DNA of 38,974 nucleotides. Source: a bacterium DOLZORAL124_64_63 (lineage in GTDB: Bacteria; Krumholzibacteriota; Krumholzibacteriia; LZORAL124-64-63). The notes below the pieces were generated by a model. The model saw only the letters and a program-made list of their open reading frames with translations. It ran no database searches and was not told where the DNA came from. Both the position numbers and the translations under genes were made by a program. Below are positions 1 through 38,974 of the stretch, piece after piece; the stretch's first letter is position 1; each line of letters starts with the position of its first letter. The stretch spans positions 1 to 38,974 of the forward strand of contig PDQT01000082.1 of NCBI GenBank assembly GCA_002747875.1. The letters run 5' to 3'.

Positions 1-61
1 CCGGCTTGTTCTTCATCAACTCCAGGATCTGTCTGTCCAGTGACGCATCGATATCGTACAT
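1..61 (-). CDS. 5' end of a hypothetical protein running off the left edge (MYDIDASLDRQILELMKNKP...)
   Basis: ATG at 61 preceded by a GGAGG Shine-Dalgarno; open frame to the window edge; divergent from the next gene. Confidence 0.55.
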   Translation of the reverse strand, partial: MYDIDASLDRQILELMKNKP

Positions 62-177
62 TGTTCCCTCCCGGACTGATCCGGATAAACAGGCCATTGC
101 CCCCTTTCACGGGGGGATCATCACTCTATCGACGGCTAAGGTGGTCCGTCGATTCACCGGACGCAAGGACCCTGCCC

Positions 178-744
178 ATGAACACCTTCGACCGCCCCCA
201 GCCGGGCCCTCAGCTGCCCGCCCTGATCGCCACAAGCCTGGGCATGATCGAAGATTGTGGTGGCAGCACGGACGGCCCGTGGCTGTTGGTGGACAGTGCC
301 GCGCAAGCCCTCTGGCTGGTCCGGGCAGGCCGTCCGGAACGGGGCTGGACCGTCTCCACCTCGAGTCGGGGCCTGGACAACCGGGACGGCAGCGGCGGGA
401 CCCCGCCCGGAGTGCACCGGGTGGCGCGCAAAATCGGCGCCGGGGCCGCGCCGGGAACCGTTTTCGTCAGCCGCGAACCCACCGGGGAAATCTGGTCCCC
501 GCCGACCGCCCCGGACGAAGGCGACCTCATCCTGACCCGCATCCTGGTGCTGGACGGTTGCCAGGACGGGATCAACCGCGGCGCGGGTATCGACAGCCGC
601 GCCCGCTATATCTACGTGCACGGCACCAATCATGAAGACCACCTGGGCCGGCCCGTCAGCCACGGCTGCGTGCGCATGGCCGGGGCGGACATCATGGAAG
701 TTTTCGACCTCGTGGAAGAAGGAGCTCCCCTTGTCATCGTTTGA
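178..744 (+). CDS. YkuD-family L,D-transpeptidase-fold protein without signal peptide (ElsL-like L,D-carboxypeptidase)
   Basis: YIYVHGT...LGRPVSHGCVRM catalytic His/Cys motif; GTPPG and ILTRIL motifs; ATG 178 with AAGGA RBS. Confidence 0.85.
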   Translation: MNTFDRPQPGPQLPALIATSLGMIEDCGGSTDGPWLLVDSAAQALWLVRAGRPERGWTVSTSSRGLDNRDGSGGTPPGVHRVARKIGAGAAPGTVFVSREPTGEIWSPPTAPDEGDLILTRILVLDGCQDGINRGAGIDSRARYIYVHGTNHEDHLGRPVSHGCVRMAGADIMEVFDLVEEGAPLVIV

Positions 745-2146
745 TCCCGCCGGCCGGCCCGCCTCCGAGACCTGGCTGCACTTCGCCGGCATGGCCGGCA
801 GCGGCATGAGCGCCCTGGCCCAGTTCCACGCCTTCGGCGGCGGCTTCGCCACCGGCAGCGACCGCAGCTTCGACCAGGGCCGGCGGGCCGACATCCGCGC
901 CAAGCTGGAAGGGCTGGGCATCGTGGCCGTGCCCCAGGACGGCAGCTTCCCCACCGCCGGCGGCGGGCGGCGGTGCGACGCGGTGGTCGTCAGCACGGCC
1001 GTGGAGGACAAGGTGCCGGACGTGCGCGCGGCCCGGGAGCTGGGCATCCCCATCCTGCACCGCAGCCAGCTGCTGGCCCACTACGTGGCCACCCACCGCA
1101 CCATCGCCATCACCGGCACCAGCGGCAAGAGCACCGTCACGGCCATGGTCTACTCCTTGCTGCGCGGCGCCGGCCGCCACCCTGCCCTGCTGACGGGCGG
1201 CGCGGTGGAAGAACTCATCGCCGAAGGCCACATCGGCAACGCCTTCTACCCCGCCGGGGCCACCGATCCGGCCGCCACCCTGCTGGTCATCGAGGCCGAC
1301 GAGAGCGACGGCAGCGTCGTGCGCTACCACCCCTGGCTGGGCGTGGTGCTGAATCTGGGCCTGGATCACAAGGAGCCCGCCGAGATCCTGGGCATGTTCC
1401 GCCGCTTCCGCGCCCAGACGCAGGACGGTTTCCTGCGGGGCGACCAGCCGGAACTGGCGGAGCTGAGCGGCCCCGAAACCGCTTTCGGGCTGGAGGACGG
1501 GCCGGGCCTGCGCGCCCGTGATCTGCAAACCGATGACCGGGGCACCCGTTTCACCGTGGAAGGCGTGCCCTTCCGTTTGCCGGTGCCCGGCCGCCACAAC
1601 GTGGCCAACGCCGTGGCCGCTTTGGCCGCCTGCCGCCGGGCGGGGGTGCCGCTGGAAGATATGGTGGCGCCCCTGGCCGCATTCCGCGGCGTGGCGCGGC
1701 GCTTCCAGAGCATCGGCCGGCGGCGGGGGGTGGAGGTCATCGACGACTTCGCCCACAACCCGGACAAGATCGCCGCCGCCCTGGCCACGGCCGCGGACCG
1801 CGCCCCGGGCAGGGTTCTGGCCGTCTTCCAGCCCCACGGCTTCGGCCCCACGCGCTTCCTGCGCAAGGCCTTGGTGGAAACCTTCGCCGCCAGCCTGCGG
1901 GACGGCGATGTCCTCTGGCTGCCGGAAATCTTCTTTGCCGGGGGCACGGTGCAGCGCACCATTTCTTCCCGGGATCTGGTGACGGATCTGACCGGGCGCG
2001 GCGTGGACGCCCGCTTCTGCGCCCGGCGCGAAGAATTGCCGACCATGCTGGCCGACGCCGCCCGGGAGGGGGACCTGATCCTGGTCATGGGAGCGCGGGA
2101 CCCGTCGCTGACGGCGTTTTGCGGGGATGTGCTGAAGGCTCTTTAG
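731..2146 (+). CDS. MurC/Mpl-family UDP-MurNAc peptide/amino acid ligase
   Basis: HFAGMAGSGMSALA, ITGTSGKST P-loop, EADESD, PGRHNVAN, GVARRF, DDFAHNP, FQPH; TTG 731 with AAGGAG RBS overlapping the upstream stop. Confidence 0.88.
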   Translation: MSSFDPAGRPASETWLHFAGMAGSGMSALAQFHAFGGGFATGSDRSFDQGRRADIRAKLEGLGIVAVPQDGSFPTAGGGRRCDAVVVSTAVEDKVPDVRAARELGIPILHRSQLLAHYVATHRTIAITGTSGKSTVTAMVYSLLRGAGRHPALLTGGAVEELIAEGHIGNAFYPAGATDPAATLLVIEADESDGSVVRYHPWLGVVLNLGLDHKEPAEILGMFRRFRAQTQDGFLRGDQPELAELSGPETAFGLEDGPGLRARDLQTDDRGTRFTVEGVPFRLPVPGRHNVANAVAALAACRRAGVPLEDMVAPLAAFRGVARRFQSIGRRRGVEVIDDFAHNPDKIAAALATAADRAPGRVLAVFQPHGFGPTRFLRKALVETFAASLRDGDVLWLPEIFFAGGTVQRTISSRDLVTDLTGRGVDARFCARREELPTMLADAAREGDLILVMGARDPSLTAFCGDVLKAL

Positions 2147-2190
2147 GCGGCGATATTCTGGATGGAGTGAGCACCTGAACGGAGACCCCC

Positions 2191-4011
2191 ATGTGGCGCC
2201 GCCTCAAAAAATTCCTGGACCTGTCGGCACGGCGTACCGGGCCTTTTTTCGTGATCCACCAGCGTTACCAGATCGACACCCCCTTCGCCCACTACGACCC
2301 CCGGCGCCCTTTCCGCATCCTGTCCTTCCTGGAGATGCGCCACCTGCTGCGGCGGGGCACCCTGCACCGTCCCCGTCCCGCCACCATCCCCCAACTGCAG
2401 CTGGTGCACACCCCGCAGTACCTGCGCAGCCTGGAAGCGCCCGGCGCCCTGCAGCCCATCCTGGGGGCCCATCTGGACGGCCGGGCCCAGGATCGGCTGC
2501 TCTGGTCTCAGCGCATGATGACGGGCGGAACCCTGCGCGCCGTGAGCCTGGCCACACGCCGCCGCGCGGTGGCCGTGAACCTGGGCGGCGGCTTCCACCA
2601 CGCGGCCCCGGCCGGCGGCAGCGGCTTCTGTGTCTTCAACGACGCGGCCATCGCCGTGCGCGCCCTGCGCGACAAGGGCTGGCAGGGGCGCGTCTTGATC
2701 GTGGACCTAGATCTGCATGACGGGGACGGCACCCGCGCCGTCTTCGCCGACGACGAAACCGTGCACACCTTCAGCCTGCACAACAAGACCCTGGGCCGTG
2801 CCGAGGCCAAGGCTTCCACCTGCATCGCCCTGGGCGCGGGGATCGGCGATCGGCAATACCTGACCGCCCTGCGCGCGCACCTGCCGGCGGTCTTCGCCGC
2901 GCACCGGCCCGACCTTGTCATCTACCTGGCCGGCAGCGACCCTGGGGCCCGCGACAAGCTGGGCGACTGGCACATCAGCCTGGACGGGATGCTGGCAAGG
3001 GACCGCTTCGTCATGGATCTGGTCCGCCCGGCCCAAGGGCCGAGCACACCCTGCGTCATCCTGCTGGCCGGCGGTTACGGGCTGCACGCCTGGCGGCATG
3101 GAGCGGCCTTCTTCCATTGGCTGCTCAGCGGCCGGCAGGAAATCGACATCCCCCTGGAAATGGAACTGCCCGTGGGCCATTACCGGCGCCTGAGCAAGCT
3201 CATGAGCCGGCCGGATCCCGCCCTGTCGGGCCGGCCCGCCGACGGCGATGACGCCGACGGCGATGACTGGGGCTTGAGCGCGGAGGAACTGGGCATGCCC
3301 GGCGCGCCCCCCAGCACCCTCTTTCTGGGCACCTTCAGCCGCTACGCCGTGGAGTACGCCATGGTGGAGTTCGGGCTCATGAAAAGACTGCACCGGCTGG
3401 GTTTCAAGGAGCTGCGCACCCACATTGACCTGGATGATCCCCTGGGGCACACCATCCGCGTCCAGAACGGCGGCGAGCACTCCCTGGTGGTCATGGAACT
3501 GAAGCTGCGCGTGGACCGGCAGGCGTTGCCGGGGCGCGGGGTGCTGGTCATCGAGTGGCTGCTGCTGCAGGACCATCGTTCCCGTTACGAGATGTCCCGC
3601 CCCCTCTTGCCGGGCCAGAAGCATCCGGGCCTGGGCCTGCTGCGCCACGTGACCGCCGTGCTGGTGGTGCTTTGTGAGCGGCTGGATCTGGACGGCCTGT
3701 ACTTCACGCCCAGCCACTACCATCTGGCCAGCCTTGCCCGACCGTTGGCCATGTCCCCGGATCCGGTCCGCGAGGGCCGCTTCCGGGCCTTGCAGAATGC
3801 CCTCAAAGGTATCGAGCTGCGGCGGGCCGGGCTGGCGGTGGAAGAGGGACGCGTGCGGAATGAGACGAAGGGCCGGCCCCTGGTCTGGGAACCGACCCCT
3901 CTGGTGATACCCGTGCGCCCCGACTGGAAGGCGGAATTCGCCGCGCCCGCCTATCAGGAGGCCCTGCAAGAAGCTGAGCAGGCCTCCTCCTTCGCCCTCT
4001 TGCCCGAATGA
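2191..4011 (+). CDS. Zn-dependent histone deacetylase-family (HDAC/AcuC) protein with an additional C-terminal domain
   Basis: GGGFHHA, GFCVFND, DLDLHDGDG, AGSDP..D.LG and GGY motifs in the first ~310 aa; ~240-aa extra C-terminal domain after an acidic linker. Confidence 0.88.
   Translation: MWRRLKKFLDLSARRTGPFFVIHQRYQIDTPFAHYDPRRPFRILSFLEMRHLLRRGTLHRPRPATIPQLQLVHTPQYLRSLEAPGALQPILGAHLDGRAQDRLLWSQRMMTGGTLRAVSLATRRRAVAVNLGGGFHHAAPAGGSGFCVFNDAAIAVRALRDKGWQGRVLIVDLDLHDGDGTRAVFADDETVHTFSLHNKTLGRAEAKASTCIALGAGIGDRQYLTALRAHLPAVFAAHRPDLVIYLAGSDPGARDKLGDWHISLDGMLARDRFVMDLVRPAQGPSTPCVILLAGGYGLHAWRHGAAFFHWLLSGRQEIDIPLEMELPVGHYRRLSKLMSRPDPALSGRPADGDDADGDDWGLSAEELGMPGAPPSTLFLGTFSRYAVEYAMVEFGLMKRLHRLGFKELRTHIDLDDPLGHTIRVQNGGEHSLVVMELKLRVDRQALPGRGVLVIEWLLLQDHRSRYEMSRPLLPGQKHPGLGLLRHVTAVLVVLCERLDLDGLYFTPSHYHLASLARPLAMSPDPVREGRFRALQNALKGIELRRAGLAVEEGRVRNETKGRPLVWEPTPLVIPVRPDWKAEFAAPAYQEALQEAEQASSFALLPE
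3237..3267. repeat. Perfect 15-bp tandem duplication (ADGDD ADGDD) in the HDAC linker
   Basis: CGCCGACGGCGATGA x2. Confidence 0.9.
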
Positions 4012-4020
4012 TCCGGACCT

Positions 4021-4584
4021 CTAGTGCATCAGAAGGCGGCTGGTCAGGATGATGGATTCCAGGATCAGCACCCCGATCATGGCCTTCTGCCGGGCCGTGC
4101 GCCCGAAGGCGCGAACCTGCCCCAGCGCCACGTTCAGCGGATGGTTGGAGGCCAGATCCGCGATCACCGGCGGGCGCTCCTTCTCGTACAGGGCGTAACC
4201 GGCCTCCAGAAGCGGATTGTCGGGAGCCAGCTTCTTGGCCTTCATCAGATAGCGATACCCCTGCTCCAGCTTGGAGCCCAGCAGGTGCACGTAGGCCAGG
4301 GCGAAATACCCTCCCGGCTTCTGGGGTGCCAGGCGCACCGCTTCGGCGGCCATCTTCGTGGCCGAGACATAACGGCCCGTGGATTCGGCCACGATGATGG
4401 CCAAACCCGCCAGAGCATCCGCATCCCGCGGATTCTCCCGCAAAAGCCTCTGAAAACGTTCCTCCGCGCCGGCCCGATCGCCCTGAAAATAGAGCTCGTA
4501 TGCCGCCGCCGCCTTGGGGTTGGTTTGGAGAGTCTGTCTCAGGGAACCCTCACCCAGACCGAGAAGTTTTTTGAAATCACTCAT
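4021..4584 (-). CDS. Tetratricopeptide-repeat protein with a C-terminal hydrophobic segment
   Basis: TPR-like helices (AEERFQRLLRENPRDADALAGLA; AAEAVRLAP..GYFALA; KAKKLAPDN); ATG 4584 with AAGGA RBS. Confidence 0.75.
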   Translation of the reverse strand: MSDFKKLLGLGEGSLRQTLQTNPKAAAAYELYFQGDRAGAEERFQRLLRENPRDADALAGLAIIVAESTGRYVSATKMAAEAVRLAPQKPGGYFALAYVHLLGSKLEQGYRYLMKAKKLAPDNPLLEAGYALYEKERPPVIADLASNHPLNVALGQVRAFGRTARQKAMIGVLILESIILTSRLLMH

Positions 4585-4716
4585 GGCTGTTTCCTTGTCG
4601 GGCAAATTGCCCATCCCCGCCGTGCGCTTTTTCCGTGGCCGCTTTCCTGATCAGGACCACTGTTCCTTATTGTCCCCCGTGCCATCCGGCTAAAGGCAAT
4701 ACTGCACTTTCCGGTC

Positions 4717-7263
4717 CTACTCCCCCCAGCGCTCCTCCCAGGCCTCCGGCCGATGGCGGCAATATCGGTCAAACCATTCCAGGATCATCTGGCGATGCGC
4801 CACCAGATTTTCCCAGTCGCCGGCAATACCGTGGTCCTCGCCCGGGAAAAGCACCAGCTCCACCGGCCGGTCCAGCACCGACAGGGCCGTGAAAAGCTGA
4901 TCCGATTCGCCCGGCGTCACGTTGGCGTCGTCTTGCCCATGCAGCAGCAGCAAAGGCGTGTGGATGCGATCGGCCCGGAAGAGAGGAGAGTGGGCGATGA
5001 AATATTGGGAATCGCTCCAGGGAAAACGTCCGCCCAGAGCCATGTCCCCGTAGGTCCAACCCCAGGTCCCCTGCCCCCAGTAGGTGGCCAGATCGCTGAT
5101 GCCGTACATGGACACCGCCGCGGCGAAGATATCCGTGGCCGTCACCAGATACTCCGTCATGAAGCCACCATAACTGCCCCCGTAGATGCCGATGCCGTCG
5201 GCATCCAGCCACCGGTGGCGTGCCAGGATGGCTTCGGTGGCGGCGATGATGTCCGCCGCCGCCACCGGGCCCCAATCGCCGGCGTGGAAGTCGGCATAGG
5301 CATCGCCAAAGCCGTAGGCGCCCCTGGGGTTCACCACGAGAACCCCGTACCCGTTGGCCGCGAAGAACTGATGGGTGCCGTTGAAACCACGCAGGGTGGG
5401 GGTGGAACCGGCATAGTAATAGACCACCAGGGGGACCTTCCCGGTATCCGGCGCGCCATACCGCATGGCGCCTTCAGCGGTGCTGACCAACGGGGGGTAG
5501 AACCAGGCGTCGATCTTCGTGCCCTCGGCGTTCCTGAAGGAGGCATCCTGGGCGCCCCCCCACAGGAAATGCTCCCGGGCGTGGGCGTCTTCCACCAGCT
5601 TGCCCTTCCGGCCGGCGCGAGCCTGGTACAGCCGGGAAGGCTGATCAAAGGTGCTGGCGGTGTAAAGCAGGCACCGACCGTTCGGGCTGACGGCCAGCGC
5701 GCCCAGGTCGTCCCCCGCCGTCGGCAGCACCTCCACGGACCAGTCCCGCGCGGGATCCACCCGGGTCAGCAACGTGCGGCCGGCGCGGACCGCCTTGACC
5801 AGCAACCGCCCTTCGGCATCGCACAGGGGCAAACCGCCGCCGCTCTCAAAAGCGAAAGCCTGCCCCCGGGTTCGGCGCTGGAACTGCCCGCCGGCCAGGT
5901 CCAGGCTCCAGATCTGCTTGTTGTAGACGTTATGCTCCTTGCGGCCGCCGCCCACTTCCTCCGGCGGGCCCAGGAAGATGAGGGTGCCCCCGTCCGGCGT
6001 CAGGCTCAGGCCCTGGGGGCGCACCTCCCAGCCGCCGGTGAAGCGGGCCAGTTCCTGGTCCTGGCCGGTGGCCAGATCCAGCCGTCGGAGCTCGCTGTGG
6101 AACCAGGGCCGCGGCACTTGGTGGCGGGTTTGGGCGTAGTAGACGCTGCGCCCTTCGGGACCGAAGACGGCATCGTCCAGAACCCGGTCTCCCGGCAGGG
6201 TCAGCACGCGGCGCGCGCCCGTGGCCACTTCCAGCAGGTGCAGATGGGGAACCGGCGTGAAATCCGCGACCCGCTCTCGCAGATGGGCGTAGCGGCGCGG
6301 GCCATCGGGCACCTCATCCTCCTCGAACGCCCGCCCGGAGCTGAAGAGCAGGAAGCGGCCATCCGGGCTGAAGCGCACCAGGCCCAGACCGGGTTCGTCG
6401 CGCAGCAACGTGCGCATGGCTCCACCGGAGCCGGTCCACAGAAGCAGGTCCGTGCCTTCATCTCCGGCGCGGCGCAGCAGCAGATTGCGACTGCCCGGCT
6501 GGAAAGCCAGGGGCCGGGCCTGCGGACCGCCCAGGTCCGCCGCCAGCACCCGGCCATCGGCGGCCAGCAAATCCAGCCGGCCCAGTTCGGGCTGACGGCG
6601 GCTGAGACGACGGGCCAGAACCTTACCGTCATCGCTGATGGCCAAAGAAGCGGTGCGGGTCAGGCCGGCCAGCTGTTCGAAGCGCGTCACCGGAATCTGC
6701 TCATCCAGAGAAAAACTCAGGACCCCGGCCGGCGCCTTTCCTTCCAGGCGACCATCGCCCGCGCTCCGAGCCTGGATGACATACACCCCGGCCGGCAGGG
6801 TTCGGGTGGAAGCCGGAACCCCGTCCTCTCCCGTTTCCAGATCCCATGGCCGGCCGGCGACAAAGAGCAGATCCGCGCCGGCCAGCCGCAGGGTGACTTC
6901 AGCCCGCCGCGCCAAGCGCATGACCACCGCCTGCCAGCGGGAAGCCTCCTCGGGCAGCGCAGAGCCATCGGCCACCTCCCGCAACCGCCAACTCAGCGCG
7001 TGGCCGGGTACCAGAGAAATCTGCTGTCCCTCTCGGGGCAGGACATCGCACGGCGGAATTTCCGGCACGGGAACGGTGTGTCCCCGGGGAAAGACCTCGT
7101 CCAGCGGATCCGGTATGGCGGGCAGAGGCCCCAGAACCAGCACCTCGGCAGGCCGCACCGTGGACAGGGAATCCTCCGGCGCGGTCACCGTGGCGACGGC
7201 TGTGCCGCAAAACAGGATGAACAGACAAACGAGGACCCCGCGGCCCGCTGCGATGGGATTCAT
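4717..7263 (-). CDS. Exported S9-family (prolyl oligopeptidase/acylaminoacyl) peptidase with beta-propeller
   Basis: Signal peptide; PD40-like FSPDGR repeats; GGSYGG nucleophile, HGQDDANV Asp and GEDHG His. Confidence 0.92.
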   Translation of the reverse strand: MNPIAAGRGVLVCLFILFCGTAVATVTAPEDSLSTVRPAEVLVLGPLPAIPDPLDEVFPRGHTVPVPEIPPCDVLPREGQQISLVPGHALSWRLREVADGSALPEEASRWQAVVMRLARRAEVTLRLAGADLLFVAGRPWDLETGEDGVPASTRTLPAGVYVIQARSAGDGRLEGKAPAGVLSFSLDEQIPVTRFEQLAGLTRTASLAISDDGKVLARRLSRRQPELGRLDLLAADGRVLAADLGGPQARPLAFQPGSRNLLLRRAGDEGTDLLLWTGSGGAMRTLLRDEPGLGLVRFSPDGRFLLFSSGRAFEEDEVPDGPRRYAHLRERVADFTPVPHLHLLEVATGARRVLTLPGDRVLDDAVFGPEGRSVYYAQTRHQVPRPWFHSELRRLDLATGQDQELARFTGGWEVRPQGLSLTPDGGTLIFLGPPEEVGGGRKEHNVYNKQIWSLDLAGGQFQRRTRGQAFAFESGGGLPLCDAEGRLLVKAVRAGRTLLTRVDPARDWSVEVLPTAGDDLGALAVSPNGRCLLYTASTFDQPSRLYQARAGRKGKLVEDAHAREHFLWGGAQDASFRNAEGTKIDAWFYPPLVSTAEGAMRYGAPDTGKVPLVVYYYAGSTPTLRGFNGTHQFFAANGYGVLVVNPRGAYGFGDAYADFHAGDWGPVAAADIIAATEAILARHRWLDADGIGIYGGSYGGFMTEYLVTATDIFAAAVSMYGISDLATYWGQGTWGWTYGDMALGGRFPWSDSQYFIAHSPLFRADRIHTPLLLLHGQDDANVTPGESDQLFTALSVLDRPVELVLFPGEDHGIAGDWENLVAHRQMILEWFDRYCRHRPEAWEERWGE

Positions 7264-7444
7264 GACGCCTCCGGCGGTTGAGAGATGGTCGGGGCCCGTC
7301 GCCCCCGAATCATGGCCAAGATGGACGATATAATATGGTATCCAAATCGGACCTTGCGAAGGCTCCGGTTTTCTTTATCGTGTCCCCCCGGAGAAGCCCT
7401 GCAACGCCAACGCGCGTCGCCTCAGTATTCCAGGAAGGATCCAA

Positions 7445-7762
7445 ATGGGAATCCAGAAACGTTTTTTGAAGAGCCGGCCGGTGAGCAAGGTCACCTTCCG
7501 GTTGCCCCGGGAAGCCGCCCCCAAGGCTCTATCCGTCCACCTCGTGGGTGATTTCAACGACTGGGATAAATCCAGTTTGCCCATGACTCGCCTGAAGAGC
7601 GGGGAATTCAAGCTGACTTTGGACCTGCCTGTCGGCCGAGAGTACAGCTTCCGCTACCTGATCCACGACCAGGAGGGGTCCAGCTGGGAAAACGACTGGT
7701 CTGCGGATCATTATGTGCCCAGCGGGATCGGCGGAGAGGACAACAGCGTCGTTTCGCTTTAG
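7445..7762 (+). CDS. Stand-alone CBM48/isoamylase early-set (glycogen-binding) domain protein
   Basis: VTFRLP..A..VHLVGDFNDW...M....GEF...L.L..GREYSFRYL...WEND..AD pattern. Confidence 0.88.
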   Translation: MGIQKRFLKSRPVSKVTFRLPREAAPKALSVHLVGDFNDWDKSSLPMTRLKSGEFKLTLDLPVGREYSFRYLIHDQEGSSWENDWSADHYVPSGIGGEDNSVVSL

Positions 7763-8065
7763 ACCCGCCCCGCGAAATTCTGCACCTGCCAATGGTTTTG
7801 CCTTGTGATCCCTCGGAGCTTGTTCTCCGGGGGATTTTCGTGCCCGCCCGGGCTAACGGATGAACACATTATGGACTTCTCCGGCCAGGCCGTCGGTATG
7901 GTCTTCATGACCCGGGACATCAGCAAACAGCAAGCCCGGATGGCCGCCGGCGGCAAGGAGATCGCGGATGCGGGCGAGGACCTGGTTTTTCCGGCGCGCG
8001 GGTGCCATTATGGGCGGGCCGTGAGCCCTGCCCTGACAACCCGTTCGCTTCAGGAAAAGAGGAGC

Positions 8066-8734
8066 ATGTTCCAGAGGAAACCCCTGCGTGAGGATGTGCA
8101 GGAGGAAATCCAGCGCCGCATCATCGACGGCCGGCTTCCCGCCGGCACCCGCATCAACGAAACCCATCTCTCCGCCGAGCTGGGCCTGAGCCGCACGCCC
8201 CTGCGCGAGGCCATGTTGACCATGAGCGCCCGAGGATTTCTGGTCTCCGTCATGGGGCGGGGTTTCGCCGTCCCCCCCCTGGAAACGTCTCGTTGGCGGG
8301 ACCTGCAGGAAATCTTGCAGGGCCTGGAACCCGCCGCCCTGCTCATGGGAGGCCCCCTCGCGCCCGGCACGGTGATGGAACTGGGGAACCTGATCCAACG
8401 CGCCGGCCTGCGCTTGGAAAGCCCGGCGGGCCCGGAACAGGCCAAGGTCCAGGCACAGCTGGTGGAGGGCTTCTCCCATCTGGCTCTGGGACATTCCCCC
8501 AACCGCATCATGCGTGAGGAAATCGGCCGTCTGCAGGCCCTGGCGGCGCCCTACTGGTTCGCCGCAGGTCTCAGGGGACAACCCGGCCAGGTTTTATTAT
8601 CATGTTACAGAAACGTCTATGAGCATATACGGAACGGCAGAGTCCATGATGCCGGGTCCGCCTGGGCTGAACTCATTGAACGCTTCAAGGAACCTCTGGC
8701 CACGGGCTTGAGCCAGTCCGCCGGCGCAGACTAA
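8066..8734 (+). CDS. GntR-family (FCD-type) transcriptional regulator
   Basis: IIDGRLPAGTRINETHLSAELGLSRTPLREAM winged HTH; ATG 8066 with GAGGAG RBS. Confidence 0.88.
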   Translation: MFQRKPLREDVQEEIQRRIIDGRLPAGTRINETHLSAELGLSRTPLREAMLTMSARGFLVSVMGRGFAVPPLETSRWRDLQEILQGLEPAALLMGGPLAPGTVMELGNLIQRAGLRLESPAGPEQAKVQAQLVEGFSHLALGHSPNRIMREEIGRLQALAAPYWFAAGLRGQPGQVLLSCYRNVYEHIRNGRVHDAGSAWAELIERFKEPLATGLSQSAGAD

Positions 8735-8766
8735 TCCGGCTGTTTCGGTCGGCAGGAGGACGTGGC

Positions 8767-9246
8767 TTGACACTGGATCTGAACATCAACGGCGTGGCGT
8801 TGCGGCCCGGGGTTCCGGTCGACCCATCGGATTTGCGGGACAACGGGTTCCGTAAGGTGGGACTGCTCAAGCGGCTGGTCAAACGGCCACCCGGCGGGGG
8901 GGATATCTTTCTGGCGGAGAACTGTGAGGCCACCTGCTTCCGGGGGAATTTCAATCTCTATCCCTGCACCCACAGCTACCTGAACCGGGACCGCCAGTGG
9001 CAAACCCAGGCCACCGTCCAGGTGGTGGACGGGAAGGTGCAGCGCGTCACCCTACAGGTCCTGGGTGGCCTGTACGCCGCCCCCAACTACATGAGCAAAT
9101 TCGAAGAACTGTGCACCCAACATATGGGCCAACCCCAGCCCAGCGATTCCGGCGCTCTGGTGTGGAAAAAGAAGAAACTGGCTCTGCAAGGTTATCTGCA
9201 GCGGGATCGTATCAACGCGGATTTCATCATCGAATATCAGGGCTGA
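8767..9246 (+). CDS. Hypothetical protein (159 aa)
   Basis: TTG start with AGGAGG RBS; globular composition; codon usage like neighbouring genes. Confidence 0.7.
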   Translation: MTLDLNINGVALRPGVPVDPSDLRDNGFRKVGLLKRLVKRPPGGGDIFLAENCEATCFRGNFNLYPCTHSYLNRDRQWQTQATVQVVDGKVQRVTLQVLGGLYAAPNYMSKFEELCTQHMGQPQPSDSGALVWKKKKLALQGYLQRDRINADFIIEYQG

Positions 9247-9277
9247 TTTTCACCAACCGCGGCAGCACCTTCGTGGC

Positions 9278-10675
9278 TTATCCGAGTTCGGGGCCGAATT
9301 CCCGTTCCACCAGCTGCCTGGCCTGCTCCAGATCCTGGATTTCTCCGTCCAGTTGCGCCTCGAAGCAGCGGCCCAGGATATCTCTGAACTCCTCCCCCGC
9401 CTCCAGCCCCCACGCCAACAGGTCGCGCCCCTGGACCAGGGGCTGAGGCGCCGTATCACACACCCCCAGACGGCAAGCCTGCGCCAGGAGCCAGGCACCC
9501 GCGGGGAACGAATCCGCGGGCAAAGGCGGACGGCCCGAGCTGTCCGCCCTGGCCACGCGCACCAGCCGGTCGATCCGCCCCACCCGCGCCGCCAGGCGCA
9601 GGATGGCCGCGTCACGGCTACGATCCCGATAGAGCATGGCGGGCTTCAGATGCTCCCGTACCAGCACCGCCACATCCCGCATCAGTTGCCGGTTGCTGGT
9701 CATGCGCCCCAGAAAGGCGCGAGTGGGTTCTTCCCCGGCCGCCTCGTGCCCCAGGGCCCGGATGCGGTCGGGCATTTGCCGCGTCGACGCCGGTTTGCCG
9801 AAATCGTGGCACAGGACGGCGAAACCGACCACCCGGTCCTCTGTGTCCTGGCCCAGCCGCTGCCGGGCAAAGGCGTCCATGCTGTGCAGGGTGTGCACCC
9901 AGACATCGCCTTCGGGATGGTGACGCGGGTCCTGGGGAACACCCTGCAAAGCCTGCAACTCAGGGAAATACCGATCCCAGCCGGTTTCCCGCAGGAACTT
10001 CAGGCCCAGAGAAATTTGGTGGCCCCGCAGGATCAGCTTGTCCCACTCCTCGAAAAGGCGCTCGGGGGCCAGCCCTTCCCGCTCCATCCGGCGGCAGATG
10101 GCCAGGGTCTCCGGCGCGGCCTCCAGGTGGAAACGGGCCACGAACTGCATGCCCCGCAACACCCGCAACGGGTCCTCGGCAAAGGCCGCGGAAGTGTGCC
10201 GCAAGCAGCGGTCCCGCAAATCCCGCAACCCGCCGCAGGGGTCACGCACTTCCTGCCGCAGAGGGTCGAAATAGATGGCGTTGATGGTGAAGTCCCGCCG
10301 GGCCGCCGCCTCGGCCAGGCCCAGATCCGGTTCCGCCTGCACCGCGAATCCCCGGTGGCCCCGCCCCTTCTTGGATTCCCGGCGCGGCAGCCCCACGTCG
10401 ATGGGCGTGCCCTTCAGCTTGTAGATCCCGTAGGCGCGCCCCACCAGATCCAGTTCGAAGGCCTCGCCCAGGGCCGACACTAACTTTTCCGGAGGCAGAT
10501 GGAAAACCTCCAGATCCACATCCCGCCAGGCGCGGCCCAGGGCCGCATCCCGCACACCGCCCCCCACCAGCCAAGCCCGGCCACCCGCCGCCGCCACCAG
10601 ACGGCAAACCGCCAGCACCTGCGCGCGCGCAGCAGGTGCCAAGCCGTCCAGGGTGATCAGGGTTCCGTTTTTCAC
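9278..10675 (-). CDS. cca: tRNA nucleotidyltransferase (CCA-adding/poly(A) polymerase class II) with HD domain
   Basis: VGGGVRD..DVDLEV, RRDFTINA, EDPLRVLR, HHPEGDVWVH, LCHDFGK. Confidence 0.88.
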   Translation of the reverse strand: MKNGTLITLDGLAPAARAQVLAVCRLVAAAGGRAWLVGGGVRDAALGRAWRDVDLEVFHLPPEKLVSALGEAFELDLVGRAYGIYKLKGTPIDVGLPRRESKKGRGHRGFAVQAEPDLGLAEAAARRDFTINAIYFDPLRQEVRDPCGGLRDLRDRCLRHTSAAFAEDPLRVLRGMQFVARFHLEAAPETLAICRRMEREGLAPERLFEEWDKLILRGHQISLGLKFLRETGWDRYFPELQALQGVPQDPRHHPEGDVWVHTLHSMDAFARQRLGQDTEDRVVGFAVLCHDFGKPASTRQMPDRIRALGHEAAGEEPTRAFLGRMTSNRQLMRDVAVLVREHLKPAMLYRDRSRDAAILRLAARVGRIDRLVRVARADSSGRPPLPADSFPAGAWLLAQACRLGVCDTAPQPLVQGRDLLAWGLEAGEEFRDILGRCFEAQLDGEIQDLEQARQLVEREFGPELG

Positions 10676-10697
10676 GCTTGTTTACCCTCCGCGCAAA

Positions 10698-10743
10698 ATT
10701 AGCTTGGTGGTGATTAGCTTGGTGGTGATTAGTTTGGTGGTGA
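10698..10743. repeat. 15-bp tandem repeat x3 in the divergent cca/EamA intergenic region
   Basis: ATTAGCTTGGTGGTG, ATTAGCTTGGTGGTG, ATTAGTTTGGTGGTG. Confidence 0.9.
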
Positions 10744-10775
10744 ATGCCACCATTTCCCCACCCGAAGGACGCCCT

Positions 10776-11675
10776 TTGAATACTCCCCTCCCAGACCATC
10801 AACAGGGAGACAACCTGACCCGGGCCATGCTCTGGATGATCCTTTCGGGCGTGAGCTTCGCCTTCATGGGCGCGGCGGTCAAATTGTCCGGCAACGCCCC
10901 CCTGACCACCAAAGTCTTTTTCCGCAACCTGGTGACGATGCTCATCACCGGCACGGTGGCCCTGCGCCTGGGGACCAACCCCTTCGGCCCCACCCCCTAC
11001 TGGGGGCGCCTCATCTTCCGCAGCCTTTCCGGTTTGCTGGGAGTGGGCTTGTATTTCTTCGCCTTGTACCGGCTCAGCCTCGCCGAGGCCTCGCTGCTGA
11101 ACAAGACCTCCCCCTTCTTCGTGACCATCTTCGCGGTCATCTTCCTGAAGGAGAAGTTCTCCAAGGTCATGATCCCGGCCCTGATCCTGGCCTTTGGCGG
11201 GGCTCTGCTGGTGATCAAGCCGCGCTTCGACATGACCATCCTGCCGGCGCTGGCCGGCTTCGGGTCGGGCATGTTCGCGGGCATCGCTTACGTTCTGGTG
11301 CGCTCGCTCAAGGGGCGCGCCAACCCCAACCGGATCATCTTCTACTTCAGCTTCATCTCCACGCTGGCCACGCTGCCCTTCCTTTTCCTTTACCCGTGCC
11401 ACCCCACCGCCAGGCAGTGGCTGGCCCTGCTCGGCACCGGCTTCTTCGCCGCCGGGGGGCAATACGGATTGACCTTCGCCTACCACCACGCGCCGGCCTC
11501 GCGCATCAGCGTCTTCACCTACCTGCATGTTCTTTTCAGTCTGGTCATCGGGTACGCGCTGTGGCGCGAGCGGCCCGATCAACTGAGCATCCTGGGGGGC
11601 GTGCTGATCATCTGCGGCGCGGTGGTGGCCCAGATGAAGAAACACGCCCCCGCTGCCGGCGGCAAAACAGCCTGA
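10776..11675 (+). CDS. DMT/EamA-family transporter
   Basis: About 10 hydrophobic helices in two repeats; FFRNL, LSLAEASLL..TSPFF, FLKEK, AYHHAPAS motifs; TTG 10776 with AAGGA RBS. Confidence 0.9.
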   Translation: MNTPLPDHQQGDNLTRAMLWMILSGVSFAFMGAAVKLSGNAPLTTKVFFRNLVTMLITGTVALRLGTNPFGPTPYWGRLIFRSLSGLLGVGLYFFALYRLSLAEASLLNKTSPFFVTIFAVIFLKEKFSKVMIPALILAFGGALLVIKPRFDMTILPALAGFGSGMFAGIAYVLVRSLKGRANPNRIIFYFSFISTLATLPFLFLYPCHPTARQWLALLGTGFFAAGGQYGLTFAYHHAPASRISVFTYLHVLFSLVIGYALWRERPDQLSILGGVLIICGAVVAQMKKHAPAAGGKTA

Positions 11676-11705
11676 CGGATCGGGCTGCCTGACGGTTCCG
11701 GCATC

Positions 11706-13622
11706 CTACTTCAGCAGCATACCCACCGTCTTCTTCGGGTTGATCAGCAAGATCTCCGGATGCTCCGCGTTGGGATCGGCGCCCTGCTCGATCAGGGCCA
11801 CCACCTTCCGGGGCGTCAGAGACGGATCCACCGTGAACAGCTTGGCCGCCAGGTTGCAGACGTTGGGCGAGGCCATGCTGGTGCCCGACATCTTCATGGT
11901 GCCGCCGCCGGGCACCTCGCTCTCCACCTGGAAGCCGTTGGCGTACACCCGCACGTTCCGGCCACCGCTGGTGAAGCTGGTGGGATCGCCCGCTTGGTCG
12001 ACGGCGCCGACCACCATCAGGTTCGGCAGCGTGAAATTGCTGGGGATGACCACATCGAAGTCCACATCGTTGTCATCGTTGCCGGCGGCCGAGATGTAGA
12101 GGATCTCCGGTGTGGCCGCCATGGCGCTTTCCAGACCTTCGGCCAGGATATCGACCATCTCGCGGGCCATCTTCGCCCGTTCTTCAGCGCTTTCGCCCAC
12201 GCCGTTGTCCTCGAGCATGCCCTCGATCTCCTTGAAGGACCAGCCCCAGCTCATGTTCACCACGCGGACGCCGTTCTCGCGGAAATAGCGGGTGGTGGCG
12301 GCGTAGTCGGCGGCCAGGCGCCGGGCGATGTCGTAGGTCATGGGGCGTGAGGTCTGGTGGTAATCGAAGGTGATGCGGGCCACCAGAACCCGCGCGAAGG
12401 GATTGCCCTCGATGGCGATGCCCGCCACGTGGGTGCCGTGGCTGTACAGGCCGCCGAAACTGAGGCTGGTCAGCATGTCGCCCACTTCCTCGGAGGACAT
12501 CCGGGCCAGCTCGGCCCGCACCTCGGTGGCCGCGTCGCTGTCGATGGCGCTGGTCAGATCCGAGAACCCCTGCATGTACTGGAAGACATCCTCCAACTTG
12601 CCTTCCTGGTCGCCCAAGGGATGCAGCATGTGGGCGTTGGCGATGCCGTCGAAATCGAAGGCGATGCCGTGCACGTCATCCACCCAGCCGTTGCCGTCGG
12701 TGTCCGTGCCGTCGATCTTCTCGCCCTCGTTGACCCACATCTGATCGCCGAAGGCAGCCACATCCACGCCGGAATCCCAGATGCCGACCACCACCGGGGC
12801 CCGCCCCATCTTATCCCGGAAGGTGAACTCGCGGGCCGGCCAGATGTTATCCTTCTCCACGGCGTTGGCTTCCAGATAGCGGTCATACACCCGGGCGGCC
12901 ACCGGGTTCAGGGGCAACATGTGGTCGATGGCGTGGCGGATGCCCACGATGGTCGCCGCCTGATCGGCGGTCAGTTCACCGGTGGCGGCCACGGCGGGCT
13001 CCAGTTGGCTCTGCACCACGCCGCGCAGCAGATTCTCGCTCAGGAATTCGGCCCGGCCCTTGGAACTCTTGATGTTGTCCTGGACCACGCCGTAGGGCAG
13101 GGGATCGACCCTTTTGGCCAGCTCGTGGCCGTAGGCCTTTTCCAGATCGGCCTGGGCAGCGTCCGCCGGCAGGCTGCGCCGGGCCGCGATGTAGGCCCGT
13201 GTGCTCAGTCCGCTGGTCAGGCGGCTGGCTTCCTTATCCTCCAGGGCCCGCACCTTGTCCAGCATGGCCAGAGCCTCATCGTAGCGTCCGGCGCTGACAT
13301 ACAGGCCGGCCAGGGTGCTGTACTTGCCCTGCAGGGTGGAGGTGTCGTTGATCTCGTAGCGCGCCAGATCGTCCTCCAGATCCGCGACCATGTTCTGCCG
13401 CAGGGCCGCCAGGGCCTCCTGGTCGTCCAGCATCTCCGTGACCGTCCCGCTCAGGGGATAGGTGTGCACCGGGAGCTCATCCAGGCTCTGGATCTGGATC
13501 TTCTCCGGCGGCATCGTCTTCTCCACCGGCGTTTTGGCGTCATCGACCATCCTGCTGTGGCCCGCGCAGCCCGCCACCGCCAGCAAGGCGATGAGGGCCA
13601 ACACATGGATCATGGTTTTCAT
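11706..13622 (-). CDS. S8 (subtilisin-like) serine peptidase, predicted lipoprotein
   Basis: Lipobox LLAVAGC; triad GIWDSG / HGTHVAG / GTSMASP; oxyanion AAGN; ATG 13622 with AAGGAG RBS. Confidence 0.92.
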   Translation of the reverse strand: MKTMIHVLALIALLAVAGCAGHSRMVDDAKTPVEKTMPPEKIQIQSLDELPVHTYPLSGTVTEMLDDQEALAALRQNMVADLEDDLARYEINDTSTLQGKYSTLAGLYVSAGRYDEALAMLDKVRALEDKEASRLTSGLSTRAYIAARRSLPADAAQADLEKAYGHELAKRVDPLPYGVVQDNIKSSKGRAEFLSENLLRGVVQSQLEPAVAATGELTADQAATIVGIRHAIDHMLPLNPVAARVYDRYLEANAVEKDNIWPAREFTFRDKMGRAPVVVGIWDSGVDVAAFGDQMWVNEGEKIDGTDTDGNGWVDDVHGIAFDFDGIANAHMLHPLGDQEGKLEDVFQYMQGFSDLTSAIDSDAATEVRAELARMSSEEVGDMLTSLSFGGLYSHGTHVAGIAIEGNPFARVLVARITFDYHQTSRPMTYDIARRLAADYAATTRYFRENGVRVVNMSWGWSFKEIEGMLEDNGVGESAEERAKMAREMVDILAEGLESAMAATPEILYISAAGNDDNDVDFDVVIPSNFTLPNLMVVGAVDQAGDPTSFTSGGRNVRVYANGFQVESEVPGGGTMKMSGTSMASPNVCNLAAKLFTVDPSLTPRKVVALIEQGADPNAEHPEILLINPKKTVGMLLK

Positions 13623-13658
13623 GGGGATCTCCTTGGGAAGGTTGCACGCTTGTCGGGA

Positions 13659-13679
13659 ATGCAAGCTCATAGCTTGCAT
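13659..13679. promoter_or_regulatory. Perfect palindrome, candidate transcription factor operator
   Basis: ATGCAAGCT-CAT-AGCTTGCAT, AT-rich, between the divergent S8 peptidase and chemoreceptor-like genes. Confidence 0.55.
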
Positions 13680-13800
13680 ATTGCCGTCTGCAAGGCCGGA
13701 ATTCCACTTTTTCGGGCAAAAATCCTTCAATCCCGCCCCCCTGCGGCCGAAAACACGCAACGAGCACCCAGCATGATCGGGGAATCGACGGAGGAAGTAC

Positions 13801-16254
13801 ATGTCTTCGCGGCAGTTGATGAACATCGGGATGGGATCGGTGGCGATTCTGCTGGCCGTTTCCACAGGGACGGTTTTCACCACCCTGGGGGACCGACAGG
13901 CGGATCAGGTCCGGTTGGATCTGGCCGCAGGCCAGCAGGCGCTGGTGCAGGAAATCAACGCCAACGTGGAAAACCTGGACAACGCCGCCACCCTCCTGGA
14001 GGTGAACCGGGCCCGTGAAGCTCTGGGCGCCAGCATCCTGCGCTTCGATCGCAACCTGAACCACCTGCTTAAAGGCGGCAGCCTGACGACCGCCGACGGC
14101 CGGACCACCGAAATCGTCCCCCCCCGTTCCCGCACTACCCGGAAGATTCTGCAGGAGACCGCCGAGCTCTGGGTACAAACCGGCATGCCCCTGGCCGACC
14201 TGGCCGCCGGAGAGTTCAGCATCTACAGCAGCGCCGGCCAGGCCGCCGTCAGCGGTCTGCACGACAGCAGCGCCGCCCTCCAGCAACAGCTGGGCCAGGC
14301 GACCATGGCCATCACCGACTCCACCCACAGCCGCCGGCTGCGCGCCCAGGCCGCCCGTTGGATCAGCCTGGGCCTGACCGGCGCCTTCCTGGGCCTGGGG
14401 CTGATGCGTTTCAAGCCCGGCAAAGCCAAAGACAGCCCCACCACCGCGGCGGCCGACACGCCGGCAGCCGGAATCGCCCCACCCGCCACGACCGCGCAAA
14501 GCGCTGCGGAAACTGCTGCCGCCCCGCCGCTCGCCACCCGGCCGGCCGAGCGCATCTGGGAACGCCCCGCGCACCGGACCTACACCTCACCCGTGGATTT
14601 CGATGACGTCAGCGCCTCGGTGGACCAGCTTACGGTGGACATGAACACCATCGCCACCAGCACGGGCAAGATGCAACTGGCCATCGATTCGGTGGGCCAT
14701 GCCATGCAAGGTCTGCTGTTCAGCCTGAACCAGATGGCCCAGGACACGGCCGAGGGATACAAGATCGTGCGCGGCGCCAACAACGCCGCCACCTACACCG
14801 GCAGCGTGGCCGGAGAACTGACCGCATCGGCCCAGGAGATGAGTCGCGTGGTGGCGCGGGTCACCCAGCTGGCCATGAAGACCAGGCAGGTGGCCGGGCA
14901 GATCGAGGCCGAGGCCCTGGCCACCGGCAGCACCGGCGAGGCCTTCACCTCCGTGGTGGCCGGCGAGGTGCAGGGGCTGGCCCGCCAAACCAGCCAGGCC
15001 ACCGGCCAGATCGAGCAAACGGTGGCCGAGATCCTGGGCACCGCCCGCCAGTACGAGGAGGCCATCGGCCAGATCCTTAAAAACATCGGGGCCATCAACA
15101 AGGTGAGCCAGAACCTGGGCGAGTTGATGCTGCATCCCCCCGCCGCCGGGGTGGCCGGCACGCCTCTGCCCGGTGTGCCGTCCGTGCCTCTGGCTCCGCC
15201 GCCGGCCACCGCACCGCAACCCACCGCACCGCAACCCAGCGTAGCCGCGGAACCGGCCCCGGCCGCGAAATCGGCCCCCGCCGAACCCACTTCTCAGCCT
15301 GAGGCCCCGGCCCCGACCAAGGCCGAACCCGTCAGCGATGACGACTGGGGAAGCTCCGCCGACGACAACTGGGGTGGCACCCCCGCCGACCCCGCCCCCT
15401 CCGAGGCCACCGCCGACGCCATTGCCGAGACCGCCGCCAAGCAGGAGGAGAAGGTGGAGGGGAAAACGGAAGGCAATGTCTTCATCCTGGGTGGTGGCAA
15501 GAAAAAGAGAAAACCGATTCCCAAACTAGAACCGGAGACCAAGCCCGAGCCAGAGCCCAAACCAGAGCCAGAGCCCGAAGCCGCGGCCGAAGAGGAGGAA
15601 GAAGACAGCGGGACCAACATCTTCATGCTCAACAAGCCCAAGAAAAAGGTGCCTGCAAAGCCCAAGGCCGAGGAGTCCGCGCCCCAGCCTCCGGCAGAGC
15701 AGGAAACCGGGCAGAGCCAGGAGCCCGCAGCCCCCAAAGCCGAGGAAAAAGCCCCGGCGGAAAAAGCGCCCGAGGAAGAAAAGCCCGCTAAGGAAGAGGA
15801 GCCCGAAGAAGACGGCGGGACCAATATCTTCATGCTCAACAAGCCCAAGAAAAAGATACCCGCGAAGCCCGAGGACGAGGAATCCGCGCCCCAGCCTCCG
15901 GCAGAGCAGGAAACCGGGCAGAGCCAGGAGCCCGCAGCCCCCAAAGCCGAGGAAAAAGCTCCGGCGGAAAAAGCGCCCGAGGAAGAAAAGCCCGCCAAGG
16001 AAGAGGAACCCGAAGAAGACGGCGGGACCAATATCTTCATGCTCAACAAGCCCAAGAAAAAGATACCCGCGAAGCCCAAGGACGAGGGCCCCGCATCCGA
16101 GGGCCCCGCATCCGAAGCCCCGGCATCCGAGGACCCGGCCAAAGAAGAGAAGCCCGCCACCGTTCCCACCGACGACGACCCTCCCAAGGGCGGCAAGGGC
16201 GGGGACAGCGGCAGTGACGGCAACATCTTCATGCTCAACAAGCCCAAGAAATAG
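13801..16254 (+). CDS. Methyl-accepting chemotaxis-like membrane protein (PilJ/NarX-type sensor, degenerate MCP domain, long repetitive disordered tail)
   Basis: Two TM segments flanking LDLAAGQQALVQE...RFDRNLNHLLKGG...AELW; MCP-like GEAFTSVVAGEVQGLARQTSQATGQI; P/E/A/K-rich tail; GGAGG RBS. Confidence 0.8.
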   Translation: MSSRQLMNIGMGSVAILLAVSTGTVFTTLGDRQADQVRLDLAAGQQALVQEINANVENLDNAATLLEVNRAREALGASILRFDRNLNHLLKGGSLTTADGRTTEIVPPRSRTTRKILQETAELWVQTGMPLADLAAGEFSIYSSAGQAAVSGLHDSSAALQQQLGQATMAITDSTHSRRLRAQAARWISLGLTGAFLGLGLMRFKPGKAKDSPTTAAADTPAAGIAPPATTAQSAAETAAAPPLATRPAERIWERPAHRTYTSPVDFDDVSASVDQLTVDMNTIATSTGKMQLAIDSVGHAMQGLLFSLNQMAQDTAEGYKIVRGANNAATYTGSVAGELTASAQEMSRVVARVTQLAMKTRQVAGQIEAEALATGSTGEAFTSVVAGEVQGLARQTSQATGQIEQTVAEILGTARQYEEAIGQILKNIGAINKVSQNLGELMLHPPAAGVAGTPLPGVPSVPLAPPPATAPQPTAPQPSVAAEPAPAAKSAPAEPTSQPEAPAPTKAEPVSDDDWGSSADDNWGGTPADPAPSEATADAIAETAAKQEEKVEGKTEGNVFILGGGKKKRKPIPKLEPETKPEPEPKPEPEPEAAAEEEEEDSGTNIFMLNKPKKKVPAKPKAEESAPQPPAEQETGQSQEPAAPKAEEKAPAEKAPEEEKPAKEEEPEEDGGTNIFMLNKPKKKIPAKPEDEESAPQPPAEQETGQSQEPAAPKAEEKAPAEKAPEEEKPAKEEEPEEDGGTNIFMLNKPKKKIPAKPKDEGPASEGPASEAPASEDPAKEEKPATVPTDDDPPKGGKGGDSGSDGNIFMLNKPKK
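15206..15238. repeat. Perfect 15-bp tandem duplication (TAPQP x2)
   Basis: CCACCGCACCGCAAC x2 plus CCA. Confidence 0.9.
15600..16080 (+). repeat. 207-bp (69-codon) near-identical tandem repeat, about 2.3 copies
   Basis: NIFMLNKPK codons start at 15616, 15823 and 16030 (207-bp period); intervening sequence nearly identical. Confidence 0.92.
16083..16140. repeat. 15-bp tandem repeat (EGPAS EGPAS EAPAS EDPA)
   Basis: CGAGGGCCCCGCATC x2 perfect, then degenerate copies. Confidence 0.85.
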
Positions 16255-16282
16255 GCCGCGCGACCGCGACGGCGTTAATCAC

Positions 16283-16316
16283 CGGGCCGCCCAGTACAGC
16301 TGGACGGCCCGATTTC
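16283..16316. terminator. Putative intrinsic terminator between convergent genes
   Basis: CGGGCCGCCCAG-TACAG-CTGGACGGCCCG hairpin followed by ATTTC. Confidence 0.55.
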
Positions 16317-16334
16317 CCATGGGTTGATCAAGGA

Positions 16335-16994
16335 TTATTCGAAACCGAAGAGAGAGTAATCCACCAGCATGTTGCCCGTCAGGTCAGGCACATCGTCCCG
16401 CTTGCGCTCCCCGTGGGGGTAGTGCTCGCGCCTGTTCAGGGACATGTAAAGCAAACCCGCCAGATCGTCCTTGCGCCGGCTCAGGTTGCCGGCCACCACG
16501 CCGGCGATGTACTTGGCGATGGCCACCCCCGCCGCGAAGCCCGGATTGCCGGCCGCCCCCACCACCTGAGCCAGGTTGTCCACGAAATCGTCGAAGCCCT
16601 CGTCCCTCAACACTTCCTTGACGGTCTCTCCCAAGTCGCGCACGTCGCCATCGTTCTCCAGGGCCATGAAACACCAATTGAAGTCGCCGGGGATGGACTC
16701 CCGCTGGAACAGGACGTAGCCCGTATCCCCGAAGGTGATGCTCTGGTCATCCCTCACGTTGTCGATGGTGGCCAGGATGCGGTTGCTGACCACCTGCGTG
16801 ACCATGGCCGCCGCCAGCTTGGCCCGTTGCTTCGGATCCGTCTCCTGTAAGAAGGCGTCCAGGTCGGGAAAAGACGTGTCCCCGGTGGTGATGAAACTGA
16901 TCATCTTGATCTCGGCCAGATCCCGTTTGATGAACAGGAAACCGCTTTCCCGGTTGTCGATGATCCGGACCTTGTTGAGGCGAAAGTAGAACAT
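16335..16994 (-). CDS. Hypothetical protein (219 aa)
   Basis: ATG 16994 with AGGAGG RBS, 37 bp after the ccsBA stop; typical codon usage. Confidence 0.78.
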   Translation of the reverse strand: MFYFRLNKVRIIDNRESGFLFIKRDLAEIKMISFITTGDTSFPDLDAFLQETDPKQRAKLAAAMVTQVVSNRILATIDNVRDDQSITFGDTGYVLFQRESIPGDFNWCFMALENDGDVRDLGETVKEVLRDEGFDDFVDNLAQVVGAAGNPGFAAGVAIAKYIAGVVAGNLSRRKDDLAGLLYMSLNRREHYPHGERKRDDVPDLTGNMLVDYSLFGFE

Positions 16995-17031
16995 GGCCGT
17001 TTCCTCCTGATGGGGCCCCGCGTGGTATGGC

Positions 17032-20000
17032 TCAGGCCAGCTCCACGACGTTCTCCGAAGGGTCCTTGTAGTTCGAGTATAGCACACCGCTGACGATCAC
17101 CAGCACCAGCAACACCAGGTTGAAGATGTGCACCCACACCGGAACGCCGTTGGCATCGCCCGCGCCATAGCTGTGCAAGCCCACCAGGAAGTAGTTCACG
17201 CCGAAGTAGGTCATCAGCACCGAATCGATCACGACCCAGTTCCACCAGGCATTCAGCCATATGCTGCGCAAGCTCTTGATGTAGCGGAAGTGCAGGCCCA
17301 CCGCGGCCACCAGGATGGTGATCCAGGACCAGGTCTCCTTGGGATCCCAACCCCAGTAGCGGCCCCAGCTCTCGTTGGCCCAGACCCCGCCCAGCAATGT
17401 GCCGATCGACAGCATACCCAGGCCCGCGACCAGGATCCAGAAATTGATCTTGTCCAGGACACGCAAAGCGAAGCTGATGGTCTCCTGGCGCCGGGTACTC
17501 TTGCTGAAGCTGCGCTGCAGGATCAGCATCATGCTCATCACGCCCTGCAGGAACGCCAGGCCGAAGAACGCGTAGCTGGCCGTGATGATGGTCACATGGA
17601 TGTTCAACCAGTAGCTGACCAGCACCGGCACCAGAGGCCCGATGGCCGGGTCGAAGATCGACAGCATGGACACGCCCAGGATGATCACCGTCAGCAGGGC
17701 GGACAGGCTGGCGGGCAAGGCCACCCGGAAAACCAGCTCCGCGATGAAGCCCAGGACGACGGCCGCCACGGCGATGAAGAGCAGCGATTCGTGGCCGTTG
17801 CTCAGGGGCGCGCGGCCCGACGCGATCCAGCGCAGAGCGTAGGCGGCGATCATCATGCCCAATCCGGCCAGATAGGCCAGCAGGCCCAGGCTGTAGACCG
17901 GGTTGCGGAAGCTGATTCTGGCCATGCGGTGGCGGAACAGATTCCAGAAGAAGGCTCCCATCATCAACACGAAAGCCCCCAGCAAGGGCACCATGGCCCA
18001 ACTGAAGAGGTGGCTCTTGTTGTAGAAAAGCTCGGCCTCGAGGCGGGTGTCGGACGGGATGACGGCCGCGCCGTATTCGTGCTGGATGGTGTCGATGGCC
18101 TGCAGGCCCTGCATGATACGGCCCTGGTCGCCCGCCTTCAGGCCCGACATGAGGCTGCTGTAAGCGGTGCCGTATTCTTCGGCCTGGGCGGCGGTCAGAC
18201 GCGGCCTCACGTCCTCGATGCTCAGCCAGGTGTTGTTCTCGTCCCCGGGTACCGGGAACAGGCGCAGGGTGCTGCCCTGGAAGGTCATGTACAGCAGGTT
18301 GAAGCGCTCGTCGAAGCTGATGAGCTTGCGCTGCACCTTGGAACGCTCGGGATCCGGGGTGCGGTGGGCCGCGCGCACGTCCTGCAGCAGGCGGTAGTCG
18401 TTCCCCTCGAAAAGGCTGGCCATGCTCACGCGCTTGGTGCCCTCGCTGACGCCCAGGAACTTCTTGAGGCCGCCGTGGCGCACGCCGATAACATCCTGTT
18501 TCCACCAGTAGGGCGGGTTGCTGCTCCAGTTCAGGAACATGTCCACGGGGTGCTCTTTGTGGAATTTGGTGCTCTTGGCCACCTTCATGGTCATCTCGCG
18601 GGCCAGGGTGTCCAGGGGTTTCATGCGGCCCTGGAAGTCCTGGATAACCAACCGGGAGGCCAGTTCGCGGGCGGGCTCGTCGAGGGAGACGAAGCCGGGA
18701 TCTTGATGTCCGGCATGATTCTGTCCGGCATGATTCTGTTCCGAATGGCCCCGCCCCTCATCCTGGGCCATGGCCTGCCCCGCGAAACCGCAGGTCAGCA
18801 GCACGGCCAGCACGGCCAGCGGCACGCGGCTCTGCCGGCTGCTGTGCGGGAACAGCACGTTCTTCAGCACCACCAGCACAAAGCCCAGCGTGATCAGAAA
18901 GTAGCCGAAATAAGTGGGGTACTTGCCGGGGTCGAAATTCACCGACAGCACCGTGCCCTTGCGGTCAGGATCGTAGGATGACTGGAAGTGCTTGGCGCCG
19001 CCGTACGACAGGGGGTGGTTCATGTAAATGTGCTCCCTCTGGTCCTTGATCCCGTTGGCCGGATCGTTGAGCAGCACGTAGCTCTCGTAGGTGGCCGGGT
19101 TGTCGCTGCCGGGGTAGGTGTTGAGCACGAAGTCGTCCAGCGTCAGACTGTAGGACAACGGGATCTTGATCGGCCCGTAGCCCAGGCGCAGGCGCCGGTC
19201 GTTCAGCTCCACCGTCTCGCTGCGGCTGGATTTGACGCAGATGGCCGACGCCTCGTTCCCCTGCCCGTCGCGAATGACGACACGGGCGGCGGGCGGAGCG
19301 TTGGGGTCTTCGCTCTCGGCGGGCACCAGCACCACGGAGTCCATCATGCGCATGGGCATGAAGCTGAAGCCACGGTCATCGTTCACATAAAGCATCTGCT
19401 CGGTCACGTCGAAGACCGCGGCGGCGGCAATGGCGCTGCGCTCCTCGGTGCTCATGTCCATGGCCTCGATGGGGAAGGAAGCCCGTGCGCGCAACTTGCC
19501 GTCGGCGAAAACGAACTCGATGCCCGAGGCCACGGTGTAGGCCATGTCCAGGTCCGCGAAGGGATCCTCGGCCCCGCTGTGCCCCATGCTGAATTCAGGG
19601 TGGTAGGCGAAGAAAACCCGCTCCCCGCTGCGGCCCCGATCATCTTTGATGGCCACGCGGATCATGGGGTTGTCCATGGGCCCGTCAGAACGGCTGGGTC
19701 CGCCCACCACGAAGCTGGTCTGGAATTCGGTGATCTCCAGCTCCAGGCCGCCGCAGGTGTGCACGCTGCCGTCGGGCGGACCGACGGGGATGGTGCAGAC
19801 CTCATCGCCGGAACGCACACGCAAATCACCATAGGGCGAGACGCTCGCATCACCGCGGAAATCTCCACGCCGCAGGCTGGCGTTCACCGAACCGATTTTC
19901 GTACGCTCACCCTCGGTCATCACCTTGGAAACGATCTCGCCATCCATGCTCACCCGGTACTGGAAACCGGCGGGACCGCCGGGTCCAGCCTGGTACACCT

Positions 20001-20523
20001 CGGCGAAGTGGGGCCAGAAATCGGCCACGCCCAGTTCGTACTCCTGCCCGTCCACCATGACCTTCTGCCAGATATCCCCCTGTTGGCGCTTGTACAGGCG
20101 CACCGGGAAGCTGGCCTCCTGGGTCTCGCCCGTCACGCGGACGTGGTCCTTGGCGCTGAGGATATAATCCGTGGTAGCCCCCTCCCGAATGGGCATCACT
20201 CCCTCGTAGCCCATGTAGCGGGTCATGCCCGCGGCCACCAGAATCACGATCATCGCGATGTGGACCAGCACCGCACCCGTCTGGTGCGCCTTGTAGGGCA
20301 TGCGCTTGAAGAAGGACAACAGAAGATTTAGACAGATGAAGGCCAGGGCCCCTTCAAACCACCACGCGTCGTAGATGATGTCGAAGGCGGCGTCACGTCC
20401 ACCATAGAAGGATTCAATGAAGGTCCCGAAAATACTGGCGATGGCCACCACGGCCATCAGCACGACACCTAGCTTCATCGAGGCCAGGAAGTTGAGGGCG
20501 GGATTCTTGAAGAGTTCTTTCAC
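17032..20523 (-). CDS. ccsA: Fused system II cytochrome c synthetase CcsBA (ResB + CcsA)
   Basis: N-terminal ResB-like TMs with conserved His (VLVHIAM), MNHPLSYGG..FQSSY, and WWD domain GGVWANESWGRYWGWDPKETW plus GLHSY; GTG start at 20523 or 20532. Confidence 0.93.
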   Translation of the reverse strand: MKELFKNPALNFLASMKLGVVLMAVVAIASIFGTFIESFYGGRDAAFDIIYDAWWFEGALAFICLNLLLSFFKRMPYKAHQTGAVLVHIAMIVILVAAGMTRYMGYEGVMPIREGATTDYILSAKDHVRVTGETQEASFPVRLYKRQQGDIWQKVMVDGQEYELGVADFWPHFAEVYQAGPGGPAGFQYRVSMDGEIVSKVMTEGERTKIGSVNASLRRGDFRGDASVSPYGDLRVRSGDEVCTIPVGPPDGSVHTCGGLELEITEFQTSFVVGGPSRSDGPMDNPMIRVAIKDDRGRSGERVFFAYHPEFSMGHSGAEDPFADLDMAYTVASGIEFVFADGKLRARASFPIEAMDMSTEERSAIAAAAVFDVTEQMLYVNDDRGFSFMPMRMMDSVVLVPAESEDPNAPPAARVVIRDGQGNEASAICVKSSRSETVELNDRRLRLGYGPIKIPLSYSLTLDDFVLNTYPGSDNPATYESYVLLNDPANGIKDQREHIYMNHPLSYGGAKHFQSSYDPDRKGTVLSVNFDPGKYPTYFGYFLITLGFVLVVLKNVLFPHSSRQSRVPLAVLAVLLTCGFAGQAMAQDEGRGHSEQNHAGQNHAGHQDPGFVSLDEPARELASRLVIQDFQGRMKPLDTLAREMTMKVAKSTKFHKEHPVDMFLNWSSNPPYWWKQDVIGVRHGGLKKFLGVSEGTKRVSMASLFEGNDYRLLQDVRAAHRTPDPERSKVQRKLISFDERFNLLYMTFQGSTLRLFPVPGDENNTWLSIEDVRPRLTAAQAEEYGTAYSSLMSGLKAGDQGRIMQGLQAIDTIQHEYGAAVIPSDTRLEAELFYNKSHLFSWAMVPLLGAFVLMMGAFFWNLFRHRMARISFRNPVYSLGLLAYLAGLGMMIAAYALRWIASGRAPLSNGHESLLFIAVAAVVLGFIAELVFRVALPASLSALLTVIILGVSMLSIFDPAIGPLVPVLVSYWLNIHVTIITASYAFFGLAFLQGVMSMMLILQRSFSKSTRRQETISFALRVLDKINFWILVAGLGMLSIGTLLGGVWANESWGRYWGWDPKETWSWITILVAAVGLHFRYIKSLRSIWLNAWWNWVVIDSVLMTYFGVNYFLVGLHSYGAGDANGVPVWVHIFNLVLLVLVIVSGVLYSNYKDPSENVVELA
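18707..18739. repeat. Perfect 15-bp tandem duplication (QNHAG x2) inside ccsBA
   Basis: TGTCCGGCATGATTC x2 plus TGT. Confidence 0.9.
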
Positions 20524-20912
20524 GTGGACCACCTAGTTGGGGAGAATCGATCAGCGGATATCGAGATCGGGTTGATGTAGGCGACACCGCCATAATAAAA
20601 GCTGGGTTCCGCAAAGCCTATAAAAAACGAAGGGCGAAAAGGTTTCCCTGTCCTGTTTGGGAAGCGGAAAATCCCGCCCGTAAGCACTTTCATTCCGTCC
20701 CGGCGAGCTTACCCTCCCCGCACAACCCCATCTGGCCGGGAACCCAGGCCCCCAACGAAGCCTCACGAGGCATTTTTCGTATTGATAAGGTATTTCTTCA
20801 ACGAAGGACTACAGTCCAAAGAGGCTTAGCATCTTGAACGATCCGAACATGGCCTAAAACCGCAAAAACCGGCATTTTTACCGCCCAAAGCTTCTCGCGA
20901 AGCCCAGAACCC

Positions 20913-20936
20913 GGTGTTACACCTCGGGTGTTACAC
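20913..20936. promoter_or_regulatory. Two quasi-palindromic GTGTTACAC boxes 14 bp apart; candidate operator
   Basis: GGTGTTACAC at 20913-20922 and 20927-20936 in the AT-rich divergent intergenic region. Confidence 0.55.
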
Positions 20937-21006
20937 ATTTCTAACAAAACATCATATAAAAACTGTATCAAGGGGCGACACATATCCACCACAAGTCATC
21001 TATTAG

Positions 21007-21054
21007 AACAAAAACAAAAAAGACTTGACCTAAAGACAACAACTCCGCTAAAGT
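21007..21054 (+). promoter_or_regulatory. Putative sigma70-type promoter with UP element
   Basis: A-tract AACAAAAACAAAAAA, -35 TTGACC (21025-21030), 18-bp spacer, -10 TAAAGT (21049-21054). Confidence 0.55.
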
Positions 21055-21119
21055 AGCCTCCATCACTCTCCGTCTTGCTCACGGGATACGCTCCCGCAAA
21101 AATGGAGCCACATGGCATA

Positions 21120-21458
21120 ATGTGTTTGCAAACCTCATGGCCTCGGCACAGGCTGGTGGCTGCCTGCTTGGTCTACCTGATCCTCATTCTGGGACCGGTG
21201 GCCCCCGCGACGGCCAAACCAGCACACCTTCACTACCAGATTTCCGATGGCGCGGAGGGAGATCCGGGCGACGGGGTGCTGAAACCCGGTCCCGTTCTGG
21301 AGCCCGGCCCCATCCCCGTCAAAACACGGATACCGGAAATCGTGGCGGTGTACATGGAACGCCGGCCCGACGGTACCATACGACCTGTGATCATTTTACG
21401 GGACATCCCCACAGGATTCCGCTGGCTTGATGAGGGGAGGTGCCACCGTGCGCCCTGA
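21120..21458 (+). CDS. Small secreted protein / candidate signalling propeptide
   Basis: Sec signal (RHR + LVAACLVYLILILG + PATA cleavage); stop overlaps the next start by 11 nt; alternative ATG at 21102. Confidence 0.62.
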   Translation: MCLQTSWPRHRLVAACLVYLILILGPVAPATAKPAHLHYQISDGAEGDPGDGVLKPGPVLEPGPIPVKTRIPEIVAVYMERRPDGTIRPVIILRDIPTGFRWLDEGRCHRAP

Positions 21459-23919
21459 GCAAGTCCCCCCCAACTCCGTCCCCACCACAGGCCCGGAGGG
21501 ACTGGTCCCGGAGGCGTACCACCGCGCCCGGCGTCTGCATCTGGAAGGCCGGACCCGCGAAGCTCTGCAGAGCCTGGAGGCAATCCTTGGCCCGGATGGA
21601 AAGACATCCCGCTTGCCCGCCGGCCAAGCCCTCAGCATGCGTGACGCCACCCTGCTCAAGGGCTGGTGCCTGATCGAGCTGAAGCGCCACAAACTCTGCA
21701 AACAGTGGCTGGAAACCGCCCGGGGTCACGGCTTCCTGCAGGCGGACGATCCTGCCGGCATGATCCTCGAACTGAACATCCAGATCTTCGAGGAACATTA
21801 CGAGATCGTTCAGGATATGGCCCTCAGCCTGCTGTCCGACGCCCCCCAGGTGGCGGACCTGAACACCGCGGAGCTGCGGCTCCTGCTGGGCGCCGCCTTG
21901 CGCTGGCAAGGCAACCTGGCGGAAGCCGTGCCCCATCTGGAATTCGCCTGTAGCGCCTTCCTCATCCTGGGAGAACCCGGACGCGAGGCCGTGGCCGCGA
22001 ATTTCTTGGGCTGGACCCATCTTTCCATGGGCCATCTGGAAGAAGGACGCCGCTGGTTCGAAAAGAGCCTGCGGATCAACACCGGCCTGGGCGCCACCCT
22101 GCGCGTGGCCCAGAACTGCCAGAACCTGTCCATCGTCGCCTATAAGCAGGGGCGCTATTCCGCGGCCCTGGAGCTGTTGGAACAGGAACTGGACATGGCC
22201 GACGGAACCCCGGACATGGTCTGCCGCGCCCGTATTGCCGAGGGCAACATCAAGCGCCTCCTGGGCGATTTCCTGGGGGCCCGGCCCGCTCTCATGGAGG
22301 GCTACAGCCTGGCCACCGAAAACGGCATGGCCCGCGAGGAAGCCCTGGCCCTGGAGTTTCTGGGCGATGTCCTGCGGGACGAGGGCAACCCCGCCGAAGC
22401 CCGCCGCTACTACCAGCGCGGCCAGACGGTGGCCCGGGCCCTGGCCCCCCGCGGCGATCTGGTCATGGAACTGTTGCGCCGCGAAGGCGAATGCCTGGAC
22501 CTGGAAGGACGGCACGAAGAAGCCCTGCATCTCCTGAGCGACGCGCTGGCCTTCTGCCGCGAGGTGGGCGACCGCTTCGAGAAGGCCGTCACCTATCGCT
22601 GCTTGGCCATGAACGCGGCCAATCTGGGGCGCTGGAAAGCCGCCGAAGAGCATTTCCGCAAAGCCCTGGACGGCCTACGGCATCTTTCGGCCCGGCACGA
22701 GATGATGATCGCCGAACACCAGAAGGCGCGCACCCTGCTGCGCCGCATCGATTCCGGCAACGCCGGTGGTGCCGGAGGTCGCCTCTTGAATCAGGCCTGG
22801 CGCAGCGCCCTGGCGGCCCAGCAGCTGAACCAGGAGCTGGGCGTCGACTACCAACGCCTGGATATACAGGAAACGGTGGCCGATCTGGCTCGCCGCCGGG
22901 TGAATCGGCGTGATGCCCGCGGCGGCCGGCCCGTCTTCAGCCTGAAGGCGGCCCCTTCGACCCGCGTCATCGCCGTCAGCGGCGCCATGCAGCGGATTCT
23001 GCGCACCTGTGACGGTTTCGCCCGCTACGACACTCCCGTGCTCCTGCACGGCGAACCCGGCACGGGCAAGGAGTTGCTGGCCCATCGGCTGCACGAGGCC
23101 AGCCCCCGCAGCAGCCGACCGCTGATCAAGGTGGTCTGCACCCCCACCAGCGAGGAAGTCCTGGCCTGGGAGATTTTCGGGAAGGTCCGCGCCGCCAAGG
23201 GCACTCTGAACGACCTGCCTGGTCTGGTGGCCCAGGCCGAGGGCGGCACCCTCCTGCTCAGCGGCGTGGACAACCTGCCGCGCGGCCTGCAGGCGCGCAT
23301 CATGGAACTGCTGCGCAACAGCACCTACAGGCGCATCGGCGGCAGCCGGGAGCATCGGGCGGACCTGCGCATCATCGCCACCTGCAACGGAGATCTGAAG
23401 GCGGCCGTGGAAGCGGGCGACTTCCGCCCGGACCTGCACTTCAAGCTGACGCTGCTGAAGACCGAAGTCCCCCCCTTGCGCGACCGGCCCGAGGATATCC
23501 TGCCCCTGCTGGATCACTTCCTGACCCGGCACGAGGGCAGCACCCTGACGGCCCGCAGCCTGTTCGATTTCCAGGCTCTGGACGATCTGAGCCGGCACAC
23601 TTGGCCCGGCAACGTGGCCGAACTGGAAGCCATCGCCCAGCGGGCCTGGCTGAACCGCGACTTGGGCCAGGCCCTGCAACTGCGGCGCATCAAGGGCCGG
23701 GACGGCGGCCATGAGTTGGAGTTCTTCCTGCCCGACCGCCCCCAGGGCCAAGCCGGCGCCAAGGTGGACACACCGCCGGCCGGAGGCATGACCTGGAGCA
23801 GCCTGAACAACCTGATCGACCGCGCCGGCGGCAACAAGAGCCACGTGGCCAGGAACCTGGGCATCAGCCGGGTCACCCTGTACCGCTGGCTGGATCGTCT
23901 GGACCCGAAAAACGGGTAA
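21448..23919 (+). CDS. TPR-domain transcriptional regulator with degenerate sigma54-activator AAA+ domain and Fis-type HTH
   Basis: Several TPRs; Walker A GEPGTGKE, FRPDLHFKL, WPGNVAEL, GNKSHVARNLGISRVTLYRWL; GAFTGA and Walker B DE absent; GTG 21448 with GGAGG RBS. Confidence 0.88.
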   Translation: MRPEQVPPNSVPTTGPEGLVPEAYHRARRLHLEGRTREALQSLEAILGPDGKTSRLPAGQALSMRDATLLKGWCLIELKRHKLCKQWLETARGHGFLQADDPAGMILELNIQIFEEHYEIVQDMALSLLSDAPQVADLNTAELRLLLGAALRWQGNLAEAVPHLEFACSAFLILGEPGREAVAANFLGWTHLSMGHLEEGRRWFEKSLRINTGLGATLRVAQNCQNLSIVAYKQGRYSAALELLEQELDMADGTPDMVCRARIAEGNIKRLLGDFLGARPALMEGYSLATENGMAREEALALEFLGDVLRDEGNPAEARRYYQRGQTVARALAPRGDLVMELLRREGECLDLEGRHEEALHLLSDALAFCREVGDRFEKAVTYRCLAMNAANLGRWKAAEEHFRKALDGLRHLSARHEMMIAEHQKARTLLRRIDSGNAGGAGGRLLNQAWRSALAAQQLNQELGVDYQRLDIQETVADLARRRVNRRDARGGRPVFSLKAAPSTRVIAVSGAMQRILRTCDGFARYDTPVLLHGEPGTGKELLAHRLHEASPRSSRPLIKVVCTPTSEEVLAWEIFGKVRAAKGTLNDLPGLVAQAEGGTLLLSGVDNLPRGLQARIMELLRNSTYRRIGGSREHRADLRIIATCNGDLKAAVEAGDFRPDLHFKLTLLKTEVPPLRDRPEDILPLLDHFLTRHEGSTLTARSLFDFQALDDLSRHTWPGNVAELEAIAQRAWLNRDLGQALQLRRIKGRDGGHELEFFLPDRPQGQAGAKVDTPPAGGMTWSSLNNLIDRAGGNKSHVARNLGISRVTLYRWLDRLDPKNG

Positions 23920-23931
23920 CGGAGGATCACG

Positions 23932-23953
23932 TGGCCGGGACGGAGCCCGGCCA
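23932..23953. terminator. Hairpin between convergent genes, putative terminator
   Basis: TGGCCGGG-ACGGAG-CCCGGCCA. Confidence 0.5.
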
Positions 23954-23988
23954 AACATGCTCACGTATTGCTGATCAGCTATCGATAA

Positions 23989-24411
23989 TCACTCGCCGAT
24001 GATCTTGACCAGGATCCGCTTGGAGCGGCGTCCATCGAACTCCCCGTAGAAAATCCTCTCCCAAGGACCGAAATCCAGCCGCCCGTCCGTTACGGCCACC
24101 ACCACCTCGCGCCCCATGATCTGCCGTTTGTGGTGGGCGTCGCCGTTGTCCTCGCCGGTGCGGTTGTGGTGGTAACGTTCCGGCGAGGGGTCGAAGGGCG
24201 CCAGCTCCTCCAACCAGCGTTTGTAATCCGCGTGCAACCCGGGCTCGTCGTCATTGATGAAAACCGAAGCCGTGATGTGCATGGCGTTCACCAGGCAGAG
24301 GCCTTCGCGGATGCCGCTGGCGCGCAACTCCTTCTCCACCAAGGGTGTGATGTGGATGAAGTCCATGCGCTCGGGGACTTCCAGAATCAGGTATTGGGTG
24401 TGAGATTTCAT
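23989..24411 (-). CDS. yjbQ: YjbQ/UPF0047 family protein
   Basis: [45 protein letters not shown]. Confidence 0.92.
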
Positions 24412-24459
24412 GGTTTGGCCTTTCTGGTTGGTGGTGGCGATGGCGGGGATTCCCGTGGC

Positions 24460-25083
24460 TCAGTGCAGAGAGAATTTCGGGGATACACCCCGCACCGTGG
24501 TGCTGTCCAGCCCCGCCATTTTCTTGATCAGGCTCAGGGTCAGTTCTCCCAGGGTTTCCCCGTTCATTTCCGGCGCATCTTCCGCCCCCATCAACCAGCT
24601 CTCGAAGCCCCGCACCTCCTGGTAGCCCACCGTCCGAAAGATCACCTCCATTTCCAGATAGTAGCGGGCGTCCTTCTCCAGCCTGGGCACACCTTCCAGA
24701 GCCATGGCCTCACGACGGCACAGGGTTTTGGTCAGCCCCTCCAAGGCGTCGCACGCGCCCAGAGGGCGACCCCGATGATCGAAAAGATGGTAATTTTCTT
24801 CCAGAACATCGAAGTAAATGCGGTTTTCCAGTTCGCCCCGGGCCACCTCGGCGTCGCGCCAGCCCTCGCGTTCGCGCCGCAACTTCCAGCGGAAGATCAG
24901 GGTGGCCGGCACACCCGCTTCCAGGGATTCCAGGCTGCTGTCGCACAGCAGGCCCCGCAGGGTCACGTCCACCAGGAGGCGTCCCTCCTGCACCCGAGGC
25001 GGCCCCAGTTCCAGCAGCGGACCTTCGGCCAAAGACGGCACCGCCGCCCCCAACAGCCATGTCAGCAGGACCAGATTCCGCAT
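24460..25083 (-). CDS. Exported DUF4390-like protein
   Basis: Signal peptide; ESLEAGVPATLIF.WKL.R.R..W.D...I.FD.LEE.Y pattern; near an NtrY/NtrX-like pair, where DUF4390 genes commonly lie. Confidence 0.72.
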   Translation of the reverse strand: MRNLVLLTWLLGAAVPSLAEGPLLELGPPRVQEGRLLVDVTLRGLLCDSSLESLEAGVPATLIFRWKLRREREGWRDAEVARGELENRIYFDVLEENYHLFDHRGRPLGACDALEGLTKTLCRREAMALEGVPRLEKDARYYLEMEVIFRTVGYQEVRGFESWLMGAEDAPEMNGETLGELTLSLIKKMAGLDSTTVRGVSPKFSLH

Positions 25084-25084
25084 C

Positions 25085-26551
25085 TCAGAACCCCCTGCGC
25101 AACCGCATCTGGATGCTGACGGGATGGTTCCCGCCGTCCAGACGCTGGATGAGGTCGATACGAAGGTTCTCGTCATCATCCCGCAGCAAGCCGATACCGG
25201 TGCTGGATTTCAGATCTCCCAGGTCTCCAGCCGCATGGGCGTCCTGCCAGACCATCCCCGTGTCGTAGAACAAGGCCAGCCCCAGACCGGCACCGGCCTT
25301 GAAGCTGTACTCCACGTTGGCCAGCAGGCTCATCTCCCCGCCAAAGGGTTGCCCCGGCGCGTCCGTAGCCGGCAACAGCAGGCTCTGATAGCCGTAACCG
25401 CGCACCGTGCCCCGCCCCCCCAGCAGGAAGCGCTCCTGCAGGGGCAACCTCCCCTTCAGATTACGACCGGCCGCCACGCGGGCGTCCAGTCTGGCCACCT
25501 GGCTTTGGCCCAGATCCAGCCGGCCGCGCGCCTGAGCCCAGACGCGTTCAAAATTGAAATCACCGCCAAAAAGGCCACCGCCGCTGCGCTCATACAAAAT
25601 CTTGATATGGTTGAAGCGGCGCCCCACCCGTATCTGGCCGAAAAGACTGCGCAGAGTCCCCTCGTCGATGGCCGGGTTGGGGATGAATTCACCACCTTTC
25701 CAGGACCAGACCGAGCGGCGCCCCAGGCGGGTCTGCTCCACGCTGCGCACACCCGTTTCCAGACGCAGCCAGTCTCCTTGCCCCAGCACCAGGCTGGCCC
25801 GCCCCCCCTTGGCACGGTGATAGTCGAAGTAGTCCTCGTGCAGAAAAAAACCCGCCAGGGTGTTCTCCATGGTTCCGATCCCGCTGAATCGGTTATTGGG
25901 CATCGTCCGGTCAAAAATGGCGATTTTCAGGCTCAGGGGGGCCAGGCCCAAAGGCTGCAACAGACACAGCCCACCGCCGAAGCGACCGCTGCTGAATCCG
26001 TAATTCACGTGCCACCGCAGAGCAGGCGCGAAGGGCTCCTTGCCCATGTGGCTGTCAGCAATATTCAGAACGAGGCCATCCACCCGCTGGTAGCTGACGA
26101 TGGACGTGATGCCCTGGTCGCGTTTCAGTTCGCGCCGAATACGGCAGTCGCGCTGCCGGCATTCCTTCTTCCGCTCCTGGCCGCGGCCCGCTGGCGAAAG
26201 ACGCCGTCCGGCTTTCAGGACCGAGACCCAGCCATATTCCTCGTGGTTGATGGCGGTGGGGTTATTGGGATCGATGGCATTCCACCGGTCATCCTGTTCC
26301 AGAACGGAGAAACGGTAGTACGCCCGTGAGGCGGGCACGCGCAAACGCAGCAACCACTGGCTATCTTCCCGCTTCAGGGGCACCTGTTGCCAAGCGGTAA
26401 AGGTTCCGACGATGCAGACCGCTTTGTAGTCGTTATCCGGGTAGGTGAACTCCACCCAGCGCGTGTCCGCGGGTGCGGCGGCCTGGGCATCAGGGGCGCA
26501 GATCGAAGCCCCGGGCCACAGGATAAGAAGAATCAGCAAGAGCATGGTCAT
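25085..26551 (-). CDS. Omp85 (BamA/TamA-type) beta-barrel outer-membrane protein with N-terminal CBM48-like domain
   Basis: Signal peptide; VEFTY..AVCIVGTFTAW..VPL....W...YYRF...DPNNP; LGGRGTVRGY lid motif; FYDTG; terminal Phe; ATG 26551 with GGAG RBS. Confidence 0.82.
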   Translation of the reverse strand: MTMLLLILLILWPGASICAPDAQAAAPADTRWVEFTYPDNDYKAVCIVGTFTAWQQVPLKREDSQWLLRLRVPASRAYYRFSVLEQDDRWNAIDPNNPTAINHEEYGWVSVLKAGRRLSPAGRGQERKKECRQRDCRIRRELKRDQGITSIVSYQRVDGLVLNIADSHMGKEPFAPALRWHVNYGFSSGRFGGGLCLLQPLGLAPLSLKIAIFDRTMPNNRFSGIGTMENTLAGFFLHEDYFDYHRAKGGRASLVLGQGDWLRLETGVRSVEQTRLGRRSVWSWKGGEFIPNPAIDEGTLRSLFGQIRVGRRFNHIKILYERSGGGLFGGDFNFERVWAQARGRLDLGQSQVARLDARVAAGRNLKGRLPLQERFLLGGRGTVRGYGYQSLLLPATDAPGQPFGGEMSLLANVEYSFKAGAGLGLALFYDTGMVWQDAHAAGDLGDLKSSTGIGLLRDDDENLRIDLIQRLDGGNHPVSIQMRLRRGF

Positions 26552-26649
26552 GATATTTCTCCGGACTGGCCAAGACCTTTCGCGGTTCCCGATCCGGCTT
26601 CCCTTCCGGTAGACCGAATCTTCGCCGTGTGTCCCGGCACCTAGGTACG

Positions 26650-26664
26650 GCAAAACCTGTGCCC
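26650..26664 (-). promoter_or_regulatory. Sigma54 (-24/-12) promoter for the Omp85-DUF4390-yjbQ genes
   Basis: Minus strand GGGCACAGGTTTTGC = GG-N10-GC, matching TGGCACNNNNNTTGC. Confidence 0.72.
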
Positions 26665-26765
26665 TTCGGCCCACGGAAAGGCCAACAACACCATAAGCAA
26701 TTTTTTTTAATGGCTTTACCAACCCGCCTCACCCAACAATTAGACCGAGATTCTTGCCCCCAGCG

Positions 26766-26800
26766 TGTCCGGTGGACAACGCCATGTCGTCAATCGGACA
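26766..26800. promoter_or_regulatory. Paired inverted 16-bp sites, candidate enhancer (UAS) for the NtrX-like activator
   Basis: TGTCCGGTGGACAACG-CCA-TGTCGTCAATCGGACA; the second site is an imperfect reverse complement of the first; ~100-135 bp upstream of the -24 box. Confidence 0.55.
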
Positions 26801-28142
26801 TGCCCAGCTTCTTCAGACGGCGATGCAGGTTGGCCCGATCCAGCCCCAGCTCCCGGGCCGCCGCCGCCAAGTTCCCCCCATGGCAGGTCAACGCCTTGCC
26901 AATGTAACTTTTCTCATGATGGAGCAGATAGTCCGCCAACCCCAACCCCACGGGCTCCCGGCACGCCGCCGCCCCCGGCAATAAGCTTTCCACGAAAGGC
27001 TCCTCCACCGCTTCACCCGGGGCCATGATCATCACCCTCTCCACCAGATTGCGCAGCTCCCGCACGTTGCCCGGCCAGTCATGGGTCTGCAGGCGGCGCA
27101 AAGCCTCGGCGGTGAAATGCATGGTCGGCCGTCCGGCCGTCCGGCAGAAATGCTCCAAGAAATGCCGAGCCAGCTCCGGAATATCCTCCACGTGATCCCG
27201 CAGAGCCGGCGCGTGGATGGGCACCACCTTCACGCGATGGTACAGATCCTCGCGGAAATCTCCGCTTGCGCGCAAAGCCTCCAGATCCCGATTCGTCGAG
27301 GCGAAGATGCGCACATCCAGCGTGATCACGCCGGTGCCGCCAAGGCGCTCCAACTCCCCGTCTTCCAGAACGCGCAACAGCTTGGCCTGGGTGGTGGCGT
27401 TCATGTCCCCGATCTCGTCCAGCAGCAGCGTCCCTCCCTGGGCCCGCTCGAACTTCCCCACCCGGCGGCTCACCGCGCCGGTGAAGGCGCCACGTTCGTG
27501 GCCGAACAGCTCGCTCTCCAGCAGTTCCGAGGGGATGGCCGCGCAGTTGACCTTGATGAAGGGCCGATCCGCCCGCGGGCTACCGGCGTGCAGGGCGCGG
27601 GCGATCAGCTCCTTACCCGTGCCGTTTTCCCCGGTGATCAGCACCCGCGCCTCGGATCCGGCAGCCCGGGCGATCTCCTGCCGCAGTTGTTCCATGGCCG
27701 CGCCGGACCCCAGCAGCCCCGTGTCCCGCCCCAGTTCCGACTGCAGGCGCGCATTCTCCTCCGTCAGCTGCCGCAGGCGCAGACCGTTGGCCAGGCTGAC
27801 CAGCAAGCGCTCCACCTGGATGGGCTTCTCGATGAAGTCGATGGCCCCCAGGCGTGTGGCCTCCACCGCCGTGGCGATGGTGCCGTGACCACTCATCATC
27901 ACCACCGGACAAAGACCGCCTTCGGCCTGTAGTGACCTCAGCAAACCCAGGCCATCCTGCCCCGGTAACTGCACATCCAGCAGCATCAGGTCCGGCTGCC
28001 GGGCGGCCAGTTGCTTCCGGGCCTGGACCGCGTCGCAGGCGGTGCTCACCTCCATGCCCTCGTCTTCCAGCACGCCGGCCAGCAGCGCGCGGATGTTGGG
28101 TTCATCGTCCACCACCAGAATATGCCCCCGCATGCGGTTCAA
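26790..28142 (-). CDS. NtrX/NtrC-family sigma54-dependent response regulator
   Basis: Receiver (VVDDE, LLDV, SGHG, FIEKP), GENGTGKE, ESELFGHERGAFTGA, LLLDEIG, WPGNVREL, HTH. Confidence 0.95.
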   Translation of the reverse strand: MNRMRGHILVVDDEPNIRALLAGVLEDEGMEVSTACDAVQARKQLAARQPDLMLLDVQLPGQDGLGLLRSLQAEGGLCPVVMMSGHGTIATAVEATRLGAIDFIEKPIQVERLLVSLANGLRLRQLTEENARLQSELGRDTGLLGSGAAMEQLRQEIARAAGSEARVLITGENGTGKELIARALHAGSPRADRPFIKVNCAAIPSELLESELFGHERGAFTGAVSRRVGKFERAQGGTLLLDEIGDMNATTQAKLLRVLEDGELERLGGTGVITLDVRIFASTNRDLEALRASGDFREDLYHRVKVVPIHAPALRDHVEDIPELARHFLEHFCRTAGRPTMHFTAEALRRLQTHDWPGNVRELRNLVERVMIMAPGEAVEEPFVESLLPGAAACREPVGLGLADYLLHHEKSYIGKALTCHGGNLAAAARELGLDRANLHRRLKKLGMSD

Positions 28143-29620
28143 TGGATGCTCCTTCCCACGACGGGCAGATCGATGGCGAAGGCCGCCCCGCCGCCCGTAT
28201 CAGCGGCCGTCAACCGCCCCCCGTTCTCCTCGATGATGCGCCGGCTGACAGCCAAACCCAGTCCCGTGCCCGTGGGCTTGCTGGTATGATAGGGCTCGAA
28301 AACAGCGTCCCCGGCGTCCGCCAATCCCGGTCCGCTATCCTGGATGGTCAACCGCATCCAGGATCGTTGCTCAGGCACGCCTTCGGGTGCCGCCGCCTCC
28401 TCCAGCCGGAAAAGCAACGTCCCTTCACCCTCCATGGCCTCCTTCCCGTTCTTGACCAGGTTGCCGAGCACCTGCCGCAACTGACCGGGATCCACCCGCC
28501 AGATGAACTCCCGGGGCCAACCCTCCCAGCGGCAGATCACGTGAGTGCGCTCCAGATAGAACCGGGCCACTTCCCCCAGGAGACGGTGCAGGTCGTCTCC
28601 TCGCAGGTCCCGCGGCCGAGGCCGGGGCAGCTTGGCGTACATGCTGAATTCATCCGCCAGGCGCTCCAGATTGGCCGCCTCCTCCAGGACCGTACCCACG
28701 CAGGAGTGCACGGTGGCGTCCTCGCTCCGGCCCTTGATGCGGTGCATGGCCAGGGTGATAGGCGTCAGCGGATTCTTGATCTCATGAGCCAGGCGCCGGG
28801 CCACCCCCTGCCAGGCGGCCAGACGCTCGGCCTTCCGCAACTCCCGGCGACCGGCCCGCAATTGGGTCGTCATGCTGTTGAAGGCCTCCACCAGCGCGCC
28901 CAGCTCAGCGGGGGCGTCCGCTTCGATCCGTTGGTCCAGGTCGCCCGCCGCCACCCGCTGTGTGCCCCGCACCAGCTGCTGAAGAGGGCGGGCCACCGAG
29001 CGGGCAATCAGGTGGCTCAGCAGAAGGGAAAGCAGAAGCAGGAACAGAGCCAACAACATCAGCGCCAGCACCAGATGAGATTGCAGCAGCTTGCGATAGA
29101 TGAAGGAAAGCTGCCTCATCCCCGCGGAACCTTGTGTGATATCCTCTAGCAAAATAGCCAGTTGTGGATCCAAGGGGACTTCCAGCACCGCATATCGCGT
29201 GGGATCCCCGGGAAGGGGGAAACCCGCCGCCAGCCGGGGAATCCCCGGCCCCGGCACTCGAAAAGCCGTCGCCAGGTCGGGGCCCGTGCGTCCCCGCAGG
29301 TAGTCAGGCAGGGCCTTTTTGTCTCCCCCGGTTGTCACCCAGCCCAGCTCCGGATCCCAGCGCCATACCCGCCGGCGGGTACCCTCGGGCAAAGACAGGG
29401 ACGGATCCGCGCCCGCCTGACGGGCCAGCCTCTGGACGTTGCTCTTCTCCGCTGCCAGAACCCGGCGGGCCAGTTCCAGGCCGGCTTCGGTGCTACGCTC
29501 CAGCCCGGGGCTTTCCAGCATGGCCAGGTGCTCGCAGCCGCGCTGCCAATCCAGCAGAAGCACCCCCACCGCGGGCAGGAACATCATGGGAAAGAGGATG
29601 AAGAACAGGCGTCTCTGCAA
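28139..29620 (-). CDS. NtrY-like HAMP sensor histidine kinase
   Basis: Two TMs, HAMP, AAWQGVARRLAHEIKNPLTPI, NLVKNG, DSGPG, GTGLGL; 4-nt overlap with the regulator; start uncertain (TTG 29620 preferred). Confidence 0.92.
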   Translation of the reverse strand: MQRRLFFILFPMMFLPAVGVLLLDWQRGCEHLAMLESPGLERSTEAGLELARRVLAAEKSNVQRLARQAGADPSLSLPEGTRRRVWRWDPELGWVTTGGDKKALPDYLRGRTGPDLATAFRVPGPGIPRLAAGFPLPGDPTRYAVLEVPLDPQLAILLEDITQGSAGMRQLSFIYRKLLQSHLVLALMLLALFLLLLSLLLSHLIARSVARPLQQLVRGTQRVAAGDLDQRIEADAPAELGALVEAFNSMTTQLRAGRRELRKAERLAAWQGVARRLAHEIKNPLTPITLAMHRIKGRSEDATVHSCVGTVLEEAANLERLADEFSMYAKLPRPRPRDLRGDDLHRLLGEVARFYLERTHVICRWEGWPREFIWRVDPGQLRQVLGNLVKNGKEAMEGEGTLLFRLEEAAAPEGVPEQRSWMRLTIQDSGPGLADAGDAVFEPYHTSKPTGTGLGLAVSRRIIEENGGRLTAADTGGGAAFAIDLPVVGRSIH

Positions 29621-29910
29621 CGTGATGGCCTCGGTTGGGAGGATGGAATCGACCCGGAGAACCCAGGCTAGCATAGTATCCAACGGGAAATCCAGCGCCG
29701 GGGTTGCGCCGCCAGGACCATCGTATTCCTGTCAGCCACGATCCATGGGGGCAAAGACGGCATCTATCCTCTCCCAATCTTGAGCTAGCTGTCGGAGCCA
29801 TCAGCCCCTTCTGTAAAGAAGCAAAAAACCCTTGGGATCCACATCGCTTCCAATCCAATAAGCGACACGTACTGCCAAGGGTTCATCATAAGTTCCGGTA
29901 TCCCTGTCCC

Positions 29911-29936
29911 GAAAGGGGCGCCCACCGGACGCCCCT
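29911..29936 (-). terminator. Putative terminator after the tricorn gene
   Basis: Minus strand AGGGGCGTCC-GGT-GGGCGCCCCT-TTC. Confidence 0.55.
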
Positions 29937-29954
29937 CCCAAGAACCCCGAAACC

Positions 29955-32900
29955 CTAATTCTTGATCTTACTCATATGCGGCTTGCTCTTATCCGGATAA
30001 GCCGGCGTGCCGGGAATATCCCACTTCCCCTTGGCATTCTCCAGCTGATCCAGCAAGTAGGCGATGGCCGCATCCAGCTGCGTATCCTCTCCGGCCACCA
30101 CGTCAGCGGGCATGTTCATCACCACGATATGCGGCTCCACGCCCCAGCCCTCGATGGGCCAAGTGCCGTCCAGCGTGAACAGACCGAACTGCGGCGGCGT
30201 GGTGGTGCCCCCGTCCACCAGACCCTGGTGCGGCTCGATGCCGATGCTGCCGCCCCAGGTGCGCATGCCCATGACCGTGGCCAGGCCCTTGCGCTTGATG
30301 GCCTCGGCAAAGAACTCGCCGTTGCTGCCGGTGTCCTCGTTGATCAGGACCACGAGGGGGCCGTGGAAATCCCGCTCGGGATTGCGGCCGGCCCGGCCCT
30401 CGCGCGGGATGGTCATGGACCACAGGGCGCGCTCCAGACGGTCGATGATCATGTCGCCGACGAAGCCGCCGCCGTTGTAGCGCTCGTCGATGATCATGGC
30501 CTCCTTGCCCGTCTGCGGGTACCAGCGGCGGCCGAATTCCACCAGCCCGTTGTCCATCATGTCCGGGATGTGCAGATAGCCGATGCGGCCGTCGCTCTTC
30601 GCCGTGACGTAGTCCAGGTTGCGGTCCATCCAGGCGCGATAACGCAGGCCCAGGTCGCTGCCCAGGGTGCGCACCCGGTGGGTGACGGCGCCCCTGGGGC
30701 TGGGTTTGCGGTTGGTCGTCAGGGTGACCATGCGGCCGGCCTTGTCCACCAGGTGGGCGTAGACGTTGTCGCCCTTGGGGATCTCCACACCGTCGATGGC
30801 GATGAGGTAGTCTCCCTCGCGCACATCCACGCCGGGCTCCGTCAGGGGCGAGCGGTACCGCGGGTCCCAGCTCACGCCCGGCACGATGTCCGTGATACGG
30901 TAATAATCGGCCTTCTCATCCGTGGCGAAGCCGCAACCCAACAAACCGGTGGACACCCAGTCGCCGCGGTCGCCATGGTCCCCACCGTAGATATAGGTGT
31001 GGCCGATGTTCAGCTCGGCAATCAGTTCTCCAATGAGATAGTTCAGATCCGAACGCGTCCCGCAGCCGGCCACGAAGGGCGCGAACTTGTCGTGCATGGC
31101 CTGCCAATCCACACCGTGCATGCCCGCGTCATAGAACCAATCGCGCTGGATGCGCCAGGCCTCGTCGAAAATCTGCCGGTACTCGGCCAGCCGGTCGATG
31201 CGCAGCTTCAGGGCGCCCACATCCACCTGGCCGTCCCCCGCCTCGGCGGGCTGGCCGGCATCCACCACGCCCACGTTGGCACCGGCGCGGTAGATCAGCT
31301 TCTGCCCGTCGCTGCTCAGATGGTAGTTGGCGATGCCGATCATCAGATCCGTCAGCGCGGCATCGTCCAGGTTGTAGCCCACCAGATCCAGGGCGCCGCC
31401 CGTGTGATCGTCCACGTTCTGGTACTTGAGGAACTCCGGATCGTTCTTGCGCAGCATGACGAAGCCGCCGTCGATGGCCTCCAGGCGGAAGTAGTTGCCC
31501 GGTTCCACGCCTTCGCACGCCAAGATCCGGTTGCCGATGCCTTCCAGATCGATGACCGTTTTGCCGTCCTTCTCGGCCTCCTCTTTCTCCTTCTTGTCCG
31601 CGGTCACCACCACGTCGGGCTTGTAGAAGGGCGAGCGCCGGCCGTCGCGCAGCAGGACCAAGTAAGGCCGGGCCATCTTCAAGAAGACATGGTTCTGGTC
31701 CTGGCGGCCCATGATCGGATTGAAGGTGCGGTTGGACAGGAAGTACAGGTAGGCGCCGTCCTCGCTGAAGCTGGGCGACCAGCTGGTGGCCATGCCGTCG
31801 GTCAGCTGGTGCGTCTGCCGCTTCTTGGTGTCGTACAGGTGGATGGTTTCGTTCATGTTGCCGTTCTGGCGCGTGTAGGCCACCCAGCGGCTGTCCGGCG
31901 ACCAGACGTAATCCATGATGCCCCAGCGCTCCCAGGCATCGTCGTACAGGCCCTGGGCGATGACGGTGGTGGCGCCCTTGTCCACATCCACCAGATTCAG
32001 GCGCAGGTACTTGTCGCTGAACAGGAGGTGCCGGCTGTCCGGCGACCAGACGATGGGGTTGGTGAAGGCGAAGTCCCCATCGGTCAGCTGCTTCCACTCG
32101 CCAAGGCCCGTCTGGTCCGAGAGGTAGAGTTGTTCCTCGCCCGTGCGGTCGCTGACGAAGGCGATCCACCGGCCGTCCGGCGACCAGACGGCGTTGCGCT
32201 CGCGGCTGCCGCTGGTGCGGGTCAGGTTCACGGGATCGCCCTCATCCGTGGGCAGGTTCAGGATCTCGCCGCGGGCTTCGATCAGCGCGCGCTCCCCGCC
32301 GGGAGACAGCCGGAAGCTGCCGACGGCGGCGTTGGGGGTGATGAGATCCTCGCGCACGTGGCGACGATCCGAAGGGATACTGATGGCCACGTCACGCACC
32401 TGGCCGCTCGCCAGGTCCAGCACCTCCAGGCCCGCGCCGTGCTGGAACACGATGCGCCCATCGCCCAGGCTGGGGTACTTGGCGTCGTACTCCGTGAAAA
32501 AGGTCAGCCGCCGCACTTCTCCCGTCTTCACGTTCTGGCCGTAGATATTCAGCGTGCCGTCCTCGCGGTCGCTGGTGTAGTAGATGATATCCCCGTCCCA
32601 CATGGGGAAGTTGTCCGTGCCTTCCCAGTCCGTCAGCTGGGTGATGCTGCCGTCGCTGAAGTCGGCCACCCAAATATCCTGGGCCATGCCGCCCTCGTAG
32701 CGTTTCCAGTTGCGCATCTCCCGGCCGATGCGGTTGTAGGCCACACCGCGGTGATCCGGGGCGATGGATGCCAGGCCGGCCCGGTCCAGCGGCAGACGCC
32801 GAGGCATGCCGCCATCGATGGGGTAACGGTACAGTTCGCTGGCGCGGCTGGGGTATTCCCGGGTGGAGCGCACGATCACGCCCTGCCCGTCCGGGCACCA

Positions 32901-33248
32901 GTCCACCATCAGATCTCTGCCGGGATGGAAGGTCAGCCGGCGGGGCACACCGCCGGTGGCGGGCATGACGTAGACATCGCTGCCGCCGTCATAGCTACCG
33001 GTGAAGGCCAGCCAGCGCCCATCGGGGCTGAACTTGGCCGCCAACTCGGTGCCCTCGTGCGCCGTGATGCGCCGGGCTTCGCCCCCGGTGACCGGGACCA
33101 GCCAAAGGTCCCCCTCGTAGGTGAAGACGATGCCGCTATCGCTGATATCCGCGTAACGCATGACGTAGCCCGGTGCCGCGTCGTCGGCCAGGGCGAAGCC
33201 GGCCAGCAGGACGGCCAAAGCCAGAAACAGGAAATGGTGGCGGGTCAC
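29955..33248 (-). CDS. Tricorn protease homolog (S41 family; beta-propellers, PDZ, TSP core), exported
   Basis: Signal peptide; IVFTYEGDLW, FSPDGRW repeats, ELNIGHTY, IGYLHIPDM, DERYNGGG, GSNGE nucleophile, IEGWGVEP; GTG 33248 with GGAGG RBS. Confidence 0.95.
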   Translation of the reverse strand: MTRHHFLFLALAVLLAGFALADDAAPGYVMRYADISDSGIVFTYEGDLWLVPVTGGEARRITAHEGTELAAKFSPDGRWLAFTGSYDGGSDVYVMPATGGVPRRLTFHPGRDLMVDWCPDGQGVIVRSTREYPSRASELYRYPIDGGMPRRLPLDRAGLASIAPDHRGVAYNRIGREMRNWKRYEGGMAQDIWVADFSDGSITQLTDWEGTDNFPMWDGDIIYYTSDREDGTLNIYGQNVKTGEVRRLTFFTEYDAKYPSLGDGRIVFQHGAGLEVLDLASGQVRDVAISIPSDRRHVREDLITPNAAVGSFRLSPGGERALIEARGEILNLPTDEGDPVNLTRTSGSRERNAVWSPDGRWIAFVSDRTGEEQLYLSDQTGLGEWKQLTDGDFAFTNPIVWSPDSRHLLFSDKYLRLNLVDVDKGATTVIAQGLYDDAWERWGIMDYVWSPDSRWVAYTRQNGNMNETIHLYDTKKRQTHQLTDGMATSWSPSFSEDGAYLYFLSNRTFNPIMGRQDQNHVFLKMARPYLVLLRDGRRSPFYKPDVVVTADKKEKEEAEKDGKTVIDLEGIGNRILACEGVEPGNYFRLEAIDGGFVMLRKNDPEFLKYQNVDDHTGGALDLVGYNLDDAALTDLMIGIANYHLSSDGQKLIYRAGANVGVVDAGQPAEAGDGQVDVGALKLRIDRLAEYRQIFDEAWRIQRDWFYDAGMHGVDWQAMHDKFAPFVAGCGTRSDLNYLIGELIAELNIGHTYIYGGDHGDRGDWVSTGLLGCGFATDEKADYYRITDIVPGVSWDPRYRSPLTEPGVDVREGDYLIAIDGVEIPKGDNVYAHLVDKAGRMVTLTTNRKPSPRGAVTHRVRTLGSDLGLRYRAWMDRNLDYVTAKSDGRIGYLHIPDMMDNGLVEFGRRWYPQTGKEAMIIDERYNGGGFVGDMIIDRLERALWSMTIPREGRAGRNPERDFHGPLVVLINEDTGSNGEFFAEAIKRKGLATVMGMRTWGGSIGIEPHQGLVDGGTTTPPQFGLFTLDGTWPIEGWGVEPHIVVMNMPADVVAGEDTQLDAAIAYLLDQLENAKGKWDIPGTPAYPDKSKPHMSKIKN

Positions 33249-33428
33249 GGGAAAACCTCCAGGCGGGAAGGCCCAATGCCCGCCGGCGGGTATCACCACC
33301 GGCCGGCGGGAAAGAGCGCCATTTGTTGCCGCGGTAAAATGTGGCACCGGCCGGGAGTTTACACAAGAGGCGCCATGCGCTACGTTGCGCGCAACCAGCC
33401 CCTCGCCACCCTAGAATCGGAGCCGTCC

Positions 33429-34874
33429 GTGACCACCAAACGCCCCCGCTTCCAGATCCCCCATGTTTTCGTGCTCCTGCTGGGGGTCATCCTGCTCTGC
33501 TCTCTGCTGACCTGGGTCATCCCCTCGGGGGCTTACGACCGCGAAACCAAGGTCATCGAAGGGCACGAGCGCACCCTGCTGGTGCCCGGCACCTACGCCC
33601 CCTTGCCCAAGCACTATTCCCTGGAGGGGGCCCTGCTGGGCGACGAAGCCCCAGGCCATGCCGCGCCCGTCGGCCTGGTGGATTTCCTGGCCGCCGTGCC
33701 GCGCGGCATGGAGGGCGCCGCGGACATCATCTTCTTCATCTTCATCATCGGGGGCACCTTCGGCATCCTGCAGCGGACGGGGGTCATCACCGCGTCCATC
33801 GACCGATTGCTGCGCAAGCTGGGCAACCGCGGCAGCCTGCTGACCGCGGTGCTGATGGTGGTGCTGGGCATCGGCGGTTCCACCCTGGGCATGGGCGAGG
33901 AATTCATCCCCCTGGTCCCCGTCTTCCTCATCGTCAGCAAACGGCTGGGCTACGACCGGATCTACGGCATGGCCCTGGTGATCGTGGCCACGGAGGTGGG
34001 TTTCGCGGCCTCCACCCTGAACCCCTTCACCGTGTGCGTGGCCCAGGGCATCGCCGAACTGCCCCTGACCAGCGGCATGGGCTTCCGCATCGTCTTCTTC
34101 GCCTGCGCCATGGCCCTGGCCATCACCTACCTCATCCTGTACGGCAGGCGCATCCAGGCCGACCCGGCCCGCTCCTGCATGCCCGATGATCCCTTCGAGA
34201 TCGAGGCCGGCGGCGAGGCGGCCGCCCACTATCATCCCCACCACACGGCCATCCTCATCATGGGCACCGTCATCTTCCTGTTCGTGGTCTTCGCGGTGCA
34301 GCAGTACGGCTGGTGGATGGACCGCATGGCCGGCGGTTTCCTGCTGATCGGCATCCTGGCGGCGGCCATGGCGCGGCTGCCCCTGGAAGAGGCCACCAAG
34401 GCCTTCGTCAAAGGGATGGAGGAGATGGTGGTGGCCGCCCTGGTGGTGGGCTTCGCCAAGGGGATCAGCGTGGTGCTGGCCGACGGGCAGATCATGGACA
34501 CCATCGTGCACGGCGCCGCGACTATGCTGTCCACCGTGCCCCGCTACTTCGCGGCCATCGGCATGCTCTGTTTCCAGAGCACCCTGAACCTGCTGATCCC
34601 CTCGGGTAGCGGGCAGGCCGCCGTGACGATGCCCCTGATGGCGCCCCTTTCGGACATCCTGGGCATCACGCGGCAGACCGCGGTCTTCGCCTTCACCTGC
34701 GGCGACGGATTCAGCAACTCCGTCATCCCCACAAGCGGCATCCTGATGGCCATGCTCTCCTTGGCCAAGATTCCCTACGGGCGCTGGCTGCGCTTCATGC
34801 TGCCTCTGTTCGGTCTGCTGATGCTGCTGTCGGCCCTCTTCCTGACGATCGCCGTCGCCATCGGGTACAGATGA
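33429..34874 (+). CDS. YfcC-family (DcuC/basic amino acid antiporter-like) membrane transporter
   Basis: IPHVF, LTWVIPSGAYDR, GMGEEFIP, LNPFTV.VAQGIA, IPSGSGQA.VTMP.MAPLSD, GDGFSN; GTG 33429 with GGAG RBS. Confidence 0.92.
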   Translation: MTTKRPRFQIPHVFVLLLGVILLCSLLTWVIPSGAYDRETKVIEGHERTLLVPGTYAPLPKHYSLEGALLGDEAPGHAAPVGLVDFLAAVPRGMEGAADIIFFIFIIGGTFGILQRTGVITASIDRLLRKLGNRGSLLTAVLMVVLGIGGSTLGMGEEFIPLVPVFLIVSKRLGYDRIYGMALVIVATEVGFAASTLNPFTVCVAQGIAELPLTSGMGFRIVFFACAMALAITYLILYGRRIQADPARSCMPDDPFEIEAGGEAAAHYHPHHTAILIMGTVIFLFVVFAVQQYGWWMDRMAGGFLLIGILAAAMARLPLEEATKAFVKGMEEMVVAALVVGFAKGISVVLADGQIMDTIVHGAATMLSTVPRYFAAIGMLCFQSTLNLLIPSGSGQAAVTMPLMAPLSDILGITRQTAVFAFTCGDGFSNSVIPTSGILMAMLSLAKIPYGRWLRFMLPLFGLLMLLSALFLTIAVAIGYR

Positions 34875-35674
34875 TGAGCGAGCAACGAGAACACCGCCGG
34901 CAAGGGCTTTACGCCGACCCCATGCTCTACGACATTCTGCACGCCCCCAACACGGCGCGGGAGGTCACGGCCCTGGAGCGTGTCGAACGGGCCTTCGCCG
35001 CCAGGCCGCCGGCCGCGCACAGGCTGTGGTTCGAACCGGCCTGCGGCACCGGCCGCTATCTGCGTGTGGCCGCCGGCCGGGGACGCCGGGTGGCGGGCTT
35101 CGATCGGGATCCCGGCCAGGTGGCCTATGCCCGCCGGCGGGTATCCGACACCTTCGTGGCGGACATGCGCGACTTCGCGGACGCCGCCCTGGAAGCCGGC
35201 TTCCCGCCGGGGTGCGCCGACTTCGCCTTCAATCCCGTCAATTCCATCCGGCATCTGGCCGACGATGCCGAGATGCGGGACCACCTGGCCCAGATGGCCG
35301 CCATCCTCAAACCCGGAGCCCTGTACGTGGTGGGCATCAGCCTGACGGATTACGATTGGCTTTTCGAAGATGAGGACCTGTGGGAAGGGGCCCGGGGGCG
35401 CTGCCGGGTCAGCCAGCTGGTCAACTACCTGCCCCCCGTGCCGGGGACCGAGCGCGCGCGCGTGGAAACCGTCATCAGCCACCTGACGGTCACCCGCCCC
35501 CGGGGCCAGGAGCACTTCGACGACCGCTACGATCTGCGCACCTACAGCCGCCGGGAGTGGGACGCGCTGATCGCCGCCTCGGCCCTGGGCCATGCCGGCA
35601 GCTGCGATGCTTTCGGGTACCCCCTGGGGGAGCGGGTCCTGCCCTACCAACTGGAGGTTCTGGTCCGGAAGTAA
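34871..35674 (+). CDS. Class I SAM-dependent methyltransferase
   Basis: FEPACGTGRY motif I, GFD, VADMRDF, ILKPGALY; ATGA overlap with the yfcC-like stop. Confidence 0.85.
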   Translation: MMSEQREHRRQGLYADPMLYDILHAPNTAREVTALERVERAFAARPPAAHRLWFEPACGTGRYLRVAAGRGRRVAGFDRDPGQVAYARRRVSDTFVADMRDFADAALEAGFPPGCADFAFNPVNSIRHLADDAEMRDHLAQMAAILKPGALYVVGISLTDYDWLFEDEDLWEGARGRCRVSQLVNYLPPVPGTERARVETVISHLTVTRPRGQEHFDDRYDLRTYSRREWDALIAASALGHAGSCDAFGYPLGERVLPYQLEVLVRK

Positions 35675-35721
35675 GAGAGGACGCGCCCGGCAATCGGCAA
35701 AGCCCCGACAGGGTCCCAGCG

Positions 35722-36531
35722 TCACTCCTCCTTGCGGTACAGCCCTTCCACCTTGCGCGTGCTGGTGGTGATCCCCCGGATCAGGGCCGAACTGAATCCC
35801 TGATGCTCCATCTCGTTCAGCCCGCTGATGGTGGCCCCCCGCGGAGTGGTCACCCGATCGATCTCCCGTTCCGGGTGCAGGCCGCGCTCCTTGAGCAGGG
35901 CGGCGGCGCCCAGGGCCGTTTGCGCCGCCATGGCCAGGGCATCGGCCGAATGGAAACCGATCTCGATGCCCCCCTGGCTGGCCGCCCGGATGGCCCGCAG
36001 GAAGAACGCCGTGCCACAGGCGCACAGGGCGGTGGCCGGCCCCATCTGCTCCTCACGGATGACCAGGGTGCCGCCCAGGGGCTTGAAGACGGCGGCGGCC
36101 AGATCCAGCGCCGGCCCCTGCCCGGCCAGGCAGGTCATGCTTTGCCCCACGGCGATGGCCGTGTTGGGCATGGCCCGCACCACCGGCACGGCCTGGCCCA
36201 CGATATCCCTGATGGCGCTGATCTGCGCCCCCGTCACCACCGAGACCAGGATGTGCCGTTCCGGGTCCAGGGCCGGGCGGATCTCCCGCAACAGGCCATT
36301 GAGTTGCCCGGGTTCCACCGCCAGCACCACCAGGTCATGGGTCGCCAGGGCGGCCAGGTTGTCGGCGGTGGTCGGGAAACCTTCGGCGGCCCTCTCGGCC
36401 AGTTTTTCGGCGTGGCGGCGGGTCAGGGTGATGGCGGCGGCGGGCAGGGCCCCCGCATTGACCAGCCCCCGCGCGATGGCGGTGCCGATGTTGCCGGCGC
36501 CCAGAATGGCCAGTTTGGTGATGGGGTTCAT
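35722..36531 (-). CDS. proC: Pyrroline-5-carboxylate reductase
   Basis: ILGAGNIG, VVRAMPNT, ALCACGTAF, VTTPRGATI.GL..ME..GF; ATG 36531 with AGGAG RBS. Confidence 0.93.
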   Translation of the reverse strand: MNPITKLAILGAGNIGTAIARGLVNAGALPAAAITLTRRHAEKLAERAAEGFPTTADNLAALATHDLVVLAVEPGQLNGLLREIRPALDPERHILVSVVTGAQISAIRDIVGQAVPVVRAMPNTAIAVGQSMTCLAGQGPALDLAAAVFKPLGGTLVIREEQMGPATALCACGTAFFLRAIRAASQGGIEIGFHSADALAMAAQTALGAAALLKERGLHPEREIDRVTTPRGATISGLNEMEHQGFSSALIRGITTSTRKVEGLYRKEE

Positions 36532-36621
36532 GCTCTCTCCTAAAGCTGAAGGGATTAAGGGCACGCTGATTGTACGCCAATCCCGACGCGGCTGCATCCC
36601 AGGAAAAAACGGATAGAAATG

Positions 36622-36656
36622 GAAAACCGGGCCCTCCCAGAAGAGGAAAGACCCGG
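36622..36656 (-). terminator. Putative intrinsic terminator after the DUF4097 gene
   Basis: Minus strand CCGGGTCTTTCC-TCTTCT-GGGAGGGCCCGG-TTTTC. Confidence 0.6.
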
Positions 36657-36675
36657 AAAAATTGCCGCCGACAAA

Positions 36676-37746
36676 CTATTTCACGGTGATGGAGCCACTG
36701 CCCGCGTCCAGGTCCACCGAGGCTTCGCCGGAGCCCACCACCAGCTTCATCTCGTGGTCGCTTTTGTGCTCCACCACCGCATCCTGCCGCTCCAGGTTCA
36801 GGCTGCCGCTACCGTTTTCCGCCAGGATGCTGGCGCTGGCGTCCGCGGGCAACTCCAGGGTGATGGAACCGCTGCCCGTGTCCACCCGGAAATCGCCGCC
36901 GCCCATCCGGTCCAGCTGCAACTGAACCGATCCGCTGCCCGTGTCGATGTGGGCCTGGTCCGCGCGCACCCCGCGGGCCCGCACCGGACCGCTGCCCGTA
37001 TCGATGACCAGTTGCCGGCAATCGATATCGGCGGCCTCCACGGAGCCGCTGCCCGTGTCCACCAGCAAGGCGGGTCCCGCGCAGCCGGAAACGCCCACGC
37101 TCCCGCTGCCCGTATCCACCGTCAGGCGCCCTTCCATGCCGATCACCCGCACCGCGCCGCTGCCCGTGTCGCAGAGCAGGGCGCCCGCCATGTCACGGGC
37201 GGTGATGGGACCGAAGTGGCTGTCCAGGACCAGGTCCGCGTCCACGTCGCGGGCCTCGATGGTCCCCGCGCCCAGCTTCACCGTGACCGCGTGGTCGGCA
37301 GGCACTTCCACCCGCGCATCGACCCAGATTTCCGGGCCATCGCCCTCGCCGCGCACCGTGATTTTCCGGTCGCCGCCGAAGAGACGGCGCCACCAGGAAT
37401 CACTCCCCTTTTTCCCATAGTGGAAGGAAGCCACCGAGCCGGAGCCCATGGCGGGATAAACGTATTCGCGGTGATCCTGGATGGGGAATTGGATGGCCAG
37501 GACATCCCCGTCGCCATCGGTCCGCGTATCGAAGGTGATCAGATCCTGATCGGCGTCCTTGCCCCGCACCTGGAGGCTGACCTTGATCCTGTCCCCGCCG
37601 GCGGGGACCACCTCCACCTTCCCGATCATGTTCCGGATCTGCAAGGCGTCCGCGTCGAAATCGAAGGTCTGATGGAACTCTCCGGCCAGGGCGCAAGCGG
37701 CCGGCAGCAGGATGAGGATAAGCGTTGCCAGTAGGCGCATGGTCAT
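36676..37746 (-). CDS. Exported DUF4097-family beta-strand-repeat (putative adhesin) protein
   Basis: Signal peptide; about 8 repeats of (V/I)DTGSGxV at ~19-21 aa spacing. Confidence 0.85.
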   Translation of the reverse strand: MTMRLLATLILILLPAACALAGEFHQTFDFDADALQIRNMIGKVEVVPAGGDRIKVSLQVRGKDADQDLITFDTRTDGDGDVLAIQFPIQDHREYVYPAMGSGSVASFHYGKKGSDSWWRRLFGGDRKITVRGEGDGPEIWVDARVEVPADHAVTVKLGAGTIEARDVDADLVLDSHFGPITARDMAGALLCDTGSGAVRVIGMEGRLTVDTGSGSVGVSGCAGPALLVDTGSGSVEAADIDCRQLVIDTGSGPVRARGVRADQAHIDTGSGSVQLQLDRMGGGDFRVDTGSGSITLELPADASASILAENGSGSLNLERQDAVVEHKSDHEMKLVVGSGEASVDLDAGSGSITVK

Positions 37747-37791
37747 CTCCTTGGGAACAGGTCAGAGAGGCGGGGTCCGGTATTCGCAAAG

Positions 37792-37820
37792 AAGACGCGC
37801 GCCAAGAGCAGAAGGTTGCA
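37792..37820 (-). promoter_or_regulatory. Putative ECF sigma factor promoter
   Basis: Minus strand TGCAAC-N17-CGTCTT, about 45 bp upstream of the DUF4097 start. Confidence 0.45.
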
Positions 37821-37860
37821 AACGGATATTTCCCGGCCGGGCCAAGACACGCAAGCGCGC

Positions 37861-37895
37861 AAAAAAAACGCGCCCGCCGGAAACAGCGGGCGCGT
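37861..37895 (-). terminator. Intrinsic terminator of the 65-aa gene
   Basis: ACGCGCCCGC-N8-GCGGGCGCGT stem with a long T tract on the minus strand. Confidence 0.8.
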
Positions 37896-37921
37896 CACAC
37901 GAGATCGGGATCAACCGCAGG

Positions 37922-38119
37922 CTAACTCGCGGTTGTTTCCTCGGGGAAAGCCTCCTCGAACCTCTTGTTCAATTCCTCGATTTTCGCCTTGGCGCGCTGC
38001 CGGGCCGCGTCCGCCTCTTCGGGCGTGCGGGCCAGGTTGATGTTGGTCAGACCTTCCTCCAAGGCCTGCTGCATCCGCGTGAAGTGGACCTCACGAGCGC
38101 GATTGATATCAAAACCCAT
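37922..38119 (-). CDS. Small helical/coiled-coil hypothetical protein (65 aa)
   Basis: ATG with AAGGG purine-rich RBS; amphipathic charged sequence; own strong terminator. Confidence 0.75.
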   Translation of the reverse strand: MGFDINRAREVHFTRMQQALEEGLTNINLARTPEEADAARQRAKAKIEELNKRFEEAFPEETTAS

Positions 38120-38415
38120 CTCTACCCCTTGGCCGTCCGGGCGGGACCCGGTGTCATCGCCGGAAAAACTCTATGCTGATTTCCTGTGTTGCACGATCTG
38201 TTCCCCGGGGATTCGGCCCGGTAAGAATGCCCTTGAGGAAAAATGTGCCGGGCGGGGTCACGCGGGAGGCGGCTTCAGGCCGGGATTTGCGGGAATGCTC
38301 TTCCGAAGGAACGCCTCTGGCCCCAAGCGACGGAAAAATTGTTCCACTGGACGGTGTGGCGCGGCCCTGGCATTCGGGGCGGATCGGCGACCAGAAGTTG
38401 GGCGACCAGGGTGGT

Positions 38416-38974
38416 TCATTTACCGCCACGGGGCTCCACCTGGGCCAGGATGGTGCCCCCCAGCATCAGGGCGCAGCCCAGCAGTCCCGTGTCGGTGAGG
38501 GTTTCCCCCAGCAACACCCAACCGCCGACGGCCGCGAACACCCCCTCCAGGCTCAGCACCAAGGCGGCATAGGCCGGATGGGCCCGGCGCTGCCCCACGA
38601 TTTGCAGCGTGAAGGCCACCCCCGTGCTCATCACCCCGGCATAGAGGATGGGCCCGGCGGCGGCCCGGATGGCCGCCCAGCTCAGCGTTTCGAACAGCAG
38701 GGCGCCCGCCAGACTCAGCAGGCTGCAGAGGGCGAACTGGATCACCGCCAGAGCCAGGGGATTGGTGCGGTTGGCGTAGCGCCCCACGCCCAGCACGTGC
38801 AGGGCCCAGAAGACGGCCCCCGCCAGGACCAGGCCATCGCCAAGACCGATGCGAAGCAGGCCGGCACGGCCCAACCCCTCGCCACTCAGCCCCTCGCCGC
38901 TCAGCAGGTACAGCCCCACGGCGGCCAGCACCACGCCGCACCAGACCACCGGTCGCGTGCGCAGCCCCCGCACC
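38416..38974 (-). CDS. DMT/EamA-family transporter (3' part; 5' end beyond the window)
   Basis: GDGLVLAGAVFWALHV, LYAGVMSTGVAFTLQIVGQ, AALVLSLEGVFAA.GGW.LLGE. Confidence 0.9.
   Translation of the reverse strand, partial: VRGLRTRPVVWCGVVLAAVGLYLLSGEGLSGEGLGRAGLLRIGLGDGLVLAGAVFWALHVLGVGRYANRTNPLALAVIQFALCSLLSLAGALLFETLSWAAIRAAAGPILYAGVMSTGVAFTLQIVGQRRAHPAYAALVLSLEGVFAAVGGWVLLGETLTDTGLLGCALMLGGTILAQVEPRGGK
38875..38904. repeat. 15-bp tandem duplication with one mismatch (LSGEG x2)
   Basis: CCCCTCGCCACTCAG / CCCCTCGCCGCTCAG. Confidence 0.8.

Follow-up and report, generated by a model that had tools for sequence, protein, structure and literature searches.

Results

Gene, protein and family

The window, by which we mean the whole 38,974-nucleotide stretch of DNA analysed, carries on its forward strand a gene for an 817-aa protein whose features are collected in Table 1. 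Two predicted transmembrane helices enclose a periplasmic ligand-binding domain, the arrangement that characterises a methyl-accepting chemotaxis protein (MCP), as seen in the AlphaFold2 model and in the alignment to a paralog. The signalling domain (aa 262-444), more conserved than any other part of the family, is modelled with a hairpin tip near aa 375. Homologs of the protein numbered 93 (E ≤ 2.6e-46), all of them labelled at source as Krumholzibacteria-like or metagenome bacteria, and all genomes with the family are uncultured metagenome bins.

Table 1. Features of the gene and of the encoded protein, with positions in the window
Feature	Residues (aa)	Position (strand)	Basis or remark
Whole gene (ORF); chemoreceptor-derived inner-membrane protein with repeat-bearing tail	817 aa	13801..16254 (+)	
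Transmembrane helix 1, predicted	9-29	13825..13887 (+)	Hydrophobic stretch inside AlphaFold2 helix 2-60
Four-helix-bundle sensor domain, periplasmic, PilJ/NarQ/McpN-like	30-186	13888..14358 (+)	pLDDT 86-98
Transmembrane helix 2, predicted	187-204	14359..14412 (+)	Hydrophobic end of AlphaFold2 helix 144-204
P/A/T-rich disordered linker	215-261	14443..14583 (+)	pLDDT 35-48; position of HAMP in paralogs
Signalling domain, truncated and diverged	262-444	14584..15132 (+)	Three long modelled helices
Acidic disordered tail, 373 aa	445-817	15133..16251 (+)	AlphaFold2 pLDDT and composition
Acidic-Trp motifs DDDWG and DDNWG	513-517 and 521-525	15337..15375 (+)	
Short conserved acidic helix	533-551	15397..15453 (+)	pLDDT about 62-66
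Proximal motif variant GNVFILGGGKKK	558-569	15472..15507 (+)	
Motif copy 1, NIFMLNKPKK	606-615	15616..15645 (+)	
Motif copy 2	675-684	15823..15852 (+)	Within the 207-bp duplication
Motif copy 3	744-753	16030..16059 (+)	Within the 207-bp duplication
K-P-A-T-V-P-T-D-D-D element	784-793	16150..16179 (+)	Upstream of the last motif copy
Motif copy 4	808-817	16222..16251 (+)	Extreme C-terminus

Chemoreceptor ancestry of the folded core

Judged by its sequence, the protein is a descendant of a PilJ-type chemoreceptor that has kept the sensor domain and the signalling tip and has lost HAMP, and the distal C-arm of the ancestral signalling bundle has been replaced by the disordered tail. The MCP-like domain recognised in the first-pass annotation is real but weak, the Pfam MCPsignal score of the protein (26.4 bits) staying below the gathering cut-off of 34.6 bits. 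The genome-wide search gave 29.2 bits for the same protein, and among 37 scanned relatives MCPsignal matched all 37 and exceeded the cut-off in four. When the whole protein was scanned with Pfam and NCBIfam, only weak chemoreceptor matches were returned; a relative reaches the Pfam PilJ cut-off (P0001, 26.6 bits). Foldseek found no match for the whole model at E ≤ 0.001; for the sensor domain it listed the ligand-binding domains of NarQ, McpN and Tsr, all weakly (E ≥ 7e-3). When the family profile was compared with the PDB, five sequences matched, all of them chemoreceptors, with a best E of 4.4e-8 over profile positions 335-408, which correspond to the tip.

The nearest sequence relatives are PilJ-type MCPs (Pfam PilJ + HAMP + MCPsignal), with which the protein is collinear and shares its membrane topology: a paralog with all three domains aligns from residue 1 through the tip at 27% identity (E 8e-23), the linker at aa 215-261 falling opposite its HAMP. 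These paralogs combine HAMP, a full signalling domain (121.8 bits) and a canonical tip and are without a repeat tail, whereas the window protein has a linker in place of HAMP, a far lower MCPsignal score and an ordered C-arm past the tip of 70 aa, against roughly 160 aa (154-164 aa in six canonical paralogs). Nor does the window protein preserve the canonical tip sequence found in the paralogs. A full-length antiparallel signalling bundle with the methylation-helix region on both arms is absent, as can be seen from the short C-arm and from the disorder that sets in at aa 445 in the AlphaFold2 model. Since the core has neither HAMP nor this methylation-helix region, it would offer little substrate in cis for CheR or CheB. 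The host genome encodes CheW and CheA domains and one CheR.

The disordered tail and its acidic-Trp motifs

A P/E/A/K-rich tail of about 370 aa and a 207-bp duplication had been described for this gene, and both were recovered: P (69), E (61), A (57) and K (46) are the commonest of the 373 tail residues, the net charge is -32, and the tandem duplication spans 15598-16087 (2.4 copies, 95% matches). The AlphaFold2 pLDDT of the tail is below 50 except in the short helix at aa 533-551, whose consensus among relatives is E-V-A-E-E-T-x-A-A-I-E-E-x-A, with T537 nearly invariant. No motif is docked on the protein's own folded parts in the AlphaFold2 monomer, and the ESM Atlas search with the tail gave no usable feature match, its structure rows all having TM ≤ 0.24. 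Under a strict pattern, 25 of 94 proteins have an element of the E-P-V-T-V-P-A-D-D type 26-35 aa ahead of the C-terminus, and looser forms can be seen by eye in many more.

The two DD(D/N)WG motifs reported in the first-pass annotation are present, and D-x-W-G is conserved in about 24 closer relatives. An acidic-Trp C-terminal end was found in 15 of 29 ordinary chemoreceptors of the genus by reading (11 were flagged by script); these receptors end in D-N-W-G-Q, D-S-G-W, G-W-P-E or D-D-W-A-L-V, some with an internal D-D-W-G-G, and four of the six ORFs of at least 200 aa with such an end in the own genome are chemoreceptors. Because DD(D/N)WG resembles these ends, the start of the tail probably corresponds to a normal receptor tail, the new repeated motif having been gained after it. 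The analogy with the C-terminal pentapeptide (NWETF type) that tethers adaptation enzymes, drawn from the sequence at the outset, would thus fit DD(D/N)WG better than NIFMLNKPKK.

According to the available part of a preprint, classical chemoreceptors carry a single C-terminal pentapeptide on a linker of 29-91 residues (bioRxiv 10.1101/2024.03.07.583918). As far as that part of the source goes, a core, an unstructured linker and a conserved extreme C-terminal peptide directly preceded by an acidic segment are common to both kinds of protein, as is the presumed benefit of keeping a soluble partner at a higher local concentration. The window family differs in bearing two to six copies of a 14-residue motif on a tail of 200-390 residues, and its terminal motif, being basic, free of Trp and repeated, is not the single aromatic/acidic C-terminal pentapeptide that this part of the source describes.

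Conservation of the repeated motif

All four copies of NIFMLNKPKK lie where the first-pass annotation had placed them, the last one ending the protein, and its fifth, upstream variant (GNVFILGGGKKK) and the acidic/Gly patch before every copy were likewise found. Copy 4 is exact despite unrelated flanks, for all copies agree with one another at 97-100% of the 30 motif nucleotides, whereas the 60 nt upstream of copy 4 have 37-38% identity to those of copies 1-3. Instead of being missing from orthologs or diverging like the linker, the motif is carried by 87 of the 93-94 family proteins in one to six copies (a single one in 7/94), and the last copy lies at most eight residues from the C-terminus in 67 of 94.

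The copies define a motif of about 14 residues, G-S-x-G-N-[VI]-F-M-L-N-K-P-K-K. The flanks left free by the search pattern are still informative, with G-S-N-G before the core and N-K-P-K-K after it, and information is at background by positions -6 and +11; the spacers drop to this level within 2-6 residues of the motif. Orthologs at 36-66% identity retain it while their linkers have diverged past alignment, as had been anticipated for a short linear motif in a disordered tail. The spacers between motifs are acidic and cannot be aligned among homologs; the median spacing is 57 aa, and a net negative charge was found for 98% of the 175 spacers. The motif codons show synonymous differences between genomes with the peptide unchanged. 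When the downstream N-[KR]-P-[KR] alone served as anchor (126 sites), the upstream residues were N in 121, I or V in 122 (never L), F in 121, M in 109 and L in 126, a stricter pattern than would be expected of a patch that is simply greasy or basic. The copies further differ by rank: the first one always shows V at +1 (80 of 80 proteins) and in most cases G at +5, and later ones have mostly I and N-K.

These counts bear on the possibility that the copies are membrane staples, with the I-F-M-L core inserted into the inner leaflet, the Lys cluster on anionic lipid heads and the acidic spacers looped away, so that the role of the tail would be to organise or sense a patch of membrane, with no protein recruited. 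The motif does consist of four hydrophobic residues followed by three to five Lys/Arg, the protein is already anchored in the membrane, and acidic spacers would be repelled by an anionic surface; moreover, the available part of the same preprint has basic linker segments of classical receptors as proposed contacts of lipid head groups or of the signalling domain (bioRxiv 10.1101/2024.03.07.583918). However, lipid anchors usually accept hydrophobic swaps, and the near-fixed N, I/V, F and M positions do not show them; the motif contains a Pro and is modelled as coil instead of an amphipathic helix; and its rank-specific variants are conserved among orthologs, all of which makes such an anchoring role rather unlikely.

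It is also conceivable, if improbable in our view, that the copies bind each other. Beta-prone N-[IV]-F-M-L-N segments could self-pair, or Lys clusters could pair with the acidic spacers, and neighbouring tails would be cross-linked into a membrane cluster or condensate that substitutes for the lost receptor array contacts. The layout, with two to six basic stickers among acidic spacers and a beta-prone core flanked by charged and Pro/Gly residues, recalls the sticker-spacer concept as given in the available part of PMC6822780, and the loss of the canonical paralog tip sequence would agree with it. Copies that pair with one another would nevertheless be expected to drift together, whereas the proximal and distal forms stay distinct over 80 proteins; the single-copy proteins would be unable to cross-link, and the strongly negative tail opposes self-association.

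Distribution of the motif

The motif search proposed in the first-pass annotation returned matches confined to this protein family in the own genome, in the genomes of the phylum and in a metagenome scan. Within the own genome, all five pattern matches and all five weight-matrix matches above 14 bits fall in ORF 13801-16254. Of 208 genomes from the phylum, 24 contain the motif, in each case with all matches gathered in a single cluster, and a control with the reversed pattern gave none. Eleven motif loci emerged from the metagenome scan, nine with the N-terminal part of the family upstream, two cut by a contig end and none in other proteins; an apparent truncated copy in the close relative G164 is likewise a contig end and not a gene loss. 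No account of the family or the motif was found in literature searches that covered chemotaxis in Krumholzibacteria, PilM/PilN/INLLP, the connection of short linear motifs with chemoreceptors, and chemoreceptor tails that are disordered and multivalent.

Gene neighbourhood and candidate partners

The neighbouring genes examined, namely an S8 lipoprotein peptidase, a ResB-CcsA fusion and a decarboxylase-like gene, include no plausible cytoplasmic binder. The decarboxylase-like gene adjoins in 18/37 loci and is absent from the own genome. The S8 peptidase gene stands head-to-head with the gene studied here in the window and in 20/37 related loci, which favours the idea that the repeats are cleavage or degron sites for this divergently encoded subtilase or for a cytoplasmic AAA+ protease, the tail being cut to pieces or the protein turned over; subtilases typically target hydrophobic plus dibasic sites. 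We regard this as very improbable. The S8 protein begins with a lipoprotein-type signal and is therefore expected outside the cytoplasm, whereas the tail follows a chemoreceptor-type cytoplasmic domain; conserved gene order alone can account for the link between the two genes, and we know of no logic for internal degrons in up to six repeats.

Phyletic profiles placed CheW in 82 and FliM in 88 of 91 genomes of the taxonomic family, roughly half of which have the gene studied here, and these near-universal proteins offer no discrimination as partners. A PilM ortholog is found in all 11 genera with a strong family match, and the family occurs in none of the eight genera that are without PilM, a loose fit that may be a clade effect. 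When tail residues 776-817 were co-folded with PilM (alignment A2), the score was 0.02 (mark 0.32), which is evidence neither for nor against binding. The closest paralogs are PilJ-type receptors, a lead for PilM by way of PilN-like docking.

A TPR-sigma-54 activator is encoded in the window (21427-23919), and in 13 genomes an ortholog of it follows 5-17 kb downstream in the same orientation. As a peptide binder it was set aside, for a genus that does not have the family contains orthologs too (3/8 genomes), and four genera with the family have merely paralogs of 35-40% identity. The sigma-54 promoter consensus had 18 matches in the window against 20.4 expected, none of them in the intergenic region between the S8 gene and the gene studied here. 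The sliding clamp, binders of the FtsZ-tail type, DnaK and ParA-type proteins are partner classes that we presume to be conceivable.

Discussion

The explanation that we prefer, and to which we would give about an even chance, is that the repeated motif is a multivalent short-linear-motif tether. The inner-membrane protein has arisen from a PilJ-type methyl-accepting receptor with its two-helix topology, periplasmic sensor and hairpin tip preserved, and an acidic disordered tail, presumably cytoplasmic, has taken the place of HAMP and of the distal half of the signalling bundle, where the methylation helices would be expected. Along this tail, a Pro/Ala linker, the acidic-Trp motifs, the short conserved helix, the proximal variant and the four distal NIFMLNKPKK copies follow one another, the copies about 40-70 residues apart with acidic spacers between them. 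The data show the motif with its conservation and its confinement to the family, the disorder of the tail and the descent from a chemoreceptor, whereas the placing of the tail in the cytoplasm, dimerisation and the docking of a protein are inferred. On this proposal, each motif would be a peptide on which a folded soluble partner docks, and several copies per chain would permit capture by avidity, holding the partner at the membrane beside the receptor-like core; the valency would be doubled if the protein dimerises as its ancestors did. The parallel would be the single C-terminal pentapeptide of classical chemoreceptors, which concentrates CheR and CheB.

In polar hubs of the HubP/FimV type, a membrane anchor is combined with an extended acidic and repetitive region in the cytoplasm that presumably gathers several clients. 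A membrane anchor and a region of this character are common to both, but the window family has short linear motifs in unalignable spacers instead of repeated units of 40-50 residues. Neither the periplasmic LysM domain nor the C-terminal FimV motif that defines such hubs was found by the whole-protein Pfam and NCBIfam scans, and no HubP/FimV homology by the Pfam, NCBIfam, ESM Atlas or PDB profile searches.

A bolder version, to which we attach a small probability, is that the chemoreceptor has turned into a signalling hub. It would have abandoned kinase-array signalling in favour of multivalent capture by up to six lineage-invented docking peptides, with the older acidic-Trp motif alongside, and would sequester or release an oligomeric cytoplasmic client depending on a periplasmic ligand. 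A chemotaxis adaptation enzyme might be this client, as might a TPR-bearing sigma-54 activator like the one conserved downstream.

Eukaryotic signalling is wired in large part through short linear motifs in disordered tails, of which bacteria offer few documented examples; one of the textbook cases is the pentapeptide of chemoreceptors. The present family would take the idea of a motif tether further, being derived from a receptor, having lost most of the signalling bundle and bearing several copies of a newly evolved motif, which is strictly conserved in one family-level lineage of an uncultured phylum and adjoins what appears to be a relic of the ordinary receptor tail motif. A 14-residue peptide, a defined proteome and a natural copy number of one to six make it a small test object, in which the evolution of bacterial multivalent tethers can be asked about and what a chemoreceptor fold does without the classical kinase array becomes approachable. 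If the hub reading is true, it would mean a CheA-independent output for the chemoreceptor fold and a new kind of bacterial signalling hub.

The repeated tail motif and its conservation

The first-pass annotation had placed four copies of NIFMLNKPKK, an upstream variant and two DD(D/N)WG motifs in the 817-aa receptor-like protein. All were found, the four copies at the stated codons, and every detail checked was correct (table); the last copy forms the C-terminus. A 207-bp tandem duplication at 15598-16087 (2.4 copies, 95% matches) contains copies 2 and 3. Copy 4 is indeed exact despite unrelated flanks: the 30 nt of the motif have 97-100% identity among all copies, whereas the 60 nt 5' of copy 4 have just 37-38% identity to those of copies 1-3, and copy 1 has 57% identity to copies 2 and 3 over the same upstream stretch.

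A search of 5.8 billion clustered proteins, with 8,000 candidates scored, gave 95 matches, 93 with E <= 2.6e-46 and two that are weak ordinary receptors. Where the source names them, the homologs are 'hypothetical', and their taxon labels are Krumholzibacteria or unnamed bacteria. Over 94 proteins (the 93 homologs and the window protein), a loose core pattern had 262 instances, and the copy number, whose comparison among orthologs had been proposed, ranged from 0 to 6 per protein (0 in 7 proteins, 1 in 7, 2 in 28, 3 in 21, 4 in 21, 5 in 8 and 6 in 2). The seven motif-less proteins are short (470-661 aa), and several, with Arg/Pro-rich ends, look like truncated or frame-shifted calls. The last copy lies 8 residues or fewer from the C-terminus in 67 of the 94; the ends of other homologs carry related variants, among them K-K-N-F-I-M-L-N-S-P-K-K-P-K and P-T-V-I-R-L-N-K-S-K-K-T-D, or an acidic E-T-V-P-x-x-D-D.

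Among positions left free by the pattern, G-S-N-G at -4 to -1 and N-K-P-K-K at +5 to +9 are clearly informative, and information falls to background by -6 and +11. In a less circular test anchored on the downstream N-[KR]-P-[KR] alone (126 sites), the preceding residues were N in 121, I or V in 122 (never L), F in 121, M in 109 and L in 126. The matched DNA of other genomes has synonymous codon differences with the peptide unchanged. Neither result that the annotation had named as refuting, orthologs without the motif or a motif diverging as fast as the linker, was seen: orthologs keep the motif while their linker diverges. Neutral repetition as the cause of the copies is ruled out by the conservation data.

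Coordinates of features of the window and of related receptors (nt, window; aa, 817-aa protein)
Feature	Position	Strand	Remark
Receptor-like ORF, 817 aa	13801-16254	+	ORF listing of window
NIFMLNKPKK, four copies	aa 606, 675, 744, 808 = nt 15616, 15823, 16030, 16222	+	
Proximal motif variant GNVFILGGGKKK	aa 558-569		
DDDWG and DDNWG	aa 513-525		
S8 subtilase, lipoprotein-type signal	11706-13883	-	N-terminal ~270 aa without family match
Orphan ORF, 250 aa	16335-17087	-	at relatives' decarboxylase-like gene position
ResB-like and CcsA-like cytochrome c assembly fusion, 1166 aa	17032-20532	-	
TPR, sigma-54 AAA+ activator and HTH protein, 830 aa	21427-23919	+	
Open frame, 1632 aa	29976-34874	+	sole strong Pfam match: DcuC-type carrier, residues 1162-1627
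Own-genome ordinary receptors with lineage-specific ends	contigs C73, C120, C122, C182 (loci L083, L092, L104)		

Distribution of the motif

Within the organism's own genome (3.36 Mb, 93% complete), all five strict six-frame matches fall in the receptor-like ORF, as do all five matches above 14 bits in a weight-matrix scan of frames of at least 80 aa. Of 208 genomes from the phylum, 24 match a degenerate DNA pattern that encodes N-[IVM]-F-M-L-N-K-P. All 24 belong to one taxonomic family, and in each the matches cluster on one strand of a single contig, within a few hundred bases of one another; the reversed pattern had no matches in the same 208 genomes. The family profile, whose genome tallies are lower bounds, matched at E <= 1e-10 at least 52 of 90 other genomes of that taxonomic family, at least 45 of the 52 strongly (E <= 1e-90, by reading), and outside it gave weak receptor-type matches only, in at least five genomes. 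In a close relative, what looks like an N-terminal fragment results from a contig end, not loss. A longer motif pattern found 11 loci in the JGI metagenome collection, nine of which also encode the N-terminal or signalling part of the family and two of which are cut by contig ends, and in none of the 11 did another protein carry the motif. The proposed search for NIFMLNKP-like motifs elsewhere found them confined to this protein family in the own genome, the 208 genomes and the JGI loci. No report of this family, or of a repeated tail motif in chemoreceptor-like proteins, was found in open-access papers and preprints.

Architecture and chemoreceptor ancestry

In an AlphaFold2 model built with an 84-sequence family alignment, a confident periplasmic four-helix bundle (aa 30-186, pLDDT 86-98) lies between two hydrophobic helices (aa 9-29 and 187-204). 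Residues 215-261 form a disordered linker, after which come three further, long helices (aa 267-313, 317-375 and 378-444, pLDDT about 77). The tail (aa 445-817) has pLDDT below 50, a short helix at 533-551 excepted. The tail is richest in P (69), E (61), A (57) and K (46), with a net charge of -32; by analogy with chemoreceptor topology it would be cytoplasmic, and from its ancestry the protein would be a dimer.

Against the PDB, the family profile matched five sequences, all chemoreceptors and at the hairpin tip only (best E 4.4e-8), and its weaker matches in other genomes of the same taxonomic family are canonical receptors that combine a PilJ sensor with HAMP and a complete signalling domain (Pfam scores of a canonical paralog: PilJ 55 bits, HAMP 34.8, MCPsignal 121.8). 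In the window protein Pfam finds only a sub-threshold MCPsignal match (26.4 bits vs a cut-off of 34.6, aa 337-427) and NCBIfam only weak chemoreceptor matches, and judged by the Pfam threshold the protein is no regular MCP; all 37 relatives scanned match MCPsignal, just four exceeding the cut-off. Its residues 1-425 align collinearly with the canonical paralogs (27% identity; E 8e-23, six sequences searched), its P/A/T-rich linker lies opposite the paralog's HAMP region, the alignment shifts by one residue at the signalling tip, and the ordered C-arm past the tip has 70 aa vs 154-164 aa in six paralogs. Given the collinearity, the HAMP region facing a linker and the short C-arm, the protein is a derived PilJ-type chemoreceptor from which HAMP and the distal half of its signalling bundle have disappeared. 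In the own genome, canonical receptors account for eight matches (E 1e-36 to 1e-51) and CheW domains for another eight; it also encodes one ordinary CheR of 286 aa, PilM-PilN-PilO and FliM.

Further tail elements and the ends of ordinary receptors

A D-x-W-G about 15 residues ahead of a conserved acidic helix (consensus E-V-A-E-E-T-x-A-A-I-E-E-x-A) is kept in about 24 closer relatives, and a strict pattern places an E-P-V-T-V-P-A-D-D type element 26-35 aa from the C-terminus in 25 of 94 proteins, many more having looser forms visible by eye. Proteins outside the family carry the acidic-Trp motif too. Four of seven complete canonical receptor C-termini of the own genome end in D-N-W-G-Q, D-S-G-W, E-S-G-W or D-S-W-G, and these make up four of the six acidic-Trp ends among 5,699 frames of at least 200 aa ending at a stop. 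From 30 genus loci (L080-L109, one cut), 29 complete receptor C-termini were obtained: 15 have Trp in the last five residues (11 by script, four more read as G-W-P/A-E/S), with acidic-Trp ends such as D-N-W-G-Q, D-S-G-W, G-W-P-E and D-D-W-A-L-V, nine have a V-I-P-L-x-D-D-F or L-I-E-I type end, and five have neither; three also have an internal D-D-W-G-G-like motif. These end motifs differ from the classical pentapeptide pattern, and they may be the CheR/CheB tethers of the phylum. The window protein's tail therefore begins like an ordinary receptor tail of the lineage, with the helix and the repeated new motif after it.

Gene neighbourhood

In 20 of 37 related loci the S8 lipoprotein peptidase gene and the receptor-like gene are divergent neighbours; the start of the peptidase's listed 725-aa ORF, which overlaps that of the receptor-like gene, is probably too far upstream. 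A convergent ResB-CcsA fusion gene lies downstream in 21 of the 37, many loci being cut before reaching its position. In 18 of 37 loci (e.g. L002:10163-11653) a ~470-aa gene follows on the same strand after about 27 nt, with an N-terminus that presumably resembles aromatic-amino-acid decarboxylases; the window lacks this gene, and the own genome has only a 27% identical paralog (contig C70). For the orphan ORF, Pfam gives no family, the 37 loci contain no homolog, and the genome has just the one copy. None of these four is a plausible cytoplasmic tail binder. In 13 genomes an ortholog of the TPR activator is encoded in the same orientation as the receptor-like gene, 5-17 kb downstream of it, and in two genomes (G088, G084) a paralogous activator lies 2-5 kb from the canonical PilJ-type paralog. 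The first 1,100 residues of the 1632-aa frame probably do not belong to the gene, or they overlap an opposite-strand gene (29955-33347).

Possible role of the tail

The annotation had proposed a multivalent short-linear-motif scaffold; the motif, its conservation and family specificity, the disorder of the tail and the chemoreceptor ancestry all stand, and that the motif binds a protein is what we infer. A multivalent docking tail is the reading we find most likely, and we would give it an even chance. Each motif would enter a shaped pocket of a protein partner, rather than make a generic hydrophobic or electrostatic contact, which is favoured by the strict residue pattern (Asn, a beta-branched residue, Phe, Met, Leu, Asn and Pro within a Lys cluster). 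Stapling of the membrane by the motifs we consider unlikely; that the motifs are instead stickers whose homotypic interactions build a cluster seems quite unlikely to us, and that they are processing or degron signals highly improbable. Motifs start a median of 57 aa apart (range 37-130), and of the 175 spacers 98% carry a net negative charge; such acidic spacers would hold the tail extended, off the anionic membrane and the acidic receptor body. The first copy is a distinct conserved form: its +1 residue is V in all 80 of 80 proteins, and G-G or G-K follows the core in 49 of 80, vs I in 113 and N-K in 123 of 175 later copies. These conserved rank-specific variants suggest graded or distinct affinities.

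A preprint (bioRxiv 10.1101/2024.03.07.583918) describes the classical pentapeptide as one high-affinity site for CheR/CheB, carried by an unstructured linker 29-91 residues long. By analogy, the Trp motifs would be the likelier CheR/CheB docking sites in the tail. The window protein's tail is akin to this chemoreceptor tail tether, but its motif is repeated and of another chemical type, its receptor is without the methylation region, and the new motif stands alongside the ordinary tail motif of the lineage.

Follow-up and report, generated by a model that had tools for sequence, protein, structure and literature searches.

The window analysed here, a stretch of 38,974 nucleotides from the genome of the bacterium DOLZORAL124_64_63 (contig PDQT01000082.1), contains a gene for a small, predicted exported protein directly upstream of a gene for a large cytoplasmic regulator with TPR, AAA+ and helix-turn-helix domains. 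This arrangement raises the question of whether the small protein gives rise to a signal that the regulator senses. Receptor-propeptide pairs with such a signal are known as RRNPP(A) systems, with Rap-Phr, NprR-NprX, PlcR-PapR and AimR-AimP from Bacillota and their phages as members. In the published accounts available to us, cytoplasmic TPR receptors for secreted peptides are described for Bacillota and the mobile elements of these bacteria. A first, sequence-only reading of the locus had proposed an analogous pair on an enhancer-binding-protein scaffold, with a short (E)GDPGDG segment as the possible mature signal. The pair indeed looks like an undescribed signalling pair, and we found no published description of a module consisting of a GDPGDG small protein and a TPR regulator.

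Layout and distribution of the two-gene unit

The unit consists of a small ORF of 112 aa when read from its ATG (21120-21458) and a regulator gene of 823 aa (21448-23919), both on the plus strand. An alternative TTG start at 21075 would extend the small protein to 127 aa. The sequence-only reading had described a protein of about 112 aa with a Sec signal, a polar core and a Pro-rich spacer, the stop of which overlaps by 11 nt the start of a TPR/AAA+/HTH protein of about 820 aa, and this description proved accurate. The small protein, a member of an undescribed family, carries a Sec-like hydrophobic N-terminal helix and an A-T-A site, to which KPAHLHYQISDGAEGDPGDGVLKP and a Pro-rich stretch are joined, while the regulator combines a TPR superhelix, a degenerate sigma54-type AAA+ domain and a Fis-type HTH, with Pfam-type domain matches. 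At the junction (21434-21458, plus strand) an SD sequence, GGGGAGG (21434-21440), precedes the GTG at 21448, which is the conserved start of the regulator, and the small-ORF stop codon occupies 21456-21458. Of 33 related loci, 31 place the regulator start 11 nt inside the small ORF and the remaining two place it 2 nt past the ORF. Conservation at the junction is confined to the SD, the start, codon 2 and the stop, and no conserved RNA base pair was predicted from 24 junction sequences. The regulator is translationally coupled to the small ORF.

A search for homologues of the TPR-AAA+ protein, suggested with the first reading as a check, yielded the small gene nearly everywhere. Of the 34 Candidatus Krumholzibacteriia loci in the genome collection, 33 have it immediately before the regulator and a contig end truncates the remaining one, so that all 33 testable orthologous loci are paired. 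Signal-peptide ORFs with GDPxD[GS]-type motifs are also found upstream of TPR-AAA+ regulators that are paralogous or distant (23 of 25), and three such pairs reside in the window's own genome. Among 1.84 billion representatives, homologues of the small protein form 104 clusters, and their position-specific conservation together with synonymous variation marks the small signal-peptide ORF as a conserved and true gene. To judge from a quick maximum-likelihood tree, the motif classes follow the receptor clades: class A (GDPGDGxL) corresponds to a single receptor clade with 100% support and class B (EGDPxDxND), after correction of L117, to a single receptor clade of 11. The anticipated co-variation of the core was not seen inside the orthologous clade, where the core is invariant; differences exist only between paralog clades. 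Paralogous regulators encoded away from ccsBA, the conserved neighbour of the pair (see below), also retain a small protein of their own. A partner gene that no paralog has given up probably belongs to the sensing mechanism rather than to the output. Sequence comparison identifies the pair as a two-gene module confined to one Candidatus Krumholzibacteriia family. The module is real and extends well beyond the window; an RRNPP-like mechanism is no more than plausible.

The putative exported small protein and the TPR groove

Members of the small-protein family comprise 63-149 aa, mostly 107-149 aa, and the protein has no match in Pfam, NCBIfam, PADLOC or PDB sequences. Residues 1-32 (21120-21215, plus strand) form a predicted Sec signal peptide with cleavage between A-T-A and K, and a helix is modelled at residues 9-27. 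According to our own heuristic, which is not SignalP, a hydrophobic core with a K/R n-region is present in 103 of 104 family members, a small-x-small site in all 104 and a lipobox in one. The short linear motif E-GDPGDG-V-L-K-P follows at residues 46-56 (21255-21287, plus strand); its general form is E-GDPGDG-[V/N]-L-x-P. Precisely the segment that had been put forward as the signal core is the invariant part of the protein: GDPGDG-x-L-x-P is identical in 34 distinct sequences although each position is encoded by 2-4 synonymous codons, a pattern indicating that its invariance reflects purifying selection on the peptide. In 47 of 70 members, 11 residues separate the motif from the AxA site. It lacks secondary structure in the model (pLDDT about 61-67) and is predicted to lie in a disordered segment, as short linear motifs do. 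Another 60-90 residues come after the core, a variable linker and then a conserved, predicted beta-hairpin (aa 73-94, 21336-21401, plus strand; strands 73-81 and 87-94; block pLDDT 76-90), which contains a second conserved feature, an h-x-P-V-F motif with the invariant P89. Outside the GDPGDG motif the mean column identity of the small protein is 26%, compared with 60% for the TPR domain.

The all-helical TPR sensor domain spans residues 22-489 of the regulator (21511-22914, plus strand; TPR_12 match, 3.5e-29), with seven canonical repeats at residues 141-413; the mean pLDDT of the regulator model is 86.9. The canonical concave-face positions of the seven repeats, assigned from the general repeat pattern and not from coordinates, are invariant at 29 of 42 sites versus 17 of 140 elsewhere (Fisher p = 2.6e-12). 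Arg, Lys, Asn, Gln, Trp and Tyr account for many of the invariant concave residues, a composition that would suit an acidic peptide. The Asn residues in TPR helices that the sequence-only reading had likened to the peptide-gripping residues of RRNPP receptors are present and conserved, with N185, N226 and N267 invariant or nearly so, but do not point specifically to RRNPP, because Asn at these helix-A positions belongs to the general TPR consensus.

Superposition of the TPR model on peptide-bound Rap covers 336 of 350 residues at Z 26.2 and an rmsd of 4.2 Å; with NprR-NprX, 337 of 343 residues align at Z 24.9. Domain III of MalT (Z 25.6), the ligand of which is a small molecule, an APC subunit and Pins/LGN align equally well (all with Z about 25-26). 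Because the scores for Rap and NprR do not stand out from these, they point to nothing more specific than a generic ligand-binding TPR superhelix. Kinship with RRNPP receptors at the sequence level did not emerge either: none of them is among the 58 PDB sequence-profile hits of the TPR profile.

A degenerate AAA+ domain, the promoter region and ccsBA

The AAA+ domain occupies residues 505-760 (22960-23727, plus strand), with matches to Sigma54_activat (PF00158, 2.1e-39) and AAA_lid_14 (5.2e-12), and is followed by the Fis-type HTH at residues 783-818 (23794-23901, plus strand; HTH_8, PF02954, 9.1e-8). Foldseek comparison with FlrC, NtrC1, FleQ and PspF gave target-normalised TM-scores of 0.82-0.86 at an rmsd of 2.3-2.8 Å. 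The proposed enhancer-binding-protein type is therefore correct with regard to fold, lid and HTH, but the domain is defunct for sigma54 activation in the window's clade. The regulator keeps Walker A but lacks the GAFTGA loop, the Asp-Glu pair of Walker B and the Arg of sensor II. None of the 31 class A sequences has any of these three, and Walker A is missing in 8 of the 31. With these elements absent, the class A regulator is no working sigma54 activator. The distant paralogs have GAFTGA-like loops in seven of seven cases and the Walker B DE and sensor II Arg in six of seven each. The window's clade can be seen as a sigma54 activator decaying to a pseudo-ATPase regulator, with sensor and partner retained. 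None of the NCBIfam models for named regulators (NtrC, NorR, PrsR, NifA, TyrR, GPMC regulator and others) reaches its curated cut-off. The highest score, 195 bits for NtrC, falls short of a cut-off of 558.6; the TyrR model yields 163 bits (cut-off 576) and the GPMC regulator model 73 bits (cut-off 1200).

Upstream of the small ORF lies a sigma70-type promoter (21009-21054, plus strand) consisting of an A-tract (21009-21022), a -35 element TTGACC (21025-21030), an 18-nt spacer and a -10 element TAAAGT (21049-21054), just as first read from the sequence. It is the sole sigma70-like site in 20500-24100, a count that is non-significant alone (1 versus 0.7 expected). All 30 orthologous intergenic regions contain TTGAC-N19-TAnnnT with identical spacing, and TTGAC is invariant in six same-genus loci. 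The -24/-12 pattern TGGCAC-N5-TTGCW shows no excess in the window (18 matches versus 20.4 expected). A TTGGCAC box beside the candidate operator described next is without a correctly spaced -12 element (3 of 30 by a loose pattern); rpoN is present in the genome.

The candidate operator or upstream activating site is a double 9-bp palindrome, GTGTTACAC, at 20914-20936, with copies at 20914-20922 and 20928-20936. The sequence GTGTNACAC occurs four times in the 3.36-Mb genome versus about 37 occurrences expected from composition; two of the four copies sit here, and the double GTGTnACAC site is unique in the genome. A related double element is located 110-112 nt upstream of the -35 element in 21 of 30 orthologous intergenic regions, regardless of their length (507-1529 nt). 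Divergently oriented on the minus strand, a gene for a ResB+CcsA fusion (17032-20532), the system II cytochrome c synthetase, is a conserved neighbour and a candidate for co-regulation. This ccsBA gene is found beside the pair in five of five loci and in 29 of 34 loci of a larger set. The five loci of that set that lack it have less than 1300 nt of upstream flank, so that it is present in all 29 loci with enough flank. No transporter or peptidase gene is linked to the pair in the neighbourhoods analysed. The genome encodes three SBP_bac_5 (Opp-type) binding proteins, which indicates uptake capacity only.

Possible mechanisms and related systems

As set out for RRNPP systems in PMC10075063, propeptide and receptor genes are directly adjacent, the propeptide has 10-100 aa and is SEC-secreted, the receptor has 250-500 aa with peptide-binding TPRs, and a filter keeps proteins with TPRs C-terminal to the effector domain and without foreign domains. 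Our pair resembles these systems in that a small gene with a predicted Sec-type signal adjoins a gene for a cytoplasmic TPR protein (in 33 of 34 loci), in that several paralogous pairs with differing peptide cores exist per genome, and in a TPR superhelix that superposes on those of Rap and NprR. It differs from them in that the small protein of 112 aa exceeds the upper limit, the regulator (relatives 803-860 aa) is far outside the receptor range, the domain order is reversed with the TPR N-terminal and the output C-terminal, an additional AAA+ domain is present, and translation of the receptor gene is coupled to that of the small gene upstream. Whereas RRNPP pheromones, in the accounts available to us, occupy the propeptide C-terminus, the conserved core is found here near the mature N-terminus, about 11 residues past the predicted cleavage site. 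It is also invariant across genera, while RRNPP pheromone types are commonly strain-specific, and the host is a presumed diderm from an FCB-group candidate phylum. The proposed RRNPP analogy consequently gains from pairing, core and fold and loses from receptor length, TPR position, propeptide length and core position.

We consider it rather probable that the small protein is the cognate input partner of the regulator. The small protein would be exported via Sec and then cut by periplasmic or extracellular peptidases; a fragment with the GDPGDG core would be re-imported and dock in the conserved TPR groove. Binding would alter regulator activity, with the TPR domain as sensor and the Fis-type HTH as DNA-binding output. 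The class A regulator may act without sigma54 at the double GTGTnACAC site, upstream of its own sigma70-type promoter and beside the divergent ccsBA. A signalling module with such a processed and re-imported signal is our tentative main reading, to which we give a little less than even weight. More doubtful is the route of export, processing and re-import taken by itself. Because the host is presumably diderm, a re-imported peptide must cross the outer membrane or stay inside it, and the core near the mature N-terminus and the 60-90 further residues with a hairpin are features that a simple propeptide does not need. We also count against the main reading that no transporter or peptidase is linked, that the core is invariant in at least 11 genera and that the fold match is generic.

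In principle, groove and motif conservation can be explained equally well by secretion-coupled control, in which GDPGDG of the cytoplasmic pre-protein binds the TPR domain and Sec export removes the pre-protein and thereby switches the regulator. A comparable logic is seen in FlgM/sigma28 and in the TPR chaperones IpgC and SicA, which turn into co-activators when the secreted proteins that they bind have left. Coupling supplies both proteins together in a fixed ratio, the motif would be accessible in the pre-protein if disordered as modelled, and neither uptake nor an outer-membrane step is needed. However, Sec is ungated, so that at least three paralogous pairs per genome with differing motifs would all report the same thing, and the fixed 11-residue distance to the signal-peptidase site suggests that the mature N-terminus matters; we regard this mechanism as decidedly improbable. 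On a par with it we place the view that the small protein is a co-expressed periplasmic factor without regulator contact, e.g., an acidic metal- or calcium-binding or a beta-augmenting factor for cytochrome c maturation, while the TPR domain senses another cytoplasmic ligand and coupling sets only expression ratios. The divergent ccsBA in 29 of 29 loci, the conserved hairpin beyond the motif and the equally good match of the TPR domain to small-molecule-binding MalT domain III are in line with such a role, and the acidic D/G-rich motif could, by conjecture, bind cations. Yet the small protein contains no CxxCH or other haem-related motif, and its retention by regulators that are not beside ccsBA and the tracking of receptor clades by motif classes are hard to explain if it is merely the output of one regulator.

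Two further explanations dispense with a function of the peptide as partner or with the gene itself. The small ORF might be a regulatory uORF or secretion monitor such as SecM, VemP and MifM, its translation or export controlling translation of the regulator by arrest or by termination-reinitiation. This would account for a signal peptide combined with a downstream SD and start within the last 25 nt of the ORF and for the frequent C-terminal Ala-Pro-stop, a slow-termination context. We find it very unlikely, as none of the 24 junction sequences yielded a conserved structure hiding the SD, the SD, start and codon 2 account for the conservation at the C-terminus, the last residue of which is either P or R, and the downstream gene encodes no secretion factor. 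Moreover, the strongest selection acts on GDPGDG, far from the C-terminus, and arrest needs none there. GC-rich DNA yields many spurious ORFs, but we give virtually no credence to a chance open frame, which is contradicted by the 104 homologues, the synonymous-codon variation and the conserved SD, promoter and coupling.

A physical link between the two proteins, if there is one, would bring peptide signalling to a diderm lineage, give enhancer-binding proteins a further sensor class and offer a ready set of peptide-receptor pairs that are orthogonal by nature (classes A to D). In its widest form, the main reading describes an RRNPP-like family, the first outside monoderms, in which GDPxDG-core peptides are sensed by the TPR groove of enhancer-binding-protein-type regulators via several orthogonal paralog channels per genome (GDPGDGxL in class A, EGDPxDxND in class B, and others), of which some drive sigma54 transcription and the window's one has become sigma54-independent and tied to cytochrome c maturation; this wide form is somewhat unlikely. 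Irrespective of the mechanism, an invariant GDPGDG and an invariant TPR groove make up a directly testable binding hypothesis in an uncultured phylum without genetics.

With enhancer-binding proteins such as NtrC, NtrC1, FlrC, FleQ and PspF the regulator shares the Sigma54_activat fold, the AAA lid and the Fis-type HTH, and paralogs in the same genomes keep the GAFTGA-like loops, the Walker B DE and the sensor II Arg. It departs from them in having a TPR sensor rather than a receiver, GAF, PAS or V4R domain and in the sigma70-type promoter of the window's pair. We know of no enhancer-binding protein that takes a genetically encoded exported peptide as input. Sigma54-independent regulators derived from this family include TyrR of E. 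coli, NtrC of Rhodobacter and HupR. As in the TyrR group, the AAA+ scaffold and the C-terminal HTH are kept, the sigma54-contact loop is gone and the promoter is of the sigma70 type. Unlike TyrR, which still binds ATP and small ligands, the class A regulator has lost the hydrolysis residues, carries another sensor domain and always has a partner gene attached.

In nifL-nifA operons, too, a modulator gene is translationally coupled to that of its enhancer-binding protein; in both cases the upstream stop overlaps the regulator start, which fixes the ratio, and the upstream product is the proposed controller. NifL, however, a large PAS/kinase-like protein, resides in the cytoplasm and binds the AAA+ domain, whereas the upstream product is here small and predicted to be exported, with the TPR groove as its presumed docking site. 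TPR chaperones that double as transcription co-activators are known from IpgC-MxiE and SicA-InvF, where, as proposed here, transcription reports whether a secreted protein occupies the TPR module. Those systems employ type III secretion and a chaperone separate from the activator, while in the window the signal is of the Sec type and the TPR domain is fused to the regulator.

Conservation of the small ORF and its pairing with the regulator

The 112-aa ORF at 21120-21458 on the forward strand precedes the regulator gene, the start of which was set by comparison with relatives to a GTG at 21448, located behind GGGGAGG and 11 nt inside the small ORF. From there, the large ORF extends on the same strand to 23919 and encodes 823 aa, which bears out the length given for the regulator in the sequence-only reading. 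In 31 out of 33 loci, the regulator gene begins with ATG or GTG at exactly this 11-nt overlap, behind a Shine-Dalgarno sequence of the GGAGG type, and in the other two it begins 2 nt past the stop of the small ORF. The conserved C-terminus of the small protein (..EGRWHRAP) is explained by its overlap with the Shine-Dalgarno sequence and the first two codons of the regulator gene.

Full-length orthologues of the regulator, with 51-68% identity, are present in 13 of the 41 related genomes that were searched, all of them from one family, and the best matches of the 112-aa protein in related genomes are encoded directly upstream of these orthologues. A profile built from 15 upstream ORFs was run against 1.84 billion representative proteins (E <= 1e-3) and returned 106 matches, among them 104 small proteins of 63-149 aa. 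All 104 contain G[DE]Px[DGAEN]G, and the exact string GDPGDG is found in 101 by manual count. Two matches were rejected as family relatives and left out of these counts: P0003 (1677 aa) consists of 12 identical units of ~137 aa and is likely an artefact of assembly or gene calling, and P0102 is an unrelated Ig-like repeat protein. An independent sample of loci came from a search of species-representative genomes for the TPR domain with 10 closer sequences as query. This yielded 34 loci, mostly from Candidatus Krumholzibacteriia, and the small ORF lies directly upstream in 33 of them, while the remaining locus begins 66 nt from a contig end. In a survey of the phylum, in which the small-protein profile was run against 201 genomes, the class A small protein (GDPGDGxL, the type of the window's own pair) occurred in 38 genomes, again from one family only; without the window's own genome, it is present in 37/86 members of that family and in 0/114 genomes of the others. 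We thus state with confidence that the small ORF is, as had been proposed, a real conserved gene paired with that for the regulator. The small protein had no match in Pfam, NCBIfam or PADLOC, and its profile gave no match to PDB sequences at E <= 10.

Signal peptides were called in the 104 family members with a home-made heuristic, not SignalP. By this heuristic, an n-region with Lys or Arg followed by a hydrophobic core is predicted for 103 and a small-x-small site for all 104, and a single member has a lipobox. The motif starts 11 residues past a strict AxA site in 47 of the 70 members having such a site. In 32 aligned orthologues, M1 and G-D-P-G-D-G-x-L-x-P are the sole invariant columns, and mean column identity amounts to 26% for the small protein versus 60% for the cognate TPR domains. 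The AlphaFold model of the small protein (mean pLDDT 70.3) comprises an N-terminal helix (aa 9-27), a motif-bearing stretch without secondary structure after it, and a beta-hairpin (aa 73-81 and 87-94, block pLDDT 76-90) followed by a loose tail. No solved fold was matched in a fold search with this model, the best hit (Z 2.4) covering the N-terminal helix only.

TPR and AAA+ domains of the regulator

The regulator matches several TPR families in Pfam (TPR_12, 3.5e-29) along with Sigma54_activat (2.1e-39), AAA_lid_14 (5.2e-12) and HTH_8 (9.1e-8). In its model (mean pLDDT 86.9), an all-helical domain (aa 22-489) is followed by a disordered linker, an AAA+ domain (aa ~505-760) and a three-helix HTH (aa 783-818).

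Sequence profile searches with the TPR domain returned generic matches only, i.e., consensus TPRs, Pins/LGN, kinesin light chain and OGT, and RRNPP receptors were absent among the 58 matches. At the level of structure, the best matches are tied between RRNPP and non-RRNPP proteins: an APC subunit (Z 26.3, 454/685 aligned), the Rap protein of phage phi105 with its peptide (Z 26.2, 336/350, rmsd 4.2 Å), APPBP2 with a degron (Z 25.7, 384/571), MalT domain III (Z 25.6, 357/366), NprR-NprX (Z 24.9, 337/343), Pins (Z 24.9, 326/346), LGN (Z 24.8, 311/330), and RapI, RapH and AimR (Z 21.3-22.9, 290-341 aligned). As modelled, the domain is a ligand-binding superhelix with the overall shape of RRNPP receptors, which does not establish a specific kinship to them. 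Seven canonical repeats were placed, with helix A starting at residues 141, 181, 221, 259, 299, 340 and 380, in agreement with the helices of the model. With the concave face defined by positions 2, 5, 6, 9, 12 and 13, which are the canonical ones of the repeat and were not computed from coordinates, 29/42 concave positions are invariant among the 32 orthologues, compared with 17/140 remaining positions (Fisher p = 2.6e-12); for the positions of the structural TPR consensus the value is 17/56. The strongest constraint thus falls on the surface of the groove, where Arg, Lys, Asn, Gln, Trp and Tyr abound in repeats 1-4. Its invariant residues include R152, W153, N185, W189, Q222, Q225, N226, Y232, K233, R260, R270, E303, D307 and R310. 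The Asn residues singled out earlier are among the groove positions, but Asn at such helix positions also belongs to the consensus of TPRs in general.

The AAA+ domain of the model superposes on FlrC, NtrC1, FleQ and PspF with target-normalised TM values of 0.82-0.86 (rmsd 2.3-2.8 Å), and by this predicted fold the regulator is a member of the enhancer-binding-protein superfamily. It differs from sigma54 activators in the features that define a working activator: none of the 31 proteins of the window's clade has a GAFTGA-like loop, none the Walker B Asp-Glu and none the sensor II Arg, and Walker A is kept in 23/31. A protein of the sigma54-activator family without the GAFTGA, Walker B and sensor II residues cannot remodel the sigma54 holoenzyme. 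The 'bEBP chassis' described in the sequence-only reading is therefore a relic in the window's clade. Seven distant relatives have a GAFTGA-like loop (7/7), the Walker B Asp-Glu (6/7) and the sensor II Arg (6/7). Walker A (GxxGxGK) is gone in 8/31 class A regulators (loci L056, L072, L073, L076, L078 and L080-L082); judged from the alignment, decay of the class A AAA+ domain has thus gone further in some lineages, with conservation of TPR and HTH maintained. TyrR is a sigma54-independent derivative of the enhancer-binding-protein kind, and derivatives such as this one would be the closest functional analogues of the class A regulator.

Paralogous pairs and possible modes of signalling

Contigs C41 and C44 of the window's genome each contain another pair, with small signal-peptide ORFs carrying NGDPGDGVGY and EGDPLDSND, respectively. 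The regulators of these pairs retain Walker B and sensor II, and their sigma54-contact loops read GSVSGA and GAFSGA. When 25 full-length TPR-AAA+ regulators, paralogous or distant, were examined, a signal-peptide ORF with a motif of the GDPxD[GS] type was seen upstream of 23; one case is cut by a contig end, one is a weak GEPGD, and loci L019 and L118 have no such ORF. A quick maximum-likelihood tree was made from 37 regulators and an outgroup. In it, class A (GDPGDGxL, 12 rows) forms a single clade with 100% support, the paralogue type EGDPxDxND (class B) a single clade of 11, counting locus L117 as corrected, and five other GDPxDG types a single clade with 99% support. Since relatives hold their motif labels in common by descent, the tree shows only that the pair was duplicated as a unit with a variant kept per lineage, and the clade-wise motif classes are not independent co-evolution. 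Profile-profile comparison links the small proteins of classes A and B (probability 94%, E = 1.3e-7, 37 columns), but only the EGDP core and the last part of the signal peptide are aligned. Another contig of the window's genome ends with a nearly identical copy (C237:6169-6498) of the small ORF on C41 (C41:2-577), as would agree with strain heterogeneity or with repeat collapse in the MAG (contamination estimate 6%). Other families of the class also encode TPR-AAA+ regulators behind small signal-peptide ORFs, namely at the three loci L103 (G035:C83), L104 (G025:C53) and L101 (G036:C13), where the segment after the signal peptide is acidic (GDDD-P or EPGEDP) and lacks GDPxDG; at L103, two of these ORFs stand in tandem. 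The module may predate the GDPGDG family and exceed it in diversity.

Two papers on RRNPP systems describe their signature by adjacency, secretion signal, TPRs, receptor and propeptide length, domain order and core position (PMC10075063, PMC9765709). Measured against this signature, the window's pair agrees or is compatible in adjacency, predicted secretion signal and TPR content and deviates in the length of both receptor and propeptide, in domain order and in the place of the conserved core. The pair is thus not an RRNPP member, though by analogy it may work like one. The string GDPGDG is absent from the full texts searched, and the literature searches yielded no description of motif or pair. 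A PEP-CTERM paper, considered as a prior account of a TPR and sigma-54 enhancer-binding protein with a signal peptide, appears unrelated, and the portion of the Krumholzibacteriota literature covered contains nothing on regulators. Database names of the relatives are all automatic, e.g., 'sigma 54-interacting transcriptional regulator' or 'tetratricopeptide repeat protein'. The locus holds a candidate pair of the secreted-peptide and TPR-receptor type, with a putative physical link between the two proteins.

The paralogous regulators keep their own predicted exported small protein (23/25), the two genes are translationally coupled, and the invariant motif in its disordered stretch has a counterpart in the equally invariant TPR groove, which argues that the small protein would belong to the sensing mechanism and not to the output of one regulator. 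Our tentative preference is for a possible route with RRNPP-like logic: The small protein would be exported and cut by proteolysis, and a core-bearing peptide would be re-imported and inform the cytoplasmic regulator. The multiple motif classes per genome would fit separate signalling channels, and Opp-type binding proteins and many peptidases are encoded in the window's genome. On the other hand, the outer membrane would be an obstacle, the core does not vary between genera and is close to the N-terminus of the mature protein, and the conserved hairpin would be superfluous for a mere propeptide. Binding of the small protein before export, i.e., secretion-coupled control, is rather unlikely, and we are similarly doubtful about a purely periplasmic role. 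It is very improbable that the small ORF acts as an upstream ORF or secretion monitor. Behind each invariant residue stand 2-4 different codons in 34 distinct sequences, and conservation therefore acts on the peptide and not on DNA or RNA; a search for conserved RNA structure at the gene junction yielded 0 pairs in 24 sequences.

Promoter, candidate operator and neighbouring genes

The promoter noted earlier, TTGACC-18 nt-TAAAGT behind an A-tract, is present and constitutes the only sigma70-like site in 20500-24100. Its spacing recurs in 30/30 orthologous intergenic regions as TTGAC, a 19-nt gap (N+18) and TAnnnT, accompanied by an upstream A-tract and mostly by TG ahead of the -10 box. In 21 of these 30 regions, the -35 box is preceded by a double TGTnnCAC...[GA]TGnnACA element at a distance of 110-112 nt, which is constant across genera, whatever the length of the intergenic region (507-1529 nt; loci L054-L084). 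In the window, the double GTGTnACAC element consists of GTGTTACAC twice (20914-20936). The 9-mer GTGTNACAC occurs four times in the genome, compared with ~37 expected occurrences, and the double site is unique, which suggests a putative operator dedicated to this locus. We infer that the regulator itself may bind the element. In many loci, the double element, read toward ccsBA, is followed by the -24-box-like TTGGCACGG, and no correctly spaced -12 element follows this TTGGCAC box beside the candidate operator. A palindrome of the GGAAAtATTTCC type often lies ~20 nt further toward ccsBA. The TTGGCACGG/GGAAAtATTTCC stretch may be what is left of a former sigma54 promoter, or it may belong to an operator of greater extent. 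Sigma54 promoter patterns are not in excess in the window, and a minus-strand match at 21095-21110 was rejected as not conserved. Class B pairs have no clear sigma54 promoter in the short upstream flanks examined. Operons of this class (L105-L113, L120) share an upstream motif, ~CTCTTTCCAAAA...N14...TTCCGTAGnTTCA, ~40-110 nt before the small ORFs. This motif may represent a different kind of promoter, with a -7 box resembling TAnnTTCA. Such a box is reminiscent of promoters of the FCB group.

Divergently from the pair, the ccsBA gene of the window (17032-20532, reverse strand) encodes a 1166-aa protein in which ResB-like and CcsA-like (Cytochrom_C_asm) domains are fused. This fusion adjoins the pair in 29/34 loci, the other five having <1300 nt of flank, and is the only neighbour whose position beside the pair is conserved across genera, which hints at cytochrome c maturation as the regulated process. 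Genes downstream of the class A pair differ between genera, and no conserved third gene, be it for a transporter, a peptidase, a membrane transducer or another protein, was found in class A loci beyond ccsBA. The paralogue loci examined have unrelated contexts and no third shared gene. In the window, a reverse-strand cluster at 24460-29683 encodes a DUF4390 protein, an Omp85-family protein that carries an AMPK1_CBM-like domain, a sigma54 response regulator that is NtrX/NtrC-like and has GAFTGA intact, and a histidine kinase. In other genera, this cluster is not a conserved neighbour of the pair. Three large peptidase genes also reside on the reverse strand of this 39-kb window, for an S9 prolyl oligopeptidase family protein (4717-7263), an S8 subtilase (11706-13883) and a tricorn-like S41 peptidase with PDZ and beta-propellers (29955-33347), and fit a protein- and peptide-degrading lifestyle.
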